Positions 1-64,000 of a DNA stretch of 64,000 nucleotides are shown here, piece after piece. The stretch covers positions 4,794-68,793 of the forward strand of contig JBEKAC010000005.1 of NCBI GenBank assembly GCA_050018395.1. Reading direction: 5' to 3'. The number at the start of each line of letters is the position of its first letter. Position 1 is the stretch's first letter. The notes beneath the pieces were generated by a model. It was not told the DNA's origin. It worked only from the letters and a program-made list of their open reading frames with translations, and ran no database searches. Source of the DNA: Dehalococcoidales bacterium (GTDB taxonomy: Bacteria; Chloroflexota; Dehalococcoidia; Dehalococcoidales; RBG-16-60-22). The position numbers and the translations under genes were made by a program.

Positions 1-1
1 G

Positions 2-205
2 ATGAAACCTCTCGACTACCGGAAGATAATGCCCCGCCCGGAGATGATGTCCATGGCGCGTTACGGGCTGGAAAACCCCGGTAAAGTCACTGACTTACCT
101 AAACCTCCTCCCGCCCCGGTTGCAGCCTCTGCTCCTAAAGCGGCAGCCGGCCCGGCACCCGCCGGCGGCGCCCCCAAGGCAAATCCGGCTAAGGAGGTGA
201 AGTAA
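2..205 (+). CDS. 3' end of a CDS entering from upstream (Pro/Ala-rich tail); position suggests a MetF partner (MetV-like?) but no domain is visible
   Basis: Open frame from the window edge; stop is 2 nt before the metF ATG; only 67 aa visible, ending in the low-complexity stretch PAPVAASAPKAAAGPAPAGG. Confidence 0.3.
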   Translation: MKPLDYRKIMPRPEMMSMARYGLENPGKVTDLPKPPPAPVAASAPKAAAGPAPAGGAPKANPAKEVK

Positions 206-207
206 TC

Positions 208-1089
208 ATGAGCCTTCAATCTAAAATCGAGTCGGGCCAGTTTGCTATCTCCTGCGAGTTCGGGCCTGTCAAGGGCACTGATATCCATGAAATCAAGGAA
301 AACATCGAGATTCTGAAGGGCAAAGTAGACGCCGCCAACGTCACCGACCAGCAAAGCTCCGTGATGCGCATGTCCGGCCTGGCCACAGCAACCCTTTGCG
401 TGCAGGGCGGCCTCGAGCCTATCTACCAGATGACCTGCCGCGACCGCAACCGTATCGCCTTGCAGTCCGATCTCCTCGGGGCGTGGGTGATGGGTATTAA
501 AAATGTCCTGGCTTTGACCGGCGACCTGCCCTCGCTGGGTGACCATCCCCAGGCTAAAGGCGTCTTTGACCTCGATTCTGTTACTTTGCTTCAGGCGATC
601 ACTCGCCTCAACGAAGGCTTCGACCTTTCCGGCAATGAGCTTAAGGGCGCGCCCGCTTTCTTCCCCGGGGCGGTAGTCAAAGTGGAAAACAACACGGAGG
701 CTTCCTTCGAGCTGCAAATCGCCAAAATGCAGAAGAAAATCGCCGCCGGGGCGAAGTTCTTCCAGACCCAGGCCTGCTACGACGCCAAATCATTCGAGAA
801 GCTGATGCGGCGCGTCGAGAAATTCAAGGTCCCCGTGATGGTGGGTGTTATCCCGCTCAGAAATGCTGGCAGCGCCAGATATATGAACGCCAACGTGGCC
901 GGCATACACGTGCCGGAAGAACTGATCGACATCATGGCCAAAGCCGCCAAAGAAGACCGGGAAAAGGTGGGCATCCAGATGGCCGCCGATCTGATCAAGG
1001 CAATGAAGCCGATGTGCCAGGGCGTGCACATCATGGCGGTGGCCTGGGAAAAGAAAGTGCCGGAAATCATGGCGCTGGCCGGACTGTAG
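208..1089 (+). CDS. metF: 5,10-methylenetetrahydrofolate reductase
   Basis: 293 aa; FAISCEFGPVKG, QMTCRDRNRIALQSDLLG and VLALTGD motifs typical of the MetF TIM-barrel family; aaggagg RBS upstream. Confidence 0.85.
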   Translation: MSLQSKIESGQFAISCEFGPVKGTDIHEIKENIEILKGKVDAANVTDQQSSVMRMSGLATATLCVQGGLEPIYQMTCRDRNRIALQSDLLGAWVMGIKNVLALTGDLPSLGDHPQAKGVFDLDSVTLLQAITRLNEGFDLSGNELKGAPAFFPGAVVKVENNTEASFELQIAKMQKKIAAGAKFFQTQACYDAKSFEKLMRRVEKFKVPVMVGVIPLRNAGSARYMNANVAGIHVPEELIDIMAKAAKEDREKVGIQMAADLIKAMKPMCQGVHIMAVAWEKKVPEIMALAGL

Positions 1090-1123
1090 AAGCTATAAGC
1101 TCTAAGCTGTAAGATTTTAATGG

Positions 1124-1162
1124 AAAAATCCCCGACCCTGAAAAAGCCGGGGATTTTTGTTT
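1124..1162 (+). terminator. rho-independent terminator after metF
   Basis: atccccg...cggggat stem followed by tttttgttt. Confidence 0.65.
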
Positions 1163-1202
1163 CGGTTTATCTTTCGGTTAGATATATTTTGGGGTATTGG
1201 CG

Positions 1203-1238
1203 TCTCCCCTTCGTAAGGTGAGATAAGAGAGGGATTTT
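1203..1238. repeat. dispersed hairpin repeat, family A, copy 1
   Basis: tctccccttcgtaaggtgagataagagagggatttt; about 85 percent identical by eye to 19788-19825. Confidence 0.5.
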
Positions 1239-1296
1239 GCCCCTTCATCCCCGATCTTTAAAAAGTCTCAAAAAGTAGGGGATTTTTGTTTTATTT

Positions 1297-1806
1297 TTAC
1301 TTCTTCAGATTAACCACTATCTCTTTCGCCCACTTGTTTATCGCCTCCCAGTCGCGGAAATCACCCAATGATCCTCCTACCCTCTTGACTATCCATTTCT
1401 CAAAAGCGTTCATCTTTTCCGTATTCAGGCTGCCGCCGAATACAGTGATATCGCGGGGCTTTATCCGGTCGAGAAGCGGCTTGACGCCGCGCGGCACGAT
1501 AATGCCTTTCAGCAGTTCCGCGGGGTCGCCGTTGCCGGACGGCCCGGTGGAAAAGACCCACACCTTGATCTCCGCCAGGGCTGCCTCGTTTTTTTTCACG
1601 AAGCTGGTAGCTTCCTTGCGCCACATGCCCATGTACATGGCAGCGCCGATAACCACCCCGCTGTAGCCCGCCAGGCTTTTCACATCCTTAGCCGGCATCA
1701 CGTCCGCCGCCAGTCCCTCCTGCTTTAATACCTCCCCGATTTTCTCGGCGATTTCTCTGGTCGCCCCGTACTTGGACGCGTACGCGACAAGAACTCTCGT
1801 TGCCAT
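1297..1806 (-). CDS. flavodoxin-domain protein (HemG/flavodoxin-like)
   Basis: MATRVLVAYASKYGATREIAEKI N-terminus is a classic flavodoxin fold start; ATG at 1806 has a ggaggagaa RBS. The ORF-track extension to 1854 reads through a repeat hairpin. Confidence 0.7.
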   Translation of the reverse strand: MATRVLVAYASKYGATREIAEKIGEVLKQEGLAADVMPAKDVKSLAGYSGVVIGAAMYMGMWRKEATSFVKKNEAALAEIKVWVFSTGPSGNGDPAELLKGIIVPRGVKPLLDRIKPRDITVFGGSLNTEKMNAFEKWIVKRVGGSLGDFRDWEAINKWAKEIVVNLKK

Positions 1807-1818
1807 ATTCTTCTCCTC

Positions 1819-1851
1819 CCGCTCGTCCTTCGAAAGGCTCAGGATGAGCGG
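1819..1851. repeat. dispersed hairpin repeat, family B (TTCGAnAGGCTCA core)
   Basis: ccgctcgtccttcgaaaggctcaggatgagcgg; 9-bp stem with an 11-nt loop; related copies at 4563, 13023 and (inverted) 12945. Confidence 0.5.
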
Positions 1852-1874
1852 CAATTAAATCATGCTAATTTTCT

Positions 1875-2771
1875 CTAGTGGTCGTTGCCGAAGGGGTGAA
1901 TATCGCACATGATCATCGGCTTATCCAGCTTGACCACGCCGCCCGGCCAATGGGGCAGGAAGGGCGGCGTAAGGATGGCGGTGGACTTGGTGAAAGTATG
2001 TTTTTCCTGCTCTTTGCCCAGGCAGATCTCGAACTCCGCGCCGAGGTCTTCCATGTTATAGGGATCGGTGCCCATAAACATCATGATCTGGGTGGTGGGG
2101 TGGGCGTGGGGTTTTTCCGGCTCCGGGCAGAGGCGGTAAGGGCCGCGCTTCATGCTCTCGTACAGCATAACGAAGTCGAACCCCGCCACTTCTTTCGTCC
2201 GCACGAAAGCGAGGTGACCGCCGCCGTCGTCGCGGTTGGTGGGGCCGTAGACCCAGGCGCCCTTCCGCGTGAAAGCCAGGGGCATGACGTATTTCTTCAT
2301 CGGCGTCCGCATGCCGACAATCGGCCCCGGTTGCTTGCCTTCCAGGGCGGGTTTTTCGCTATATTCCGGCGTTAAAGAAATTTCGTAGTAGAAGAAGGGC
2401 TTGTTCAGGAAATTCACGGTGGCGGGGAAATGGGGCATGCCCTTAGGAATCGCTATCGCGGTGGTGGTGGTAATCATGTGCGTTTCCAGGTCATCGCCGA
2501 GGCAGAACTCCACCTCCGCGTGCAGGTCGCCGATGTCGTTCATGTCCGAACCGGCGAAAAGGAGCACCTGGTCGAAGTCGTGTACATGGGGGGTGTAGGG
2601 TTCCTTGCCCATTCTGCCGGCCAGCCAGTAGGTGCCGTACTTGACGTGGACATCGAACCCGAGCCATTTTTTATCCAGCACCGCGCCGCGGCGGAAGCCG
2701 TTCTCACTAAAGTCCTGGAACGGGACGGCCTTGGCGAAATTATCGTACTTCATCGCTGATGCTTTGGGCAT
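1875..2771 (-). CDS. hypothetical two-domain (bicupin-like) protein
   Basis: 298 aa with an internal duplication: PHVHDFDQVLLFAGSDMNDIGDLHAEVEFCLG versus PHAHPTTQIMMFMGTDPYNMEDLGAEFEICLG. Confidence 0.55.
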   Translation of the reverse strand: MPKASAMKYDNFAKAVPFQDFSENGFRRGAVLDKKWLGFDVHVKYGTYWLAGRMGKEPYTPHVHDFDQVLLFAGSDMNDIGDLHAEVEFCLGDDLETHMITTTTAIAIPKGMPHFPATVNFLNKPFFYYEISLTPEYSEKPALEGKQPGPIVGMRTPMKKYVMPLAFTRKGAWVYGPTNRDDGGGHLAFVRTKEVAGFDFVMLYESMKRGPYRLCPEPEKPHAHPTTQIMMFMGTDPYNMEDLGAEFEICLGKEQEKHTFTKSTAILTPPFLPHWPGGVVKLDKPMIMCDIHPFGNDH

Positions 2772-2895
2772 AACGCCTCCTTCTTTTTTGGTATTGTTTT
2801 ACAGCATTTTAACGGAAAAAGGAAAAAATTGCCAATATCGCACGATGATGCCGGTCAATTGCCTTTCCGGAGGCCAGACGCTATAGTGAAAAGGT

Positions 2896-3912
2896 ATGCA
2901 GACCAGCGACTTCGATTATGCTTTACCGCCGGAGCTCATCGCCCAGACGCCCATCGAGCCGAGGGACAGCTCCAGGCTGCTGGTGTTGGATCGAAAAGAC
3001 GGTTCTATCCGGCACCGCCGCTTTTTTGAAATTACCGAATACCTCAATGACGGCGATTTGATGGTTTTCAATGACAGCCGCGTCATCCCGGCGCGCCTCC
3101 AGGGGAAAAGGGAGGGGAGCGGGGGTATGGCGGAAATTCTGCTGCTGCGGCGGGCGGGGGAAAATACCTGGGAGGGGCTGGTAAAGCCGGCTAAAAGATT
3201 ACAAACCGGGGCGAAGATTGAAATCGGGGAGGAAATTACCGCGGAGATAATTGCCACGGGCAAGGAAGGGCTGCGGACGCTCCGTTTTTCCGATGAAACA
3301 CGCCTTTTTAGCGCCGGCGAGATGCCGCTGCCGCCCTATATTCACGAGCCGCTGCAAAACCCGGAAAGATACCAGACGGTCTATTCTAAAGTGGCGGGCA
3401 GCGCCGCCGCGCCGACGGCCGGGCTGCACTTTACGACGGAGCTATTGGAAAAGATAAAAGCCAAAGGCGTGCACTGCCTTTTTACCACGCTGCACGTGGG
3501 GCTGGACACCTTCCGGCCGGTCACCGAGGAAGACCCGGCCAAACATACTATCTATCGCGAATACGGCATGCTTAACGAAGCAACAGCCGTCGAATTAACG
3601 GCGGCGAAAAAAGAGGGGCGGCGCGTCATCTGCGTGGGCACGACCTCTGTCCGGCTGGTGGAGCAGGCCGCTTTGGTGAGCCCGCCGGGAGAAATCCGGC
3701 CTTTCCAGGACTGGGTGAGCCTCTTTATCCTACCGGGGCATCAATTCAAGGCGGTGGACGCCCTGGTCACCAACTTTCATTTGCCGAAATCGACGCTGCT
3801 GATGCTGGTGACGGCTTTCGCCGGCAAAGATAACATCATGCAAGCCTACCGGGCAGCGATCGATCAAAGATACCGTTTTTACAGCTTTGGCGATGCGATG
3901 TTGATTCTATAA
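2896..3912 (+). CDS. queA: S-adenosylmethionine:tRNA ribosyltransferase-isomerase
   Basis: 338 aa; the start MQTSDFDYALPPELIAQTPIEPRDSSRLLVL and the end NFHLPKSTLLMLV...RFYSFGDAMLI are QueA hallmarks. Confidence 0.9.
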   Translation: MQTSDFDYALPPELIAQTPIEPRDSSRLLVLDRKDGSIRHRRFFEITEYLNDGDLMVFNDSRVIPARLQGKREGSGGMAEILLLRRAGENTWEGLVKPAKRLQTGAKIEIGEEITAEIIATGKEGLRTLRFSDETRLFSAGEMPLPPYIHEPLQNPERYQTVYSKVAGSAAAPTAGLHFTTELLEKIKAKGVHCLFTTLHVGLDTFRPVTEEDPAKHTIYREYGMLNEATAVELTAAKKEGRRVICVGTTSVRLVEQAALVSPPGEIRPFQDWVSLFILPGHQFKAVDALVTNFHLPKSTLLMLVTAFAGKDNIMQAYRAAIDQRYRFYSFGDAMLIL

Positions 3913-4191
3913 AGAGTTCTCCGGATAAAAGAAAGGGCAGACTCCTTCAGCTTTACGCTTCAGAACGTCTGCCCTTAACCCCGTTCCATTACTCCTCCAC
4001 TTTGGTTACCCACGCCAAATGCCCGTAAGATTGCACCGGGCTTTTTATCGGCTTACGAGGAGCTTAGGAACCTCCCATGTGTTAATGCTTCTTTGTTAAC
4101 TGCACATCACCTTCTTTCTTTCCCGACTATCATCCACCCCACCACCTTTAATTATTTTAAGGATAAATGCAGGATAATACTGCGACTTTTC

Positions 4192-4419
4192 TCACCAGTC
4201 GCGGTAAATACGGCAGGGCTGCGTCGAGCCGCAATCGTGGTAGATGCTGTGCCCCGACTGGAAAAATTTGCGGGTGGGCATCAGGCGGCGGTCCTGGATA
4301 AAGACGCTCTGGATGGCCTTGCACTTGGGGCAGAAGACCATCGCCTCGCCCGACTGAATATTAGTGGCTAATTCGGGCAGGACGCCGGTTTTTTCTTTTT
4401 CGATGGTCGTTATCGTCAT
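4192..4419 (-). CDS. small Cys-containing hypothetical protein
   Basis: 75-aa ORF with CPKC...HDC...C; no family recognised. Confidence 0.35.
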   Translation of the reverse strand: MTITTIEKEKTGVLPELATNIQSGEAMVFCPKCKAIQSVFIQDRRLMPTRKFFQSGHSIYHDCGSTQPCRIYRDW

Positions 4420-4562
4420 CGTTATATCCTGAAAAGTTGTTACAAGAAAATTTTATAAGCCGGAGAGTGGACAAGTTATAAAATTCCCGCGAAAAATATA
4501 ACACTCTTATATCATTTTTAGGGGCAATCGGGTGGGGCTACAAAGCAATAAACGCGGTTAAT

Positions 4563-4591
4563 CTCACCCTTCGACAGGCTCAGGGTGAGCG
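4563..4591. repeat. dispersed hairpin repeat, family B
   Basis: ctcacccttcgacaggctcagggtgagcg; 8-bp stem with the same tcgaNaggctc loop as 1819-1851. Confidence 0.5.
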
Positions 4592-4616
4592 AGGCAGAGC
4601 GGGGGCTTAGCTGTAA

Positions 4617-5276
4617 CTACTTTTTATTAGGGCGGGGATAAGCTTTGCCGTCGCGCAATTCGATGTAGTTGACCTCCGCCAGTTCGTCCAGCATCAGCTG
4701 AACGTTGACGTCGTAAAGCGGGGGGTAAATATCGTCCTTTTCAAAATCAGAGAATTTGGCCAGGATTTCCGAGATAGTGATGCCGGGATTTTCTTTAATT
4801 TTTTCGTAAATGCTCATCTCGCGTTTGTAATAGGGGAGGGTATAGCCGCCGCTGGCCAGGTCGATGGGCTCAACCATAAAATAGGCGGAAGTCCGGCAGT
4901 CCGCGCAGCCGAAGCCGCTGCCGCCGCGCCGTCCATTGGGGCGTTCCGGCCGGGACACGATGGAGGATTTGCCGCCGGAGCCGGCCGGCGCTGCTTTAAG
5001 GGGGCGGAAACCGATACCATCATACTTTTTCATGGACGGGTCTTTGGCGCTCAAGCCGGAGTATTTAAAGATAATGCGTTCGTAGGCGCTCTTGCCGGCG
5101 AAGAAAGTTTGCCAGACTGTCGGCACCATAGTCAATAGTACGCCGGGGCAAATCCTGCCCTCGACGCGCTCGCCGTCATAGGTGAACTCCTCGCCGATTT
5201 TGTAGTCGAAGTGGCAGGGGAATTTATCCACGTCGTTCATAAACCCGATAAGCTTACCCCTAACTTTAAACGGCAT
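4617..5276 (-). CDS. hypothetical protein; N-terminal Cys motif region resembles TIGR04076-type proteins, C-terminus looks winged-helix-like
   Basis: 219 aa; FPCHFDYKIGEEF...GRICPGVLLTMVP, a Gly/Arg linker, then ITISEILAKFSD...LAEVNYIELRDG. Confidence 0.45.
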   Translation of the reverse strand: MPFKVRGKLIGFMNDVDKFPCHFDYKIGEEFTYDGERVEGRICPGVLLTMVPTVWQTFFAGKSAYERIIFKYSGLSAKDPSMKKYDGIGFRPLKAAPAGSGGKSSIVSRPERPNGRRGGSGFGCADCRTSAYFMVEPIDLASGGYTLPYYKREMSIYEKIKENPGITISEILAKFSDFEKDDIYPPLYDVNVQLMLDELAEVNYIELRDGKAYPRPNKK

Positions 5277-5321
5277 ATCAAACCCTCCTGTTTTATTTGG
5301 GAATCACGCTATTTTGATATT

Positions 5322-5657
5322 TCAAAGCGTTTTCTTTAAAGCTTCCAGCATTTCCCGCGTTCCGGGCCGAACAATTTTATCGCAGGGGCACTCGGGGCAA
5401 TGCACGCAGGTAAGATATCCCTTGTTTTGAGCGCAGGTGCGTATATTGCAGGTAGCGCAGTAGGTCACTATCCGGCCCCCCGCCCGGCAGCCATCGCATA
5501 ATATGTCTTCAACGGTATGTTTTGTCCCGGTAGCTTTATCCCATTTCTCCGCGACACGTTTTCTTTCCGCTTCGTCATTGCTTTGAGTGGCTTTGTAAGC
5601 CGGACAATTAGAGCAATCGAAGCCGCAAACGGCGATTAAATCACTTAACATAATCAT
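5322..5657 (-). CDS. Cys-rich DUF3795-like protein
   Basis: 111 aa; CGFDCSNCPAY start motif plus several further Cys pairs. Confidence 0.55.
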   Translation of the reverse strand: MIMLSDLIAVCGFDCSNCPAYKATQSNDEAERKRVAEKWDKATGTKHTVEDILCDGCRAGGRIVTYCATCNIRTCAQNKGYLTCVHCPECPCDKIVRPGTREMLEALKKTL

Positions 5658-5670
5658 GAACTATCTCCGT

Positions 5671-6030
5671 TTAATCTTTTACCGGCATGCCCGGCATTTT
5701 CCCCTCCACGAGCGGGACGACGCAAATGATGCGCAGCATTTCTTTACCGGCGTTGGCAAAGCTATGTTGTTCGTTGGGCAGTACCGTCACGGCATCGCCT
5801 GGCGCCAGCGGGGTCTCTTTGCCGCTACCCCTTAAGGCCCCCTTACCCTCCAGCACAAAAACCTCGTGCTCCCAGGGGTGGGTGTGTAAAGGGGTGGCGC
5901 TGCCCCTTTCTATTTCAAAGACGCGCATGACGAAGGTGGGCGCTTTTTCCGCCGGCCCCGCCACTACCCGCATGGTTACGCCGGGCGCCGCCGCTATGCC
6001 GTTGACTTGACGGTAGTTCTGTACTTTCAT
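5671..6030 (-). CDS. cupin domain protein
   Basis: 119 aa; HTHPWEHEVFVLEGKG ... GDAVTVLPNEQHSF two-motif cupin signature. Confidence 0.75.
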   Translation of the reverse strand: MKVQNYRQVNGIAAAPGVTMRVVAGPAEKAPTFVMRVFEIERGSATPLHTHPWEHEVFVLEGKGALRGSGKETPLAPGDAVTVLPNEQHSFANAGKEMLRIICVVPLVEGKMPGMPVKD

Positions 6031-6141
6031 CAGATCTCCTTAAAAAGGTAATTACAGCCAATTATCAGGCACAGTTTTCAGGTTGTCAAGAAATTGACCG
6101 CAAAATAGCCGTCTGTTATTCTATGATGGAAGGTAGAGCAT

Positions 6142-6642
6142 GTGGCAAACGACGAGCTGCAAATCAGGGAAATAACCGGTGAAAACCTGGATAAGAGTGT
6201 GAACATCATCCGTCGCGCCTTCGGTACGGTGGCGGAGGAAATGGGATATACGGAAGCCCTGGTGTCCGCCTTCCCGGCTTTCACCACCGTGGAAAAACTC
6301 AACGTGCTTAAGTCGCGCGGGGCGGTATTTTTCGGGGGGTTCATCGATGGGAAGCAGGCGGGCTTCGCTGCATTAGAGAAGGAACCGGACGGCAAGTATT
6401 ACATCAAAAGGATCTCGGTACTACCGGAATACCGGCATAGTGGCCTGGGCCGGGCGCTGGTGAATCACGTCATCGGATACGTTAGAAACAAAGGCGAAAC
6501 CAAACTTCACCTCACGATGGCCGATGAAAACCCGGTTTTAAGGAACTGGTACCTCGGGATGGGGTTCAAGGAAACATCGATAAAGAAATTCGAGCACCTG
6601 CCCTTTTATGTGAGTTTCATGGAGCGGGATATCAGGCAGTAG
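6142..6642 (+). CDS. GNAT family N-acetyltransferase
   Basis: 166 aa, GTG start; ISVLPEYRHSGLGRALVNHV acetyl-CoA binding motif. Confidence 0.75.
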   Translation: MANDELQIREITGENLDKSVNIIRRAFGTVAEEMGYTEALVSAFPAFTTVEKLNVLKSRGAVFFGGFIDGKQAGFAALEKEPDGKYYIKRISVLPEYRHSGLGRALVNHVIGYVRNKGETKLHLTMADENPVLRNWYLGMGFKETSIKKFEHLPFYVSFMERDIRQ

Positions 6643-6655
6643 CAAAGGGGATAAC

Positions 6656-7573
6656 ATGTTTGATTGGGATGCAATAATCATCGGCGGGGGGCCGGCCGGG
6701 CTTACGGCGGGGCTTTATTTGAGCCGGGCCAAGCGGCGGGTGTTGCTTTTGGATAAAGACGCCGCCGGAGGCTACCCGCGTAATATCGCGCTGATTGAGA
6801 ATTACCCAGGCTTTGCCGACGGCATCGCCGGGCCACAGCTGACTTCACAAATGGTGGCGCAGGCTGTGAAATACGGCCTCCAGACGGAAATTGCCGAGGT
6901 CACCAGCATCGAGCTGTTTTCCGGCACGCGTTATGTAGGGTGCGCCCGCGGCCAGGGCTACACCACCAACGTTGTCATCATCGCCGGAGGTTCGAAGAAC
7001 AAAAAACTGGGCGTCCCCGGTGAAGCCGAGTTGGCGGGTAAGGGCGTCTTCGAGTGCGCCTTCTGCGACGGCGGGCACTTCGCCGGCCGGGTGGTGGCGG
7101 TCTGCGGCGGGGGAGACGCTGGCGTGACCGAGGGGCTCTACATGTCTAAAATCGCCTCGAAGGTGATTCTCATCGAGGCGATGCTGGTAATGACCGCCGC
7201 GGCGGTATTACGGGAGAGAGTGGCGGCCAACCCCAAAATAGAGGTGCGCCTCGGCACCCGGGTGGAAGCAATCTTGGGTAAGGAAAAGGTGGAAGCGGTA
7301 GCGCTGGCGGCGGGGGATAGAAAAGAAACACTAAAGGTGGATGGCGTGCTGGTGCACATTGGCCTGGAGCCGAATACCGGCTATCTGGAAGGCATCGTAC
7401 CGCTGGACGCACAGGGGCAGATTATCGTTAACGGGAAAATGGAGAGCGAAGTGCCTTATATCTTCGCCGCGGGGGACATAAGGAGCGGCTCGCCCCGACA
7501 AGTTGTCGGGGCGGTGGGTGACGGCGCCATCGCGGCGATAACGGCGGAGAGATTGCTACAGCGAGAGGGATAA
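6656..7573 (+). CDS. thioredoxin-reductase-like FAD-dependent pyridine nucleotide-disulfide oxidoreductase
   Basis: 305 aa; IIIGGGPAGLTAGLY FAD motif, CAFC redox pair (canonical TrxB has CATC), second GGGDAG dinucleotide motif. Confidence 0.75.
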   Translation: MFDWDAIIIGGGPAGLTAGLYLSRAKRRVLLLDKDAAGGYPRNIALIENYPGFADGIAGPQLTSQMVAQAVKYGLQTEIAEVTSIELFSGTRYVGCARGQGYTTNVVIIAGGSKNKKLGVPGEAELAGKGVFECAFCDGGHFAGRVVAVCGGGDAGVTEGLYMSKIASKVILIEAMLVMTAAAVLRERVAANPKIEVRLGTRVEAILGKEKVEAVALAAGDRKETLKVDGVLVHIGLEPNTGYLEGIVPLDAQGQIIVNGKMESEVPYIFAAGDIRSGSPRQVVGAVGDGAIAAITAERLLQREG

Positions 7574-7578
7574 AGCTG

Positions 7579-9486
7579 CTAAAGCTCAGCAGCCGTGTCT
7601 GGTAATTTTGTTTCAGCCGCCTTCGTTTTGGCTTTCACCGGAATGGGCTTATCCGGCACATCCGGCTTCTCTCCGGAGACTTTCACGATGGCGCTGAATT
7701 TCTCCGGGCAAATCTCTAGGCAGTTGCCGCACTTGACGCATTTTTCCTGGTCGATAATATGGACCATCCGCTTGCCGCCCACGACGGCCCCGGCGGGGCA
7801 TTCGCGGGCGCAGATGCCGCAGCCCTCGCACTTGTCCGGCAGGATATAGTAGTGGATCAACTTGGGGCAGACGCCGGCGGGGCACCTTTTTTCCTCGATG
7901 TGCGCCTTGTATTCGTCCATGAAATAGCGGAGGGTGGTCAGGACGGGGTTAGGCGCCGTTTGCCCCAGGGCGCAGAGCGAACCGGCTTTGATCTCTTCCC
8001 CCAGCCTTTGCAAAAGGGCGATGTCTTCTTTAACGCCTTCGCCGCCGCAGATCCTTTCCAGGATGTCCAGCATCTGTTTGGTACCGATGCGGCAGGGAAC
8101 GCATTTGCCGCAGGACTCCGCCTGGGTGAAGGAGAGGAAATAGCGGGCGACGTCTACCATGCAGGTCTCTTCGTCCATGACGACCATTCCGCCCGAGCCC
8201 ATCATCGAGCCGGCGGCCGTGAGCGATTCGTAATCCACGGACTGGTCGAGGTAGGCTTCCGGCAAACAGCCGCCGGACGGCCCGCCGGTCTGGACGGCTT
8301 TGAATTTCTTGCCGCCGGGGATGCCCCCGCCGATTTCGTAGATAATCTCGCGTAGCTTTATGCCCATCGGCACTTCAATCAGGCCGCTGTTGGCGATTTT
8401 CCCCGTGAGCGCGAAGACGCAGGTGCCCTTGCTTTTATCGGTGCCGATACCGGCGTACCAGTCCGCCCCCCGGGCGATGATGACCGGCACGTAGGCCAGC
8501 GACTTTACATTGTTAATAGTTGTGGGCTTGCCCCACAGGCCGGAGACGGCGGGGTAGGGAGGGCGGGTGCGTGGCATGCCGCGTTTGCCCTCGATGGAGG
8601 CCATCAGCGCGGTCTCCTCACCGCAGACGAAAGCGCCGGCGCCTTCCTTGACGTGGATAGCGAAGCTGAAATTAGAGCCCAAAATATTCTGGCCGAGGTA
8701 CCCCTCTTTTTCCGCCTGCTGGATGGCCAGGCGGACGCGTTTAACCGCCAGCGGGTACTCGGCGCGGATGTAGACATAGCCTTCGGACGCGCCGATAGCG
8801 TAAGCCGCGATGGTCAGGCCCTCGATGACGGAATATGGGTCGCCCTCCATGATGCTGCGGTCCATAAAAGCGCCGGGATCGCCCTCGTCGGCATTGCAGA
8901 TCATGTATTTCTGGTCGCCCGGGACGTTGCGGCACAGCTCCCACTTGGTGCCGGTGGAAAACCCGGCCCCGCCCCGCCCGCGCAGCCCGGAACGCTTTAT
9001 TTCCGCGATGACCTGCTCCGGCGTCAGGCCTTGCAGGATTTTTTTCAGGGAGGCATAGCCGCCCGCGGCGGTGTAGTCCTCGAGTTTTTCCGGGTTAATG
9101 ACGCCGCAGTTGCGCAGGATGATGCGCTGCTGTTTGCTGTAAAACTTGATGTCCTTGTGGTTGGGGATAGCCTCGCCGGTAACCGGGTCTTTGTAAAAGA
9201 GGCGGGTGACGGGCTTACCGTCGCGGAGGTGGGAAGTAACGATTTCCGGCACATCCTCCACCGTGACGTGGGCATAGAAAATGCCTTCCGGCTCGACGAC
9301 GACCACCGGGCCCTGCTCGCAGAAACCGTGACAGCCGGTAAAATCAACCTTAACGCCGGCCAGGCCCTGCCTGGCGATGGCTTTAGATAGCGCCTCCGTA
9401 ATTTGCTGTGATTTGCCGGAGACGCAGCCAGTGCCCTGGCACACGTAGATGGTACGCCCGGCGCTAGCCGGTTTTTCCGCCGTCAC
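7579..9486 (-). CDS. NuoF-like NADH-binding FMN/Fe-S flavoprotein (HydB/HymB/FdhB-type), with N-terminal 2Fe-2S thioredoxin-like and C-terminal 2x[4Fe-4S] domains
   Basis: 635 aa; GRGGAGFSTGTKW, ESCGKCVPCRIG and C-terminal CEGCGICARECP / CVKCGNCLEICP ferredoxin motifs. Confidence 0.85.
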   Translation of the reverse strand: MTAEKPASAGRTIYVCQGTGCVSGKSQQITEALSKAIARQGLAGVKVDFTGCHGFCEQGPVVVVEPEGIFYAHVTVEDVPEIVTSHLRDGKPVTRLFYKDPVTGEAIPNHKDIKFYSKQQRIILRNCGVINPEKLEDYTAAGGYASLKKILQGLTPEQVIAEIKRSGLRGRGGAGFSTGTKWELCRNVPGDQKYMICNADEGDPGAFMDRSIMEGDPYSVIEGLTIAAYAIGASEGYVYIRAEYPLAVKRVRLAIQQAEKEGYLGQNILGSNFSFAIHVKEGAGAFVCGEETALMASIEGKRGMPRTRPPYPAVSGLWGKPTTINNVKSLAYVPVIIARGADWYAGIGTDKSKGTCVFALTGKIANSGLIEVPMGIKLREIIYEIGGGIPGGKKFKAVQTGGPSGGCLPEAYLDQSVDYESLTAAGSMMGSGGMVVMDEETCMVDVARYFLSFTQAESCGKCVPCRIGTKQMLDILERICGGEGVKEDIALLQRLGEEIKAGSLCALGQTAPNPVLTTLRYFMDEYKAHIEEKRCPAGVCPKLIHYYILPDKCEGCGICARECPAGAVVGGKRMVHIIDQEKCVKCGNCLEICPEKFSAIVKVSGEKPDVPDKPIPVKAKTKAAETKLPDTAAEL

Positions 9487-9961
9487 CCAGGACCTCCGTG
9501 ATTCTTTTAGGAGTCATTTTGCCGTAAGTCTCGCCGTCCACCGTCATGGTGGGCGCTAAAGCGCACGCGCCGATACAGGCCACCGTTTCCAGGGTATATT
9601 CCATATCGTCCGTGGTGCCCCCGGCCTTAACGCCGAGAGTCTTTTCTATTTCACCCAGGACTTTGCCCGCGCCGCGTACGTGACAGGCGGTGCCGCGGCA
9701 GACGCGTATGACCTTTTTACCTAGCGGCGTTAGTTTGAACTGGGCATAAAACGTGCTGACGCCGTAGACGGCGCTTTCCGTTAGATTTAAGAACCGGGCG
9801 ATTTCCCGGATGGCTGCGGCCGGCAGATAATGGAAGTGCTGCTGCGTTTCCTGCAGGATGGGGATGAGTTCATGCCGTTCCCCGGCGTGGTGGGAGAGGA
9901 TTCCCTTTAGTTTTTCGGCAACTTCGCTATCGGTCAAGTTATCCGTTACCAGTGGTGTCAC
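9464..9961 (-). CDS. NuoE-like [2Fe-2S] subunit (HydC/HymA-type)
   Basis: 165 aa; VCRGTACHVRGA ... VACIGACALAPTM motif; overlaps the nuoF-like start by 23 nt. Confidence 0.85.
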   Translation of the reverse strand: MTPLVTDNLTDSEVAEKLKGILSHHAGERHELIPILQETQQHFHYLPAAAIREIARFLNLTESAVYGVSTFYAQFKLTPLGKKVIRVCRGTACHVRGAGKVLGEIEKTLGVKAGGTTDDMEYTLETVACIGACALAPTMTVDGETYGKMTPKRITEVLGDGGKTG

Positions 9962-10616
9962 CTCCGGTCTTTGAAAGCCTGACGAGTTTCCAGGCGATTA
10001 CTTCACATAATATTATGATGTCTTCGGCGGGCAGGTAGTCCGGGAGCGAGCTATCGAACATGATGTTGCCGCCCGGCGGCGTCTCCTGATCGCCCCGCCA
10101 GAGCACTACGGTCAACGGCACAAAGGGGAAAGCATCGATGGTGACAGCAATATCGCCGTAGTCCGACCGGTGCCCGCCCAGCGTGGCCGCCGCTTCCAGT
10201 AATTTCTGGGGCTCTTCTTTAAAGGCGTTCACGATGGGGTCGATGGCCCTTTTAACGAAGGCGGGATAATTAGCCGTGCCTTCCTGAAGCTCGTTATACG
10301 CCACGATCTTGCCGGAGAGGGGTTTGCCGGAGGCATGGTTAAAATAGTGCAGTATCAGGATCTTATCGCGCAGCGGCACGGACTCGTCGTTGTTAATCGA
10401 GGCCACCTCGCAGCCCGGCAGGTTTATCCGGTAAAACCGGTTCAAATGGTCGATGACGACGGACTTTTCCGCCGGCAGATAGCGGGCGCCGCTTTTGCGG
10501 CACTGGAGCTCGATATCATTAAAGCCGGCCGTCCGCTCACAGGCGAGCTTGTAAGCCAGCTCGTGGGCATATTCGCTCACGGGTCTGGCGGCTAAAGGGG
10601 GGTTCTTTTTCATCAT
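9939..10616 (-). CDS. DUF3786-like protein (family commonly found next to CFeSP/ACS genes)
   Basis: About 225 aa. N-terminal pattern (...CRKSGARYLPAEKSVVIDHLNRFYRINL...) matches my memory of DUF3786. Start is ambiguous (TTG 10628 or ATG 10616/10613). Confidence 0.5.
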   Translation of the reverse strand: MMKKNPPLAARPVSEYAHELAYKLACERTAGFNDIELQCRKSGARYLPAEKSVVIDHLNRFYRINLPGCEVASINNDESVPLRDKILILHYFNHASGKPLSGKIVAYNELQEGTANYPAFVKRAIDPIVNAFKEEPQKLLEAAATLGGHRSDYGDIAVTIDAFPFVPLTVVLWRGDQETPPGGNIMFDSSLPDYLPAEDIIILCEVIAWKLVRLSKTGGDTTGNG

Positions 10617-10686
10617 TTTCCGTAACAAGTTTTATGCATGTATCTTATCATATTATAACTTATTATCGCTACAACGGTTTTTTGGC

Positions 10687-11565
10687 TCATACTTCCAGCC
10701 AGGAATGCGAATAAAGCGATTCTCCAGCCAGCACTCTGACCGTCCGGGCGTAATTCTGCATTTCTTCAGGTAGGGACACGATATCCGGTTTATCACCATC
10801 CATCATTTTATAAACGAGCTCAATGATGTCCGGCCGCCGTCCGCGAGCGATGGCCATCAGGTCCTGGTCAAAAGCATCGACGATAGCGGAATAAAGCCCG
10901 TAGCGCATAAGCATCACCAGGTAGGTGCGGTTGAGCCAGCCGCGAAGCTCCGCGGGGGCGCCGTTGGAGACATTGGAAAGCCCCACTGTGGACTTGCAGC
11001 CCGGCGCGATTTCCGCCAGCATCGCCAGGAATTCCAGGCAGGCCTTGACCTGGTTGATTTCCACGGAGACCGGGCTGGCGATGGGGTCGATCCAGATCCT
11101 TTCATTTGATATGCCGGCCTGGTTGGCCTGGTAAACGAAGTTGACGGTATGCATTGCCCTTTCGTTGGCGTCGCGCGGCATGCCGTCGTTGCTCCAGAGC
11201 AGGCCGATAAGATCGGCGTTATATTGTTGCGCCAACGCCAGCCCCCGGTCGATACGGCTGGTCTGGAGCGAGACCGAGTTGATTAGTACCTTGTTCCGGC
11301 TAGCTTTCAAGCCAGCTTCCATGGCATCGAGGTTGGCGGTATCCAGGGAAAGCGTTTTATCCGTCACGGTCTGGACGATGTTAACAACCCACGTCATCAG
11401 CTCGTCGCCGCCCTTACGCCCCGGACCGATAGCCAGGTCGATAGCGTCCATGCCAGTATTGGCTTCCGCGATGGCCATTGCCTGGAGCGGCGCGGCATTC
11501 CTTGCTTGAAACGCCGGCCCCAGCACCGGCGAGATAATATTCAGGTTCTCCCCGATGAGAATCAT
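10687..11565 (-). CDS. acsE: methyltetrahydrofolate:corrinoid/iron-sulfur protein methyltransferase (pterin-binding)
   Basis: 292 aa; MILIGENLN..., LDTANLDAMEAGLK, VGLSNVS and INRTYL-type motifs align with Moorella MeTr as I recall it. Confidence 0.85.
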   Translation of the reverse strand: MILIGENLNIISPVLGPAFQARNAAPLQAMAIAEANTGMDAIDLAIGPGRKGGDELMTWVVNIVQTVTDKTLSLDTANLDAMEAGLKASRNKVLINSVSLQTSRIDRGLALAQQYNADLIGLLWSNDGMPRDANERAMHTVNFVYQANQAGISNERIWIDPIASPVSVEINQVKACLEFLAMLAEIAPGCKSTVGLSNVSNGAPAELRGWLNRTYLVMLMRYGLYSAIVDAFDQDLMAIARGRRPDIIELVYKMMDGDKPDIVSLPEEMQNYARTVRVLAGESLYSHSWLEV

Positions 11566-11574
11566 ACCTGCTCC

Positions 11575-12918
11575 TTAAGGTTTCCAGGTCTTGAGATAAG
11601 CCGGAAGGTCGGCGGCGTCCCGCGGCCCCACCATGATTTTCCAGCCGGGCATTTCTTCAGCCAGACCGTCCCTTTCAGCGGCGACGTAGCCCGGAATAAT
11701 GAGCGTGCGGTGCCTGATTTTATCCGTGATGCCGCTTTTCAGGATGGCCGGGCCGATGATATCGGCGGAGAACTTGCCGGCCGCCCAGGAGGTCATCACG
11801 GAAAGCCCCTCGGTATCTTTTACGTAAAGCCAGCCGGGCACCTTGCTGTTCTCGATTTCACCGGAGACGATGAAGTAGGTGAGGGAGAAATTGGAAGTCA
11901 CCATCAGCGGCGAGTTCTCGCCGGGGCTATTGATTTCATAGATGCCCTGTTTGGTGGCCAGCGGGCGCTGCGGGTCGGTATAGAGGTTGAGGCGCGCCAC
12001 CAGCAGGGGGAAAAGGCTTTCGCCGTGAAAATCGGAGAGGACGATGATACCCGCGTACTTGGCGACGAACATGACGGCGATGGTTGCCTCCAGCATCGGG
12101 TCGGTTGTCATCTCGGCGGGGAAAACGATGGTGGGGTAGCCGAGGGGGCGGTATTTCTTGAGCGCGGCGCTGCGGATGATAACCTGGTCTTCCAGCGCCT
12201 GCCGCACGCTCCTCGAGCCCGGGTCCAGCACGATGTTTTTAACGCCGGCGGCGTTCAGTTTGGCGGTCAGAACGGCCAGATCTTCCAGGCCCGCGGCTTT
12301 AGCCACCAAAGGGCAGCCGGTCTCTTTAGCCAGAGCGGCCAAGGCATCCGCGTTATCTTTAGTGGCGGCGTAAAGCAGGGGCTTGCGTTCGGCGCAGGCT
12401 TTGGCGCCCGCCGCCAGGACGTCCACCGTATCGCTCATCAGGATGATGCCGGCGGCGCTCGCGGACTTAACTTTATTCACCAATGCGGCGAATTTAACGG
12501 CGTCGCCTGTCTCGGACTTAAGCGCGACCAGGTCAGCATGCAACATGAGGCCGACGCGTTCGTAAACTAGTGTTTTTAGCTTGTTCAGCCGGGCGTCCAC
12601 CTCGGCGCCGGACATTTTATCCGTGATAAGTATCGCAATTCCAGGTGGGTTCTCGAACCTTTTTTCGTGTCGGAACATCACCGTTTCTCCGCCGATTTTC
12701 AGGGCGGTATCGCCGGTGCCGATGGTGACGGGCAAAATGGGCGGGGCAGCCGCTTCCATCAGTTTTGCTTTAGCTTCCTCCGAGATATGGGGGCACTTAT
12801 TGATATCGGCTTTGCCGGCGGCCAGGCTCATGGCGAAAGCGAGGCAGGTAGGCACGCCGCAATCGCCGCAGTTGGTCTTGGGCAGCAGCTTAAATATCTC
12901 GATGCCGGTCAGCGCCAT
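11575..12918 (-). CDS. acsC: corrinoid iron-sulfur protein large subunit
   Basis: 447 aa; N-terminal LPKTNCGDCGVPTCLAFAMSLA [4Fe-4S] motif. Confidence 0.9.
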   Translation of the reverse strand: MALTGIEIFKLLPKTNCGDCGVPTCLAFAMSLAAGKADINKCPHISEEAKAKLMEAAAPPILPVTIGTGDTALKIGGETVMFRHEKRFENPPGIAILITDKMSGAEVDARLNKLKTLVYERVGLMLHADLVALKSETGDAVKFAALVNKVKSASAAGIILMSDTVDVLAAGAKACAERKPLLYAATKDNADALAALAKETGCPLVAKAAGLEDLAVLTAKLNAAGVKNIVLDPGSRSVRQALEDQVIIRSAALKKYRPLGYPTIVFPAEMTTDPMLEATIAVMFVAKYAGIIVLSDFHGESLFPLLVARLNLYTDPQRPLATKQGIYEINSPGENSPLMVTSNFSLTYFIVSGEIENSKVPGWLYVKDTEGLSVMTSWAAGKFSADIIGPAILKSGITDKIRHRTLIIPGYVAAERDGLAEEMPGWKIMVGPRDAADLPAYLKTWKP

Positions 12919-12944
12919 TTATTACTCCTGTAACAATGTTGTTT

Positions 12945-12971
12945 TGTCATCCTGAGCGCAGCGAAGGATCT
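12945..12971. repeat. dispersed hairpin repeat, family B (inverted orientation)
   Basis: gtcatcctgagcgcagcgaaggatctc; lies between acsC and the acsB-like gene. Confidence 0.4.
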
Positions 12972-13022
12972 CGGTGTGGGGGAAGGGGTTAATACCTCTC
13001 CCCGGGATTCTTCAGTCGCTAT

Positions 13023-13047
13023 GGTTCGACAGGCTCACCGTGAACGC
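13023..13047. repeat. dispersed hairpin repeat, family B (diverged)
   Basis: ggttcgacaggctcaccgtgaacgc shares the ttcgacaggctca core. Confidence 0.4.
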
Positions 13048-13079
13048 TCCTTCAGAATGACAATAAATATTTTACCTTC

Positions 13080-13823
13080 TTATTCCAGTATCGGCTTCAT
13101 GGTCAAAGCGGGATGCCCTTTTTCCCGGAGAAAGGGGAGGACCGTCTCTTCAGTGATGCCTGCTGTTTCATCGGCGATTTTAGCCGGCAGGTCGGGCACG
13201 CCGAGTGCTCTAGCACACGCTGTAATGCGCTCCCCGATTTCCTCCTTGAGCTTCCGGGGCATCCAGACCAGGCGCAGGAGGCCGCCCTCGGCTTTGAGGA
13301 AATTTTCCTGCGTGATGGCACTCACGGCGTGGCCGATGAAACCCGGCGTCTGTTCCCCGCCGCGCACTATTTCCAGTAATTTTCCATAGGTGAAGCCGCC
13401 CGGTGTTTCCCCTTTATACCCCCGGTTAACCGTCATTACCCCGTTGCAGCCGGGTAGGACGGCGGTTACCGCCTCGCTAAGGATACAGGCCGTCGGCGGT
13501 GCGTGCATCAGGCTGTACAGGTTCACCTGTTTAATTCGGCCGTAAGAAATTTTTCGGAAATACTCGTTAACGTCCCGCCATTGTCCCCGCCCCGCATCCA
13601 GCGGTTCGCCTTTGGTAATCGGTGAAAAAGGCCCGTAAGGCTCTCTTTCGCTGACGGCTCTGGCCGTGTGCCAGTTATAGTTGCCGCAGATTCCCGTCTG
13701 CTCGGGCGTGATAATACAGGCATGGCAAGGCGCCAGGGACTGGCATATCGCGCAGGCGTAAAAGGTGTCTGTGCCGGCGTCGGTCAGGGCCGAGGATCGT
13801 TTTTGTTCTACTATCTTGTTCAT
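13080..13823 (-). CDS. stand-alone acetyl-CoA synthase (AcsB/CdhC) C-terminal A-cluster domain, with a degenerate Ni-binding motif
   Basis: 247 aa; CAIC-x8-C-x9-C reproduces the AcsB [4Fe-4S] ligand spacing; GNYNW, QWRDVNEY, NLYSLM, LPGCNG and VWMPRKLKEE match the AcsB C-terminus; CIL replaces the CGC motif. Confidence 0.75.
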   Translation of the reverse strand: MNKIVEQKRSSALTDAGTDTFYACAICQSLAPCHACIITPEQTGICGNYNWHTARAVSEREPYGPFSPITKGEPLDAGRGQWRDVNEYFRKISYGRIKQVNLYSLMHAPPTACILSEAVTAVLPGCNGVMTVNRGYKGETPGGFTYGKLLEIVRGGEQTPGFIGHAVSAITQENFLKAEGGLLRLVWMPRKLKEEIGERITACARALGVPDLPAKIADETAGITEETVLPFLREKGHPALTMKPILE

Positions 13824-13825
13824 TT

Positions 13826-14770
13826 TTATATCGTGAGACCCGCGAGCATCTCTTTGACCAGCTTGACGGCCGCCGGGTGCCGCATGATTAAGACGTCGGC
13901 GCCGGCCAGCAGCAGCAGGGTGGCGGTCATCGCCTCCAGCAATATTCCCCGCTTTTTAGCATCACCCATTTTGGGGTCTTCTTTTGCGGTGATTTTAGCT
14001 TCCTTGGTCTTCCAGGTCTCTTTGGCCAGGTTGCAGATGATGGGCACCTGGAGCTTGGCATCGCCCTGCGTCAGCGCCGCCATGCGCGTCCTTTCCATGA
14101 CGGAGTAGCAGTACTCGATGCCGTAGCCGATGCCGCTGACGGACGTGTCCATGAGCAGCATATTGTCCGGGACGCCGAGGTTACCCAGTAAAATATTGAG
14201 TTGCTTGGCCAGGTTGATATCTATCGGCGTTGAGGCCACGACGATGTGGTTGTTGGCGATGGCCGCCGCCCCGATTTGCTTGTGGTTGGCTTCCACCACC
14301 GGGCCCAGGATAAGGCTCCTGCCCCGGCAGATTTCCGCCGCCGCTTTAAGGACTTCCGTGTCTTTTTCGAGGCTGGCGGTGCCCCAGACTATCAGCGGTA
14401 CGTCGATGGCGTCCGCTACACTTTTAACGATTTTAGCGGCTTCTGCTGCCGGTCGGTTTTTACCATTGGGGTCGGTGCTGGCCAATTGCAGGCAGATCAT
14501 CTCTGCCTGGTAGTCTTTCACGCATTTCCGCGCCCAGGCCACCGGGTCGCCGGTGACGCCGGCAAAGGGCTCGAGGGCGGCCGGCGGCCAGTCTTCCGGG
14601 GGAGAATCATAGACTTCCATGGCGATGCGCGGCAAGCGGGGCATCTTTCCCTCGAAGAGGTAGAACGGGAAGGCCGTCTCTCCCCCCACGGTGACTGCCT
14701 TTTCCCCCCGCCCCAGGGTCACCTCCCTGATTTTGCCGCTGTAAGCCGTCTTCGGCACCTCGAACGCCAT
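13826..14770 (-). CDS. acsD: corrinoid iron-sulfur protein small subunit
   Basis: 314 aa; MAFEVPKTAYSGKIREVTLG...GGETAFPFYLFEG is typical of AcsD; stop is 2 nt from the next start. Confidence 0.9.
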   Translation of the reverse strand: MAFEVPKTAYSGKIREVTLGRGEKAVTVGGETAFPFYLFEGKMPRLPRIAMEVYDSPPEDWPPAALEPFAGVTGDPVAWARKCVKDYQAEMICLQLASTDPNGKNRPAAEAAKIVKSVADAIDVPLIVWGTASLEKDTEVLKAAAEICRGRSLILGPVVEANHKQIGAAAIANNHIVVASTPIDINLAKQLNILLGNLGVPDNMLLMDTSVSGIGYGIEYCYSVMERTRMAALTQGDAKLQVPIICNLAKETWKTKEAKITAKEDPKMGDAKKRGILLEAMTATLLLLAGADVLIMRHPAAVKLVKEMLAGLTI

Positions 14771-14780
14771 CAGACTCCTT

Positions 14781-14830
14781 AAAAAGACAAATACAAAGGG
14801 GGCCGGGAGAACTATATCCCCCGACCCCCT
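14781..14830 (-). terminator. hairpin plus T-run between folD and acsD (terminator or attenuator)
   Basis: Minus strand reads gggggtcggggga...tcccggccccc followed by tttgtatttgtcttttt. Confidence 0.4.
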
Positions 14831-14864
14831 TATTATAGCGTATATTTGAGGTAATTTCAGGTAT

Positions 14865-15752
14865 CTATTTTAGGCCGGCGGCCATTTTGGCGGCTTTGAC
14901 GGTATTCATCATCAGCATGGTGATGGTCATGGGGCCGACGCCGCCCGGAACGGGGGTGATGGCTTTGGCTTTTTCCTTCACGCCCTCGAAATCGACGTCG
15001 CCGACGAGGATACGCTTGCCTTCGGCGGTCTTGCCTACTTCGTTCACGCCCACGTCGATGATGACGACGCCGGGTTTCACCATATCGCCGGTCACGGTCT
15101 TGGGTTTGCCGGCGGCGGCGATGATGATATCGGCGTGCCTGGTGTAAAATGCCAGGTCTTTGGTCCTGGTGTGGCACAGAGTTACCGTGGCGTTGGCGCC
15201 GGGGGCTTTCTGGAGCAGGATATTGGTGATGGGTTTACCCACCAGGTTGCTGCGGCCGATGACGACCACGTCAGCACCCTCTATCTGCGTGCCGGAGCGG
15301 ATGAGCAGCTGCTGGATGCCTTTAGGTGTGCAGGGCACGAAGTCCGCCTCGCCGATCATCAGCTTGCCCTGGTTGACCGGGTGCAGGCCGTCCACGTCTT
15401 TGTTAGGGTTAATATGGTAGACTACGTCTTCCTCGTTAAGGTGCTTGGGGAGAGGCAGTTGGCAGAGAATACCGTGAATCTTAGGGTTCTTGTTCAGCTT
15501 TTCTACCAGGGCTACCACTTCCGCCTGGGTTGAAGTGGCCGGTATATCATGCCGTTCCGAGTACATCCCCAGCTCTTTACAGGTCTTTTCCTTTTGCCCG
15601 ACGTACACCTGCGATGCCGGGTCCGCGCCGACGAGCATGGTGGCCAGGCCGGGCACGATGTTGTGCTTGGCTTTAAGGTCGGCGATTTCTTTCTTTAGTT
15701 CCTCGCGGATTTGGGCGGCGACTTCCGCGCCTTTAATTAATGTTGCGGTCAT
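14865..15752 (-). CDS. folD: bifunctional methylene-THF dehydrogenase / methenyl-THF cyclohydrolase
   Basis: 295 aa; LVGADPASQVYV, LPLPKHL, CTPKG, GRSNLVGKP and PVPGGVGPMT motifs. Confidence 0.92.
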   Translation of the reverse strand: MTATLIKGAEVAAQIREELKKEIADLKAKHNIVPGLATMLVGADPASQVYVGQKEKTCKELGMYSERHDIPATSTQAEVVALVEKLNKNPKIHGILCQLPLPKHLNEEDVVYHINPNKDVDGLHPVNQGKLMIGEADFVPCTPKGIQQLLIRSGTQIEGADVVVIGRSNLVGKPITNILLQKAPGANATVTLCHTRTKDLAFYTRHADIIIAAAGKPKTVTGDMVKPGVVIIDVGVNEVGKTAEGKRILVGDVDFEGVKEKAKAITPVPGGVGPMTITMLMMNTVKAAKMAAGLK

Positions 15753-15819
15753 TTTATTTAACCCCCTTTAAGAGATTTACTCCTATGTTGAGAGTAGCTT
15801 GACCTCACCCCCTTAATTT

Positions 15820-15892
15820 CCCCCTCTCCGCTAGCAGAGAGGGGGCGGGATGGGGAGTTTCCTCTCTATTGCCTCTCCCATCGAGGGAGAGG
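15820..15892. repeat. two GC-rich CTCCC/GGGAG hairpins between fhs and folD
   Basis: ccccctctccgctagcagagaggggg (15820-15845) and cctctcccatcgagggagagg (15872-15892). Confidence 0.45.
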
Positions 15893-15901
15893 TATATATT
15901 A

Positions 15902-17677
15902 TTAGCCTACATCGTGCAGTCCGTGGATCTTACCGGTCGTAACATCCACATCTACTTTCTTGAATGCCGGGTCGGAACTGGTGGCGGGCATCAGGCTGAT
16001 ATCCCCGGCCACCGGGCAGAGGAACCTGGCGCCGGAGTAGATAAGGACATCGCGGATGGGCAGCGTCCAGCCCTTGGGCACGCCTTTAAGGGTCGGGTCG
16101 TGGGTCAGGGAGAGGTGCGTCTTGACCATCATCGTGGCATAGTCGTTGTATTTCGGGTCGGCCTCGAAGGCCTTGGCTTTATCCGCCGCTGTTGCCGACC
16201 AGGAGACGCCATCGGCGCCATAGACGACCTTGGCAATCTGGTTCACGCGGTCGCGCAATTTCATCTCGTTGGGATAAAGGAATTTAAAATTTACCTTTTC
16301 GTTGCAGGCTTCCTTGACTGCATCGGTCAACTCCTGGGCGCCGGCGCCGCCTTTGGCATAGTGGAACGATATGGCGCAGCGGGCACCCGCTTTTTCGGCC
16401 GCCTTGCGGATAATTTCTTCTTCTTCCTTGGTGTCGGTCGGGAAGCTGTTAACGCAGACTACCGGGTTGATGCCGGAGGCGCGGATGATGTTGATGTGGT
16501 GGATCAGGTTTTCGCAGCCTTTCTCCACCAGGCCGGGCGCCGCTTTCTTATAGGCATCCGGCAGGGGCACACCGGGAGTGACCTTGGGGCCACCGCCGTG
16601 CATCTTAAGAGAGCGCACAGTGGCTACCAGCACCGAGACATTGGGTTTGAGGCCACTGTAGCGACACTTGACGTTCCAGAACTTCTCGAAGCCGATATCA
16701 GAGGCGAAGCCGCTCTCGGTGACATGATAATCAAACATTTTAAGCCCGACACGGTCGGCGATGATGGACGACTGGCCGATGGCGATATTGGCGAACGGGC
16801 CGGCATGGACAAAGCACGGCTGGTATTCCGCGGTCGAGCAGAGGGTGGGATTAATCGTGTTGCGCATCCAGGCCGTCATGGCGCCGGCTACCTGTAGGTC
16901 TTCGGTAGTGATAGGCTTGCCTTTTTTATCATAGGCGACGGTGATTTCACCGAGCCGTTTGCGCAGGTCGGCCAGGTCGGTGACGATGGAGAGGATGGCC
17001 ATCAGCTCGGAGCTGACGGCAATGCCGAACTTGCTCTGCATCATGTAGCCGTCAGTCTTCTGGGTGCCCATGCCGATGATGATGTTCCGCAAGGACTGGG
17101 CGCAGAAATCCATAATCCAGCCCATTTCCACCCGTAGCGGGTCGATGTCCAGGCGGCGCATGTGGCTAAGGCGGGCCAGTTGCTCGTCATCGTAGTTGCG
17201 TTCATGCTGCATCCTGGAGGTCACGGCGACCATCGCCAGGTTGTGGGCGTTCATAATATCGTTGATATCGCCTGTAAGACCCATGGAAAATTCTGTATGG
17301 GGGATAAGCAAAGCATTACCGCCGCCGGCCGCGGTGCCTTTAATGTTCATCGTCGGACCGCCGGAAGGCTGGCGGATAGCTCCGCCGACGCTTTCCTTCT
17401 GGTAGCCGAGGCCCTCGATCAGGCCCATGGTGGTGGTGGTCTTGCCCTCGCCCAGCGGGGTGGGGGTGACGGCCGTCACCTCGATGTACTTGCCGTCCGG
17501 TTTGTCCTTGAGCCGTTCCATGACTTTCAGGAAGTCAACTTTGCCGACTTTCCCGTAAGCCAGGATTTCGTCTTTTTTCAGGCCGAGTTTTTGCTGCCAT
17601 TCGGCGGGGGTGGGCATGTGTTCGCAGGCGGCTTCAGCTATCTGCCAGTCCGCCATCTTTGATGTGTCGTAAGCCAC
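15902..17677 (-). CDS. fhs: formate--tetrahydrofolate ligase
   Basis: 591 aa; [14 protein letters not shown]-loop and full-length FTHFS-like sequence. Confidence 0.95.
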
Positions 17678-17713
17678 TGATATATCCTCCTGATTTATTT
17701 CGTTTTCCTATTT

Positions 17714-18298
17714 TTATACATGCGCTTGGCCAGGCATGTGGAATAAAGGGGATAGAAGGTTCGAAATTTGAAATACTTTCCTATTTTCGTATTTTAGCTT
17801 ACTTAACGATAAAGGGCAATGGGGGAAATTACGCTCTTTTTTAGGTAAATGGATATAGCACCCTGTGAGGTTTTCTCCGGGATGGCTCTGCGTTGCTTGG
17901 CGGGGAGGTATAAGCCCCAGTTGCTGCATGAGGTCCAGCCGGTCGTAGTGTTCCCAGGTTTCCAGGATTTTACCGTCTTTAAAGCGGTCGAGGATGGCGC
18001 CGCTCATAGTGACCTTTTTACCGGCAGAAGTGAACGTGCAGAACGTGCGCGTAGCCACCAGGTCGGCCTCCGCCAGGATGTCCTCGATCGTTACCTGAAT
18101 ATCGGGATAAGCGGCGCGCAACCAGGCGAGGAATTTTTTATAGTCGGCGATGCCTTTGACATCCGCCCCGCCCGGCCCGTGGTAAACAAAATCCGGGCGG
18201 AGGCATTCATCCAAAACGGCTAGATTCCCTTCATTGAGCACTTCCGCTACGATACGGCGTTCGATGGTTTTTTGGCGCTTTAACGATGTCGCGTCCAT
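17714..18298 (-). CDS. SnoaL-like / ester cyclase family protein with an unusual ~60-aa C-terminal extension
   Basis: ATG at 18298 with a ggaggtggag RBS; the core (NEGNLAVLDECL...FVYHGPGG...KVTMSGAILDRFKDGKILETWEHYD) is SnoaL-like; the tail runs over the fhs promoter region. Confidence 0.6.
   Translation of the reverse strand: MDATSLKRQKTIERRIVAEVLNEGNLAVLDECLRPDFVYHGPGGADVKGIADYKKFLAWLRAAYPDIQVTIEDILAEADLVATRTFCTFTSAGKKVTMSGAILDRFKDGKILETWEHYDRLDLMQQLGLIPPRQATQSHPGENLTGCYIHLPKKERNFPHCPLSLSKLKYENRKVFQISNLLSPLFHMPGQAHV
17791..17819 (-). promoter_or_regulatory. candidate sigma70-type promoter for fhs
   Basis: Minus strand reads ttgccc-17 nt-taaaat, about 115 nt upstream of the fhs ATG. Confidence 0.3.
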
Positions 18299-18337
18299 TT
18301 TCTCCACCTCCACGCCAGAGTGGGGATCCTGATGAGA

Positions 18338-18526
18338 TTACCAGACCTTCAATGATCTCTGTTTAGGCTCGATCGTAAAGATGATCCGCAGCTGTTGATT
18401 AGTTACCATCTGGTCGAATATTTCGCCTTGACCGATAATTTTGCCGTTTACCCAGCGGTCCAGAACACTGCCCGTCAGGATCTGGGATTCTCTTTCTCTG
18501 TTCCGTGTGTTATACATCCCTGTCAC
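18338..18526 (-). pseudogene. C-terminal remnant of a second SnoaL-like paralog
   Basis: ILTGSVLDRWVNGKIIGQGEIFDQMVTNQQL parallels TMSGAILDRFKDGKILETWEHYDRLDLMQQL of the neighbour; the N-terminal two-thirds are absent. Confidence 0.45.
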
Positions 18527-18710
18527 TTCCCTTCACATATTTGTCCTCTATTCTCACTATAGCGGAAAAAGGGCAACAATTAATCAGTAAAAACTCTCTT
18601 TCTGTATTGGCGGTTATGCCTATTTATTGTTGCCCGTTATACCTATTTTCATTTGTCTTTTAGCGGAAGGGAACCTAGAATAGCATTAGGATGCCGAAAG
18701 GAGCGGAAAG

Positions 18711-19409
18711 ATGGCTGGAAAAACCTATCCCAGGTGCGCGCACTGTTCTACCAGGGAGTGTGAAAACCGGGGGAGCCAGGCAGGTTCGGCTCCTTCCCTG
18801 CAAAAAACGCCGGCGTTCTGCCCGATGAAACTGATGCCGGAGGCCTATGCCGCCGCCATGGCGGAATATGATAAGCCCGAAGTAAAAGAGTTCGCACGGC
18901 TGGCGTCGGTGCAGGAATTCCAGTGCTACGAGCGCCTGCCGGACGGCCTGAAGACCAAACTGCCGCGCATCGAGGAGACGATACAATTTGCCAGGAAGAA
19001 CGGCTTTAAGAGACTGGGGCTGGCGCACTGTGCTGGACTGGCCTATGAAGCCGGACTGCTGACCGGCATCCTCGAGAATAACGGGTTCGAAGTGGTATCC
19101 GTCCAGTGCAAGACCGGGGCCGTGCCCAAGGAGATGATAGGCATTAAACCGGAGGAGAAGATCGCCGGGCCGGAGATGTGGGAAACGATGTGCAACCCCA
19201 TCGTCCAGGCAATGGTTATCAACGAATCTAAAGTGGATATGGCCATCATGCTGGGGCTGTGCATCGGGCACGATACCCTTTTCATCAAGTACTGCAAGGT
19301 GCCGATGACGGTGCTGGCGGTAAAGGACAGGGTACTGGGCCACAACCCGCTGGCGGCGCTATATGCCGGCAACACGTATTATCAGAGACTGAAAAACAGA
19401 ATCGATTAG
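18711..19409 (+). CDS. DUF1847 metal-binding protein
   Basis: 232 aa; N-terminal CAHCSTREC, GLAHCAGL, MCNPI, LGLCIGHD and VKDRVLGHNP match the DUF1847 pattern as I recall it. Confidence 0.7.
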   Translation: MAGKTYPRCAHCSTRECENRGSQAGSAPSLQKTPAFCPMKLMPEAYAAAMAEYDKPEVKEFARLASVQEFQCYERLPDGLKTKLPRIEETIQFARKNGFKRLGLAHCAGLAYEAGLLTGILENNGFEVVSVQCKTGAVPKEMIGIKPEEKIAGPEMWETMCNPIVQAMVINESKVDMAIMLGLCIGHDTLFIKYCKVPMTVLAVKDRVLGHNPLAALYAGNTYYQRLKNRID

Positions 19410-19437
19410 AGCGCTGACGTTTCAGGAGGTAGGCAAA

Positions 19438-19743
19438 ATGGCAATGATGGACATCAGCGTGGTGCCGGTGGGGACGGGCAAACCTTCGGTCAGCGAATAT
19501 GTCGCCGGGGCGGTACGGCTGTTACAGAACGAGCCAGGTATCAAATATGAACTCACCGCGATGAACACGATTATCGAAGGCGACCTGGAAAAGCTGATGG
19601 TGCTGGCGCAGCGGATGCACCGTTCCGCTTTCGACGCCGGCGCTAAAAGGGTGGTAACGACCATCCGCATCGACGAGCGTTGTGACAAGCCGCTCACCAT
19701 CGAGGGCAAGATAAAAGCAGTAAAAGATAAGCTGGGGAAGTGA
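19438..19743 (+). CDS. MTH1187/YkoF-family (thiamine-binding-like) protein
   Basis: 101 aa; ISVVPVGTGKPSVSEYVA...TAMNTIIEGDL...TIRIDER pattern. Confidence 0.75.
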   Translation: MAMMDISVVPVGTGKPSVSEYVAGAVRLLQNEPGIKYELTAMNTIIEGDLEKLMVLAQRMHRSAFDAGAKRVVTTIRIDERCDKPLTIEGKIKAVKDKLGK

Positions 19744-19787
19744 GTAAAATCTCCCTTATTCCCTCCTTACGAAGGAGGGAAACTCAT

Positions 19788-19825
19788 CCTCTCCCTTTCG
19801 TAAAGGGAGAGTGAGAGAGGGATTT
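19788..19825. repeat. dispersed hairpin repeat, family A, copy 2 (adjacent extra hairpin at 19760-19780)
   Basis: tcctctccctttcgtaaagggagagtgagagagggattt; compare 1203-1238. Confidence 0.5.
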
Positions 19826-19868
19826 AACAAAGGGGTTGAGACTAATTTGGGAAGAGAAGGGGACTAAT

Positions 19869-20708
19869 ATGGAAATCAAGATAACCACACTGGCGGAAAA
19901 CACCGCGGAAATGGGCTACCTGGCGGAGTGGGGTTTGAGCATGTTCGTGGAAGCGGACGGGGCCAAAGTGTTGTTCGATACAGGCATGGGCATTGCAGCC
20001 GTGCATAACGCCCAGCTATTAGGCATAGATTTGAGCACAATTGATCGTATCGTTTTAAGCCACGGCCACCGTGACCATACCGGCGGGCTGCGGGAAGTGC
20101 TGATGCTGATGAAAAAAGAGGTAGAAGTCATCGCCCACCCGGATATCTGGGCGCTCAAGTATACCCGCTGGCGCAAGAAATCGGAGCACTATAGCGGCGT
20201 GCCTTTCCGGCGGGAGCTTTTGGAGAACCTGGGGGCGCGCTTCAATCTGACGAAAAAGCCGGTACGCATTACCGACCATTTTATGACGACCGGTGAAATC
20301 CCGATGCTTTCCGATTACGAGGAGATCGATAGCGGCCTTTACGATAAGGAAACCGGCGAAATGCTGCCGGACGAACTTAAAGACGACCTCGGGCTGGTCA
20401 TCGACGCCGAATACGGGCTGGTGGTGATACTGGGGTGCGCCCATCACGGCGTCGTCAACACGCTGAAGCAGGCACAGCAGGTGACGGGCAAAGAGCTGAT
20501 CTATGCAGCCATCGGCGGGACCCATCTGCTCAACGCGGAGCGCCCGCGGTGGGAAAAGACGGCGGCGGACCTCAAGGAAATGGGCGTGCAGTACCTGGGC
20601 GTCTCCCACTGCACCGGCTTCGAGGCTTCCGCCTACCTGGCGCAGGAGTTCGGGGAGAGATTTTTCCTGAATAACTCGGGGTCACGCTGGACTTTGCCTT
20701 TTAAGTAG
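19869..20708 (+). CDS. MBL-fold metallo-hydrolase (MJ0301/dihydropterin-type family)
   Basis: MEIKITTLAENT...VLFDTG...LSHGHRDHTGGL; ATG at 19869 with a purine-rich RBS. Confidence 0.75.
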   Translation: MEIKITTLAENTAEMGYLAEWGLSMFVEADGAKVLFDTGMGIAAVHNAQLLGIDLSTIDRIVLSHGHRDHTGGLREVLMLMKKEVEVIAHPDIWALKYTRWRKKSEHYSGVPFRRELLENLGARFNLTKKPVRITDHFMTTGEIPMLSDYEEIDSGLYDKETGEMLPDELKDDLGLVIDAEYGLVVILGCAHHGVVNTLKQAQQVTGKELIYAAIGGTHLLNAERPRWEKTAADLKEMGVQYLGVSHCTGFEASAYLAQEFGERFFLNNSGSRWTLPFK

Positions 20709-20765
20709 TCCGGCTCAAGACCCCGATTGAATTCTCGTCCACATTCGATTATAATTTAAGAACAG

Positions 20766-20914
20766 TATCCGCTAGGGGTGCTCTGGCTGAGATGTCCCGA
20801 TATTATCGGGACGACCCTTGGAACCTGACCTCGGTAATACGAGCGTAGGGAAGCGGCGTAAACCAGAACCAGGGTTCGAGCGCTTCTAGCCGATATCCCT
20901 GGTTTTATTATTTT
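20766..20914 (+). promoter_or_regulatory. TPP (THI-box) riboswitch with a terminator-type expression platform
   Basis: ctaggggtgctctggctgagat...acccttggaacctgacctcggtaatacgagcgtagggaagcgg matches the THI-box consensus; then the aaccaggg/ccctggtt stem plus ttttattatttt, directly upstream of thiC. Confidence 0.9.
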
Positions 20915-20929
20915 AAGGGGGTCGCTGCG

Positions 20930-22225
20930 ATGACACAACTGGAAATCGCCAGAAAAGGCAATATCTCTCCGGAGATGAAGAAAGTCGCCGCTGCGGAGGG
21001 CAAGGACGTTGCATTCATCAGAGAGGGTGTATCTAAAGGGAAAATCGTCATTCCGGCCAATCCAGCGCACGTCAAACTGGTGACCTGCGGGGTGGGCGAG
21101 GGGCTTTCCACTAAAGTCAATGCGAATATCGGCACGTCATCGGATTTCGGCGATGAGCAGACGGAACTCGCCAAGCTGCGGGTAGCCATCGCGGCCGGGG
21201 CGGACTCGGTGATGGATTTGAGCACCGGCGGAGACATCCCGGCCATCCGGCGGGCGCTTATCACCGCCAGTGAAAAGACCATCGGCACGGTGCCGGTTTA
21301 CCAGGCGGGCATCGGCGCCATCGAAAGACACGGCGCCATCGTCAAGATGACCGCCGACGATATTTTTAATGCCATCGAGGACAACGCGCGGGACGGCGTG
21401 GACTTTATTACGGTGCACTGCGGCGTGACGCAGGGCGCCATCGCCCGCCTCAAACAGCAGGGCAGGGTGACGGACGTGGTCTCCCGGGGCGGGGCTTTCA
21501 TGGTGGGCTGGATGCTCCACAACGATTGCGAGAACCCGCTTTACGAGCAGTACGACCGCCTGCTGGACATCGCGCGTGAGTATGACGTTACTTTGAGCCT
21601 GGGGGACGGCATGCGCCCCGGCAGCCTGGCGGATGCCACGGACCGGACACAGATTGAAGAGCTGATAACGCTGGGAGAGCTGGTGCAGCGGGCGCAGGCG
21701 GCGGGCGTCCAGGTGATGGTGGAAGGGCCGGGGCACATTCCTTTAGACCAGATCGAGACCAACGTGAAGCTGCAAAAAGCCCTGTGCCAGGGTGCGCCTT
21801 TTTATGTGCTGGGGCCGCTGGTCACGGACATCGCGGCGGGGTACGACCATATTACCAGCGCCATCGGTGGGGCGATCGCCGCCATGGCCGGGGCGGACTT
21901 TCTGTGCTACGTGACGCCGTCGGAACACCTGGCTATCCCGGACATCGATGACGTGCGGGAGGGGGTCATGGCGGCCCGCATCGCGGCGCACGCTGCCGAT
22001 ATCGTTAAGGGGATAAAAGGGGCGGCGGAAAGAGACCGGCAAATGTCTCAGGCGCGCAAACGGCTGGACTGGGCGGAACAATCCAGGCTCGCGCTCGACC
22101 CCGAAAAAGTGGCCAGGGTACACCGCCAGCGCTCGACCACCGGGTCGGCGTGCAGCATGTGCGGGCAGTATTGCGCCATGGAGCTGGTGGGCAAGTACCT
22201 GGGCGTAAATGCCACCAAGTGCTGA
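20930..22225 (+). CDS. thiC: phosphomethylpyrimidine synthase
   Basis: 431 aa; full-length ThiC-like, including the C-terminal CSMCGQYCA radical-SAM cluster motif. Confidence 0.95.
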
Positions 22226-22246
22226 AAAAACAGCCGGCTGAAGACT

Positions 22247-22286
22247 AAAAACAAAGACCCCGGGGAAAATCGGGGTCTTTTTGTTT
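22247..22286. terminator. bidirectional rho-independent terminator (thiC and focA converge)
   Basis: aaaaacaa-agaccccg...cggggtct-ttttgttt. Confidence 0.7.
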
Positions 22287-22307
22287 AATTTATAGCTTAA
22301 AGCTGGA

Positions 22308-23213
22308 CTAGGCTGGTTTCCAACCTTTATTACGTAAATAAATCACCCAGTAAACCAGAGCGACGAAGAACACGCCGCCGATAATGTTGCCGATGGTCAC
22401 CGGAATCAGGTTCTTTACAAAGAAATTGGCCCAGGTAAGATGGCTATAGGTGGCGACCGTGACATTGGCGGAGGTAACACCCGAGCTTTGCCAGAAAGTG
22501 TCTGACGCGCCGGCTTTGACCAGGATGGAATAGGGGATGAAATACATGTTCGCTACGCAGTGCTCGAACCCGGCGGCCACGAAACCCGCGATGGGGAAGA
22601 TGATGGCGGAAATCCGGCCCAGCACGGTACGGGCGCTGTAGGTAAGCCAGACCGCCATGCAGACCATAGCGTTACACAGAATACCCAGGATTAGCGCCTG
22701 CGCGAACCCCAGGTTAACCTTGCCGAGGCCGATGTTCAGCGCGGTCACGCCCACGGCGCCCTTATCCATGGTGTAGTGCTGGCTCCAGAAAACGAACAAA
22801 GCGGTAGCCACCGCGCCGCACAGGTTCCCCAGGTACACGATTCCCCAGTTGCGCACCACGCGAAACGTAGAAAGCTTGCGGCTGGCCCAGGCCATGATGA
22901 TCAGGTTGTTGCCGGTGAACAGCTCGGCGCCGCCGACGATGACCAGGATCAGGCCGAGGCTGAAGGCGATGCCCCCGATGACGCGCATAACGCCCCAGGG
23001 CATACTAACGCCGCCGGTGGTCTGGGAGATCGTGAAAAAGATACAACCGAGCGCGATAAAAGCGCCGGCCAGCACGGCCAGGGCAAAAGTGCTCAGGAAA
23101 TCAAGGTTGGCTTTTCTAATACCTATCGACTGCGCTTTGGCGGCCATTTCCGCCGGTAACAGCTCATCGAAGGCACTGGTAGGTTCATTGTTATTCTCTT
23201 CCGGTTCTACCAT
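22308..23213 (-). CDS. focA: formate/nitrite transporter family channel
   Basis: About 301 aa; FNT-family TM pattern (LAGAFIALG..., GAELFTGN, FEHCVANMYF); ATG at 23213 is favoured over GTG at 23219 by RBS spacing. Confidence 0.85.
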   Translation of the reverse strand: MVEPEENNNEPTSAFDELLPAEMAAKAQSIGIRKANLDFLSTFALAVLAGAFIALGCIFFTISQTTGGVSMPWGVMRVIGGIAFSLGLILVIVGGAELFTGNNLIIMAWASRKLSTFRVVRNWGIVYLGNLCGAVATALFVFWSQHYTMDKGAVGVTALNIGLGKVNLGFAQALILGILCNAMVCMAVWLTYSARTVLGRISAIIFPIAGFVAAGFEHCVANMYFIPYSILVKAGASDTFWQSSGVTSANVTVATYSHLTWANFFVKNLIPVTIGNIIGGVFFVALVYWVIYLRNKGWKPA

Positions 23214-23422
23214 AAACACCCCCTTTCAGAGTCAATTATATGATATTTAACTGTCACCAACAATACGCCGTAAGTTATAGCACCCTCTACGGCGGGACGG
23301 AGAGTCCGGTAGGCAGATTTATGTATCTACCGGGCGGGCGGGACAATCCGTCGCCAGGGCACAGTAACTATTCTTTGCAGCCGGCCTTTTTTTGCGTTAA
23401 CATTTAAATAGAGGTGTTAAAG

Positions 23423-24472
23423 ATGTTTATTAAAGATTTACCGCAATACTCATACGATTTTGTTAACTACTCTCCGGCCGCCGGCGCGGAAGGCGTGGGC
23501 GATCAAGCCCCCCAGGACGATGCTGCGTTGCTTGACGCATATTCGATTACGATAAGCGGCGTCGTTACCAGGGTAAGCCCGGCGGTGGTGCATATCCGCG
23601 TCAAGAAAAAGTCGCACCGCCGCCCCGGCGCCCCTTCGGAACTGGCCGGCAGCGGCTCCGGGTTCGTCATTACGCCCGATGGCTACATCGTGACCAACTG
23701 CCACGTGGTCGAAGACACGGACGCCGTCGAGGTGAGCCTGGCGGACGGTAATACGTGCGGGGCGGAGGTCATCGGGAAAGACCCGGCGACGGATATCGCT
23801 TTGCTGCGCATCTCCGGCTCGCGGCTGCCCATGGTTAATCTGGGAGACTCCGACAGGTTGCGGGTAGGGCAGGTGGCTATCGCCGTGGGTAATCCCCTCG
23901 GCTTCCAGAGCACGGTTACGGCGGGAGTCATCAGCGCGCTGGGGCGTTCGTTGCGGAGCCAGAGCGGCCGCCTTATCGAGAACGTTATCCAGACGGATGC
24001 GGCCTTGAACCCGGGTAACAGCGGCGGGCCGCTGCTGGATTCCAGGGGGTGCGTTATCGGTATCAATACGGCCATTATCCAGCACGCGCAGGGCATCTGC
24101 TTCGCGATACCGGTCAATACCATGCGCTGGGTGGTGACGCAGCTTATCCGGGAAGGCAAAGTGGTGCGCGGTTTCCTGGGTATTTCCGGGCAGACGGTAC
24201 CATTGCCGGTGCGGGTGGTCCGGTACTTCCAGCTCACGCACGATGCCGGCGTGCAGGTCATCGACGTTACGGCAGGCAGCCCGGCTGACCGGGCGGGGTT
24301 GAAGGAAGGGGACATCGTCATCGAGATGGACGGCCATGCCGTCAACAGCGTAGATGACATACACCGCCGTCTTCCTGGTGAATCTATCGGCAAGAGCAAA
24401 AAAATAGTACTCTTACGCGGCTGGACCAGGCGGCTGGAGAAGGACATCGTGCCGGCGGAAAGTCAGGGTTAG
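23423..24472 (+). CDS. HtrA/DegP-family serine protease with a PDZ domain
   Basis: TNCHVV (His), DIALL (Asp), GNSGGPLL (Ser) catalytic triad motifs plus a C-terminal PDZ-like GLKEGDIVIEMDG. Confidence 0.85.
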   Translation: MFIKDLPQYSYDFVNYSPAAGAEGVGDQAPQDDAALLDAYSITISGVVTRVSPAVVHIRVKKKSHRRPGAPSELAGSGSGFVITPDGYIVTNCHVVEDTDAVEVSLADGNTCGAEVIGKDPATDIALLRISGSRLPMVNLGDSDRLRVGQVAIAVGNPLGFQSTVTAGVISALGRSLRSQSGRLIENVIQTDAALNPGNSGGPLLDSRGCVIGINTAIIQHAQGICFAIPVNTMRWVVTQLIREGKVVRGFLGISGQTVPLPVRVVRYFQLTHDAGVQVIDVTAGSPADRAGLKEGDIVIEMDGHAVNSVDDIHRRLPGESIGKSKKIVLLRGWTRRLEKDIVPAESQG

Positions 24473-24515
24473 CTTTTATTGACATTTGACCTCAACGTAG
24501 TAGAATGAATGTATT

Positions 24516-25817
24516 ATGAAGCTATTCGGCTCATCCGGCATACGTACGGTTTACGATAGAAATTTGCTGGACATTGCCTTTAAAGTAGGGCTGGCGGTAG
24601 GCAAAGACCATAAAAGAGTTATCGTCGGCCGGGACACGCGGACTTCCGGAGACGCCATGAAGCATACCGTCATGGCCGGGCTGCTGGCGGCCGGCGCGCA
24701 GTGCAGCGATGCCGGCATTACTCCCACTCCCACGCTCGCTTACGTTACCCGGGATTTTACCGCCGGCGTCATGATTACCGCCTCCCATAATCCCCCCGAA
24801 TACAACGGTCTCAAGCTGTTAAATCCGGACGGTTCTTCATTTGATGCCACACAGCAAACGCAGGTAGAAAATATCATGGCGGAAGAATCGTTAAAGATAG
24901 CCGGCTGGGAGGATGTCAAACAGGGGGATACGTACCAGAGTGCCATCGAAATCCATATCGCGGCGATTATGGCGGACTTTCCGTCCGCGTTGAATGTTAA
25001 AGTGGTGGTGGATGCCGGCTGCGGCGCCGCGGCGGAAGTCACGCCGCGCCTGCTGGAGCGGCTGGGCTGTGATGTAGTGGCGTTGAACTGCTATAACAGC
25101 GGTTTTTTCCCGCGCGGCATCGAGCCGAGCGAAGAAAACTTGCAAGAGCTTTGCCGGAAAGTGAAAGAGTCCGGCGCGGCGGTGGGCATCGCCCACGACG
25201 GCGACGCCGACCGCATGATGGCGGTGGATGAAAAGGGGAGGTTTATCTCCGGGGACAAGCTGCTGGCCATCCTGGCTAAAGCGGTGGGGGCCAAAGACCT
25301 GGTGACCACGCTGGATGCTTCGATGGTGATTGACGAGATGGGAATTAAAGTACGCCGCACGAAAATCGGCGATACCTGGGTCTCCGAGGAGTTGCGGAAG
25401 GGCGGGGACTTCGGCGGGGAAACGGCCGGGGCGTGGATTTTCCCCTCGTTTTCTTTATGCCCGGACGGCATCTATGCCGCGGCGCAAATTGCGGCGCTGG
25501 CCGGCAAATCCAGCTTGGCGGAGATGGCGGACGCGGTGCCGGTTTATCCGCTCCTGCGCGGCAGTGTTAGCAGCGCCGGCCTGGTAATGTCCCGGCTGGA
25601 AGCCGAGTTGCTGAAACTAAAACCGCTCCAGGTGAGCAAAATCGACGGTCTGAAACTGGACTTTAAAGACGGCTGGCTGCTGGTCCGGCCCTCCGGCACG
25701 GAACCCAAGATAAGGCTGACCGCCGAGGCGAAAACGGAAACAGCCGTGCGCCAGCTTTTCGATAAGGGTATGGAAGCGGTTAAAAGCTCAATAAAAATCG
25801 GGGTGAAAGCAAGTTGA
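24516..25817 (+). CDS. glmM: phosphoglucosamine/phosphohexose mutase (archaeal-type GlmM)
   Basis: 433 aa; MITASHNPPEYNGLK active-site Ser loop and AHDGDADR metal loop. Confidence 0.8.
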   Translation: MKLFGSSGIRTVYDRNLLDIAFKVGLAVGKDHKRVIVGRDTRTSGDAMKHTVMAGLLAAGAQCSDAGITPTPTLAYVTRDFTAGVMITASHNPPEYNGLKLLNPDGSSFDATQQTQVENIMAEESLKIAGWEDVKQGDTYQSAIEIHIAAIMADFPSALNVKVVVDAGCGAAAEVTPRLLERLGCDVVALNCYNSGFFPRGIEPSEENLQELCRKVKESGAAVGIAHDGDADRMMAVDEKGRFISGDKLLAILAKAVGAKDLVTTLDASMVIDEMGIKVRRTKIGDTWVSEELRKGGDFGGETAGAWIFPSFSLCPDGIYAAAQIAALAGKSSLAEMADAVPVYPLLRGSVSSAGLVMSRLEAELLKLKPLQVSKIDGLKLDFKDGWLLVRPSGTEPKIRLTAEAKTETAVRQLFDKGMEAVKSSIKIGVKAS

Positions 25818-27016
25818 AAGCAGTTATTTTAGCGGCGGGCGAGGGGCAGCGCATGCGCCCGCTGACGACCAACCGGCCCAAGGTCATGCTGCCGGTCGCC
25901 AGCCGGCCCATTCTGGAGCACCTCCTAATCGAGGTGAAAGCCGCGGGCATAGAGGAAATCGTCCTCGTGGTGGGCTATTGCGATAAGCAGGTACGTAGCT
26001 ACTTCGGGGATGGGGAGAGGTGGGGGGTAAAAATCAGCTATTCCGAACAGCGTAAACAGCTGGGCACGGCGGATGCCATCCGGATGGCCGCGGGCGTTAC
26101 CGATGGGAATTTCCTGGTCATTAACGGCGATATCGTGGTCAGCCGGGTGGACATCAAACACCTGATGAAAAGCGCCCATGATACGATGAGCGTCACCGAG
26201 GTTAAAGACCCGCGGGGACTGGGAATCGTAGAGCTTGCCGGCAACAAAGTGGTCAGTATCCACGAAAAATCCAAAAACCCGCCCACTTTGATGGCCAACG
26301 CCGGCCTGTATTTGTTTACACCGGAGATATTCGACGTGATTGCCAAAACGGAAAAATCCCCGCGCGGCGAGTATGAAATCACCGATTCGCTCCAGATACT
26401 TATCGGCCGCCCGAACGGCCTACACTTTGTGGAAATAAAGTCGTGGCTGGACTTGAGCTACCCGTGGGACCTGCTTAAAGCCAACGAGGCCATGATGGCC
26501 GATCTGCAAGCCGAAAATCTCGGCGAGGTAGAGCCGAACGTTACGCTTAAAGGCGCGGTGGTCATCGGCAGGAACACGGTGGTCAGGTCCGGCGCCTATA
26601 TCGTAGGGCCGGTAATCATCGGGGAGGGGTGTGAGATAGGCCCCAACTGCTTTATCCGCCCGTCCACCACCATCGGGGACAAATGCCACGTCGGGGCGGC
26701 CGTGGAGGTAAAAAACTCCATTATCATGAATGGCACCAAAGTGCCCCATTTGAACTACGTCGGCGATAGCGTCATCGGCCAGGGGTGCAACCTGGGGGCG
26801 GGCACGAAAATCGCCAATTTAAGGCTGGACAAACAGAACATCCACGTCGGCGGCATCGATACCAAACGTCGCAAGCTTGGGGCGATTATCGGGGATGACG
26901 TGGAGACCGGCATCAATGCCTCGATCAACGTGGGCAGCGTGATCGGCAACAACACGTTCATCGGGCCGGGGGCAAAGGCCAGCGGTATTATCGCGCCTAA
27001 CTCAAAGATATTATGA
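25814..27016 (+). CDS. bifunctional sugar-1-phosphate nucleotidylyltransferase / left-handed beta-helix acetyltransferase (archaeal-type GlmU-like), paralog 1
   Basis: 400 aa; MKAVILAAGEGQRMRPLT NTP-transferase start; hexapeptide repeats in the C-terminal half; TTG start overlaps the glmM stop. Confidence 0.75.
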   Translation: MKAVILAAGEGQRMRPLTTNRPKVMLPVASRPILEHLLIEVKAAGIEEIVLVVGYCDKQVRSYFGDGERWGVKISYSEQRKQLGTADAIRMAAGVTDGNFLVINGDIVVSRVDIKHLMKSAHDTMSVTEVKDPRGLGIVELAGNKVVSIHEKSKNPPTLMANAGLYLFTPEIFDVIAKTEKSPRGEYEITDSLQILIGRPNGLHFVEIKSWLDLSYPWDLLKANEAMMADLQAENLGEVEPNVTLKGAVVIGRNTVVRSGAYIVGPVIIGEGCEIGPNCFIRPSTTIGDKCHVGAAVEVKNSIIMNGTKVPHLNYVGDSVIGQGCNLGAGTKIANLRLDKQNIHVGGIDTKRRKLGAIIGDDVETGINASINVGSVIGNNTFIGPGAKASGIIAPNSKIL

Positions 27017-27026
27017 GGGGTGGACT

Positions 27027-28202
27027 ATGAAACAGGCAGTGATTCTGGCGGCGGGCGAAGGACAGCGGCTGCGCCCGTTTACCGTTACCAGACCCAAGGC
27101 GATGATTTCCATCGCCGATAAGCCGATACTACAATTTATCATCGATTCACTGGCGCGCAACGGCATCCGCGATATCATTTTCGTGGTGGGCTACCGTAAA
27201 GAGCAGGTCTATGACTACATGGGTTCGGGCGAGAAATTCGGCGTCAAGATTACCTATGTCACGCAGGAAACGCAGCTGGGCACCGCCCATGCTTTGTCTC
27301 ACGCTAAAGACCTGGTGGGCAAGGAGTTCCTGGTACTGCCGGGCGATAACCTGATCGAAGCCCCGACTCTGGCTGATTTTGTGGATACCCAGCCTCAAGC
27401 GATTCTGGTGAAAAGGGTAAAATCGCCGTCGACCTACGGCGTGGTGAATGCCGAGGGCGGCGAGGTAAAGCAAATTGTCGAAAAGCCCAAGGAAGCGGGC
27501 ACTAACCTGGTCAATACTGGTATTTATGCCTTCACCAAAGATGTGTTCAAGTATACGGAGGCGGTGCTGGATATACCGGATGCTTTGAACAATATGATCA
27601 AAGACGGCTATACTTTCAAAGCGCAGGAGACCGACGCCACCTGGCTCGATATCGCCTATCCCTGGGATATTATCAGCCTGAACAACGAAATCCTCAAGAA
27701 CCTGGAAAATAGATTAGGCGGCACCATCGAGGACGGCGCTTTCATCAAGGGCAAGGTGGTCATCGGGGAGGGTACCGTCATTAGGTCCGGTTCCATCATT
27801 TACGGACCGGCGGTCATCGGTAGCGGCTGCGAGATAGGTCCGCAGGCCTGCATTATGCCGTCCACCAGCATCGGCGATAATGTGGCAATATCCTCGTTTA
27901 CCCAGGTGCGGAACAGCGTCATCGGGGACGATGTGACCCTGGGGCCGGGGTGCATTATCAGCGACTCGATCATCGATAAGGGTACGGTGATCAAAGGGAG
28001 ATTTACGGCGCTCGGCGGGCCGAGCGAGGTTAAAATCAACGATATCAGCCCGTCCATTAACATCGGGGCGATCATGGGGGAGGGCTGTAAGGTGGAAAGC
28101 AACGTCACCGTGCAGCCGGGCGCCATCATTGGCAACGGCTGCCAGATACAGATTTCCCGGCTGTTAAGCGGCCGCTTTCCGGATAAAAGCTTGGTGTATT
28201 GA
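27027..28202 (+). CDS. bifunctional sugar-1-phosphate nucleotidylyltransferase / acetyltransferase (GlmU-like), paralog 2
   Basis: 391 aa; MKQAVILAAGEGQRLRPFT start and C-terminal hexapeptide repeats; same architecture as 25814-27016. Confidence 0.75.
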   Translation: MKQAVILAAGEGQRLRPFTVTRPKAMISIADKPILQFIIDSLARNGIRDIIFVVGYRKEQVYDYMGSGEKFGVKITYVTQETQLGTAHALSHAKDLVGKEFLVLPGDNLIEAPTLADFVDTQPQAILVKRVKSPSTYGVVNAEGGEVKQIVEKPKEAGTNLVNTGIYAFTKDVFKYTEAVLDIPDALNNMIKDGYTFKAQETDATWLDIAYPWDIISLNNEILKNLENRLGGTIEDGAFIKGKVVIGEGTVIRSGSIIYGPAVIGSGCEIGPQACIMPSTSIGDNVAISSFTQVRNSVIGDDVTLGPGCIISDSIIDKGTVIKGRFTALGGPSEVKINDISPSINIGAIMGEGCKVESNVTVQPGAIIGNGCQIQISRLLSGRFPDKSLVY

Positions 28203-28310
28203 GATGTCATTGCGAGCCATCCTTCGGTAGAAAGAGGCGTGGCAATCTCATTGATTTGCTTCTTCTCTTTCAAAGGAAGAAGTGTAAAGAGTAAGGAAAC
28301 AGGATAATCT

Positions 28311-30092
28311 ATGTGCGGCATCGTCGGATATATAGGAGATAAAAAGGCCCAGCCTGTGCTGCTTAACTGCTTGAGCAAGCTGGAATACCGCGGCTATGAT
28401 TCCTGCGGCATCGCCCTCGCCAACGGCAAAATCGAGGTCTATAAGGACGCCGTCCGCGTAAAGGTGCTCGCTAAAAACCTGGCGGAGCACGATGGCGTGG
28501 TGGGCATCGGGCATACGCGCTGGGCCACCCACGGCGAACCGTCCCAGAAAAACGCCCATCCCCATTGCGATTGTACCGGCCGGATAGCCGTGGTACATAA
28601 CGGGACCATCAATAATTTCCTGCAATTAAGGCAGCAGCTGACCGCGGAAGGGCACAACATCGTCTCGGATACCGATACCGAGGTCATTCCTCACCTGATA
28701 GAAAAGTATTATGACGGCGACTTTGAAAAGGCCGTGGACATGGCTCTGCAGGACCTCGAAGGGGCTTACACCATGATCGCGCTGATGGCCGGCGAACCCA
28801 AACTTATCGCCGCCCGCAAAGACAGCCCGCTGATCATCGGCGTCGGCGACCGCGAAAACCTGCTCGCCTCCGATGTGCCGGCCTTGCTGGACTATACCAG
28901 CCGCGTGATTTACCTGGAAGACGGGGATGTAGCCGTGATTACCGCTGGGAACGTGAGCATCAAGCGGGACGGCTGCGCCATCACGCCGGAAGTACACAAG
29001 ATAACCTGGAGCATGGAGGACGCCCAGAAGGGCGGCTACGAGCACTTCATGCTTAAAGAGATCCACGAGCAGCCCAAGGTCATCCGGGATACGCTGGCGG
29101 AATACATCTCTACAGCGGCGCCTGTGGCGGACCTCGTCGGCGGTGAGGAGGGCACCGAAGAGCTACTAATCATGGCCTGCGGCACCTCTTACCACGCCGG
29201 CCTGATAGGCAAAAACATCATCGAAAATCTCGTAAATATCCCGGTGCGGGTGGAAATCGCTGATGAATTTTGTTACACCGGACAGGCATCGCCGATGAAC
29301 CGGGCGATCGTCATCACCCAGTCCGGCGAGACCAGCGATGTCCTGAAAGCGGTCAAAAAACTCAAGGAAAAAGGCGCTTACACCATCGCTATTACAAACG
29401 TGGTGGGCAGCACCATCAGCCGGGTCGCCGATAAAACGATATACACCCGGGCGGGGCCGGAGATAAGCGTGGCGGCCACCAAGACATTCATCGCCCAGCT
29501 CATTGCGCTGTACTGGCTGGCGCTGCCGTACTCGAGGGTGGAGACAGGCAAACTGGACGCCCTGGTGCTGGAGCTAAGGCAGTTGCCGGCAAAAGTGCAG
29601 CAGGTGCTGGATAACGAGGCCAAAATTGCGGCGGTAGCCAAAAAGCTGGCCGCTTATAATAGCGTGTTCTTTATCGGGAAGGGGTTCAATTACCCCGTTG
29701 CCCTGGAGGGCGCCCTCAAGCTCAAGGAAATTTCCTACATCCACGCGGAAGGCTACGCCGCCGGGGAGTTGAAGCATGGACCCTTCGCGCTGCTCGGCAA
29801 CGAAGCGCCGGTGGTCGCGGTGGTAGCCGAAGACAATACTTATGATCCGATCGTCACCAGCATCAAAGAAATCAAAGCCAGGCGTTCTCCGGTTATCGCC
29901 GTCGTCAGCGAGGAGGACGAGACCATGCCCGGTCTGGCGGACATGGTGATCACCCGGCCTAAAATCGAGCCGCTGTTTTCGCCGGTGATAAACTCGGTTA
30001 TTTTACAGTTGCTGGCTTACTTCGTGGCGAAGGAGCGGGGTTGTCCGATCGACTTCCCGCGAAACCTGGCCAAAAGCGTTACCGTGGAATAG
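28311..30092 (+). CDS. glmS: glutamine--fructose-6-phosphate aminotransferase
   Basis: 593 aa; MCGIVGYIG Ntn start, two SIS domains, C-terminal ...NLAKSVTVE. Confidence 0.95.
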   Translation: MCGIVGYIGDKKAQPVLLNCLSKLEYRGYDSCGIALANGKIEVYKDAVRVKVLAKNLAEHDGVVGIGHTRWATHGEPSQKNAHPHCDCTGRIAVVHNGTINNFLQLRQQLTAEGHNIVSDTDTEVIPHLIEKYYDGDFEKAVDMALQDLEGAYTMIALMAGEPKLIAARKDSPLIIGVGDRENLLASDVPALLDYTSRVIYLEDGDVAVITAGNVSIKRDGCAITPEVHKITWSMEDAQKGGYEHFMLKEIHEQPKVIRDTLAEYISTAAPVADLVGGEEGTEELLIMACGTSYHAGLIGKNIIENLVNIPVRVEIADEFCYTGQASPMNRAIVITQSGETSDVLKAVKKLKEKGAYTIAITNVVGSTISRVADKTIYTRAGPEISVAATKTFIAQLIALYWLALPYSRVETGKLDALVLELRQLPAKVQQVLDNEAKIAAVAKKLAAYNSVFFIGKGFNYPVALEGALKLKEISYIHAEGYAAGELKHGPFALLGNEAPVVAVVAEDNTYDPIVTSIKEIKARRSPVIAVVSEEDETMPGLADMVITRPKIEPLFSPVINSVILQLLAYFVAKERGCPIDFPRNLAKSVTVE

Positions 30093-30170
30093 GATTCCGA
30101 TGCCGTTACCCCTAAAATATTTTCTTTTCCTGCCATGGCACTTTTCCCGATGTGGTAAAATCTAAATGGT

Positions 30171-30620
30171 ATGAATATTAAAACGGTAGCGAACAACCGC
30201 AAGGTTTTCCACAATTATTACGTGGGAGAGACGTTCGAGGCCGGCATCGCCCTGCTTGGTTCGGAAATAAAGTCTATCCGGGACGTGCGGGTGAGCCTTA
30301 GTGATGCTTACGTCAAACCGGAAAAGGGTGAGATGTGGCTGGTGAATGCGCATATCGCCCGGTACGCGGCGTCCAGCTATATGGGACATGATCCCACACG
30401 GCCGCGTAAGCTGCTGCTGCACCGGAAAGAAATTTTGAACCTCACCGGCAAGGTGGCGGAAAAGGGGTTGACGCTGGTAGCTACTAAAGTGTATCTCAAG
30501 GGAGGCCGGGCCAAAGTGGAAATAGCGCTGGCCAGGGGCAAAAAGCTCTATGATAAGCGTGAGGCCATCAGCCGCCGCGAGACGGACAGGGAGATGGAAC
30601 GGGCGATTAAAAGCCGCTAG
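30171..30620 (+). CDS. smpB: SsrA-binding protein
   Basis: 149 aa; NRKVFHNYYV...GSEIKSIR...LLLHRKEI...KLYDKRE pattern. Confidence 0.95.
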   Translation: MNIKTVANNRKVFHNYYVGETFEAGIALLGSEIKSIRDVRVSLSDAYVKPEKGEMWLVNAHIARYAASSYMGHDPTRPRKLLLHRKEILNLTGKVAEKGLTLVATKVYLKGGRAKVEIALARGKKLYDKREAISRRETDREMERAIKSR

Positions 30621-30639
30621 CACTTTATTAATCAAATAT

Positions 30640-30989
30640 GGGGACGCGTGGTTTCGACAGGGGAAGTGCGCTATAGGAACGCAAGCAGAGGTGCCGCTCC
30701 CTCTTTAAACCGGTGGCAAAAAACAACTGCCGAACCAGTAATGGTTGCAGCCTAATTAACTAGGTTGCCATCCAACCTGACCTCACCCCGACGGGTCAGG
30801 ATTGGGTGCCGCAAAGTGGGGGTGCCGCTGCCCTGATGCCGGTATGGGCAGTGAAAGATTATCGGCTGGCCCGGCCCAACTCGGTCGGTTGAGGTGGGCG
30901 GGGCGAGACAAAAAGAGCCGACTAAGCTTGTAGTAAGTCCTGGACAGCTTCTTCTGGACGGGGAGTTCGACTCTCCCCCGTCTCCACCA
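30640..30989 (+). ncRNA. ssrA: tmRNA (ssrA), one-piece
   Basis: 5' ggggacgcgtggtttcgacagggg and 3' ggacggggagttcgactctcccccgtctccacca tRNA-like ends; candidate tag frame at 30729-30755 (GCC GAA CCA GTA ATG GTT GCA GCC TAA = AEPVMVAA). Confidence 0.9.
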
Positions 30990-31001
30990 GAAACACAGAT
31001 G

Positions 31002-31031
31002 AGCCTCCGGCGTAGAACCGGGGGCTTTTTC
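31002..31031 (+). terminator. terminator after ssrA
   Basis: agcctccgg...ccgggggct stem followed by ttttt. Confidence 0.6.
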
Positions 31032-31230
31032 ATAAAATCAGAACGTAAATTTCAGGCGCCTCATAAATGGGCTTCTGCCAGCTTTGGTTAAGGGTCACAA
31101 CCTCAATTTCCTTTGTGATAATTCTGTGAGTCTTTAACCAACCCTCGTGATAGTCCTGTGACAATGCCTCCGTAGGATATTTATGTGTCAAAAAATCCTC
31201 AAATGCAACGAAAGCTTCACCATATAACAA
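31030..31230 (-). CDS. doubtful small ORF in the AT-rich spacer after ssrA
   Basis: 66-aa ORF with no recognisable family and no clear RBS. Confidence 0.15.
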   Translation of the reverse strand: MLYGEAFVAFEDFLTHKYPTEALSQDYHEGWLKTHRIITKEIEVVTLNQSWQKPIYEAPEIYVLIL

Positions 31231-31361
31231 TTATCCCAAATGGATATTTTGGTAAGCTTTCGGAGTGAATTTGGACCTCGCAGTGCTAAGAAAAGGAGCC
31301 TACGTGACAGGACACTGCCATCTTCTTTACTTACTTATTGGCGCGTAGCGTTTTCAGACCT

Positions 31362-31583
31362 ATGCATAAACGTATCAAAATAAAAGATGTTGCCGAGTAT
31401 TGTATGGTGAGCAGGACTACTGTACGCAGATGGATTGACGGCGGGAAATTGCAGGCGCTCAGGCTGCCCAGTGGTCATTATCGAATCAGACAAGTGGATT
31501 ACAGGCATTTTCTTGAGAACTGTGGGATTCCTCTTAAGGAAAGCGCCTTTGCGTCCAAATATGAAAGAAAGGAGAAAAACTAA
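31362..31583 (+). CDS. excisionase/MerR-type helix-turn-helix DNA-binding protein at the head of the gvp cluster
   Basis: [38 protein letters not shown] is the excisionase-family HTH pattern; stop is 2 nt before the gvpA ATG. Confidence 0.65.
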
Positions 31584-31585
31584 AA

Positions 31586-31792
31586 ATGGCAGTACAGACT
31601 TCGATGGCGTCATCGGGACTGGCTGAGGTCCTGGACCGGATACTGGACAAGGGCCTCGTACTCGATGCCTGGGTCAGGGTTTCCCTGCTTGGCCTGGAAA
31701 TCCTTACTATTGAAGCCAGGGTTGTCCTGGCTGGCGTCGAGACCTACCTGAAGTATGCTGAAGCTATTGGCCTTACGGCTACAGCCGCCTAA
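31586..31792 (+). CDS. gvpA: gas vesicle major structural protein
   Basis: 68 aa; [54 protein letters not shown] is canonical GvpA. Confidence 0.95.
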
Positions 31793-31880
31793 AAATTTGG
31801 GAGCGATTTTGCCAAGGTACCCTTGGCTAACGAAGTGCACCTTGCCAACGTCTCTCCCCTGGCTTAATGAGGATAAAAAT

Positions 31881-32552
31881 ATGGAACCAGTTTTAAACCT
31901 TATCACCTCTTATGAAAACAGAATTGCCACGGTGGAAGAATTGATGACAACGGCTTACCAGGCCACGATGACTTCCGATGGTAGCTTCGATGTTCTCGAT
32001 GGGGAGAGAGAAAGACTGAAAATCGGTCTGCAGAAAACATTGACAAAAAACTGCTCTTTACGCAGAAAGGACTTTACCCGGCTTATGGAAAGAGTACTTT
32101 CTGATTCAGATAAGAAAAAGATCGCCATCCAGGAAGAGCAAATTCGGGTTAGAGAAAAAGTCAGAGAATACCTGGATGAACAAAAACAGCTCTCGAAATA
32201 CCTGCGGCAGAAGTTAGTCGAATTAGCACAAGAAAAGGCGGATAAAAGTAGTCTCGACACAGTTATCACTAACATCAGGGACATGTATGAGAATAAGGGC
32301 CAGCAGCTCTTTGTAATATTTCGTGAATTCCAACAGCGTTTAAAAATCTTTCAGAGGGAGCAAGAGGAAATCAATTTCAAACTGCAGAGACTTGTGGATA
32401 GAGGCGAATCCTTGAGTCTGGAAGACCTGAGGCAGCTGGAAACAACTGAAGCTCTCCAGAAGAGAACGACAGAACGAGAGTTGCGGCGTGGAGAAGTGGA
32501 AAGGTTACTGTCTCATTTTAAGCAGCAACGGCAGGAAAGCCGCCGCCATTAG
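31881..32552 (+). CDS. coiled-coil hypothetical protein (gvp cluster, no known family)
   Basis: 223 aa from ATG 31881 (gagga RBS); charged heptad-rich sequence. Confidence 0.5.
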   Translation: MEPVLNLITSYENRIATVEELMTTAYQATMTSDGSFDVLDGERERLKIGLQKTLTKNCSLRRKDFTRLMERVLSDSDKKKIAIQEEQIRVREKVREYLDEQKQLSKYLRQKLVELAQEKADKSSLDTVITNIRDMYENKGQQLFVIFREFQQRLKIFQREQEEINFKLQRLVDRGESLSLEDLRQLETTEALQKRTTERELRRGEVERLLSHFKQQRQESRRH

Positions 32553-32588
32553 CGGTAAAAATATTACATTTTAGGCAGGAGGACAAAG

Positions 32589-33530
32589 ATGGGGATTGCT
32601 TACGAGATGAAAAAACTTACCCGTGACATTGCTTCTTCCCATAAAGATCGGACGAAAAATATCCATCAAATAGGAGAAGAGGTAAAACGGACCAGGGTTC
32701 ATGCCCGGAATCTGGTCCATGGCTTTAAGAGCTCTCGACAGGAGACCAGCCGGCAGCTGATAAGAGATTTAGCCCGGGATAAAACAGGTAGAACGTCTGA
32801 AGTCAAAGCTATTTTAAAGGATTCTCAAGTTTTCCTGAAAGACTTTAAAGACTCTCAGAAAATTACTAATGCCCGTTTGAGAAAAGATTTATCTGCGGGT
32901 ACGGCCAAAAGACTGTCTGAAGTGCAAATGACCTTGGAAGACGTCCACAAACTAATAAGAAGATTCCACTCATCTCTTCAGGAAGTGAGTTATCAATTAA
33001 AGAAAGACCTGGGTGAGAACCGGGCAGAAGTCAAGTCCGAGGTAGAAAAACTGATTGGGGATGCCCAAAATCTGGTAACAGATTTCCACACCGCCCGTAA
33101 ACAGGCGGGTGGACAACTGAGGGAAGGCATGGCTCAGGACAGAGCTCATTTGGGGTCAGAGGTAAAACAGATGAGAAGTGACTTCCGTGAAGCTTGTGGA
33201 AGTTTGAGAGCCGATCTTAAAGAAGTAAGAGATGCATGGCAGGGTTTAGCGGCCATGATACAAACCAGGATGGGCGTGACGGCACGTCCCCCGGCGGCAA
33301 TCCTCCCGGAGGCGAAGGCGCCTGCAGCCAAACAGGGAAACTCAGACCTGGAGACAAAGTTGCTGGCGACCGTCAACGGGTACCCTGCAGGAGGAATATC
33401 CCTGGCTGATTTATCCGGTATCCTCAGGGTAGCTCCTGTCGTATTGGGACGGGCTTCAAAGGGGCTCATTAATAAGCGAACAATCCGTAAAAAGGGAAAA
33501 CTCTACTTTCCGGTTTCCAGCGGAAACTAG
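32589..33530 (+). CDS. 40-aa tandem-repeat protein with a C-terminal winged-helix-like domain; candidate GvpC-type shell-binding protein
   Basis: 313 aa; four clear repeats plus one degenerate 40-residue repeat (aa 28-227); C-terminal LLATVNGYPAGGISLADLSGILRVAPVVLGRASKGLINKRTIRKKGKLYFP. Confidence 0.55.
   Translation: MGIAYEMKKLTRDIASSHKDRTKNIHQIGEEVKRTRVHARNLVHGFKSSRQETSRQLIRDLARDKTGRTSEVKAILKDSQVFLKDFKDSQKITNARLRKDLSAGTAKRLSEVQMTLEDVHKLIRRFHSSLQEVSYQLKKDLGENRAEVKSEVEKLIGDAQNLVTDFHTARKQAGGQLREGMAQDRAHLGSEVKQMRSDFREACGSLRADLKEVRDAWQGLAAMIQTRMGVTARPPAAILPEAKAPAAKQGNSDLETKLLATVNGYPAGGISLADLSGILRVAPVVLGRASKGLINKRTIRKKGKLYFPVSSGN
32670..33269 (+). repeat. 5 x 120-nt (40-aa) in-frame tandem repeats inside the 32589-33530 CDS
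   Basis: Units: IGEEVKRTRVHARNLVHGFKSSRQETSRQLIRDLARDKTG / RTSEVKAILKDSQVFLKDFKDSQKITNARLRKDLSAGTAK / RLSEVQMTLEDVHKLIRRFHSSLQEVSYQLKKDLGENRAE / VKSEVEKLIGDAQNLVTDFHTARKQAGGQLREGMAQDRAH / LGSEVKQMRSDFREACGSLRADLKEVRDAWQGLAAMIQTR. Confidence 0.7.
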
Positions 33531-33598
33531 GCGGCCCAGGGATTAAATAGCGGCCTCTGCGGCAGGCGAGGAGGCTATTAAAAACAGCGAGGGATATT

Positions 33599-34036
33599 AT
33601 GCCGAGCGAAGCTCTGAGAAACATCAGAACGATGCGTCAGATTAAGTCCAGTCTTGAACTGGTTAAAAACCGGAGAGTCAGGACCACTAACTCGCTGTCT
33701 AAAACGGACGGCGAAATATCGCACCTGAAATCTTTGACTGACGGGCAGGTGGAACAGGTTCTGGCCAAAGAGAGAAAACGCTTTGCGGCCCGCGAGGCAG
33801 CGGTTGATAAATCACGGCAGCGGTTGCTTAAGGCAAGGGATAAACTGGCGGCGACCATCAATAAGAACCGAGCACTGACCGAATTGAGACATCAGCTGCA
33901 GCAGGTGCCTATAGAAAGAAAGAGCCTCGTACCGGAAAAGGCGTTGGTGCCAGCTCAAAAACCGAAACCTCCGACTCGTAAGAAAATAGTGCGAACTCGA
34001 AAACCGAAACTACGCCAGGTAAAGCTTAAATATTAA
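33599..34036 (+). CDS. coiled-coil protein with a Lys/Arg/Pro-rich tail (gvp cluster, no known family)
   Basis: 145 aa; C-terminal KPKPPTRKKIVRTRKPKLRQVKLKY. Confidence 0.45.
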   Translation: MPSEALRNIRTMRQIKSSLELVKNRRVRTTNSLSKTDGEISHLKSLTDGQVEQVLAKERKRFAAREAAVDKSRQRLLKARDKLAATINKNRALTELRHQLQQVPIERKSLVPEKALVPAQKPKPPTRKKIVRTRKPKLRQVKLKY

Positions 34037-34112
34037 ACCGCAGTATATACTCGTTGATTATTGAACGAAACGTTGCAGGCGAGTGACGCCAGCTAATTAA
34101 GAAGGCAGATAG

Positions 34113-35054
34113 ATGACTACGATGCAGGGAGAACCCGCCACGGTGCTCAGCACTCAACCGAGCATTGATTTTGTGGAAACGCCCTATATCACGAATCTTA
34201 CCAACCGGGCGCTCGATTACATCAGAGCGGGTTTCCCCATCCATCTCAGTGGACCGGCGGGGGTCGGTAAAACGACTCTGGCCATGCACATCGCCGCCCG
34301 GCTGGAGCGTCCTGTAGTGCTGGTCTGCGGCGACCATGAATTCGGCAGCTCCGACCTGATTGGCGGGCTTTCCGGCTATCATAAGAAATTTTTAAGGGAT
34401 AACTATATCCACTCGGTGCTCAGGACTGACGAGAGTATGACCTCGCAATGGGTGGACAGCCGGCTCACCACTGCCTGTCAATACGGGCTCACTCTCATCT
34501 ACGACGAGTTTACCCGCTCACGGCCGGAAGCCAATAACGTGCTGCTTTCCGTATTGGAAGAAAAGCTCCTGCCACTGCCTACCACCCGGGGCGGCGAGAA
34601 TTATTTAAAAGTGCATCCCGATTTTACCGCTATCTTCACATCTAATCCCGAGGAATACGCCGGGGTTTTTAAAAGTCCGGACGCGCTACGCGATAGGATG
34701 GTGACCATCGAACTGGGCAACTTCGACGAAGAAACGGAAATCGCAATTACTCGGTCCAAGGCCAAACTTTCTGCGGAGCAGGCACAATTTGTCGTCAGCC
34801 TGGTGAGGAAGGTAAGGGAGGCTAAGTCTGATAACCGGCTTATCCCCACCGTCCGGGGCTGTATTATCATCGGCAAGATACTAAACCAAAAAGGCGGGGC
34901 CACTAATAACGGCTTTAAACAAATTTGTCTTGATGTTTTAATGCCCGAAGTTTCCATAAAAGACAGGGAAAAGGTCAGTCAGGTAATAGATGAAGCTCTG
35001 CCTGGCTCTCCCCGGATGGAGGTAAATTATGCCCAAAAAAGAAAAAAACGGTAA
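34113..35054 (+). CDS. gvpN: gas vesicle AAA+ ATPase
   Basis: 313 aa; LSGPAGVGKTTLAMHIA Walker A, LIYDEFTRS Walker B; MoxR/GvpN-like. Confidence 0.85.
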   Translation: MTTMQGEPATVLSTQPSIDFVETPYITNLTNRALDYIRAGFPIHLSGPAGVGKTTLAMHIAARLERPVVLVCGDHEFGSSDLIGGLSGYHKKFLRDNYIHSVLRTDESMTSQWVDSRLTTACQYGLTLIYDEFTRSRPEANNVLLSVLEEKLLPLPTTRGGENYLKVHPDFTAIFTSNPEEYAGVFKSPDALRDRMVTIELGNFDEETEIAITRSKAKLSAEQAQFVVSLVRKVREAKSDNRLIPTVRGCIIIGKILNQKGGATNNGFKQICLDVLMPEVSIKDREKVSQVIDEALPGSPRMEVNYAQKRKKR

Positions 35055-35544
35055 GGTTGATGTTGATTTCGGCATGGGCCAGATAAGCCTGGGGGGATTG
35101 TTCAAGGGGCTGGGCAATTTCATGGACCTTGCCTCCAAATTAAGCGAAGAAGGGTATGAGAAAAAGGGTGAGATCAGCGGCTTGCCTAAAGGGGCTAAAG
35201 GGGTTTATGGCTTTAGTATCAGGACGCTGGCAGGTAAGCCGGTAATCGAGAGCTTTGGGAACATTAAGGAAACGGCCAGGGGGCCGGTGGTGGAAGAGGT
35301 CCGGGAACCGATGGTTGATATTTTTAATGAAAAAGACCGCATCCTAGTTATTGCCGAGTTACCCGGCATAGCGGAGAGCGAAATTAAAATCGAGGTAAAC
35401 GGGGATATCCTTAATCTGTCGGCGGCCGGTAGAGACCGGAAATACGCCAGGGAAGTCCTCCTCCCCGCCAGGGTTAAACCGGACTCACTAAAGAGTTCCT
35501 ATAAGAATGGGATTTTAGAAATCACCCTGGAAAAAGAAAAATAG
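35029..35544 (+). CDS. Hsp20/alpha-crystallin-domain protein (GvpH-like), paralog 1
   Basis: 171 aa; [27 protein letters not shown]...[14 protein letters not shown]; overlaps the gvpN end by 26 nt. Confidence 0.8.
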
Positions 35545-35561
35545 CCGGAGGAGATATTTTC

Positions 35562-37700
35562 GTGAGTGTTGCTATTGCGGTCGTGACTCTGCGCGTGGCT
35601 GAAGCAAAACCCCGGGACGTGGGGCGGGGTATCGCCCGGATTGACCCCCGGGACCTGGAAAAACTGGGCGCCGAGGTGGGCGATATTATTCAGGTGGAAG
35701 GCAAACGGAAGACGGCCGCCAAGGTCATGCCGGCCTATGCGGAAGACCGGGGAAAGTCGCTCATCCAGATAGACGGGCTTTTGCGGGGTAATGCCCAGGT
35801 CTCTCTGGATGAAAAGGTCACGGTGCAAAAGGCCAGCTTTTTACCGGCTGAAAAGATAGTACTCAACCCGCTGACTCTGGTGAGGTCCATCAGCCAGGAG
35901 AGAGACGCTAAGTATATCGGCACTTTATTGGACGGGCTGCCGCTGGTAGAGGGGGACACTATCAGGGCCAACCTCTTCGGCACCCGGAGCCAGGATTTTA
36001 CCGTGATCAGCTCTATCCCCAGGGGCCTGGTGCTGGTGCATGCCCGGACCAAAATAGAGGTTAAAGAGAAGACTGAACCTAGGGTTAAAGACTCCAAAAT
36101 ATCCTACGAAGATATCGGCGGTCTGGGAAAAGAATTGCACCGGATAAGAGAGATGGTTGAGCTGCCTCTCAAGTATCCTCAGATATTTGAACGTCTAGGA
36201 ATAGACCCTCCCAAGGGAGTGCTCCTTCATGGCCCTCCCGGGTGCGGCAAAACGCTGATTGCCCGCGCCGTGGCCAATGAAACAGCGGCTTATTTTACCC
36301 ATATCACCGGCCCGGAGATAATGGGCAAGTTTTACGGGGAGAGTGAAGGGCGGCTCCGGGCTGTCTTTGAAGAAGCCAAAAACAACGCCCCCGCCATTCT
36401 TTTCATTGATGAAATCGACGCCATTGCCCCCAAAAGGGAAGAGATGGGCGGCGAGAAGCAGGTGGAAAGAAGGGTGGTGGCCCAGCTGCTGGCCCTCATG
36501 GACGGACTGGAATCAAGGGGCGAGGTAATTGTCATCGGGGCCACCAATATCCCCAACTCTCTCGACCCGGCGCTGCGGCGGCCCGGCCGGTTCGACCGCG
36601 AGATCGCCATCAGCATCCCCGACCATAAAGGGCGCCTGGATATCCTCCAGATTCACACCCGGGGCATGCCCCTGGCGCAGGATGTCGACCTGGAAAGGCT
36701 TTCCCAGATTACTCATGGCTTTGTCGGGGCCGACCTGGAAGCCTTAAGCCGCGAGGCGGCGATGAATGCCCTCAGAAAAATAATGCCCAACATCGATTTT
36801 CAGCTGGACGAGATTCCGTATGAAACTCTCTTGAAACTGGAAGTAACGATGAATGACTTCACCGAGGCGCTTAAAGAGGTGGAACCCTCGGCGATTCGTG
36901 AGGTCTTTGTCGAGGTCCCCAACGTAAGATGGGAGGATGTCGGCGGCCTGGACGAAATGAAACAAAAATTAGTTGAGGCCGTGGAATGGCCGCTACGCTA
37001 TCCTCACCTGTTCCAGGAGGCCAACGTCAATCCTCCTAAAGGTATTCTCCTTTCCGGCTCACCGGGGACGGGAAAGACCCTGGTCGCCAAAGCGCTGGCC
37101 CATGAAAGCGAGGTAAATTTCATCTCGATAAAAGGCCCCGAGCTGATATCAAAATATATCGGCGAATCGGAAAGGGGCGTGAGAGAGATATTCCGGAAAG
37201 CCAAGCAGGCCAGCCCCTGCATTATCTTCTTCGATGAGTTTGATTCACTGGTGCCGGAACGCGGGACCAGCGATAATTCACAGGTTACCGAGAGAGTTAT
37301 CAGCCAGTTCCTCACCGAGCTCGATGGGCTGGAAGAGCTTAAAGGTGTACTGGTCCTGGCGGCTACCAACAGAAAGGACCTCATCGATTCCGCCATCGTG
37401 AGGACGGGCCGGTTTGATTTCACCCTGGAGTTCTCCTTACCTGATGAAAAGGCCCGTCGGGAAATATTTGGCATTCATGCCAGGGGCAAACCCCTCGCTC
37501 CTGACATCAATCTGGAAGTCATGGCCCAGAAAACAGAAGGTCTGGCGGGTTCGGATATCGAGGTCATCTGCCGCGAAGCCGCCATGATAGCTATCAGGAC
37601 GTTTATCAAAAATGAAGACAAGAAAGGCAAACTCAAAATTACCAGGCAGCATTTTGAAATGGCCATTGATTGGTTAAAAGCACAGAAAGGGGAAGAATAA
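35562..37700 (+). CDS. CDC48/VCP/VAT-type double-ring AAA+ ATPase
   Basis: 712 aa, GTG start. N-domain is [37 protein letters not shown]. Two AAA modules: [25 protein letters not shown] and [25 protein letters not shown]. Confidence 0.9.
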
Positions 37701-38456
37701 GTGTCCGGGCAAAGAAAATATATTTATGGAATTGTTCGGGAACACCAATTCAGGAGATTCGGCTTCACGGGGGTGGGAGAAGCTGATGTCTATACCATCA
37801 ACTGGCAAAAAATAGCTGCCATCGTCAGTGATACCGAGTTTTCGGAGATAGACCCGACCCGCAAGAACGTGCAGGCTCATACCATTGTCCAGGATGAGCT
37901 GTTGAAAGAGTACACCCTGCTCCCCATGAGCTTCGGCATGATTGCTGCCGGCGAAGATGAAGTTACAGGACTGCTGGAGAAGAATTACCAGGGTCTTACC
38001 GGCGAACTGGACCGCCTCGCCGATATGATAGAAGTTGAGCTGAAGCTCTACTGGGAACCGGAGACCATCATTAAAGAGCTGCAAGGTGAGAACCAGGAAC
38101 TATCCAAGATTAAGGCTAAAATAAATACGGCATCGTCGCTCGGGGAAAAACGGAATCTGTTAATCGAAGCCGGCAAACTGGTAGATGACATCGTTCTGGA
38201 CTGGAAGACCAGGTATGCCGGTATGGTTTACAGCGTTCTCTCAGAGCTATCTTCTCAGGCTAAAATGAATAATCCGGTGGGATTAAAGAACCTCCTTAAT
38301 GCCTCGTTCTTGATAGATAAGTCCGGTGAAAGTGAATTTAAAGAACAGGTCTACAAATTGGATGCAAACTTCCTGGGAAAAGTCAATTTTAAATATGTCG
38401 GGCCGATGCCTGCTTATAACTTCATTAATTTAAAGCTGGAGCCGGTAAAGTGTTAA
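37701..38456 (+). CDS. gvpF: GvpF/GvpL-family gas vesicle protein
   Basis: 251 aa; YIYGIV......VYTINWQKIAAIVSD...HTIVQDELLKEYTLLPMSFG pattern; GTG abuts the CDC48 stop. Confidence 0.85.
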   Translation: MSGQRKYIYGIVREHQFRRFGFTGVGEADVYTINWQKIAAIVSDTEFSEIDPTRKNVQAHTIVQDELLKEYTLLPMSFGMIAAGEDEVTGLLEKNYQGLTGELDRLADMIEVELKLYWEPETIIKELQGENQELSKIKAKINTASSLGEKRNLLIEAGKLVDDIVLDWKTRYAGMVYSVLSELSSQAKMNNPVGLKNLLNASFLIDKSGESEFKEQVYKLDANFLGKVNFKYVGPMPAYNFINLKLEPVKC

Positions 38457-38704
38457 CCGGATTACTATTTTCTGTCCTCGGTGTCCCCGTCACTCTTGCC
38501 AAGGAGATAATGGGCAAGCTTAGAGACGAGATTGACAAAGAACGCCTGATTACTGAAGAGTCGATTAAACAGAGACTCCAGCAGCTGCAACTACTGCTGC
38601 GGGACGGCGAGTTGAATGAAGAGGAATACGAAGGCATAGAGGAACAGCTTATAGCCAGGTTGAAGGCAGTAAGGGAATACCAAAAGAGCCAGGAGGTTAA
38701 ATAA
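38450..38704 (+). CDS. gvpG: gas vesicle protein G
   Basis: 84 aa; hydrophobic N-terminus then EEEYEGIEEQLIARLKAV, typical of GvpG; overlaps gvpF by 7 nt. Confidence 0.75.
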   Translation: MLTGLLFSVLGVPVTLAKEIMGKLRDEIDKERLITEESIKQRLQQLQLLLRDGELNEEEYEGIEEQLIARLKAVREYQKSQEVK

Positions 38705-39079
38705 ATGCCATTACAGGCGACGAAGGACGGGGGTAACACACTTGCGGACGTCATCGACCGCGTACTGGACAAGGGACTGATTATCAATGCCGATATCTGT
38801 GTTTCCATAGCCGGCGTTGAACTCCTGGGAATCAAGATACGGGCCGCCCTGGCATCTTTTGAGACAGCTGCCAAATATGGTCTGGAGTTCCCCAGTGGCA
38901 CCAACTATGAAAAAGCCGCCTGGAGGGAAACAGATGTCAGCAGGGAGATATGTCCGCAGTGCAGTAAAAAAGTCGTTACTGAAGAGCTTCTCAATGAGGG
39001 GTGTCCCTGGTGCGGGTGGATCAGCGCTAAGGCTAAAAAAGTTGAAGACAGAATAACACCCAAAATCGTGGCAGAGTAA
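38705..39079 (+). CDS. GvpA/J/M-family protein with a C-terminal CxxC...CxxC zinc ribbon
   Basis: 124 aa; LADVIDRVLDKGLIINADICVSIAGVELLGIKIRAALASFETAAKYG core, then CPQCSKK...GCPWCG. Confidence 0.8.
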   Translation: MPLQATKDGGNTLADVIDRVLDKGLIINADICVSIAGVELLGIKIRAALASFETAAKYGLEFPSGTNYEKAAWRETDVSREICPQCSKKVVTEELLNEGCPWCGWISAKAKKVEDRITPKIVAE

Positions 39080-39097
39080 AAAGGCGGGAACGTTAAA

Positions 39098-39613
39098 ATG
39101 AGCGCCGTGACGGTTAAAACTAAAAAAGGGCTGGACCAGCTCCTTCAGGTTCTGGATGAAAAGAGCCGGGCTATGTTGTGGCATCTGTGGTGGCACCGGC
39201 ATGCCGGTATCTCGGAATTAAGAGAGCTCATTGACGCTGCCAATGATTTTGAAGTTCTTTACCGGTTGAGAGAGGTCATCAACGAACAATCACTGAAGCT
39301 CTGGGGGAGACCGATAGTGAGCTTCGAACAGTCAAGGCTGGACTCCTCAAATGGGGCTATGGTTTTGTTTAGCTGGTGGTTTCTGGATGAAGAGAATGTT
39401 CCCATATCGGGTGGGAACAAACCGCTGGTAGACATATTCTATGAGAAAGACAGCATTTCCATCATCACTCAGGTGCCGACCTCGGTTGACCAGTCGCAAC
39501 GTGAAATATTGTATAAAAACGGTATCTTGAAGGTCCGGCTGGGAAAAAGGAAGAATAGTGGGACAGACAAAGGGAAAAAGCGGGAGGGGAGATTACACCC
39601 GGAACCCGCGTGA
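39098..39613 (+). CDS. hypothetical protein with a shortened Hsp20-like C-terminus (paralog 2)
   Basis: 171 aa; LVDIFYEKDSISIITQVP...ILYKNGILKVRLGK resembles the ends of an alpha-crystallin domain, with the middle missing. Confidence 0.5.
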   Translation: MSAVTVKTKKGLDQLLQVLDEKSRAMLWHLWWHRHAGISELRELIDAANDFEVLYRLREVINEQSLKLWGRPIVSFEQSRLDSSNGAMVLFSWWFLDEENVPISGGNKPLVDIFYEKDSISIITQVPTSVDQSQREILYKNGILKVRLGKRKNSGTDKGKKREGRLHPEPA

Positions 39614-40124
39614 AAAACAGTCGGAAGGCCCGGTGGAAGGCGTCCTTCGCGGTCTGGATGAGGTTATTCCCGGCTTCGGCGAGGTGGTAAAGGGGCTGGA
39701 AAAATCGGAAGCCTTTCAAAAAAGACTGGAAACCGCCAATGCCGAGGTGGAGCGCCGCCTGGGAAAAGCCCCTCTATCAAGCGGGGCGGTTAGCTCGAGA
39801 AGAGCTCCCTTTCAGGCCGGAAGAGCTTTGAAAATAAACCGGTCCGCGCCCGGTAAAGAATCACCGGTGCCATCATCGCCACGGGATGTGAATGCAGATA
39901 TATTTGACGAAGGTGACAACCTCGTAATCATCGCCGAGTTGCCCGGTGTAGATGAAAAGGACATCAAGATCGCGGTCAAAGAGAACCGGCTTAAGCTCTT
40001 TGCCCGGAGCCAGAGCCGCCAGTATAACAGGGAAATAGTCTTGCCTTGTAGCGTCAAAGAAAAACCGGGTTTGACTTATAAAAACGGGATTTTGAAAATC
40101 AGCCTGGAAAAGGAACCGAAATAG
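39558..40124 (+). CDS. Hsp20/alpha-crystallin-domain protein (GvpH-like), paralog 3
   Basis: DIFDEGDNLVIIAELPGVDEKDIKIAV...LTYKNGILKISLEK; the true start may be GTG 39633 (ggaagg RBS) rather than GTG 39558. Confidence 0.7.
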   Translation: MGQTKGKSGRGDYTRNPREKQSEGPVEGVLRGLDEVIPGFGEVVKGLEKSEAFQKRLETANAEVERRLGKAPLSSGAVSSRRAPFQAGRALKINRSAPGKESPVPSSPRDVNADIFDEGDNLVIIAELPGVDEKDIKIAVKENRLKLFARSQSRQYNREIVLPCSVKEKPGLTYKNGILKISLEKEPK

Positions 40125-40130
40125 GAGCCT

Positions 40131-40457
40131 ATGGCTATTAATATCGATGAGAATAACCTGAAACAAGGCGTACTGGGGCTGGTCATAGCCCTGGTGGAGG
40201 TAATCAAAGACACCCTGAAAATCCAGGCATTTAAAAGGATGGAGGGCGGAAGCTTAAGCGAGGAAGAATGCGAGCGGCTGGGAAAAGCTTTGATGGACCT
40301 GGATAACGCCCTGGAAGAAATCAAGACCGAACAGGGCATCATCGAATCGGTTCAGTCCGTGAGAGATGGGCTGGATGAGATTGTGGATGGCGTTATCGAT
40401 AGGATAGTAAATCCGGAAAAATGGCGGGATGAAGCCAAAAAAAGCCTGCCGGTTTAA
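40131..40457 (+). CDS. gvpK: gas vesicle protein K
   Basis: 108 aa; LKQGVLGLVIALVEVIKDTLKIQAFKRMEGGSLSEEECERLGKALMDLD is GvpK-like. Confidence 0.85.
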   Translation: MAINIDENNLKQGVLGLVIALVEVIKDTLKIQAFKRMEGGSLSEEECERLGKALMDLDNALEEIKTEQGIIESVQSVRDGLDEIVDGVIDRIVNPEKWRDEAKKSLPV

Positions 40458-40489
40458 TCGGGGAAAAGAACCTCTTGGGAGGCATATAA

Positions 40490-41656
40490 ATGGAAGAGAT
40501 ATTCTACGCTGTACTGGCACTGCGCACCGCCGGTAAGCCGGTCAATAAAGCGACAATACAGGCCGTGCTAAACCAGGCCGGCAAACAGGTTGACGAGACA
40601 GCCCTTGATGCTATGGCCGCCTTTGTTGAATCTTTAGCGAATGCCAGCGAGGGAAAAGAAGGAGCCATGGACCCCAGAATTATTAAGTTTCTGACCAGCG
40701 AACTAACGGGACATAAAGTGGAAACAACGCAGCTGGAGGCGCTTCTTGCCAAACTCAGCACGGCCGCTGCATCAGTTCCGGAGACTCTGAACGGTCACCT
40801 TGATACAGCACCGGAGGCGCAGGCCGGAGCCGCGGATGTGGAGTCTGAATCCCGCATTCACAGTAAAGGACGGTATGTCTATGGCGTGGCGATGGGGGAT
40901 AAGGAGGTCCGGCTGGGGCCGATAGGTATAGGGGGCAGCGAGGTTTACACTATCCCTTATAAAGACATCAGAGCGATCGTTCACAATTGCTCTACTGAGC
41001 CGTATCAGTCTACAGATGGCGCAACGGTAAAGGACTGGGTGAATATCCACGAAGGCGTTCTCGAAGCGGCCGGTGAACGACTTGGTATCGTTGTCCCCCT
41101 GGGCTTCGATACAATATTACAGTCAAAAGATGGCAGCACTTCCCCGGAAAATGTGGTAAACGACTGGCTCAAGGAGGATTATGACCGCCTTCGGGAGGTG
41201 ATGAGAAAGATAGAGGGTAAAGCTGAGTATGGAGTTCAGGTTTCCTATAAACTAAGTTTAGTCATTGAGCAGATATCGGAAAAGAGCGAAGAAATTAGAA
41301 GAATCAAGGAAGAGATAGCCACCAAATCCCCGGGTGTGGCTTATATGTATAAACAAAAGCTGGAAAGAGCCGTTAAGGCAGAGACCGAGCAGCTGGCCAA
41401 TGCCTGGTTCACCGATTTCTACACCAGGATTAAACCGCACACCGAGGATATCATCGTCGAGAAGACTAAAAAGCTGAATGATGGCAAAACAATGCTGCTT
41501 AACCTCTCCTGCCTGGTAGCCAGGGATAAAGTCGATAGCCTGGGTAAGGAATTGGAGGCTATCAATAATATGAACGGCTTCTCCGTTCACTTTTCCGGGC
41601 CCTGGCCGCCCTACAGCTTTGTGGCCAAACCCGTTGTTTTAGTTAAAGGAGAATAA
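40490..41656 (+). CDS. gvpL: GvpF/GvpL-family protein with an N-terminal archaeal ribosomal stalk P1/L12-like domain
   Basis: 388 aa; the N-terminal MEEIFYAVLALRTAGKPVNKATIQAVLNQAGKQVDETALDAMAAFVESL resembles archaeal L12/P1; from about aa 125 GRYVYGVA...VYTIPYKDIRAIVHN... is GvpF/L-like. Confidence 0.8.
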   Translation: MEEIFYAVLALRTAGKPVNKATIQAVLNQAGKQVDETALDAMAAFVESLANASEGKEGAMDPRIIKFLTSELTGHKVETTQLEALLAKLSTAAASVPETLNGHLDTAPEAQAGAADVESESRIHSKGRYVYGVAMGDKEVRLGPIGIGGSEVYTIPYKDIRAIVHNCSTEPYQSTDGATVKDWVNIHEGVLEAAGERLGIVVPLGFDTILQSKDGSTSPENVVNDWLKEDYDRLREVMRKIEGKAEYGVQVSYKLSLVIEQISEKSEEIRRIKEEIATKSPGVAYMYKQKLERAVKAETEQLANAWFTDFYTRIKPHTEDIIVEKTKKLNDGKTMLLNLSCLVARDKVDSLGKELEAINNMNGFSVHFSGPWPPYSFVAKPVVLVKGE

Positions 41657-41657
41657 A

Positions 41658-42014
41658 ATGCAGCCTACCCGGGACACTCATGCCACACTGGTAGACCTAC
41701 TCGATAGGGTACTGGAAAAGGGGCTGGTCCTTAATGCTGACCTGCTTATTAATGTCGCCGGCATTCCCCTCCTGGGGGTTAATTTGAGGGCCTGCCTGGC
41801 CGGGGTAGAGACCATGCTGAAATACGGCGTCTGGCAGGACTGGGATGCAGCCCAAAGGTCAATCGCCAACAAGGAGCGACAGCCTAAAAGGGCCAAAGAA
41901 CCAATAAGTGTTTCAGAATTGATACCGGAGCAAAATACTCCGTCTTCTCTATACAGGAAAACAGCCGCGGAATTTATAATAAATGAGGAGGCGAAAATCC
42001 AAGATGAACGCTAA
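41658..42014 (+). CDS. GvpA/J/M-family gas vesicle protein
   Basis: 118 aa; LVDLLDRVLEKGLVLNADLLINVAGIPLLGVNLRACLAGVETMLKYG. Confidence 0.8.
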   Translation: MQPTRDTHATLVDLLDRVLEKGLVLNADLLINVAGIPLLGVNLRACLAGVETMLKYGVWQDWDAAQRSIANKERQPKRAKEPISVSELIPEQNTPSSLYRKTAAEFIINEEAKIQDER

Positions 42015-42258
42015 TCAGGTAGTAGAAAAAGCGCGTAAAGAGTTTATCGGACTGGGTAAGAAGCCGACCGATGGGATTACCGGCCTTGCCAAGACGAAGG
42101 AAGGGTGGTCCATCCAGATAGAGTCACTGGAAAGGAAGGCCATTCCTGATACCATGGATGTGCTGGGTTTGTATGAACTCCGCATGGATGACGAAGGCCA
42201 TCTTCTCGGCCTTGACAGGAAGAAGCTGCGCAAGCGCGGCGAAACACATGAAGAGTGA
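42004..42258 (+). CDS. gvpO: gas vesicle protein O
   Basis: 84 aa from ATG 42004; GITGLAKTKEGWSIQIESLERKAIPDTMDVLGLYELRMDDEGHLLGLDRKKLRKRG fits the GvpO pattern. Confidence 0.75.
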   Translation: MNANQVVEKARKEFIGLGKKPTDGITGLAKTKEGWSIQIESLERKAIPDTMDVLGLYELRMDDEGHLLGLDRKKLRKRGETHEE

Positions 42259-42272
42259 AAGGAAAGTGCCAG

Positions 42273-42473
42273 ATGACAGAATGGAACAAGTGCCCGGGAT
42301 GCGGAAGCACTATCAGCGGTGACTCTGATTTCTGCCCGAATTGCGGAGAACCGTGGACCATCAAGTGTCCGGGTTGTGGCATGATACAGCGTTTCTGGAA
42401 AATGCATAAATTTTGTCACAATTGTGGCACGCGGATGGAATTGCATGGCGTCGTTAAGAGCCACCGGAAGTAG
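42273..42473 (+). CDS. double zinc-ribbon protein
   Basis: 66 aa; CPGCG...CPNCG...CPGCG...CHNCG; gaaaggaaag RBS; start could be GTG 42255. Confidence 0.55.
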   Translation: MTEWNKCPGCGSTISGDSDFCPNCGEPWTIKCPGCGMIQRFWKMHKFCHNCGTRMELHGVVKSHRK

Positions 42474-42520
42474 CTTGGTTTTGTGACGGATCTCATGCCC
42501 GAATATGCACCGGATAAGTG

Positions 42521-43210
42521 ATGAAAAAACTGTTTATTATTCCTATCATCCATATGAGTGCCGATATGGGTTCGGTGGCTTTAGCTCTGGATGAAGCGGC
42601 AGGTGCCAGGCTGACGCCGGAACTGTGGCAGAAGCACAAAGAAATCGTATCCGTTTTCTGGGATTCCATCGGACGATTTTTCGATTCTCTACAAGTCAGC
42701 GGTTTTAAAGTCTATCAGGATGGGGTCTTCGTTGACGGCGAAGAAGGAAATAGAATCATCAGGGAGGGCATCAAGCAGGGGAGTAAAAATTACGAGATTG
42801 TGGGCAGGCTTCTGGATAGAGGCGCCGTCCTGGTAAAAACCGAGTCTCTCCCCCTGGTAAAACAAGAATACAGCTATATCACCAAAATGACCCGCTCTAA
42901 ATCGTTAAAAGAAAAGGAAGTCGCTGCTCTCAGGTACAAACTGGCCCGGGGTAAACTGTTAAAGCAAAGGGATGAATTCATCGCCGGAAGAATCAATGAG
43001 ACCCTGGCTAAAGGTGAAACCGGTATCCTTTTCATCGGGGCATATCACGATGTTATCCGCAAACTGGCTTCTGAAATAAAAGTATCTCAGGTTAAAGAGG
43101 TTGCCCGGGTTAAGGACTACTATAATCAACTAATAAAAGCCAGGCGGTATGACAAATACCTCCAAAATCTCGGGGAGTATCTCACCTCGCCCGTTTCCGG
43201 CGTGTCATAA
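42521..43210 (+). CDS. hypothetical protein, last gene of the gvp cluster; weak TraB/Tiki-like GxxH pattern
   Basis: 229 aa; LFIIPIIHMS near the N-terminus and ILFIGAYHDV near the C-terminus. Confidence 0.45.
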   Translation: MKKLFIIPIIHMSADMGSVALALDEAAGARLTPELWQKHKEIVSVFWDSIGRFFDSLQVSGFKVYQDGVFVDGEEGNRIIREGIKQGSKNYEIVGRLLDRGAVLVKTESLPLVKQEYSYITKMTRSKSLKEKEVAALRYKLARGKLLKQRDEFIAGRINETLAKGETGILFIGAYHDVIRKLASEIKVSQVKEVARVKDYYNQLIKARRYDKYLQNLGEYLTSPVSGVS

Positions 43211-43233
43211 GCACGCAAATACCTGCAACGTTC

Positions 43234-44970
43234 CTAGTCCTTTTTACTTGTCGATAAATTCTCCTCGACTATGCCTTGTGCCGGCTGTTCGTAGACATAC
43301 CTCTTGCCCCGCACCCAGGAAACCGCCGCCGCGATCAAACAGATTATCAGCGAAAACATCAATACTAACGTCAAACCATGGTGGAAGGGCGCCATGATGA
43401 GTTGAGGGAAAAAGGAGCGGCTCGTCAATTGTTGCGCCGCACCGGCGGGCAGCGAATTCAAAACCTGTGGACCCAGCAGGGTGCCCATGGGATTGTAACC
43501 CAGGAGCGCGGCAAAAAGGTAACCCATCGGTGGCATGTGGGCGATCTGTGACGCCGCCGCAGTGGGAACACTGTGTTGTACTAAACCGGAATACATCACC
43601 GCCGGCAGGGTGGCACTGAGTCCGACGGTCATTAAGGAGAAAAACACGCCGTTGGAGAGCGGCTGACCGGAATTCCAGAAAGCGCTCCGCATGCCGGAAC
43701 CCACGCCGCGGCAATCGGCCGGCAGGCTATTCATGACGGCGGCGTTATTCGGCGCGCCAAAAAGACCGTTCCCTAACCCCATGAGAACCAATATAAGCGC
43801 AAACTGCCAGTAAACAAAATTGACCGGTAAAAATATGAAGAGTGCGAAGCCTATGGTCACTAATATCATTCCCCCCATGGTAAACAGCCGGGCGCCAAAC
43901 CGGTCGGAAAGATAACCGGCGAGGGGGCCGGCAATCAAAAAACCGGCAGTTTGCGGCAACATGCAAATGCCGGCCCAGAGCGGAGTAACCTCAAAACTAA
44001 AGCCGTGAAGCGGCAGCCAGATACCCTGCAACCAGATGCTCACCATGAATTGCATGCCGCCGCTGGCCATCGCAGAAAGCAAACCCGCGATGCTGCCGGT
44101 GGTAAAAGCCCGGATACGGAAGAGGTCTATCTTAAACATCGGGTCTTTGACACGTTGTTCGATAATCACAAAAAGCGCTAAAACCGCGATACCGCCGAGG
44201 AGCATGGCTAAAACGAAAGGCGTGTCCCATGATGTGCTGGAAGTGTGCGAGGGTTGAATTCCGTAGGTGACGCCGATAAGGATCATCGTCAAACCGGCCG
44301 CGAACGTAAGATTGCCTAGCCAGTCGATTTTAGATTTCTTATGAATGCCAATTTCACGTAGCTGGAGATAAGCCCAGATCGTGCCGGCCACGGCGACCGG
44401 TATACTGGCGCGGAAAACCCAGCGCCAGCCAACCTCGGCCAGCAGACCGCCGGCGACGATGCCGATCATACTGCCGCCGATGAAGGCGATTTGATTGATG
44501 CCCATGGCAAAACCGCGCTGGTTGGGGGGAAAGGCATCGGTCAGAATGGCCATCGAATTCGCAAAAAGGCAGGCCCCCCCGATCGCCTGGACGGCCCGAA
44601 AGATAATCAGCTGCATCGCTCCCGCCGGCCCTGTGCTCCAGGTAAATGAAAGCAGAATCGAGCCCACGCTGAAGATGACAAAACCGAGGTTATAAATCCG
44701 GACACGGCCGAACATATCGCCGATACGCCCCAGCGTCACGATGAGCACTGCCAGGACGAGCGTATAACCTGTGATTATCCAGAGTAGGTAAGCCGAACTC
44801 TCGGGAGATAGTGGATTTAGATTAATGCCCCGGAATATCGCCGGGAGAGCAATCATGACGCAGGTGCCGTCGAGGGCGACCATGAATCCACCGAGTGTCG
44901 TATTCGATAAAGCGATCCATTTATAATTCTTTCCTACTGGTTTCTTCTGAATCGAAGTCAGGATAGACAT
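43234..44970 (-). CDS. MFS transporter, 14-TMS DHA2/EmrB-like
   Basis: 578 aa; GRIGDMFGRVRIY motif A-like loop; many TM segments. Confidence 0.85.
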   Translation of the reverse strand: MSILTSIQKKPVGKNYKWIALSNTTLGGFMVALDGTCVMIALPAIFRGINLNPLSPESSAYLLWIITGYTLVLAVLIVTLGRIGDMFGRVRIYNLGFVIFSVGSILLSFTWSTGPAGAMQLIIFRAVQAIGGACLFANSMAILTDAFPPNQRGFAMGINQIAFIGGSMIGIVAGGLLAEVGWRWVFRASIPVAVAGTIWAYLQLREIGIHKKSKIDWLGNLTFAAGLTMILIGVTYGIQPSHTSSTSWDTPFVLAMLLGGIAVLALFVIIEQRVKDPMFKIDLFRIRAFTTGSIAGLLSAMASGGMQFMVSIWLQGIWLPLHGFSFEVTPLWAGICMLPQTAGFLIAGPLAGYLSDRFGARLFTMGGMILVTIGFALFIFLPVNFVYWQFALILVLMGLGNGLFGAPNNAAVMNSLPADCRGVGSGMRSAFWNSGQPLSNGVFFSLMTVGLSATLPAVMYSGLVQHSVPTAAASQIAHMPPMGYLFAALLGYNPMGTLLGPQVLNSLPAGAAQQLTSRSFFPQLIMAPFHHGLTLVLMFSLIICLIAAAVSWVRGKRYVYEQPAQGIVEENLSTSKKD

Positions 44971-45113
44971 GATTTGAAAAACTTCTCATACCACATAAAC
45001 TTCTGCTGGAAACTACATTCTCCTTCCGCGCTGCATTCGTGCTATTCTTGAAAATTATACCCCTTTATGGCGTACAACAACAAAAACAGGATTTAAGTAA
45101 GGACTCACGCTTT

Positions 45114-45153
45114 CTCCCAAAAAGGAAAGCCTCCCGAAATTGAGAGGCTTTCC
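45114..45153 (-). terminator. rho-independent terminator after the ABC-2 permease
   Basis: Minus strand reads ggaaagcctc...gaggctttcc followed by tttttggg. Confidence 0.6.
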
Positions 45154-45180
45154 TATCATTACATCCGAGCAAAAAGTTGT

Positions 45181-45924
45181 TTATTCCCAGCGGAAGACTT
45201 TGAGGGATATCAGGTAACTCACTACTACCCAGAGCGCGATGACCACCAGGTGTCGCCACACATCCCCGATGCCGGCGTGCTCGTAAAGCACCTGCCGCAG
45301 AGCGGTGCTCATCTGGGCCGATGGTAAAGCGTTAGCGATGGGTTCCAACGCTTTAGGCAGCATGCTATTCGGGAAAAAGACCCCGCCCAGGAACATCATG
45401 ATGAAATAGGTCATCTGGGTAACGGGCGTTGAAGTTCGCGCCGTCTTCATCAGCCCGGTTAAGGCGAATCCAATACTCATAAAACATAACGCGCCGGCGC
45501 TTAAAATCAGCCAGAAGAGAAGCGGGTTGCCGGATATTTTTACATTGAAAATATAAATTCCCACGCCCACCAGCAGCAGTGTCTGCACGATAATTACCAG
45601 GTAGTGCTGCAGCAGGTGGCTGGCGATGAGCGTCTCTCTTTTCAGCGGCGTCAGCGACAGGCGGCGGTAAATCCCTTTCTCCCGCTCCTGGACAAAGCCG
45701 GTAGACGTGCGCATGATGCCGGTGACCATCGCTCCCATGACGATGATGCCCGGCATGAGAAAGTCCACCGACCTCATATTCATGCCGCTCCAGCTGGAGT
45801 TGCCGTAAATTACTCCGAAGAGCACCATGAAGAGAATCGGGAAAGCCAGCGTCCACAATAGCTCATCTTTTCTTCTAAGGAATAGTTTGGTCTCGATGGC
45901 GGTCTGTCTCAATAATGCGGTCAT
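45181..45924 (-). CDS. ABC-2 type transporter permease
   Basis: 247 aa with 6 predicted TM segments; follows the ATPase with a 9-nt gap. Confidence 0.8.
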   Translation of the reverse strand: MTALLRQTAIETKLFLRRKDELLWTLAFPILFMVLFGVIYGNSSWSGMNMRSVDFLMPGIIVMGAMVTGIMRTSTGFVQEREKGIYRRLSLTPLKRETLIASHLLQHYLVIIVQTLLLVGVGIYIFNVKISGNPLLFWLILSAGALCFMSIGFALTGLMKTARTSTPVTQMTYFIMMFLGGVFFPNSMLPKALEPIANALPSAQMSTALRQVLYEHAGIGDVWRHLVVIALWVVVSYLISLKVFRWE

Positions 45925-45933
45925 TGTTCACTC

Positions 45934-46851
45934 CTACTCTCTTAATTTCCGGCCCGTCATGGCGAGGAAAACATCTTCCAGCGTCACTTTGCGGACAGCG
46001 ATATTTTCCAGCTCGATGTTGTTTTCAAAGCAAAGGTTGGTAAGGTCTTTCAGTATCGATGCTACCTTGTGGGATTTTACCTCGTACTTATGGGCGCCGC
46101 CGTTGGCTACTTCCTTTAAGCCGGGTATACAGCTGCCGATGCCGTTCAGCCGCCGCGAGGTGGAAAATTCGATTGAAGTATCCAGTCCGGCCTGGTTTAT
46201 CAGGTTTTCCGGCGTGTCCATGGCGATGATTTTTCCGGCATCGATGATAGCCAGACGCTGGCAAAGGTGCTCCGCCTCTTCCATGTAATGCGTGGTCATT
46301 ACGATGGTTTTGCCGCGTTCCTGCAGCTTTTCCACGATGTTCCAGATGTTGTGCCGGGCCTGCGGGTCCAGGCCGGTGGTCGGCTCGTCCAGGAACAGCA
46401 CTTCAGGGTCGTTCACCAGCGCCAGTCCCACGCTCAAACGCTGTTTCTGCCCGCCGGAAAGTGCGCTTACGCGGCTTTCGCTCTTATCCGTAAGTGAAAT
46501 TTCTTCTAAAATCTCGGCCGTGGGCACGGATTTCCGGTAATACCCGCCGAAGAGGTCGATGGCTTCCCTCACGTGGATATTATCGTAGATACTGGTTGCC
46601 TGAAGCTGCACACCGATGACCTGTTTGATGCGGTCGGCTTCTTTCAACGCATCGATATTGCAGACTTTAATGCTCCCGCTGTCGGGCCTGCGGAGCCCCT
46701 CGATCATTTCCACGGTGGTGGTCTTGCCGGCGCCGTTTGGCCCCAGTATGCCGAACACCTCGCCCCGCGCCACGGCAAAACTAACACCGTTGACGGCGGT
46801 GACGTCGCCGTACTTTTTCGTAAGGTTGTCTACCTGGATAATATTCTGCAT
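45934..46851 (-). CDS. ABC transporter ATP-binding protein (DrrA/CcmA-like)
   Basis: GPNGAGKTTT Walker A, LSGGQKQRL signature, LFLDEPTTGLD Walker B; ATG 46851 with an aggagggg RBS. Confidence 0.9.
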   Translation of the reverse strand: MQNIIQVDNLTKKYGDVTAVNGVSFAVARGEVFGILGPNGAGKTTTVEMIEGLRRPDSGSIKVCNIDALKEADRIKQVIGVQLQATSIYDNIHVREAIDLFGGYYRKSVPTAEILEEISLTDKSESRVSALSGGQKQRLSVGLALVNDPEVLFLDEPTTGLDPQARHNIWNIVEKLQERGKTIVMTTHYMEEAEHLCQRLAIIDAGKIIAMDTPENLINQAGLDTSIEFSTSRRLNGIGSCIPGLKEVANGGAHKYEVKSHKVASILKDLTNLCFENNIELENIAVRKVTLEDVFLAMTGRKLRE

Positions 46852-46885
46852 GTGCCCCTCCTGTTTAATATTCATCTCCAGTATA

Positions 46886-46925
46886 AAAAGAAATCCCCCC
46901 GGTTTCGCCGTGCACCCGGGGGGAT
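46886..46925 (-). terminator. hairpin plus T-run between the response regulator and the ABC operon
   Basis: atccccccgg...ccggggggat stem; the minus strand is followed by tttcttttt. Confidence 0.5.
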
Positions 46926-46958
46926 TTTGGGCTGTTGAAGTAGATAGATTAAAACTGG

Positions 46959-47600
46959 TCAGCTGACCAGGTGGTGTTTGACGGCCAGCGCTACCGCTTC
47001 CGTCCGGCCCGTAACGCCGAGCTTGGAGAGGACGTTGCTGACGTGGAATTTTACCGTTGACTGGCTCACGAAGAGCCGCTCCGCGATTTCGGTATTCGAA
47101 AAGCCCTGCACCATTAAAGCCAGGATTTCTCTTTCACGTCCGGTCATGTCCTGGCCGGGTGGGGGCGGCTCGTTGACTTTTTGGATCAGCACCTGCGCCG
47201 CTTCCGGCGAAAGGCTCGGTTGCCCCGCCGCCGCCCGCCGGATAGCATTTACCAGCTCATCGGCGGAGACATTTTTAAGGAGGTAGCCGCTGGCCCCTGC
47301 CTTCAGCGCCCCTTCTACATATTCCTTTTCTTTGAAGCTGGTGAGAGCGATGACCTGGACGCGCGGCCAGCGCTCTTTAATGGTCCTGGTGGCCGTGACA
47401 CCGTCCATTTTAGGCATTACCAGGTCCATCAGCACGATGTCCGGCTGTAAATGCTCGCAGAGGCGGATGGCTTCCTCCCCGTCTCCCGCTTCGCCTACAA
47501 GTTGCATGTCGTCGTAAACCGCCAGGACGGTGCTCAAACCGCTGCGGACTACCATGTGATCGTCTACCAGCATAATGCGTATCGGCGTTGGTTGCGTCAT
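46959..47600 (-). CDS. NarL/LuxR-family response regulator
   Basis: IRIMLVDDH, DIVLMDLVMPKMDG, and a C-terminal LTGREREILALM...STVKFHVSNVLSKLG HTH; ATGA overlap with the kinase stop. Confidence 0.9.
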   Translation of the reverse strand: MTQPTPIRIMLVDDHMVVRSGLSTVLAVYDDMQLVGEAGDGEEAIRLCEHLQPDIVLMDLVMPKMDGVTATRTIKERWPRVQVIALTSFKEKEYVEGALKAGASGYLLKNVSADELVNAIRRAAAGQPSLSPEAAQVLIQKVNEPPPPGQDMTGREREILALMVQGFSNTEIAERLFVSQSTVKFHVSNVLSKLGVTGRTEAVALAVKHHLVS

Positions 47601-49120
47601 TGTTTGGCCTCCCCGGCATGATCGTGCCATGCCACGGTAATTTCCGTGCCCTGGTCTAGATTACTGCTAATATTTAACGCCGCGCCTATCTGGGCGGCGC
47701 GCTCTTTCATGTTATTCAACCCGAAGCTTCCCGTAGCTTCCCGGTTCATATCAAAACCATGCCCGTTATCGATGATATCCAGTGCGATTCCGTCCGACCG
47801 GCAATGTAACGTGACCTTTGCCCGGCTGGCACCGGACTGTTTGGCGATGTTATTCAGAGCTTCCTGGGCAATCCGGTATAGGGCGATTTTCACGTCGGTG
47901 GGGACTTCGCATGCGCCGTCTACCTCCAGCGCTACCGGCACCCGTGCTCGCCCGGTGACCGATTCCGCCAGCTGGCGCAGCAAATCGTTAAGGTCGGCAT
48001 CGGCTAAAGCCGCTGGCCGCAGCTCGAAAAGCAGGGTGCGCATCTCCGCCAGGGCGCCTCGCGTCTGTTGCCGCACTTCCTCGAGCTTTTTCAGTCCGTC
48101 CTCTTTGTTCCGCTCCCATACCCGCGGCAGTACCTCGGCAATGAGGCTGGTGGAAAAGAGCGTCTGGCTCACGGCGTCGTGCAGGTCGCGGGCAAGCCGC
48201 GTACGCTCCTCGACGGCTGTTTTTTCCTTTATCTCGTTGGCGGCTATTTCTTCCGCTTTCTTCTGCTGCGTACGGTCGATGCCGGTGCACAAAATTTCTT
48301 TCAGGTTATTTTCCTCATCCATTATGGGCTTGTAAGCCCAGGCTATCCAGACTTTCCGGCCGTCTTTGCGCACATTTTCGGTTTCACTATGCAGGTAGCT
48401 TTCCGGCGCGGTCAGGATGTTGCGCATCATGTTTTCCAGGTCGACGGCGGCCGCCGCTTCGGGCGCCACAATTGTCCCCACGGCATTATGTCCCAGTATC
48501 TCCCCCTCCTGAAACCCGAAAAAGTTCAACGCGAATTTATTGATGAAAGTGATGTTGCCTGTGGTGCCCATTTCCATGATAACGCTGTTGGCGTTATCGA
48601 TAATATGGCGGTATTTGACCTCGCTCTCGCGCAGGGTTTCCTGGGTAAGACGCCGCCTCGTGATCTCCCGCTGTAAAAATACAGAAATAAAGATTACGGC
48701 CACGCCGGCCAGGACCAGTGTTAGCGGCCACCATGAGTTTAAGTTGAAAAAGAATCCCAACCCGACGAACAGCAAAATGAATCCGGGTATAATCCTGCCG
48801 ATGATATGGGGACGCAGGGAGGGAGAGAAATAGTAGACCCCTGCCTGGATGATGAAAATTATCCCCAGCCCCAGCACGAACCCTTTCCATAGCTCGTCGG
48901 TAGCCAAATGGTGCTGCTGGTAAAGGAAAATCAGGATCGCCCAGAGGATCAATATCAGTCCCCAGAACAGGTACCGCATCGGCGGGGTCTGGATTTTTCT
49001 CCGGGCTTTTCTCTGGCGCCTCAGTTCCAGGCGTACCCGCCGCAGTTCACGGTACGTGTGGCGGGTATATCTGTCTTCGGAATCTTCTTCCGGATTATTG
49101 ATGTACTTGTCTTCAGGCAT
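47597..49120 (-). CDS. sensor histidine kinase (4-TM sensor, PAS, HisKA_3, HATPase)
   Basis: 507 aa; LARDLHDAVSQTL H-box, EALNNIAKQS N-box, DNGHGF/GSFGLNNMKERA G-boxes. Confidence 0.85.
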   Translation of the reverse strand: MPEDKYINNPEEDSEDRYTRHTYRELRRVRLELRRQRKARRKIQTPPMRYLFWGLILILWAILIFLYQQHHLATDELWKGFVLGLGIIFIIQAGVYYFSPSLRPHIIGRIIPGFILLFVGLGFFFNLNSWWPLTLVLAGVAVIFISVFLQREITRRRLTQETLRESEVKYRHIIDNANSVIMEMGTTGNITFINKFALNFFGFQEGEILGHNAVGTIVAPEAAAAVDLENMMRNILTAPESYLHSETENVRKDGRKVWIAWAYKPIMDEENNLKEILCTGIDRTQQKKAEEIAANEIKEKTAVEERTRLARDLHDAVSQTLFSTSLIAEVLPRVWERNKEDGLKKLEEVRQQTRGALAEMRTLLFELRPAALADADLNDLLRQLAESVTGRARVPVALEVDGACEVPTDVKIALYRIAQEALNNIAKQSGASRAKVTLHCRSDGIALDIIDNGHGFDMNREATGSFGLNNMKERAAQIGAALNISSNLDQGTEITVAWHDHAGEAKQ

Positions 49121-49171
49121 TTCAGGCCACCAATTTCTCTTTCCGGCAAGGTAATTATAACATCTAGAGAT

Positions 49172-49630
49172 TTAGGATGACACACTCTGCCAGCGCCAGA
49201 AGAAACGCAGCAGGAAAGCCCCGCCGGCCACTATCAATACCACTGGCCACCATTGGCTGACTCCGGCGAGCAATAGCGCCCCGATAAGGATAAGGATTGT
49301 GCCGCAGACGAACTTTCCCCAGCTGGCCCATCTATAGGCCGGGTGGCGATAATGCATGATCCCGTTCAATATCGAGATTGCGCCTAACCCGATGAGCAGG
49401 GACTGCCACCAGGCATCTCCGGTGAGGTGCCCCGTCTGGTTGAGCAGGAACAAAACGCCCAGCAGGACGAGTGTCATGCCCATGAAAAAACCGTGGAACG
49501 GCCACCGGTGTCTTTGTTCTCTCATTTCCTGCCGCATTCTCCAGCGTTCCTCCCGCCAGTCATGGTAAGCAGAGTCTTGATTTTGCTGCTTCTTTTCTCC
49601 GGCTGTATTTTCCTGACGATTGTTTTCCAT
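49172..49630 (-). CDS. membrane protein paralogous to the kinase sensor domain (LiaF/LiaI-like role?)
   Basis: 152 aa; LNQTGHLTGDAWWQSLLIGLGAISILNG...WWPVVLIVAGGAFL aligns with kinase residues ~55-150. Confidence 0.6.
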   Translation of the reverse strand: MENNRQENTAGEKKQQNQDSAYHDWREERWRMRQEMREQRHRWPFHGFFMGMTLVLLGVLFLLNQTGHLTGDAWWQSLLIGLGAISILNGIMHYRHPAYRWASWGKFVCGTILILIGALLLAGVSQWWPVVLIVAGGAFLLRFFWRWQSVSS

Positions 49631-50051
49631 TTTCGCCTCCTTTTTCTGAGTTTGGTTGACTCTTTAATTTAAGTTTATAAGGCATTACGTCAAAATACGC
49701 TGGGCATCAGGGTGAATAATTATTGGTTAGTAGTTGGGTTTTTTACTGGTCAGGTGGGCAGGAAGATTGGCGTTTTAAGACTGTTATGAAGAACAATTAC
49801 GATCAAGGCGTAAAATGTAAGTTCTTTCTTCCGGCATGGTCAGGCCGTGAGTTTATTGGAACTTGGAATAAAGGATATAAAATTCCCTTCAATAAAAATC
49901 TATTGGGATCTCGAATTAACCGGAGCTTACAGACCATGGGAGAGCTTAGAAAGCAAGCGTTCGTTTTTCAAAGAGCTCAATGAACTCCGGAAGCCTGGTC
50001 CTTTGAGGTAAAAGCATCTAGGTGATATTTCCTTTTTAGGTGTTTAGAGTG

Positions 50052-51287
50052 CTACTGGCTGGGTGAGAACTGCGCCGTCCAGAGCATCTGCCTCGCCGTG
50101 GGGTTGGCTGCCGAGGGGGTTGACATTATTGAGATATAGTCACCGGCGGTAAAGCTCACCGAGTGAGTGAGGTCGGAGCCCGTGGTATTTGTGCCCGAGA
50201 TAGTGCAGGTCACGGTTGTATCGGCGCCATTCTTGCGGACAACGAAAGTATACCAATGATTAGTACCGGGGCTTCCATTCAGAGTGACATAGAAGTTAGA
50301 CAAGGTGCCGGCTACTGGCATGAGCTGCTGATTCTCCCCCTCAACAGTGCTTCGATTGGACTCGAACATGGGCACGTAGTTGATCGAAGACCCTTGAAGG
50401 TTGACGCTGCCGGTGCCGCCGCCGATGATTAATACTGGCGCAGAAACGTACTCGGTACTTAACCGGATCATACCAGCATACAAAGCATCCGTGATTACTT
50501 CTCCCCCGGGAAAGTATATTTGCCTTGTTGCCGTGCTTGTTATTATAATCTTGCTTTGCGTCTGGTTAACCGATACCGATGTCGCCGCGGTGCCCGTCCC
50601 GGCCAGAAGCTTTGCCCAGACTGCCGGATAAAGCGTATCCATGGTAATTACAACTGATTTAACCCTGGAGGAGCCCGGAGATTGGGAGAGCGGTTTTAAC
50701 GCTATCGCCTCCGTTTCCATAGATGAAGATGCCGTCAAATAACCGGTCAAAACCGGTAAATAAATCTCATCGCCTACGATTAGCGATTGCTCGTCCGTGG
50801 TGGCACTAGCGTTCCCGTAATCCCTGATTATTATTCCGTGTTCATAGACCAGCCTGGGGCTGTCAATAGTGCCCTGCACCTCATAACTTATACGGTTGGA
50901 GGTATAATTCTGGGTAATCACCGGGTTCCCGGGGGCGTCGATAGTATATGCGATACTAACCGCCACATTATCCGAGGTCAGTGAGCCGGCCACCCCGGTG
51001 CCCGGATTCGCCAGGAACACCCGGTTGGGATATCGTACTCCCATATGGATATTGCTGGACTTTGGTTCTCCAGATAAAGCTACATCCTCCACGTCGGATT
51101 TGAAGGTCATCATGTCATCGTGGGCCGCGTTGAGATGCGCATATTCTACATCCTTATTCCAGTCAGGCACGAGGAAAACCTGCAAAGTGCCCCATATTGC
51201 CGCCGCAACCAGCAACAATATCATGGCGCCGATAACCTCAGAGACCCCTCTTTCCTCTCGGCACCGGCGGCTAATTCCAGTTCTCAT
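50052..51287 (-). CDS. large pilin-like protein with an archaeal class III signal peptide
   Basis: N-terminus ...RCREERGVSEVIGAMILLLVAAAIWG; ATGA overlap with the upstream gene favours ATG 51287 (ORF-track TTG at 51296). Confidence 0.6.
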   Translation of the reverse strand: MRTGISRRCREERGVSEVIGAMILLLVAAAIWGTLQVFLVPDWNKDVEYAHLNAAHDDMMTFKSDVEDVALSGEPKSSNIHMGVRYPNRVFLANPGTGVAGSLTSDNVAVSIAYTIDAPGNPVITQNYTSNRISYEVQGTIDSPRLVYEHGIIIRDYGNASATTDEQSLIVGDEIYLPVLTGYLTASSSMETEAIALKPLSQSPGSSRVKSVVITMDTLYPAVWAKLLAGTGTAATSVSVNQTQSKIIITSTATRQIYFPGGEVITDALYAGMIRLSTEYVSAPVLIIGGGTGSVNLQGSSINYVPMFESNRSTVEGENQQLMPVAGTLSNFYVTLNGSPGTNHWYTFVVRKNGADTTVTCTISGTNTTGSDLTHSVSFTAGDYISIMSTPSAANPTARQMLWTAQFSPSQ

Positions 51288-52063
51288 CCTGGCCAAGCCT
51301 CCCGGAGCACTCTAACCAATCTGCCAAGCATATTCTCTTCCCGGCTGCGGAATATGAAATCAGCAAAAAGAGCCACCACTCCCGCCAGGAAGACGGCATC
51401 CAGGACACTACCGCCGCCTACTGACACCATGGTAGGCTTCCCCCAATCATGGTTGGCCAGCTTGTGCAGGTTAAGGAGGTCGGCTCCAATCAGCACCCCG
51501 ATTGTGGCTCCGGCGTAGGCCAGAAGAGCCGTATTTAGATTGCCCAGCCCTTTCATTCTCCGGAACATGAAGGCAATCCCCGACGCCAGAATCGGCGGGA
51601 TGGTAAAAAGGAAGACTACCACGCCCAGCCCGGGCTGAATAAAGGTATAGAGATAGGTTACCGCCGCAATAATGACCGCAAGGAGGCAAAACTGCTTCCA
51701 CGGGATACGCTTATATACCAGCATATTCAGCGTAATCATGGCGGGGATGAAAAAGCCCACCGCGTTGACCCCGATGACGATGTGACCGAGTTGAAAGATT
51801 GGCACATCGAACACCTTTGCCGTGTTGAACACAGCGCCGAATATGCCACCCGTAACCCCGTTGATAGCGCTGCCCACCACGGGCAGGGCGGCGAAATATG
51901 TAAATAGCGGAAAGACCACCAGCAATATCACCTCTACCAGTGTGAATCCGGCCACATGAAGGTAGAATCCCAGTAGTGCAGCCAGGATAAAAATAAAAAA
52001 TATCAGGACGAAGATAAGAACGCCGATACCGAATAGCCCCACCATCTCCTCCGGTGTGAACAA
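51284..52063 (-). CDS. polytopic membrane protein (DUF1614-like?) in the pilus locus
   Basis: 259 aa with about 7 TM segments; start is ambiguous (TTG 52063 or ATG 52045). Confidence 0.5.
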   Translation of the reverse strand: MFTPEEMVGLFGIGVLIFVLIFFIFILAALLGFYLHVAGFTLVEVILLVVFPLFTYFAALPVVGSAINGVTGGIFGAVFNTAKVFDVPIFQLGHIVIGVNAVGFFIPAMITLNMLVYKRIPWKQFCLLAVIIAAVTYLYTFIQPGLGVVVFLFTIPPILASGIAFMFRRMKGLGNLNTALLAYAGATIGVLIGADLLNLHKLANHDWGKPTMVSVGGGSVLDAVFLAGVVALFADFIFRSREENMLGRLVRVLREAWPG

Positions 52064-52064
52064 C

Positions 52065-52985
52065 TTACATCAACAAGGTATAGGCAATGACTGCCACAAT
52101 GATAAACAAAACCGAGTGCTTGAGGCCGGCCACAACTTTTCCTTCAGCCATCTTTCCGGTAACAATACCGGCAAAAAAGCCCTGTATCACCAGCGCATGG
52201 AAGAATAGCATATTATATCGGGATAAATCTGCATCGGAAACGGCAAACTTATTCATCCCACTCGGCAGGGCTGTGCCGGAAGTGACTATAGACGCCTGCT
52301 TCATCATGGGCAGAAAGACGTAGCTCATAATCATTATCACCGCCAGGAAAACGAAGTAGCTGACATAACAGACCATAAGGTACGGCTTGGTTTCCGAGTT
52401 TCTTCTCTTTTCCAGGGCTTTTGTCTCCTCCACGTCGGTGGCAACACCCTCCAGTATCTGACTTAACTGGCCACCCATCCTGGATGCCTCGATGAGGGTA
52501 AACACTGTTCTGCGGATAAGCACCGTGGGGTATTTCTTGGCGAATTGAATCAAAGCATCATCAAAAGAAATACCCCATGAAATAGAATTATCCATCTGCT
52601 TGATAGCCCTGGTAAGCGCGCCATACTGCCCTCCCGCAGCCATGCTCATCGCCCCCTTTAGAGTCATCCCGGATTTTACGGATAGGCTGATATCGCGTAT
52701 CATGGCCGGAAACTCTGCCTCCAGCTTGCTTATTTTTCTCGTATCATAGAAGCTGAAAAAACCGGGAGGAATGATAATCAGGAGAAAGGCCAGAATCACG
52801 ATGTTCATCGGGTTCATGCCCATGTAGAAGGCAATAACGGCACAAACCATAGCAATCACGCCCGAGATAACATACAGCAAATACCGTCTTTCTCTTATTG
52901 TAGGCAGTGGAGATTCAAGGAACTGCTGCCAGGTGGACTTACTTCGGCGGCGTTCCAGTATATCAAGAACCATATCCCTGTTCAT
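52065..52985 (-). CDS. type II secretion system F-domain membrane protein (FlaJ/TadC-like half)
   Basis: 306 aa; T2SSF-like cytoplasmic domain flanked by TM segments. Confidence 0.75.
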   Translation of the reverse strand: MNRDMVLDILERRRSKSTWQQFLESPLPTIRERRYLLYVISGVIAMVCAVIAFYMGMNPMNIVILAFLLIIIPPGFFSFYDTRKISKLEAEFPAMIRDISLSVKSGMTLKGAMSMAAGGQYGALTRAIKQMDNSISWGISFDDALIQFAKKYPTVLIRRTVFTLIEASRMGGQLSQILEGVATDVEETKALEKRRNSETKPYLMVCYVSYFVFLAVIMIMSYVFLPMMKQASIVTSGTALPSGMNKFAVSDADLSRYNMLFFHALVIQGFFAGIVTGKMAEGKVVAGLKHSVLFIIVAVIAYTLLM

Positions 52986-52986
52986 A

Positions 52987-53907
52987 CTATTTTATCCCCT
53001 GCGGCGTCATCATATCGGTAACCAGCACAAACGCTATCGAGCCCAGTGGGATATACCCGTAAATAATCACCATCAAAATCATCGGGCTTGCGCCTCCCAT
53101 CATCATCATGGCAGCGAACATGACGATAACCAGGAGCGGCGCTGCCACCAGCCCGATGATATAGACCTCGGAAATCAGGCCCAGAGTCGTAATGAATTCA
53201 GTAAACTTCTTCCGGTTTTCTTCCATGGTTTCCCGGGATTTGCTGACAAAGTAGGTCCCCATTTCGCCTCCGGAGAGGGCATTTGTAATCGCCCCCTGGA
53301 TGAATGTCCTCAGGTGTGTGGAAGGAGTAGCGGAGGCCAGGTTACGCAAAGCGCTGACAAAATCAAAGCCGAGCAGTTCAACGTCCTTGGCCACCAGCTT
53401 CGCTTCCTGGCTTATCTCGCCGAAGAATTCCTCTGTCTCGGCAAGCTTCCTGAAAATCAGGTAGGGAATGACACCCGTGGTAGCCATGAACGACATCCAG
53501 CAGATGGCATAGGGCAGATGGCCGTCAATCTTCCCTTTCCTCTCCCAGCTCTTAACCCGGGGATAGAGGATAAAGAGGAGGAACAGGGCCAGGCAGCAAG
53601 CCAGTGTTACGAAGACAATCAGGCTGAAGTCAGCGACAAGCCCCGGCATGTCGGTTATGGCTATGTCTCTTGCGAAGATGAATCGCCAGATCGGCACATA
53701 GTTAAAGAGGAGAGCTGATACCGCCAGCCCCATGGTGACGCAGACGGATGACAGTACAAGCGAATACAGGGTAGCCAGGGATAGCAATTTTTCTACGGTG
53801 ATATACATCCGCGCCTTTACCAGGTCGTTGGTCAGGAAGGAGAAACGAGTTCGCCTTTCCCGGTAGTAACTACCAAAGAGAGACAGGGCTATAGTACCAG
53901 TGTTCAC
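52987..53907 (-). CDS. type II secretion system F-domain membrane protein (FlaJ/TadB-like half)
   Basis: 306 aa; same architecture as 52065-52985; GTG start overlaps the ATPase stop. Confidence 0.75.
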   Translation of the reverse strand: MNTGTIALSLFGSYYRERRTRFSFLTNDLVKARMYITVEKLLSLATLYSLVLSSVCVTMGLAVSALLFNYVPIWRFIFARDIAITDMPGLVADFSLIVFVTLACCLALFLLFILYPRVKSWERKGKIDGHLPYAICWMSFMATTGVIPYLIFRKLAETEEFFGEISQEAKLVAKDVELLGFDFVSALRNLASATPSTHLRTFIQGAITNALSGGEMGTYFVSKSRETMEENRKKFTEFITTLGLISEVYIIGLVAAPLLVIVMFAAMMMMGGASPMILMVIIYGYIPLGSIAFVLVTDMMTPQGIK

Positions 53908-55664
53908 CGTACTTCTCCCTGCACTAAACTCTTTTCGACCTCATCCGGGCGGACACTGTAGTCAAACAAAAGTCGGCTCAGTCTATAAAAGTCATTGACC
54001 TTATTTTTACATAGCAAATTCATAATTCTCAGCCGCCGGGCATACTCTGCGGCCAATTGTTCCTCGGTTATGTTTAGTTTTTCCATAGTCTCCAGAAATA
54101 CCTTGGACTCTCCGCTGAATTGAAAGTTTCCGGTAGCAAGTCGGAAGACCACATTCGTCTTGAGTGTTCCGGTCTCAAAATCGACACCGGTCACCTCGGT
54201 CACGTTAGTACATCTCCTGGTCCTGACATCGCCTTCCTTTATCATACTGACCTGGGCGATGATGTCGATGCTGTCAAGCAGCATTAGCGGCACATCTATG
54301 GGTGGTTTCGTCAACCTTTTTACCAACGAATCTACGGAGTCCGCGTGAACTGTGGAGAAGGTGATATGGCCGGTGGCCATCGCCTGGAAAAGGGTTGAGG
54401 CTTCCCGTCCCCGCACTTCTCCAACCAGCAGATATTCGGGCCGCTGCCTGAGCGCTGTCCGGAGCAAGTCAAACATCTCAATTGAGCCGCGCTCTTCGGT
54501 TTCCATGGTGACGGAGGGTATCCAGTTCTGGTGAGTAAGGTTTATTTCCCGGGTATCTTCAATGCTTACTACCTTGCAACTTGGCGGTATGAACATGGAG
54601 ATGGTATTGAGGAAAGTAGTCTTCCCTGATGCCGTGCCGCCGATAATAAGGATGTTAAACCCGTTTTCTACCGCCATCCATAAATAGACAGCCATCTCTA
54701 CTGATATAGTTCCGAGGTTTATCAGGTCTATCGGGGTAAAGGGGGTCTCCCGGAATTTCCGAATTGTAAAAGTAGAGCCTCTAGTGGTAACCTGACTACC
54801 TATGCTCAGTTGTAGCCGGTCATGGTTAGGCAATGAGGCATCGAGCAGCGGTTTGGCCATCGAGATGTGCCTGCCTGATCTCTGCGCCAGCTTGTAGATG
54901 GTGGAGTCCAGCTCTTCCTGGGTAAAGGTAACGTTGGTTTCCAACGACCCATACTTCTGGTGGTAGACAAACGCCGGAATCCCGGGGCCGTTAGATGAAA
55001 TATCTTCCGCTCTTTTATCTCTCAGTATCGGGTCAAGCTTGCCGTAACCTATCAGGTCTCTCACCACGTAGTACATTATCTTTTCCATGCTCAAAGGACT
55101 CAGGCGGATGCCGAATTCCCTGGTTATTTCCTGAATCTTCTGCCTCAGGAAGTCCTCAGGTTTATCCAGCGAGGCAAAATCCAGGTTGATTACCTCGTAG
55201 AGCCACAACCTTATCTCCTTTAGCAGCTCTTCCTCACCTCTGGTCAGTCTGACCTCGCATACCTGATAAGTGTGAGGATGGCTGGCGGCAATGCCAATGC
55301 AGGCGTAGGGTTCGTTCACCGGATACACCTCCAGGAATTTATCCTTATCTATCTCCAGTGCTAGCCTTGGCTCAGAGGCAGCCTCTATCTCTAAAGACTT
55401 GCTCTCTTTGGTTTTTTTTATTTTCTTTTGTTTACGCGGTCTCTGTTCAGCAAGTACTGCCTTTAAGGTTTCCTGAGCCTTTATTTTTCCCTCTTCTTTG
55501 GCCGACAACTGCGCCGCATTTGAGCCTACCTCCCCGCTGCGCTTGAGCAGCGCAGAGCCGCACCATTCACAGTGGTTAACACCACCGGATATCCGGCCGC
55601 AGTGGGGACAGACTATCCCTTTGCCTGAAAGTCGGTCTTGTTGCTCCGTGGTCAAAGCCTTCAT
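53904..55664 (-). CDS. archaeal FlaI/PilB-type type IV filament assembly ATPase with an N-terminal zinc ribbon
   Basis: 586 aa; CPHCG...CEWCG; YPVNEPYACIGI...YQVCEVRL (FlaI-type N-domain); GGTASGKTTFLN Walker A; LLVGEVRGREA. Confidence 0.9.
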   Translation of the reverse strand: MKALTTEQQDRLSGKGIVCPHCGRISGGVNHCEWCGSALLKRSGEVGSNAAQLSAKEEGKIKAQETLKAVLAEQRPRKQKKIKKTKESKSLEIEAASEPRLALEIDKDKFLEVYPVNEPYACIGIAASHPHTYQVCEVRLTRGEEELLKEIRLWLYEVINLDFASLDKPEDFLRQKIQEITREFGIRLSPLSMEKIMYYVVRDLIGYGKLDPILRDKRAEDISSNGPGIPAFVYHQKYGSLETNVTFTQEELDSTIYKLAQRSGRHISMAKPLLDASLPNHDRLQLSIGSQVTTRGSTFTIRKFRETPFTPIDLINLGTISVEMAVYLWMAVENGFNILIIGGTASGKTTFLNTISMFIPPSCKVVSIEDTREINLTHQNWIPSVTMETEERGSIEMFDLLRTALRQRPEYLLVGEVRGREASTLFQAMATGHITFSTVHADSVDSLVKRLTKPPIDVPLMLLDSIDIIAQVSMIKEGDVRTRRCTNVTEVTGVDFETGTLKTNVVFRLATGNFQFSGESKVFLETMEKLNITEEQLAAEYARRLRIMNLLCKNKVNDFYRLSRLLFDYSVRPDEVEKSLVQGEVR

Positions 55665-55835
55665 TCATCCTTCCAAAGCGAATGCCGGTGGCTACAGGTA
55701 AGTAATTCTCTGCAGCCGGTCGCAAACACATGGGGCTCCCCCGTCTGGTCACAGACCGGCCGGCCGAGGTGCCTTCCTGCGCCCAGGCCGATTCAGTATT
55801 CGGGGGCAAATTCGCCGCGTGTTTGGCAATTACCC

Positions 55836-56282
55836 CTAGCGTACCAGCACATTGGTATCTAATAAAATAGCATTACTGCCAGTATCGATGGCGACGAAGT
55901 GATACCATCCCGTGGTTATGGCAACATTGTTCGTGTCCGTTGTCACCCGTAGAGTTGTGCCGGTCGATAGAGCATTTACGCCTAGCTGGGTCTGGATTGT
56001 GAAGTTGGCGCTACTCTCCTGTCCCCCTGTTAACGAGCCCTTCCACGCATTAGCCAATATACTGTCCCCACCATCGTCCTTCACCAGCAACGAGGTATTG
56101 TCGGTCGGGGTATCAATCACCGATAGCGAGACATTGGGCGCCTTTGAAGTGTGCCCGAGGAATCCATAGACGTAACCGGCTACCACCGCCCCCATGACTA
56201 CGGTTATAGCAACCATCAATATCACGCCGATTACCGGGGATACTCCCCTCTGATCTCTCTGAAAAATATTTAAGTGTTTCAT
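55836..56282 (-). CDS. archaeal-type type IV pilin (class III signal peptide)
   Basis: 148 aa; QRDQRGVSPVIGVILMVAITVVMGAVVAGYVYG is the archaeal pilin/flagellin N-terminal domain. Confidence 0.8.
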   Translation of the reverse strand: MKHLNIFQRDQRGVSPVIGVILMVAITVVMGAVVAGYVYGFLGHTSKAPNVSLSVIDTPTDNTSLLVKDDGGDSILANAWKGSLTGGQESSANFTIQTQLGVNALSTGTTLRVTTDTNNVAITTGWYHFVAIDTGSNAILLDTNVLVR

Positions 56283-56405
56283 CTCCTTTACCTCCCGTTT
56301 TTACTCAAACCCTTAGAGTTATTCCATCATTACTCCCCTTTGGTTACATAGGCTGCCCCCTCATTCTTGACCCGAGCATCTGTCGGGCATCACCCTGGCA
56401 CCATC

Positions 56406-56843
56406 TCATACGCCTGCCATAGCCATTACCGTATCCAGAATCACCGTCGGATCTGACCCTTTGTTGAGAAAAAGAACCGACTTGGTAAAGTAACCATCGG
56501 CCCCGTGCTGATAGGTACTGATAATATCGCTTTTATTATCTGAGGCGGTAAGTATCACTACCGGGATTTCTTTCAGTTTTTCATCGCTTTTTACATGTTC
56601 CAGTACCTCCAGCCCGCTAACCTTAGGGAGCTTGAGGTCAAGGAGGATTAAATCCGGCCGGGGATTAGCTTCTCTTTCGGCATAAACGCCGCGGTTATGC
56701 AGGAAATCGAGCGCCGCTTGACCATCTTTAATCCAGGACAATCGTGATTTCAGGGTTGCTTTCTCCAGAGCCCGTTTCATGAGAACGCCGTGCTCCTGGG
56801 TATCCTCCACCATTAAAACATTAATCTCTCTTGGCATAGTCAC
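56406..56843 (-). CDS. single-domain response regulator (CheY-like)
   Basis: 145 aa; NVLMVEDT, DLILLDLKLPKVSG, VVILTAS, ADGYFTKS. Confidence 0.85.
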   Translation of the reverse strand: MTMPREINVLMVEDTQEHGVLMKRALEKATLKSRLSWIKDGQAALDFLHNRGVYAEREANPRPDLILLDLKLPKVSGLEVLEHVKSDEKLKEIPVVILTASDNKSDIISTYQHGADGYFTKSVLFLNKGSDPTVILDTVMAMAGV

Positions 56844-57136
56844 TATTCCGCCCTCCTTCCTGCAAATTTGTTTAATCGTCTTTGAAATAAGCTACTTGAT
56901 GTGGGTTTTTTTATATAAGCTTTGGCTCCCGCTTTGACGGCTGCAACAATTACATTAGGGTCGGTCATATACGCCGGTATGAGCAAGGCAATAATTGCTG
57001 AAGGGTCATTTTCTCTTAATTCGTGTAATGCGGCTATCACGTTGCTTTCTTCAACTGCCAGATTCAGCAACGTAATATTCACGATGCTTTCACCCGTTTC
57101 TTGTATAATCATCACGTGAGTTTCTTCTGATGTCAT
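56843..57136 (-). CDS. truncated pseudo-receiver, tandem paralog of 57136-57519
   Basis: 97 aa; the C-terminal 60 aa are near-identical in pattern to the neighbour; the phospho-Asp position reads LLNLAV and the acidic pocket is lost. Confidence 0.6.
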   Translation of the reverse strand: MTSEETHVMIIQETGESIVNITLLNLAVEESNVIAALHELRENDPSAIIALLIPAYMTDPNVIVAAVKAGAKAYIKKPTSSSLFQRRLNKFAGRRAE

Positions 57137-57519
57137 TACTCTGCCCTCTTTCCCGCTAGCTTGTTCAATCGTCCTTTTAAATCTTCACCTGATGTCGGCT
57201 TCTTCATATAGGCTTTAGCCCCCGCTCTCACGGCTTCAATTATTATATCCGGGTCATCTATGTTCTCCGGCATCAGCAGGGCAACCGCCGCGGAAGGATT
57301 ATCCTGGGTTAAGGCGCGTACCACATCGATACCACCGGCTCCGTCGAGTTTCAAGTCGATCAAGGTGATATCAGGGAGGTACTTAGCAAACATTTCCAGG
57401 GCCTCGACGCCGTTTTTAGCGACGGCAACGACATTAAATCCAAGCGATTCCAGCGCATTGGAAAGGAGGATGCGCGTAAAGGTGGAGCTATCGGCCAGGA
57501 GTACCTTAATCTTTGCCAT
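57136..57519 (-). CDS. single-domain response regulator (CheY-like)
   Basis: 127 aa from ATG 57519 (aagggga RBS); KVLLADSS, ITLIDLKLDGAGG, AKAYMKKP. Confidence 0.8.
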   Translation of the reverse strand: MAKIKVLLADSSTFTRILLSNALESLGFNVVAVAKNGVEALEMFAKYLPDITLIDLKLDGAGGIDVVRALTQDNPSAAVALLMPENIDDPDIIIEAVRAGAKAYMKKPTSGEDLKGRLNKLAGKRAE

Positions 57520-59296
57520 GGTTATCCCCTTGGTTTGTATCGTCCGACCCAGGCAATGTAAAGCACATAGTGGTTCCCTTCCCCGATTGACCGTCTTCCA
57601 CCCATATCCTGCCCCCGTGGGCTTCAATAATTTTTTTCACAATCGCCAGGCCGATGCCGCTCCCTTCACCTTCCGCTGTCCCCCGATAGAAGAGAGTGAA
57701 GAGTTTTCCTTTCGAATTGGGATCAATCCCGGTACCGTTGTCGCGCACAAAGAAGACGGTTTCGTTCCCTGAAACATAGTGACCTATCTCAATTTTTAGA
57801 GGGACGGTTTTATCCCGGTATTTAATGCTGTTCTGGACAAGGTTGTCCATCATCTGCTTTATCCTGGACCTGTCCACACAAATTATTGGGAATATCTTCG
57901 CGAGGGAAACGGTAGCCCCGATCGCGTTAATCTGTTCGTTAAACTCTGTAATCACTTCCTTGACTATTTCGTCAAAATGAACATCCTGGGTCCGCTTTAT
58001 CATGTGTCCGGAACGGGAATATGCCAGGGTGCTGGTCAAGAAAACCTGCATCTTCCTGACCCCGGACTCAAGCAGGCGGATATCCTCGGCGACGCTTTCC
58101 ATTTTCTGGCTTTTTAAGTCCTCCCGGAGCAGACGGCTGAAGCCTTCAATGCTTACCATCGGGCTTCTTAAATCGTGAGCGATACCATAGCTAAACGTCT
58201 CCAGCTCGCTGACCTGTGCCTGAAGCTGCCGGGTAAGTTTTTCCCGTAACTGCTGGCCCTTTTTACGCTCCGTAATATCCCGAATGTTGCACTGGATTAC
58301 TTTTCTGTGGTCAACGTCGTAGACATTGCTGACAAATTCCACATCAGCCAGCCTGCCATTCTTCGTCTGGAGCGGCAGGTCTTCGTAACGGATGTAATTC
58401 TCGCTTTGCAGTGTTTTTAAAGCTGTCTTAGCCAGTTCAATGTCTTTGAATGCTCCCATTTCCCATAGTTTCTTACCTAAAAGCTCCTCGTTAGAATACC
58501 CCAGCATATCCGTGAGAAACGGATTAACATCAGTGATTTGCCCTGTGGCTGCATCGAGAATCAATATCCCGTCCTGGGCCGCTTCGAAAAGTCGTCTGTA
58601 TTTAACCTCGGAATATTCCAGCGCATGCTCTGCCTGTTGTCGCTCGGTGATTTCCAGTTTTAGCTCTTCATTGGTTTTGACCAGTTGTGCGGTACGCGCT
58701 TTAACGTGCTGCTCCAGCTGTTCATTCAGCCTTTTCAACTCGCCTTGCGCCTGTACAAGCTCCGTGTTCTTACTAACCGCAGCTTCATAGGTGGAGAGCA
58801 GGAGGTTGAGAATCTGCAGGCGGTCCGAAGTAATGAGATATTTCTGCCCGCTGAACGTTATCTCTACGCCTATCTGCACTTGTTTGATTTCTGGTAACCT
58901 ACAGTTCAGCCGGAGGTCTTCAATTCGGGAGAAAAGAACTCGTTCATCATAGGGCTTGGTTAAAAAGTTATCGGCGCCACACTCCAGGCCTTTAATGACA
59001 TCGGCTGGATCAGCAAGGGCGGTCAAAAGTAAAACCGGAATATCTTTGAGTTTCACATCCGTTTTGATTTGCTTGCACAGCTCGTAGCCATCCATTTCCG
59101 GCATCACGATGTCGCTGATGACAACATTTGGCTTGTCCGATCTGAGAAGCCCGAGCGCTTCTTTGCCATTACTGGCGGCTATCACCTGGTAGCCGTGTGT
59201 CTCAAGAATGTCTTTGAGTTGTTCCCTTTGCGTGGGGCTGTCTTCGACAATAATAATTTTCCACTCATCGTTATCGCTCTTTTTTTTCGAGCTCAT
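57506..59296 (-). CDS. hybrid sensor kinase (N-terminal receiver, coiled coil, PAS, HisKA, HATPase)
   Basis: KIIIVEDS...VVISDIVMPEMDG receiver; FSYGIAHDLRSP H-box; VRDNGTGI...GSGIGLAIVKKI. Confidence 0.85.
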   Translation of the reverse strand: MSSKKKSDNDEWKIIIVEDSPTQREQLKDILETHGYQVIAASNGKEALGLLRSDKPNVVISDIVMPEMDGYELCKQIKTDVKLKDIPVLLLTALADPADVIKGLECGADNFLTKPYDERVLFSRIEDLRLNCRLPEIKQVQIGVEITFSGQKYLITSDRLQILNLLLSTYEAAVSKNTELVQAQGELKRLNEQLEQHVKARTAQLVKTNEELKLEITERQQAEHALEYSEVKYRRLFEAAQDGILILDAATGQITDVNPFLTDMLGYSNEELLGKKLWEMGAFKDIELAKTALKTLQSENYIRYEDLPLQTKNGRLADVEFVSNVYDVDHRKVIQCNIRDITERKKGQQLREKLTRQLQAQVSELETFSYGIAHDLRSPMVSIEGFSRLLREDLKSQKMESVAEDIRLLESGVRKMQVFLTSTLAYSRSGHMIKRTQDVHFDEIVKEVITEFNEQINAIGATVSLAKIFPIICVDRSRIKQMMDNLVQNSIKYRDKTVPLKIEIGHYVSGNETVFFVRDNGTGIDPNSKGKLFTLFYRGTAEGEGSGIGLAIVKKIIEAHGGRIWVEDGQSGKGTTMCFTLPGSDDTNQGDNHGKD

Positions 59297-59414
59297 TTTA
59301 ATTCGCCACCTCATTTTCCTTTCCCCCGACTAGCTAACAATGCGTCGATTCTCTCCGGGGGCAGCGCTGAAAACACTACAGCCATTTTTCTACCTTGTTT
59401 AGCATATTATTGTC

Positions 59415-59645
59415 TTATTCTTCTTTAACCGGAGATGGTATTTCTTCAACATTTATCCTTTCGGTTTCTGCTTTAAGCGCACTCAGGTCTTCCTCGGTAA
59501 ACAGCCTGAATCCTCTTCTGTCTCTCCGTATTTTGTGCAGCACACCCTTTTTTATCCACCGCTGGAGAGTAGCTCTACTGATACCGGTTCTTACACAAGT
59601 CTCGGTCGCACTGTAGAAAAGATGATGGTCTATATTTTGGGGCAT
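59415..59645 (-). CDS. excisionase/MerR-type HTH DNA-binding protein
   Basis: TETCVRTGISRATLQRWIKKGVLHKIR; ATG 59645 with a gaggtga RBS. Confidence 0.6.
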   Translation of the reverse strand: MPQNIDHHLFYSATETCVRTGISRATLQRWIKKGVLHKIRRDRRGFRLFTEEDLSALKAETERINVEEIPSPVKEE

Positions 59646-60085
59646 GATACGAGTCACCTCGATATAAGCCGATTCGATGCAAATTGTAGATTCAATTTAG
59701 CAGTTTGGAGTCACCGCGGTGTCACAAAAATCGGCAGTAATCTCTCAGACTTATCACAATTGTTTGTATTTTCATGAGTGACTTGCTTATGCCGCCAAAC
59801 GGTTAAGTTATTTAAATATGGCTCGGAGGCTGAGTGTGGTGAAGTAACAAAATACTGATGATAAAAGAAGATTTAAAGTCACAGGGGTGAAGAAAGGTAT
59901 TGAGGAACTAATATTTTATGCGCAACAAATAACCAGAAGAAAAAAGGACCTTTTGATGTTTTGAATATTAGTCTGACGAACGGCTGAAGCTCCCCACATA
60001 AACGGCATCCAGCATAGTGAGAAGCAATGATCTTCCTTACCCAGCCTATCGGCTTTGGCCGGTGCGAACTATCCTGGCCTTAACT

Positions 60086-60841
60086 TTAGTCAACTGGCTT
60101 CGGATCAGTTTGGGGTCCAATGACATCGGCAAGTCCGTTGATAGGATTGCCTACGATACCTGCCTGGGCCGCGATAATAGCCGCGTGGGTGCGGCTGCGG
60201 GCCTGCAGCTTGTCGATAACATTCCGGACGTGTTTCTTGGCAGTGTCCAGAGATATTTTAAGAGTATCGGCGATTATTTTGTTCGAGTCCCCGTTGCCCA
60301 TGAGCCGCAGCACATCGACTTCTCTCTCGGTGAGGTGGGCGGCTTCAGCCGTGCGCTCGGCCAGCGTCTTGCGGCCGTTTTGAATCAGATTTTCCACGGC
60401 GGTGTGCAGCAATTCCGTCTTCATCTGCATGCCGCCCTCGACCGCACGATGGATGCTTTGCAGCAATATTTCCGGTGACATGTCCTTGAGAAAGATGTAT
60501 CCCCCCGCGCCCGCATGGATGGCGTCAATAACATAAGAATCGTTGATGTTCTCCGTTAGCACCAGGACGGCTACCTTCGGGAATTCATCTTTGATAAGCC
60601 TCGTGGCTTGCACGCCGTCCACTTTGCCGCTGCGTGTCTCGGTTAGTACAACGTGGACCGGCCGTCCCCGGTCATCGGCCCGCTTTATATGCTGAAGGGC
60701 TTCATGCCCATCCGGAACATCTCCAACCACTTCAATTCCGGCGTCTTTTGTCAGGATAGCCTGCAGACCCTCACGAACAACCGGACTGAAATCAATCATC
60801 AAGACTCCCAACGTTTCAGATTCACGTTGCTTGATAGTCAT
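60086..60841 (-). CDS. atypical LuxR-family response regulator (phospho-acceptor Asp replaced by Glu)
   Basis: 251 aa; the receiver reads VHVVLTETRSGKVDG where NarL-type proteins have LLDLxMPxMxG; C-terminal LTEREVDVLRLM...DTAKKHVRNVIDKL HTH. Confidence 0.8.
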   Translation of the reverse strand: MTIKQRESETLGVLMIDFSPVVREGLQAILTKDAGIEVVGDVPDGHEALQHIKRADDRGRPVHVVLTETRSGKVDGVQATRLIKDEFPKVAVLVLTENINDSYVIDAIHAGAGGYIFLKDMSPEILLQSIHRAVEGGMQMKTELLHTAVENLIQNGRKTLAERTAEAAHLTEREVDVLRLMGNGDSNKIIADTLKISLDTAKKHVRNVIDKLQARSRTHAAIIAAQAGIVGNPINGLADVIGPQTDPKPVD

Positions 60842-60858
60842 CGTAGGCCTCCTCCTCG

Positions 60859-60896
60859 GTACACTTAAGTGTACCAGTAATTAGCACTTTAGTGCA
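60859..60896. promoter_or_regulatory. two CACTTnAGTG palindromes just upstream of the atypical regulator
   Basis: ggtacacttaagtgtacc (60859-60876, perfect 18-bp palindrome) and gcactttagtgc (60885-60896); centres about 23 bp apart. Confidence 0.35.
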
Positions 60897-61123
60897 TCTT
60901 TAGATTACCATTTTACCCCCCCCCAACACACCTGTCAAGAGATATCAGTTACCCTCGTTTAGATTAGCCGGCCGGCACTATTAAGCCCGTACTATACCCG
61001 CCGCAGAGGTTTGTGGCCCCGAGACTAAATGCACATACTCATATTAGTGGTGGAACTATACCTATCTCTTAATCCACAGGATAAGTTCAACCAAATTGGG
61101 CGCAAGAATAAGGGGTGAATACT

Positions 61124-61288
61124 ATGACAGGTAAGTTTGAAATTTACCAGGACAAGTCCGGGAAGTACCGCTGGAGACTAAGCCATGTGAATGGAATAGT
61201 CATTGCGAAATCGGGTAAAAGCCACAGCACTAAAGTAAACGCAATCAAGGACATCTGGAGTGCATTGGCTGTTACAAGCAGCAATTAG
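61124..61288 (+). CDS. YegP/DUF1508-domain small protein (below the ORF-track cutoff)
   Basis: 54 aa; MTGKFEIYQDKSGKYRWRLSHVNGIVIAKSGKSHSTKVNAIKDI; aagggg RBS. Confidence 0.6.
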   Translation: MTGKFEIYQDKSGKYRWRLSHVNGIVIAKSGKSHSTKVNAIKDIWSALAVTSSN

Positions 61289-61406
61289 ATTCTATTCTGC
61301 TAAAGATAAGGCCGCCCGGGTATCCCAGACTGTGTTGTCTCAATCATATTGGCAATTAATATTACGAGTAATGAAAAAAGGAAAAATACAGTAAGGAGGA
61401 AATGCA

Positions 61407-61595
61407 ATGGCAGCTAAATTCGAAATCTACAAGGACAAAAGTGGGGGTTTCCGCTGGCGGCTAATCCACACCAACGGTAACATCATCGCGGACTCCGGGC
61501 AAGGCTACAAAGCTAAACAAGACGCCGTCAAGGGCATCAGTTCGCTCAAGGAAAATGTTCCCAACGCGGCTACCGAAGACAAGACAGCCGCTTAG
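61407..61595 (+). CDS. YegP/DUF1508-domain small protein
   Basis: 62 aa; AAKFEIYKDKSGGFRWRLIHTNGNIIADSGQGYKAKQDAVKGISSLK; aaggagg RBS. Confidence 0.75.
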   Translation: MAAKFEIYKDKSGGFRWRLIHTNGNIIADSGQGYKAKQDAVKGISSLKENVPNAATEDKTAA

Positions 61596-61646
61596 TAACC
61601 CTGATTATCGGCGGTAAATTATAAGGAGTAAGGAAGGAATGTTCTG

Positions 61647-61796
61647 ATGTTGCAGGTAAACGGTTTGTTGTGGGGCATAATTTCTCTTGTTTTCGGTGTC
61701 ATTGTCATGATTTTCCCCAAGATACTTAACTACCTCGTAGGGATTTATCTCATCATCATTGGCATATTGGCTATTATCGCGCACTTCAACGGGTAG
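61647..61796 (+). CDS. DUF3096-like two-TM small membrane protein (below the ORF-track cutoff)
   Basis: 49 aa; MLQVNGLLWGIISLVFGVIVMIFPKILNYLVGIYLIIIGILAIIAHFNG; aaggaagg RBS. Confidence 0.5.
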   Translation: MLQVNGLLWGIISLVFGVIVMIFPKILNYLVGIYLIIIGILAIIAHFNG

Positions 61797-61842
61797 ATAT
61801 GCCTCTGGGGGCGCTAGAGAACAGGAAAGGGAGGAAAGGCAA

Positions 61843-61968
61843 ATGGCTATTCAGGACAAATCGATCGAATATGCAGCCCATGGGAAAATGAAGTGGTGGT
61901 ACTGGCTGATGCTGATTTCAGGCTCGGCGATGGTTATCGGGGGCATTATCAGCGTAATTGTCTTATAG
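61843..61968 (+). CDS. small single-TM protein
   Basis: 41 aa from ATG 61843 (gggaggaaagg RBS); KWWYWLMLISGSAMVIGGIISVIVL. Confidence 0.35.
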   Translation: MAIQDKSIEYAAHGKMKWWYWLMLISGSAMVIGGIISVIVL

Positions 61969-61998
61969 AAAAGTAAAAATAAATAAAAAGAGGTCAAT

Positions 61999-62157
61999 AT
62001 GCCCAATTGGTTCTGGATCATTATTATTATCCTGTTGATTTTATGGTTGCTGGGTCTGATTACCCATTTCCTGGGCGGGCTAATCTATATCGCACTTGTC
62101 ATTGCTTTGATTCTGGCAATTATCTGGTTGGTACAGCGAATAAGAATTAAAAAGTAA
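61999..62157 (+). CDS. lmo0937-like small two-TM membrane protein (below the ORF-track cutoff)
   Basis: 52 aa; MPNWFWIIIIILLILWLLGLITHFLGGLIYIALVIALILAIIWLVQRIRIKK. Confidence 0.5.
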   Translation: MPNWFWIIIIILLILWLLGLITHFLGGLIYIALVIALILAIIWLVQRIRIKK

Positions 62158-62209
62158 AGTCGCTGAAATAGAAATAAAAATAAAAATAACGGAAAGGAGG
62201 GCTTAAAAC

Positions 62210-62356
62210 ATGCCAAGAAAAATAAGGAGCGATAAAACGGTCGGCACAGTGGAAAAAGACCTGGGTCTGGCCACTGGTGCCATCAGGAATAAGGATGGAA
62301 GAGATACACGGTCTGACAAGGAAATCGGGACCATAAGAAAAGAACAAGGTAAATAG
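62210..62356 (+). CDS. small basic protein with an internal duplication
   Basis: 48 aa; RSDKTVGTVEKDLG / RSDKEIGTIRKEQG; aaaggaggg RBS. Confidence 0.35.
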   Translation: MPRKIRSDKTVGTVEKDLGLATGAIRNKDGRDTRSDKEIGTIRKEQGK

Positions 62357-62460
62357 AAAGTGAATTCTTGCGGAGTTTCATTTTCAAACGGTTTGGCGGC
62401 TAAATTTTCTGGCAGTCATGCCAGATAGCCGCTAAAAAAGGAATTACGAGGAGGTATGCA

Positions 62461-63060
62461 ATGGGTAGTAAATCGGCAAGGTTCATACCAAGCACCAGAT
62501 TGGCAGAATACGATGTGATTAATAAAAAGGGCGAAGACATGGGCCAGGTACAGAACTTCATCATCGACATGCATGAGGGTCTGATTGCGTTTGTACTGGT
62601 CGCCTTCGGAGGCTTTCTGGGCATTACCGACAAGTGGTTTGCCCTGCCATGGATCGCTTTAGAATGGCATCCGCAGACGAAGAAATTCATTCTGGATATG
62701 CCGGAAGAAGTTCTTAAGAATGCTCCGGGTATGCACAAGGATAAGTGGCTGGAAGAGATTGACAAGTGGCAGGAAGGTAAAGACCTGGAATTGGTTGACC
62801 ACTATTACACTTACTACGGGTATGATTCATACCTGGGCATAGTACAAAAGATGGTGGAAAAAAGAGGCCGGCGCAAAGTGGCCGCCAAGTTTGAGATAAA
62901 CAAGGACGTGGCCGGTGAATTCAGGTTCAAGCTGGTCGCGGTAAACGGAGAGATCATCGCGGTCTCCGAGGGTTATAAAAACAAAGATGGCGTGATGAAT
63001 GGTATTGCATCCGTCAAAACGAACGCGCCTGTAGCTGTGATTGACGACACGACTGTTTAA
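62461..63060 (+). CDS. PRC-barrel domain fused to a YegP/DUF1508 domain
   Basis: 199 aa; N-terminal LAEYDVINKKGEDMGQVQNFIIDMHEGLIAFVLVAFGG... (PRC barrel); C-terminal AAKFEINKDVAGEFRFKLVAVNGEIIAVSEGYKNKDGVMNGIASVK. Confidence 0.75.
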   Translation: MGSKSARFIPSTRLAEYDVINKKGEDMGQVQNFIIDMHEGLIAFVLVAFGGFLGITDKWFALPWIALEWHPQTKKFILDMPEEVLKNAPGMHKDKWLEEIDKWQEGKDLELVDHYYTYYGYDSYLGIVQKMVEKRGRRKVAAKFEINKDVAGEFRFKLVAVNGEIIAVSEGYKNKDGVMNGIASVKTNAPVAVIDDTTV

Positions 63061-63211
63061 CATCTTTAAGTCAAACAGCTGGGCCAATAATTGGGATATC
63101 CCGGTGAGCCGGTTATTTGGGCCGGCTCACCATATCCTGATTATCCCCGGTTGAACAGTCGAGATACCTTAGGTGGAAACTGGCGAATACTAAATTGAGA
63201 GGAAATATTAG

Positions 63212-63430
63212 ATGCCAAAGAAAATACTAAAAATAACTTCGCATTTACCGGCTATCCCGGAATGGCTGAAGATCAATAATTCCATCACTTTTCCCCTGCC
63301 GTTAAAAAGTGCCAAGGAACTGGCAAGCAAGCTCTTAGAAATTAATGAAGATGTAGAAATAGAGCTCAATTTTGCCTCCGGCAAGAAGGCTACTGTAGAA
63401 ATTAATTACGAGCTAAAGAAAAAGGAATAG
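63212..63430 (+). CDS. hypothetical protein
   Basis: 72-aa ORF with a gagagga RBS; no family recognised. Confidence 0.3.
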   Translation: MPKKILKITSHLPAIPEWLKINNSITFPLPLKSAKELASKLLEINEDVEIELNFASGKKATVEINYELKKKE

Positions 63431-63584
63431 ATTCCTCTTTATTTAATTAACAGGAAGCATTATTTAATAGCTATACTGCCGGCTTCAACTCGTCAGAACC
63501 AGAAAAATAGAAAAATAGACGAAACTAAAGATGTGCTCAATATTTCACGAACAGTAGCATTCATACTCCCGGAGGACACAACCG

Positions 63585-64000
63585 ATGACCTTATTTAAGA
63601 AAGATGAACCTCAATATCCACCACCCAAAACCACTACCGATATTGATGGACAGAACGATATAACCAAGGGAGAATTAACTAAAGGTATTTCGAAGAGAGC
63701 GGCCCGCCTCAAGGAACTGGAGTCGCTGCCGCACCGCAATGCAGCCCTGCACTGGGCCGCTTTTGTCCTGTCCCTGTTTTCGTTGGTGCTGCTGGCAGTC
63801 TGGACCTTTAGCTCGAAGGGGGCTGTGCCCCGAGCCTGGATATGGGTTGATATCGGGCTCGGCGTCGTTTTCGCGGTTGAGTTCTTTACCCGCAGCGGAT
63901 TCCGCTGGGGCCGGACAGCATATTTGCGTACCCGCTTTTTCGATTTCATCGCCATCGTTCCGGCGCTGGCGCTCGTCCACCACGGATTCGTCATCGAGGG
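63585..64000 (+). CDS. ion-transport (voltage-gated-channel-like) membrane protein, 5' part; runs off the window
   Basis: ATG 63585 with a ggagga RBS; no stop to the window end; WIWVDIGLGVVFAVEFFTRSGFRW...RFFDFIAIVPAL resembles S1-S3 of ion_trans proteins; not in the ORF track. Confidence 0.55.
   Translation, partial: MTLFKKDEPQYPPPKTTTDIDGQNDITKGELTKGISKRAARLKELESLPHRNAALHWAAFVLSLFSLVLLAVWTFSSKGAVPRAWIWVDIGLGVVFAVEFFTRSGFRWGRTAYLRTRFFDFIAIVPALALVHHGFVIE

What the first reader, a model, noticed from the sequence alone, without database searches (positions are those of the whole stretch)
40490..41656. Archaeal/eukaryotic ribosomal-stalk P1 (aL12)-like domain fused to a GvpF/L protein in a bacterium
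The first ~55 aa are MEEIFYAVLALRTAGKPVNKATIQAVLNQAGKQVDETALDAMAAFVESL. They follow the N-terminal dimerisation domain of archaeal L12/P1 as I remember it (ME.IYAALLL.SAGKEI.E.N.KAVLEAAG.EVDE.R.KALVAAL).

A ~70-aa linker follows, and then a full GvpF/L domain (GRYVYGVA...VYTIPYKDIRAIVHN...).

Bacteria use the unrelated bL12. A P1-type helical hairpin here is therefore unexpected. It suggests a recruited dimerisation or docking module, and possibly an archaeal origin for part of the cluster.
Basis: partly seen in the sequence, partly recalled or inferred. Interest (0 to 1): 0.7.

Follow-up and report, generated by a model that had tools for sequence, protein, structure and literature searches.

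The report
Ribosomal-stalk P1 domain fused to GvpL
A gas-vesicle assembly protein (GvpL) of Dehalococcoidia bacteria carries at its front end a conserved copy of the dimerisation domain of the archaeal ribosomal stalk protein P1. This domain is otherwise known only from archaeal and eukaryotic ribosomes, and here it most likely serves to pair up or anchor GvpL.

Summary
ORF 40490-41656 (+) encodes a 388-aa protein with four parts:
- aa 1-55 are homologous to the N-terminal dimerisation domain of archaeal ribosomal protein P1. The match to PDB 3A1Y has E 7.8e-5 for the single sequence and 2.5e-8 for a family profile. hhalign against archaeal P1 gives 97.8%, E 8.8e-13. In an exhaustive search of 1.84 billion proteins, nearly all hits outside the family were archaeal P1.
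- aa 61-95 are two conserved, family-specific helices.
- aa 96-125 are a hypervariable, disordered, acidic linker (dN/dS about 0.8).
- aa 126-380 are a GvpL/GvpF fold (Pfam E 4e-59; Foldseek E 1e-13 to GvpF crystal structures).

The P1-like part is under purifying selection as strong as GvpL itself (dN/dS about 0.09 against 0.11). P1's factor-binding C-terminal tail is absent.

The fusion occurs in at least 118 sequence clusters. The ten genome loci retrieved are all syntenic gvp clusters, mostly in Dehalococcoidia MAGs. The host is bacterial (SmpB plus tmRNA). IMG's pipeline already labels some copies "ribosomal protein L12E/RPP1/RPP2". I found no paper describing the fusion.

The most likely role is a recruited homodimerisation or anchoring module that tethers two GvpL hub domains. 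This role is inferred, not shown. It is a new variant of a known kind and of moderate interest.

The parts
40477..40482 (+). Shine-Dalgarno-like GGGAGG, 7 nt upstream of the ATG. An in-frame TAA at 40487-40489 blocks any upstream extension of the ORF.
   Evidence: Read directly from the sequence and the ORF list.
40490..41656 (+). Complete CDS of the P1-NTD::GvpL fusion protein (388 aa plus stop).
   Evidence: The identical protein is called on 9 independent metagenome contigs and equals P0063, 'GvpL/GvpF family gas vesicle protein [Dehalococcoidales bacterium]'.
40490..40654 (+). aa 1-55: domain homologous to the N-terminal dimerisation domain of archaeal ribosomal stalk protein P1 (helices 2-13, 20-29, 36-53/55).
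   Evidence: TIGR03685 E 1.7e-6. PDB 3a1y_A E 7.8e-5 for the single sequence and 2.5e-8 for the profile. hhalign 97.8%, E 8.8e-13. Exhaustive search returns archaeal P1. AlphaFold pLDDT 80-88. dN/dS 0.09.
40670..40774 (+). aa 61-95: two conserved helices (62-74, 79/80-94) specific to this fusion family, containing the motif DPRIIKFLTSEL. The first helix may stand in for P1 helix 4.
   Evidence: 61% mean pairwise identity, with D61, R63 and L72 invariant. dN/dS 0.18. pLDDT 57-74. No Pfam family matches this segment in its own right; two weak, far sub-threshold matches merely run across it.
40775..40864 (+). aa 96-125: hypervariable, disordered linker rich in Glu, Ala, Pro and Thr.
   Evidence: Length is 30-66 aa in 40 relatives, with 21% identity and composition E 17%, A 15%. 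pLDDT is below 50 over aa 93-124. dN/dS 0.78.
40865..41629 (+). aa 126-380: GvpL/GvpF domain.
   Evidence: Pfam PF06386 E 4.3e-59. NCBIfam GvpL E 5.9e-49. Foldseek matches to GvpF crystal structures 6l5d_B at E 1e-13 and 4qsg at E 2e-11. pLDDT about 90.
31338..43210 (+). The surrounding gas-vesicle gene cluster, in order: HTH regulator, GvpA, three unknown genes, GvpN, Hsp20, CDC48-family AAA ATPase, GvpF, GvpG, GvpJ, an Hsp20-like unknown, Hsp20/GvpH-like, GvpK, P1-GvpL, GvpM-like, GvpO, double zinc ribbon, and one unknown.
   Evidence: Pfam and NCBIfam scans. The cluster is syntenic in 10 genome loci and in the JGI contigs.

Best explanation
The gene encodes a GvpL, the hub protein of the accessory gas-vesicle assembly complex. 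An ancestor of a Dehalococcoidia lineage acquired for it the N-terminal helical dimerisation domain of an archaeal-type ribosomal stalk protein P1.

The protein keeps the design of a stalk protein: a small helical oligomerisation or anchor domain, then a flexible acidic hinge, then a functional C-terminal unit. The factor-binding tail of P1 is replaced by a whole GvpL domain.

The most likely mechanism is that the P1-like domain, possibly together with the two family-specific helices at aa 61-95, forms a homodimer as P1 does. Two GvpL domains would then be held together on flexible tethers of 30-66 residues. This would raise the valency and local concentration of binding sites for the small Gvp proteins (F, G, H-like, J, K, M) during gas-vesicle nucleation or growth.

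Shown here: the homology, the domain layout, the selective constraint, the distribution and the gene context. Inferred: dimerisation and its effect on assembly. The protein has no role on the ribosome.
For: Homology of aa 3-49 to P1 helices 1-3 is gap-free and significant by four independent routes. The top full-length hit outside the fusion family, P0026, is named 50S ribosomal protein P1 of Archaeoglobaceae.

In P1/P2 this domain is the dimerisation domain and also binds P0 (PMC7768734). Helices 1, 2 and 4 form the dimer interface (PMC3794596).

The module is as constrained as the GvpL domain: 75% against 71% pairwise identity, and dN/dS 0.09 against 0.11. The linker is nearly neutral (dN/dS 0.78), varies in length and is predicted disordered.

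The P1 C-terminal factor-binding motif is absent in 40 of 40 fusions.

The fusion is full-length in 118 of the 120 best database clusters and in 10 of 10 genome loci, always inside the same gvp cluster between gvpK and a gvpM-like gene.

In Halobacterium, GvpL binds all the other accessory Gvp proteins and is proposed to act as a platform (PMC7688916). Changing its valency is therefore a plausible selectable function.
Against: No experiment or multimer prediction shows dimerisation. The tools here predict single chains only.

The counterpart of P1 helix 4, which is part of the P1 dimer interface, is not clearly alignable. hhalign confidence fades after about aa 50, and the segment aa 51-60 is variable.

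The structural match of the N-terminal model to 3a1y is top-ranked but weak (E 0.65).

P1 dimers are normally stabilised on P0. No P0-like partner was found in the cluster.
Confidence: 0.6

Rival explanations
1. The P1-like domain is a docking module rather than only a self-association module. As P1 dimers clamp the C-terminal spine helices of P0, it would clamp an amphipathic helix of another protein of the cluster and so anchor GvpL to that partner. Candidate partners are the conserved unknown proteins at 31755-32552, 32589-33530, 33599-34036, 39098-39613 and 42518-43210, or the CDC48-type ATPase.
For: In archaea the same domain is required for binding aP0 as well as for dimerisation (PMC7768734). 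Five conserved proteins of unknown function and a CDC48-family ATPase co-occur with the fusion in the syntenic loci. One of them (32589-33530) is a long amphipathic-helix protein.
Against: No cluster protein shows any P0, uL10 or Ribosomal_60s signal, even at a permissive E-value. No interaction data exist. The extra helices at aa 61-95 could occupy the equivalent surface in cis.
Confidence: 0.22
2. The P1-like domain targets GvpL to the ribosome, for example to the stalk base or uL10. GvpL could then capture the very hydrophobic GvpA, GvpJ and GvpM chains co-translationally.
For: Only the ancestry of the domain and the aggregation-prone nature of the GvpA-family proteins (inference). GvpL binds GvpJ and GvpM in Halobacterium.
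Against: Bacteria have uL10/bL12, not P0. By established knowledge of the stalk, the P1 N-terminal domain binds P0-specific helices. The GTPase-binding tail is absent. Nothing in the window points to a P0-like protein.
Confidence: 0.04
3. The resemblance is a chance or convergent match of a generic helical segment, or the N-terminal region is not part of the protein because of a wrong start or an assembly artefact.
For: Pfam Ribosomal_60s is below its gathering score. A weak DnaB_N match also appears (E 0.0026-0.04). Foldseek for the N-terminal domain is not significant on its own.
Against: E-values of 2.5e-8 (PDB profile) and 8.8e-13 (hhalign), with a gap-free 47-residue alignment at 36-51% identity. 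The exhaustive search of 1.84e9 proteins returns almost only P1 beyond the family. The ORF has a ribosome-binding site and an in-frame stop just upstream. The same fusion appears in more than 100 independent clusters, with dN/dS 0.09.
Confidence: 0.02

Closest known systems
Archaeal ribosomal stalk protein aP1 (L12P; PDB 3A1Y; TIGR03685; Pfam PF00428 Ribosomal_60s; COG2058)
   Same: The N-terminal helical domain. Residues 3-49 align without gaps to aP1 residues 2-48, with 17/47 identities to P. horikoshii P1 and 19/47 to an Archaeoglobaceae P1 (24/47 for the family consensus). The helix boundaries match. The overall logic is also shared: a helical domain followed by a flexible linker rich in Glu, Ala and Pro.
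   Different: The conserved C-terminal factor-binding peptide (GLxxLFG) is missing. A 255-aa GvpL domain takes its place, and two extra conserved helices follow the domain. The protein is encoded in a bacterium that should have uL10/bL12 rather than P0. Scores are below the curated family cut-offs. It is not a ribosomal protein.
GvpL / GvpF gas-vesicle accessory proteins (Pfam PF06386; NCBIfam NF045778; crystal structures 4QSG and 6L5D)
   Same: The C-terminal 255 aa have the GvpL/GvpF sequence signature and fold. The gene sits between gvpK and a gvpM-like gene in a complete gvp cluster, as gvpL does in the haloarchaeal gvpFGHIJKLM operon.
   Different: The NCBIfam GvpL model matches from about aa 126 (model position 1), so the first 125 aa lie outside it. 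The 125-aa N-terminal extension, made of the P1-like domain, two helices and the linker, is restricted to this clade. The second paralogue in the same cluster (GvpF, 37701-38456, 251 aa) lacks it.
Bacterial stalk protein bL12
   Same: It is analogous in design only: an N-terminal dimerisation domain, a flexible hinge and a functional C-terminal domain.
   Different: It is unrelated in sequence. No bL12 family appeared in the Pfam scan at E up to 10.

Membership tests
Ribosomal stalk protein P1/P2/aP1 (PF00428, TIGR03685) | N-terminal helical dimerisation domain homologous to P1 helices 1-3(4) | tested here: met
   TIGR03685 aa 3-48 at E 1.7e-6. 3a1y_A at E 7.8e-5 and 2.5e-8. hhalign 97.8%. Helices 1-3 are clearly matched; helix 4 is uncertain.
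Ribosomal stalk protein P1/P2/aP1 (PF00428, TIGR03685) | Score above the curated family cut-off | tested here: not met
   Pfam gives 15.5-19.4 bits against a cut-off of 28.1. TIGR03685 gives 23.7-28.3 bits against a cut-off of 100.
Ribosomal stalk protein P1/P2/aP1 (PF00428, TIGR03685) | Conserved C-terminal peptide that binds translational GTPases (GLxxLFG/D) | tested here: not met
   The motif is absent in 40 of 40 fusion proteins. The C-terminus reads ...PYSFVAKPVVLVKGE.
Ribosomal stalk protein P1/P2/aP1 (PF00428, TIGR03685) | Flexible Ala/Pro/Glu-rich hinge after the N-terminal domain | tested here: inconclusive
   A disordered, variable linker rich in E, A, P and T is present at aa 96-125. 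It is separated from the P1-like domain by two extra helices, and homology to the P1 hinge cannot be shown.
Ribosomal stalk protein P1/P2/aP1 (PF00428, TIGR03685) | Homodimerises and binds the spine helices of P0 on the ribosome | not testable with these tools
   No multimer prediction or experiment is available. No P0-like protein was found in the cluster. The host is bacterial.
GvpL/GvpF gas vesicle protein family (PF06386) | Pfam GvpL_GvpF domain above the gathering score | tested here: met
   200.9 bits against a cut-off of 23.6, E 4.3e-59, aa 127-378 covering profile positions 1-244 of 245.
GvpL/GvpF gas vesicle protein family (PF06386) | GvpF-type fold | tested here: met
   Foldseek matches 6l5d_B at E 1e-13 with TM 0.80 normalised to the target, and 4qsg at E 2e-11. 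pLDDT is about 90.
GvpL/GvpF gas vesicle protein family (PF06386) | Encoded within a gvp gene cluster | tested here: met
   GvpA, N, F, G, J, K, M-like and O are on the same strand in 31586-42258. The cluster is syntenic in 10 loci.
GvpL equivalog (NCBIfam NF045778) | Score above the equivalog cut-off | tested here: not met
   167.1 bits against a cut-off of 200. It is still much better than the GvpF model at 34.3 bits, so the protein is GvpL-like rather than GvpF-like.
GvpL function (hub of the accessory Gvp complex) | Binds the other accessory Gvp proteins | not testable with these tools
   This is known for Halobacterium GvpL only (PMC7688916).

The most novel reading that the evidence does not exclude
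The fusion reproduces the working principle of the ribosomal stalk in an organelle-assembly machine. A P1-type dimer, possibly several dimers clamped on a helical spine of a still unidentified cluster protein, would carry GvpL heads on long flexible tethers. These heads would gather a local pool of gas-vesicle subunits at the growing seam of the vesicle. Alternatively, the dimer could dock on the ribosome to capture hydrophobic GvpA-family chains as they emerge. Either case would be the first non-ribosomal, bacterial use of the P-stalk anchoring system.
Probability: 0.08. Interest if true: 0.8.

Novelty: new variant of a known kind. Interest (0 to 1): 0.5.

Why it matters
The P1/P2 N-terminal domain is regarded as a ribosome-specific module of archaea and eukaryotes. 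Here it is stably recruited, under strong purifying selection, into a bacterial gas-vesicle protein. That implies inter-domain transfer and re-use of a stalk part as a general oligomerisation or anchor module.

For gas-vesicle biology, the mechanism of GvpL and GvpF and of vesicle nucleation is unresolved. A natural GvpL that is probably dimerised offers a handle for testing whether the valency of the hub protein matters. It also points to a distinctive, unstudied Dehalococcoidia gvp cluster with a CDC48-type ATPase, three Hsp20-like genes and five conserved unknown genes.

For annotation, these proteins are inconsistently named: GvpL/GvpF at NCBI, and ribosomal protein L12E/RPP1/RPP2, hypothetical protein and other unrelated names at IMG.

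Tried and rejected
- The word-index homology search with aa 1-126 alone returned only 9, mostly truncated, relatives. This under-represented the family. The full-length search and the exhaustive profile search corrected it.
- Pfam Ribosomal_60s is sub-threshold. Taken alone it would have suggested no hit.
- Foldseek of the 98-aa N-terminal model ranks the P1 N-terminal domain first but is not significant (E 0.65). I treat it as consistent only.
- The weak DnaB_N, GAP1-C and TPR_IPO5 matches were rejected. They are not reproduced in the PDB or exhaustive searches.
- I looked for a P0-like or other recognisable partner among the unannotated cluster proteins with Pfam at permissive E-values and NCBIfam at E<=0.001. 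Nothing was found, apart from an Hsp20-like C-terminus in 39098-39613 and amphipathic-helix matches in 32589-33530.
- Literature searches combining gas vesicle or GvpL with P1, P-stalk, COG2058, Dehalococcoidia, Chloroflexota or CDC48 found no description of the fusion.
- The paper describing structure 3A1Y is not held in the library. Residue-level comparison of the interface was therefore not possible.
- Models are not exposed as coordinates. I could not examine how helices 62-94 pack on the P1-like domain.
- An archaeal origin of the rest of the cluster was not tested. Hit lists are capped at 120 rows, all of them fusion proteins, so the nearest unfused GvpL could not be seen.

Full report
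**Observation**

An in-frame TAA lies directly upstream and a GGGAGG sits 7 nt before the ATG. The identical protein is called on nine independent metagenome contigs. It is also present in NCBI as a 'GvpL/GvpF family gas vesicle protein' of a Dehalococcoidales MAG (P0063).

**Is the N-terminus really P1-like?**

Pfam's Ribosomal_60s model matches aa 18-47 only below threshold (E 0.0016-0.025, 15.5-19.4 bits against a cut-off of 28.1). The archaeal-specific NCBIfam model TIGR03685 (ribo_P1_arch) aligns aa 3-48 to model positions 2-47 at E 1.7e-6.

A phmmer search of aa 1-70 against all PDB sequences puts the Pyrococcus horikoshii P1 N-terminal domain (3a1y_A) first, at E 7.8e-5, in a gap-free 47-residue alignment. 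A profile of nine N-termini of relatives (A1) raises this to E 2.5e-8, and the next hits are eukaryotic P1 chains.

The same profile was searched with full HMMER sensitivity against 1.84 billion representative proteins and gave 48 hits at E<=1e-3. The first group is the fusion family itself. Almost all the rest are proteins of about 100 aa that begin MEY[IV]YAALLLH. Those that are complete end in GLxALFG, which marks them as archaeal P1. One of them, P0026, is named 50S ribosomal protein P1 of Archaeoglobaceae. Only two hits are obvious repeat-protein false positives.

Profile-profile comparison of A1 with 14 such archaeal P1 sequences gives 97.8% probability and E 8.8e-13. Identity over the 47 aligned residues is 17/47 to P. 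horikoshii P1 and 19/47 to P0026. For the family consensus it is 21/47 and 24/47.

AlphaFold models place helices at 2-13, 20-29 and 36-53/55 with pLDDT 80-88. Foldseek ranks 3a1y_A first, and two eukaryotic stalk chains (4v7e_Cu, named P1; 4v6x_Cs) are the next short-chain matches. The score is not significant by itself (E 0.65, TM 0.62 on the target). I conclude that homology to the P1 N-terminal domain is established by sequence and that the structure is consistent with it.

**Architecture**

An alignment of 40 full-length relatives (A3) and per-region statistics show four parts:

| Region | Mean pairwise identity | Notes |
|---|---|---|
| aa 1-50 | 75% | No length variation |
| aa 61-95 | 61% | Two helices, with invariant D61, R63 and L72 |
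| aa 96-125 | 21% | 30-66 residues long; rich in Glu (17%) and Ala (15%), plus Pro and Thr |
| aa 126-380 | 71% | GvpL domain |

The full-length AlphaFold model has pLDDT below 50 for aa 93-124 and about 90 for the GvpL domain. That domain matches the GvpF crystal structures 6l5d_B (E 1e-13) and 4qsg (E 2e-11), and Pfam GvpL_GvpF at E 4.3e-59.

Nei-Gojobori dN/dS was computed among the window gene and ten genomic homologues. It is 0.09 for the P1-like part, 0.18 for aa 61-95, 0.78 for the linker and 0.11 for GvpL. dS is close to saturation, so the values are rough, but the contrast is clear. The N-terminal module is therefore translated and functionally constrained. P1's C-terminal factor-binding motif is absent from all 40 fusions.

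**Distribution and context**

The full-length search lists 120 best clusters. Of these, 118 are proteins of 388-439 aa covering 97-100% of the query, that is, the same fusion. Names from NCBI place them in Dehalococcoidales, Dehalococcoidia and Chloroflexota. IMG names several, including the window protein itself, 'ribosomal protein L12E/L44/L45/RPP1/RPP2'. An automated pipeline has thus already registered the P1-like domain.

A scan of GTDB species representatives found ten loci, mostly in Dehalococcoidia MAGs. One MAG is labelled Clostridia and two only as bacterium. All ten loci carry complete fusion genes of 389-417 aa.

The NCBIfam GvpL model matches from aa 126 (model position 1), so the first 125 aa lie outside the GvpL model. 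The GvpF paralogue of the same cluster (37701-38456, 251 aa) has no extension.

The window is bacterial. SmpB (30171-30620) and a tmRNA (30640-30989) lie directly upstream of the cluster.

The gvp cluster runs from about 31338 to 43210 on the + strand. In order it encodes: an HTH regulator, GvpA, three unknown proteins, GvpN, Hsp20, a CDC48-family AAA ATPase (961 bits, above the curated cut-off), GvpF, GvpG, GvpJ, an unknown with an Hsp20-like C-terminus, an Hsp20/GvpH-like protein, GvpK, P1-GvpL, a GvpM-like protein, GvpO, a double zinc-ribbon protein and one further unknown. This whole arrangement is syntenic in the ten genome loci.

**How it probably works**

In archaea, aP1 consists of an N-terminal domain that dimerises and binds aP0, a flexible hinge, and a C-terminal peptide that binds translational GTPases (PMC7768734). 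In the human P1-P2 dimer, helices 1, 2 and 4 form the interface (PMC3794596). In Halobacterium, GvpL interacts with all the other accessory Gvp proteins and is proposed to be the platform of an early assembly complex (PMC7688916).

Putting these together, the most economical reading is that the P1-type module makes this GvpL a tethered dimer, or anchors it. The GvpL domain takes the place that the factor-binding tail has in P1.

- Shown: the homology, the layout, the constraint, the context, and the loss of the ribosomal tail.
- Inferred: homodimerisation and its consequence for assembly.

The main rival is that the domain clamps a helix of another cluster protein, as P1 clamps P0. I found no P0-like signal in any cluster protein, but sequence methods would easily miss such a helix. 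A ribosome-tethering role is unlikely, because bacteria lack P0 and the GTPase-binding tail is gone. Chance similarity and a wrong start codon are effectively excluded.

**Comparison with what is known, and novelty**

The protein is a member of the GvpL/GvpF family by domain, fold and context. It falls below the NCBIfam GvpL equivalog cut-off. It is not a member of the ribosomal P1 family: it scores below the curated cut-offs and has no C-terminal motif. It does contain a domain homologous to the P1 N-terminal domain.

Full-text searches combining gas vesicle or GvpL with P1, P-stalk, COG2058, Dehalococcoidia, Chloroflexota or CDC48 found no description of this fusion. The sequences are public and partly auto-annotated.

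I rate it a new variant of a known kind: a GvpL with a recruited archaeal stalk domain. It would be moderately surprising to specialists of either field. An archaeal source is plausible for the P1 module. For the rest of the cluster it remains untested.

**Limits**

No multimer prediction or model coordinates were available. The paper describing 3A1Y is not held. The nearest unfused GvpL could not be seen because hit lists are capped.

Noticed in passing
window 35562-37700 (+): A CDC48-family double-AAA ATPase sits inside the gas-vesicle cluster between an Hsp20 gene and gvpF. It scores 961 bits on TIGR01243, above the cut-off of 802.65, and has a CDC48_N domain. It is conserved in 9 of 10 related loci. 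I found no paper describing such a gene in a gvp cluster.
   Followed up: partly
window 35029-35544, 39098-39613, 39558-40124 (+): The cluster holds three Hsp20/alpha-crystallin-type genes. The middle one is unannotated by Pfam, but its C-terminus matches archaeal Hsp20 (NF041800, E 2.6e-6). ORFs 39098-39613 and 39558-40124 overlap by 56 nt as listed. JGI calls the latter from a later start, giving 163 aa.
   Followed up: partly
window 31755-32552, 32589-33530, 33599-34036, 42518-43210 (+): Four proteins without a family assignment are conserved in most of the Dehalococcoidia gvp loci that reach those positions. 32589-33530 gives only weak apolipoprotein-like and amphipathic-helix matches and could be an outer scaffold analogous to GvpC.
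   Followed up: partly
window 38705-39079 and 41658-42014 (+): The two GvpA-family paralogues match the haloarchaeal GvpJ model (E 6e-29) and GvpM model (E 6e-26) best. The local order K-L-M therefore mirrors the haloarchaeal gvpFGHIJKLM operon.
   Followed up: partly
window 30171-30620 and 30640-30989 (+): SmpB is followed immediately by a tmRNA gene (Rfam RF00023, 169 bits), just upstream of the gvp cluster.
   Followed up: yes
window 20764-20868 (+): A TPP riboswitch (RF00059, 70 bits, E 8e-12).
   Followed up: no
window 31338-31583 (+) and 42255-42473 (+): A small HTH_17/MerR-like regulator lies directly upstream of gvpA. A 72-aa double zinc-ribbon protein follows gvpO. The regulator is found in 4 and the zinc-ribbon protein in 7 of the 10 related loci.
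   Followed up: partly
proteins P0050, P0032, P0044 (metagenomic): Other non-ribosomal proteins carry P1-type N-terminal domains. P0050 (419 aa) has two tandem P1-like domains plus a protein kinase domain. P0032 (203 aa) has two plus a zinc ribbon. P0044 (124 aa) has two weaker copies. P0050 and P0032 have strongly acidic linkers. Their organisms were not determined.
   Followed up: partly
loci L005 and L007: One MAG (Dehalococcoidia SPRUCE 558) carries two different copies of the fusion gene on two contigs, at 70% and 71% identity to the window protein. This means either two gvp clusters or a mixed bin.
   Followed up: no
protein P0024 (407 aa, Logan contig of 1.9 kb): This is a much more divergent member of the fusion family. 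Its N-terminus reads MTELLEDIFYAVIALYLARRQINKQNISLLLEANEVEIDNEALE..., with profile E 2e-8, and it has a full GvpL domain. The fusion clade is therefore broader than the close relatives. The organism is unknown.
   Followed up: partly

Follow-up and report, generated by a model that had tools for sequence, protein, structure and literature searches.

Gene content of the locus

The window (the whole stretch of 64,000 nucleotides that was analyzed) contains six open reading frames (ORFs) between positions 50052 and 56282, all on the minus strand and placed where the first-pass annotation had put them. Together they make up a complete set of genes for an archaeal-type surface pilus in a Dehalococcoidia bacterium, and the set is well conserved. 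None of the core genes is broken, and they are translationally coupled.

The 148-aa major pilin of the PilA family (55836..56282, minus strand), whose gene is preceded by a strong RBS, matched Pfam Pilin_N (1.5e-16) and TIGR02537 (2e-10). The archaeal class III signal (QRDQRG/VSPVIGVILMV) is as proposed earlier; the protein starts with MKHLNIFQRDQRG/VSPVIGV, followed by an N-terminal helix and a beta-sandwich. In a fold comparison, the best matches of its AF2 model (pLDDT 82) were 8FJ5, which is the type IV pilus of Haloferax volcanii (E 9e-6), and 8GI2, which is Natrinema PilA2. The dN/dS of the gene was 0.24, and more than 120 pilin clusters with at least 67% identity were found in metagenomes.

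The large pilin-like protein (50052..51296, minus strand) comprises 414 aa when counted from TTG and, as previously reported, 411 aa when counted from the first ATG. It carries a class III signal (REERG/VSEVIGAM), a DUF7289 domain (2.9e-6) and a variable C-terminal module, and its orthologues differ in inserts and C-terminal domains (dN/dS, 0.28). The DUF7289 family and the N-terminal motif PDW[NT]K were also detected in pilins of 449 to 742 aa adjoining archaeal loci. The protein is probably a minor or tip pilin serving as an adhesin.

The 586-aa pilus assembly ATPase (53904..55664, minus strand; T2SSE, 3.2e-35) belongs to the archaeal GspE/FlaI family. Its best NCBIfam model was that of archaellum FlaI, with 358 bits at a cutoff of 550; the models of bindosome BasE and of TadA gave 200 and 153 bits, respectively. 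Among PDB entries, archaeal GspE scored best (2OAP; 394 bits), ahead of FlaI (277 bits) and CpaF (162 bits). The extra N-terminal Zn ribbon noted in the first-pass annotation was seen as CPHCG-x9-CEWCG (CxxC-x9-CxxC) and is kept in loci L023 and L024; the protein also contains a Lys/Glu-rich linker. It is 62 to 65% identical to proteins of Methanosarcinales/Methanophagales, and its dN/dS was 0.09 to 0.12.

The platform had been described as two proteins of 306 aa each. Both ORFs are exactly of this length, each has one T2SSF domain, and they correspond to the N- and C-halves of ArlJ/UpsF (FlaJ/TadC family). The N-half (52987..53907, minus strand; T2SSF, 5.8e-9), the start of which overlaps the ATPase stop codon (GTGA), aligned with ArlJ profile positions 40 to 249 of 555 and UpsF positions 55 to 244, and is 42 to 46% identical to archaeal counterparts. 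The C-half (52065..52985, minus strand; T2SSF, 1.7e-19) aligned with ArlJ profile positions 189 to 449 of 465 and is 36 to 38% identical to its archaeal counterparts. The split platform is the rule in the euryarchaeal clade 2 pilus class and is not special to this locus.

The polytopic membrane protein (51284..52063, minus strand; 259 aa) was identified as a DUF1614 protein (Pfam, 7e-23). It represents a locus-specific subfamily of about 100 clusters with 47 to 100% identity, in which the alignment revealed invariant residues N100, G103 and P107, a G189-x-L-x-GAD195-xx-N198 motif, and G216, G217 and D222. A PDB fold search with its AF2 model (pLDDT 85) returned no match. The dN/dS of the gene was 0.21 to 0.26. 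In variant-B loci, DUF1614 is absent and an A24 peptidase is present instead; in sister loci, an archaeal-type A24 peptidase replaces DUF1614 or stands alongside it.

In agreement with the earlier reading, an A24 prepilin peptidase was not found in the 64-kb window. A genome search detected a single one, on contig C12, which is of the bacterial PilD type (A24_N_bact+Peptidase_A24). Of the 10 locus-bearing genomes, 8 have an A24 gene outside the locus. Judging from sequence, this single PilD is probably the peptidase of the pilins, predicted to cleave at RG/VS. Similarly, archaellum-bearing Chloroflexota, including the functionally archaellated L. aerophila, mostly have the bacterial-type PilD only (PMC12488501).

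Regulatory genes upstream of the pilin

Upstream of the pilin gene lies RR1 (56406..56843, minus strand), a single-domain CheY-like response regulator of 145 aa (Response_reg, 4.5e-18). In every bacterial locus its homologue precedes the pilin gene, and in archaeal loci the homologue neighbors the ATPase gene. RR1 is 44 to 46% identical to the REC genes at the equivalent position in the archaeal loci L014, L017 and L018. A second single-domain regulator, RRb (57136..57627, minus strand; Response_reg, 3.4e-17), is 40 to 49% identical to the archaeal REC genes directly upstream of the RR1 homologue in the same three loci. Since its REC domain spans residues 42 to 154, translation probably begins further in, at MAKIKV. 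Between the two lies a truncated REC remnant of 97 aa (56843..57136, minus strand; Response_reg, 6e-4), which covers only profile positions 35 to 106. No counterpart was found in loci L023, L095 and L148, and the remnant is a duplicate peculiar to the present genome.

The 602-aa hybrid sensor kinase REC-PAS-HisKA-HATPase (57506..59314, minus strand) is 52 to 77% identical among Dehalococcoidia loci. Its counterpart in archaeal L018, a protein of 623 aa with 31% identity across the entire length, has an equal architecture, and its gene immediately precedes the REC genes and the ATPase. The kinase is likely the input of a phosphorelay controlling the pilus genes, and the upstream response regulators appear to be part of the transferred module. 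At the island edge, a small HTH_17/MerR-type DNA-binding protein is encoded (59415..59657, minus strand; HTH_17, 2.5e-9). An HTH_17-like gene also flanks the island in L095 and L186, but on the opposite side, and it is uncertain whether this protein is a member of the system.

Host and genome context

The contig of the locus (69 kb) also carries tmRNA (30640-30989; 169 bits) and smpB (30171-30620, plus strand; 201 bits), 20 kb from the locus. The adjoining LiaF-kinase-NarL-ABC block is 58 to 85% identical and syntenic in a genome of the same genus that lacks the island. Since tmRNA and SmpB are on the contig and the neighboring block is native to the genus, the host is bacterial (Dehalococcoidia), in line with the first-pass annotation. 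The tetranucleotide signature of the locus corresponds to the 89.5th percentile of host windows, and archaeal loci are far outside the host range. The GC content is slightly atypical (0.512 versus 0.533; archaeal loci, 0.43 to 0.47). Elsewhere the genome encodes a true archaellum operon (contig C20) and a bacterial type IVa pilus.

Phylogeny and distribution

In the ATPase tree, the window protein grouped with those of the other Dehalococcoidia-type loci L023, L095 and L148 (support, 100/100). L149 joined these four to give a Chloroflexota group, with a support of only 85/68. Its sister group consisted of nine sequences of the Methanosarcinales/Methanophagales type. The clade uniting the two (99/100) was nested within a range of archaeal lineages (Methanocellales, Archaeoglobi, Thermoplasmatota and Bathyarchaeia), while ArlI, CpaF/Tad and PilB formed separate clades. 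The platform tree agreed (support, 100). Furthermore, the order REC-REC-ATPase-N-half-C-half and the DUF7289 pilin are shared with archaeal loci. The ATPase and platform lie inside archaeal pilus clades and the pilin model best fits Haloferax/Natrinema pilins, as expected for the archaeal-type system that had been proposed.

The locus was present in 2 of the 401 Dehalococcoidia genomes sampled (4/37 in the family), and its flanks vary from genome to genome. All its genes are under purifying selection (dN/dS, 0.09 to 0.30). This rarity, the variable flanks and the purifying selection fit horizontal transfer from archaea and not shared ancestry. Of the two origins considered in the first-pass annotation, inter-domain transfer is therefore supported, also by the nesting of the locus in archaeal diversity, and deep shared ancestry is not. 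In both trees, the Chloroflexota subclade and the archaeal subclade are each monophyletic with respect to the other, so that the direction of transfer rests on the archaeal outgroups. The module proposed to have been transferred comprises about 9.6 kb (about 50052-59657) and is patchily distributed across Dehalococcoidia. The locus forms a bacterial lineage of its own in at least 10 independent Dehalococcoidia/Chloroflexota assemblies, where its copies are 77 to 90% identical among themselves and at most 65% identical to archaea; these assemblies include contigs of 227 kb (metagenomic) and 30 kb with bacterial neighbors.

Proposed function and alternative explanations

Taken from sequence comparison, the data make it likely that the locus is a functional archaeal-type pilus operon (euryarchaeal clade 2, similar to Haloferax PilA/PilB/PilC), which was horizontally acquired from an archaeon related to Methanosarcinales/Methanophagales and became a patchy Dehalococcoidia module. 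From homology, we infer the following working. The 148-aa pilin and the large DUF7289 pilin would be inserted into the membrane and their class III signals cut after Arg-Gly, probably by the PilD, which must then also serve the archaellins (KG/IT) and the bacterial pilin (KG/FT) of the genome. A hexameric ATPase would drive the TadB/TadC-like heterodimeric platform, and together they would pull pilins out of the membrane and polymerize a thin filament, with the large pilin and its variable modules probably at the tip. DUF1614 may be a conserved accessory membrane component. The hybrid PAS kinase and the CheY-like receivers, apparently cotransferred with the ATPase genes, would control expression or activity. 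Analogy with Haloferax and other clade 2 pili suggests an adhesive role. The Dehalococcoides envelope is of the single-membrane, S-layer type. With such an envelope, presumed for the Dehalococcoidia considered here, the archaeal machine could work without a secretin.

An archaeal fragment misjoined to a bacterial contig or wrongly binned with it might be suspected, since the assembly, a MAG, consists of 85 contigs (estimated contamination, 3.3%), the closest relatives outside Chloroflexota are archaeal, and the GC content of the locus is slightly under the genome mean. However, the contig looks nonchimeric: the locus is internal to it, with the tmRNA and smpB genes and the native block nearby, its composition is in the host range, and a distinct bacterial lineage recurs in independent assemblies. 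We therefore regard such an artifact as very improbable. It is also very improbable that the system was inherited vertically from before the domain split, or that it arose in bacteria and passed to ANME-type archaea. The reciprocal monophyly would be compatible with this, but every successive outgroup is archaeal, bacterial CpaF and PilB are distant, the locus is rare and is missing from the syntenic site in the same-genus genome, and a cross-domain ATPase identity of 65% is far more than vertical descent would leave.

A decaying or inactive relic, as suggested for two pilin-less Anaerolineales loci, would be consistent with the lack of a dedicated archaeal peptidase in the present variant, with local decay at the truncated REC gene, and with the single TAG stop in the G019 ATPase match (query residues 54 to 585; intact ORF, 507 to 517 aa). 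We consider a relic distinctly improbable, however, because the core genes are all intact and coupled, purifying selection extends to both pilins and DUF1614, both pilins are present, related pilins abound in metagenomes, and a PilD-type peptidase is on hand. A short bindosome- or T2SS-like pseudopilus for protein export or display, or for DNA uptake, instead of an adhesive pilus, is brought to mind by the BasE match of the ATPase and a weak BasF match of the platform N-half, the more so as archaeal clade 2 function was tested in few species only. But the BasE and BasF matches stay well short of the cutoffs and score lower than those to FlaI, ArlJ and UpsF, the genes nearby encode no substrate-binding protein that has a class III signal, the pilin fold is that of a PilA-type filament subunit, and the large modular pilin fits an adhesin, which makes this alternative improbable.

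Comparison with known systems

Among described systems, the type IV pili of euryarchaeal clade 2, such as Haloferax volcanii PilA1-6/PilB3/PilC3 (Makarova, Koonin & Albers 2016; PMC4858521), resemble the locus in several respects. Their ATPase is of the VirB11/GspE family, there are often two tadC-like genes for the platform, the major pilin is small, belongs to the PilA family and is accompanied by a large signature pilin, some loci have regulators (KaiC-like or other) close by, and the solved filaments 8FJ5 and 8GI2 show the same pilin fold. In contrast to them, the present host is a bacterium whose only A24 enzyme is the bacterial PilD and not a dedicated PibD/FlaK-type peptidase, the operon includes DUF1614, and the ATPase bears the Zn ribbon. 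The nearest relatives are the loci of Methanosarcinales/Methanophagales (ANME-type) MAGs (for example, WJOV01000099, JAFNKG010000018 and JAGXOS010000040). They share the order REC-REC-(...)-ATPase-N-half-C-half, adjacent DUF7289 pilins and, in L018, the hybrid PAS kinase. Unlike in the present locus, the gene for their small pilin is in another part of the genome, DUF1614 is on other contigs in housekeeping neighborhoods, the large pilins are longer (449 to 742 aa) and on the opposite strand, and the ATPases are without the Zn ribbon.

Chloroflexota archaellum loci were acquired from Methanotecta-type euryarchaea (Sivabalasarma et al., Nat Microbiol 2025; PMC12488501). They too encode an archaeal type IV filament machine with the peptidase outside the locus, usually a bacterial PilD. 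However, the present ATPase scores below the FlaI cutoff and belongs to another clade, the platform is split, and archaellin, ArlH, ArlF/G and ArlC/D/E/X genes are absent from the locus, which agrees with the earlier view that it does not encode a motility archaellum. Non-archaellum archaeal pili were reported there for two Anaerolineales genomes only; they were pilin-less and were judged nonfunctional. While archaeal machines in Chloroflexota are known since 2025, a complete archaeal pilus had not been published, and its nearest relatives in methane-cycling archaea make it a candidate second archaeal surface machine in Chloroflexota, beside the published archaellum.

The Tad/Flp pilus, for which descent from an archaeal pilus has been proposed (cited in PMC12488501 from Denise et al. 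2019), also has two single-T2SSF platform proteins (TadB, TadC) and an ATPase of the broad VirB11/CpaF superfamily. TadV, TadZ, RcpA and TadE/F genes, however, are missing from the present locus, and its ATPase, which scored higher with the FlaI than with the TadA model, is separated from the clade of Chloroflexota CpaF by a branch of about 3 substitutions per site. Furthermore, the pilin is of the archaeal Pilin_N/PilA type and not Flp.

Gene content of the pilus locus

The minus strand of the window carries, at positions 50052-56282, six closely packed ORFs, some of which overlap. They encode a small pilin of 148 aa with an archaeal class III signal (Pilin_N, 1.5e-16 in Pfam; TIGR02537, 2e-10), an assembly ATPase of 586 aa (T2SSE) with an N-terminal Zn ribbon (CPHCG-x9-CEWCG), two platform proteins of 306 aa each with a single T2SSF domain, a 259-aa membrane protein (DUF1614) and a large pilin-like protein of 414 aa that also has a class III signal, as well as a DUF7289 domain. 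The first-pass annotation, made from the sequence alone, had described this six-gene content, including the class III signal of the pilin, the extra Zn ribbon and the platform split into two 306-aa proteins, and it was accurate in every particular. The pilins appear in automated annotation as "archaeal type IV pilus assembly protein PilA," as "flagellin-like protein," or as "type IV pilin N-terminal domain-containing protein." Scans for promoters and terminators yielded numbers near the shuffled expectation.

For the small pilin, an AF2 model (pLDDT 82) predicts a long N-terminal helix (residues 16-41) and a beta-sandwich. Foldseek placed this model nearest to the Haloferax volcanii structure 8FJ5 (E 9e-6), followed by Natrinema 8GI2 (E 1.4e-4). 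In metagenomes, the pilin family comprises more than 120 clusters at at least 67% identity. After a conserved 280-aa N-terminal module, orthologues of the large pilin (414 to 833 aa) have variable inserts and end in alternative C-terminal domains.

One platform protein aligns to the N-terminal half of ArlJ/UpsF and the other to the C-terminal half. Where a platform gene was detected in the loci of archaeal relatives, it was split in nearly all and fused in only 2. The split is the rule across the whole archaeal class and not a peculiarity of the window. The Zn ribbon of the ATPase is kept in two further Dehalococcoidia copies and absent in others. Two Dehalococcoidia-type loci (L095 and L148) encode ATPases of 507 aa without the ribbon, and in genome G019 (contig C57, 4535-6121; locus L003) the ATPase stretch that matches query residues 54-585 contains one TAG stop, with an intact ORF of 507-517 aa. 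Because of these short or ribbon-less ATPases in G019, L095, and L148, the N-terminal extension appears to be dispensable and to be undergoing loss in some lineages.

Host and contig

The reading of the host as bacterial was borne out by a tmRNA in the window (Rfam, 169 bits), by SmpB at 30171-30620 on the plus strand (201 bits; cutoff, 130), and by a native flank that is syntenic with the same-genus genome G012. The flank, a block at 45.2-49.6 kb adjoining the locus, encodes a LiaF-like protein, a kinase, a NarL-type regulator, an ABC ATPase, and a permease; it has the same order in G012, where it is 58-85% identical and no pilus genes lie beyond it. In tetranucleotide signature, the locus ranks at the 89.5th percentile of host windows; its GC content is 0.512 (genome, 0.533). 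The archaeal counterpart loci have a GC content of 0.43-0.47 and a composition far outside the host range. Furthermore, the same gene set recurs on a JGI contig of 227 kb, on a contig of 30 kb, and on several further Dehalococcoidia MAG contigs, and the contigs of locus-bearing relatives are labeled Dehalococcoidia or Dehalococcoidales. Given the tmRNA and SmpB, the native syntenic block, the host-like composition, and the independent contigs, it is very unlikely, judging from these genomic data, that the locus reflects a chimeric join or a mis-binned archaeal contig. A 157-aa ORF antisense to smpB (30162-30635, minus strand) is a spurious frame without a family match.

Phylogeny and origin of the locus

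In an ATPase scan with one genome per prokaryotic species, a few Dehalococcoidia MAGs had 63-88% identity to the window's protein, and Methanosarcinales, Methanophagales, and related MAGs had 62-65%. Further out were Methanocellales (approximately 50%) and Thermoplasmatota and Bathyarchaeia (41-45%). We built a maximum-likelihood tree of 46 ATPase sequences with PilB as the outgroup. The window and three Dehalococcoidia-type loci (L023, L095, and L148) grouped together at 100/100, and L149, a divergent locus from a Chloroflexi MAG, joined them at 85/68. This Chloroflexota group was sister to nine Methanosarcinales/Methanophagales-type sequences; the 14-row joint clade (99/100) was nested among other archaeal pilus ATPases. 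ArlI formed a separate clade (100/100), which included the host's own copy on contig C20, and Chloroflexota CpaF formed another, on a branch of approximately 3 substitutions per site. The archaeal type assigned to the ATPase in the first-pass annotation was thus upheld, the Chloroflexota copies falling with archaeal pilus ATPases and not in the CpaF clade. A tree of the concatenated platform halves agreed with the ATPase tree; its supports were 100, 99, and 100.

Synteny with archaeal loci goes beyond the ATPase: both single-domain receivers of the window have counterparts there (40-49% identity), and so does the split platform. One of these archaeal loci has a REC-PAS-kinase of equal architecture, and large DUF7289 pilins with the same N-terminal motif adjoin them. 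Within the class, orthologues were present in 2 of 401 evenly sampled genomes; in the host family, combined ATPase and DUF1614 searches yielded four locus-bearing genomes (G000, G019, G021, and G034). The first-pass annotation had left the choice between inter-domain transfer and deep shared ancestry. The nesting among archaea and the occurrence in 2 of 401 genomes favor transfer, and shared ancestry was not supported. Since the successive outgroups are all archaeal, we infer that the ultimate origin of the system is archaeal, by transfer rather than shared ancestry. The nearest relatives are of the Methanosarcinales/Methanophagales (ANME) type, an indication that Dehalococcoidia and such archaea have exchanged genes.

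Every gene of the locus is under purifying selection. Compared with two relatives, the ATPase had a dN/dS of 0.09-0.12, the platform 0.16-0.19, DUF1614 0.21-0.26, and the pilins 0.24-0.28. The neighborhood of the island differs from genome to genome, and a search for flanking direct repeats or att-like sites gave short, chance-level matches only. The system is maintained and is moving among Dehalococcoidia; to judge from its gene sequences, it is presumably functional.

Archaeal-type pilus ATPases with split platforms were also seen in a Proteobacteria-labeled MAG (L031, on a 105-kb contig), a Cloacimonadota-labeled one (L046), and one labeled "bacterium" (L081). These copies cluster with Thermoplasmatota sequences; misbinning of archaeal contigs or additional transfer between the domains could account for them.

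Class of the filament system

We compared the locus with clade 2, the euryarchaeal pilus type of Haloferax PilA/PilB/PilC. Clade 2 systems derive from a four-part ancestor of ATPase, TadC, PilA major pilin, and a signature large pilin (PMC4858521), many euryarchaeal clade 2 loci carry two tadC-like genes, and the signature large minor pilin is arCOG02911 (Makarova et al. 2016, PMC4858521). The ATPase of the window branches among archaeal pilus ATPases, apart from ArlI. The platform is encoded by two tadC-like T2SSF genes and agrees in its tree, and the major pilin has the class III signal, hydrophobic helix, and beta-sandwich head of the PilA family. A large class III-signal DUF7289 protein is encoded in the locus, and its family also occurs beside archaeal loci. 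One departure from clade 2 lies in the peptidase: the host genome has no PibD/FlaK/EppA-type enzyme, and its sole A24 peptidase is of the bacterial PilD type.

Two other classes were considered. An archaellum would be in line with the NCBIfam search, in which the archaellum FlaI model was the top match of the ATPase; its score of 358 bits is, however, below the 550-bit cutoff, and no ArlH, ArlF/G, ArlCDE, or archaellin genes lie within 49-60 kb. Among relatives of solved structure, Archaeoglobus fulgidus GspE (2OAP, 394 bits) scored above FlaI (277 bits) and CpaF (162 bits). Unlike the pilus locus, the host's own archaellum locus on C20 has an ArlI of 654 bits (above 550) and an ArlH of 248 bits (above 194). 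The view in the first-pass annotation that the locus is not an archaellum therefore holds. A bacterial Tad/Flp pilus is contradicted by the distant clade of Chloroflexota CpaF and by the TadA model (TIGR03819), which scored 153 bits against a cutoff of 373. Moreover, the pilin matches Pilin_N rather than Flp, and none of the other Tad genes is present at the locus.

Homology and structure prediction thus indicate a putative PilA-type filament subunit, an assembly ATPase of the hexameric family, and a two-protein TadB/TadC-like platform. The ATPase and platform would polymerize PilA into a thin pilus, and the large DUF7289 protein may serve as a tip or minor pilin and as an adhesin. The upstream hybrid kinase and CheY-like receivers probably regulate the pilus system. 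Cultured Dehalococcoides have a single membrane with an S-layer and no peptidoglycan. If the host has a similar envelope, a secretin would be unnecessary.

Peptidase and DUF1614

No prepilin peptidase had been seen in the window at first reading. Genome-wide, we found one A24 peptidase, of the bacterial PilD type (A24_N_bact+Peptidase_A24), on contig C12, where it adjoins a classical GFTLIE pilin, PilB, PilC, and PilT. An A24 peptidase lies outside the locus in 8 of 10 locus-bearing genomes. In Chloroflexota archaella, too, the peptidase is outside the locus and of the bacterial PilD type in most lineages, including the functionally archaellated Litorilinea (PMC12488501). PilD would take off the short leaders of the locus pilins. 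In the simplest model, a single PilD cuts three kinds of substrate, at KG|FT in the bacterial pilin, at KG|IT in the archaellins, and at RG|VS in both locus pilins.

An archaeal-type peptidase (Peptidase_A24+Arc_PepC_II) is present in the sister loci L149, L186/L187, and G493, and the relatives differ accordingly in gene arrangement. In variant A (the window, L023, L095/G019, L148, L094, L096, L097, and G034), the platform C-half is followed by DUF1614 and then the large pilin, with no in-locus A24. Variant B (G493 and L186/L187), whose ATPases are 79-85% identical to the window's, has, in this order, the C-half, the large pilin, and the archaeal-type A24 but no DUF1614. In variant C, the divergent L149, the C-half is followed by DUF1614 and then the archaeal-type A24.

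The locus-type DUF1614 proteins form their own subfamily of about 100 clusters with the invariant motifs N-x2-G-x3-P, G-x-L-x-GAD-x2-N, and GG-x4-D. A comparison of 34 members with A24 and presenilin gave no Pfam match even at E 10. The AF2 model (pLDDT 85) had no significant PDB match, and no entry of the prepilin peptidase or presenilin type was among the 50 matches listed. With neither a profile nor a fold match, homology to A24/presenilin (GxGD) proteases was rejected. Since two invariant Asp residues exist in Gly-rich motifs, the protein may have an unrelated catalytic role. DUF1614 is not a general type IV pilus-linked family either, as generic members sit in unrelated neighborhoods in archaea, Proteobacteria, and other Dehalococcoidia. 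The first DUF1614 trees, in which the motif filter was too narrow and most archaeal members were missing, suggest only that the locus-type subfamily lies closer to a Methanocellales member than to the DUF1614 native to Dehalococcoidia.

We conclude that DUF1614 is a recruited accessory component. The alternative is that the locus-specific protein is a new essential factor of pilus biogenesis, perhaps a nonhomologous class III signal peptidase or a membrane adaptor through which an archaeal pilus can function in a bacterial cell. In its favor, DUF1614 alternates with the archaeal-type A24 among close Dehalococcoidia loci (variants A and B), it is translationally coupled between the platform and tip pilin genes, and it combines purifying selection and two invariant Asp residues in Gly-rich membrane motifs with a predicted fold that has no PDB counterpart. 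We nevertheless consider this alternative improbable, and that DUF1614 could stand in for the peptidase is likewise a minority view to which we give little weight. The alternation of DUF1614 with A24 offers a concrete handle on an uncharacterized, widespread membrane protein family.

Relation to known archaeal systems in bacteria

Archaellum loci have been described in 243 of 3,780 Chloroflexota genomes, derived from Methanotecta-type archaea, along with only two non-archaellum archaeal pilus loci, in Anaerolineales, which lack pilins and were judged probably nonfunctional (PMC12488501). A complete archaeal pilus had not, as far as full-text literature searches showed, been described for Dehalococcoidia. 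The locus is distinct from these systems: a complete archaeal pilus module in bacteria, kept by selection and unusual in having a DUF1614 gene built in. Whole surface machines are known to have passed from Archaea to Bacteria in few cases, namely, Tad, with its ancient origin, and the Chloroflexota archaellum, published recently. The locus would be a further case: an independent, complete archaeal adhesion pilus that would have arrived with its own regulators and is kept by selection in Dehalococcoidia.

Other filament systems and neighboring genes

Contig C20 of the host carries at approximately 9.4-20.1 kb (L184) a complete archaellum operon of the published Chloroflexota type. Besides three archaellin genes, it contains a gene of 365 aa, ArlJ (523 aa), a gene for an acidic protein of 351 aa, ArlH, and ArlI; genes for kinases and response regulators come next. 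About 20 of 37 family genomes have ArlI-like paralogues. On C12, a bacterial type IVa pilus cluster (L185) with PilB, PilC, PilT, GFTLIE-type pilins, and PilD occupies approximately 12-27 kb. One 2.5-Mb genome thus contains three type IV filament systems (type IVa pilus, archaellum, and archaeal pilus) and a single prepilin peptidase. Three systems apparently served by one PilD provide a natural test of the interchangeability of peptidase and envelope between the domains.

Several observations concern genes near the pilus loci. In the variant B contigs L186/L187 (JGI 3300038673 contig and SRR24332389 contig; 1-9900), a full chemotaxis set (CheW, CheY, CheB, CheA, CheC, and CheD) and KaiB-KaiC are encoded immediately upstream of the genes for the kinase, receivers, and pilin, a hint that the pilus, or a nearby archaellum, may be under chemosensory or clock-like control. 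Beside the divergent pilus locus L149 (Chloroflexi MAG JACPQH010000100), a KaiC/GvpD-type P-loop ATPase is encoded at 6908-8212; this recalls the KaiC association of archaeal clade 2 pili. A gas vesicle cluster lies on the window's own contig, 10 kb away. Between two intact CheY-like genes, the window encodes at 56843-57136 a truncated receiver domain of 97 aa, which looks like the remnant of a recent tandem duplication, since it is absent from orthologous loci. Finally, a small HTH_17/MerR (excisionase-like) gene is located at the island edge, on either side (window, 59415-59657; L095, 9838-10071; L186, 17973-18197), and could be a regulator or a mobility remnant.
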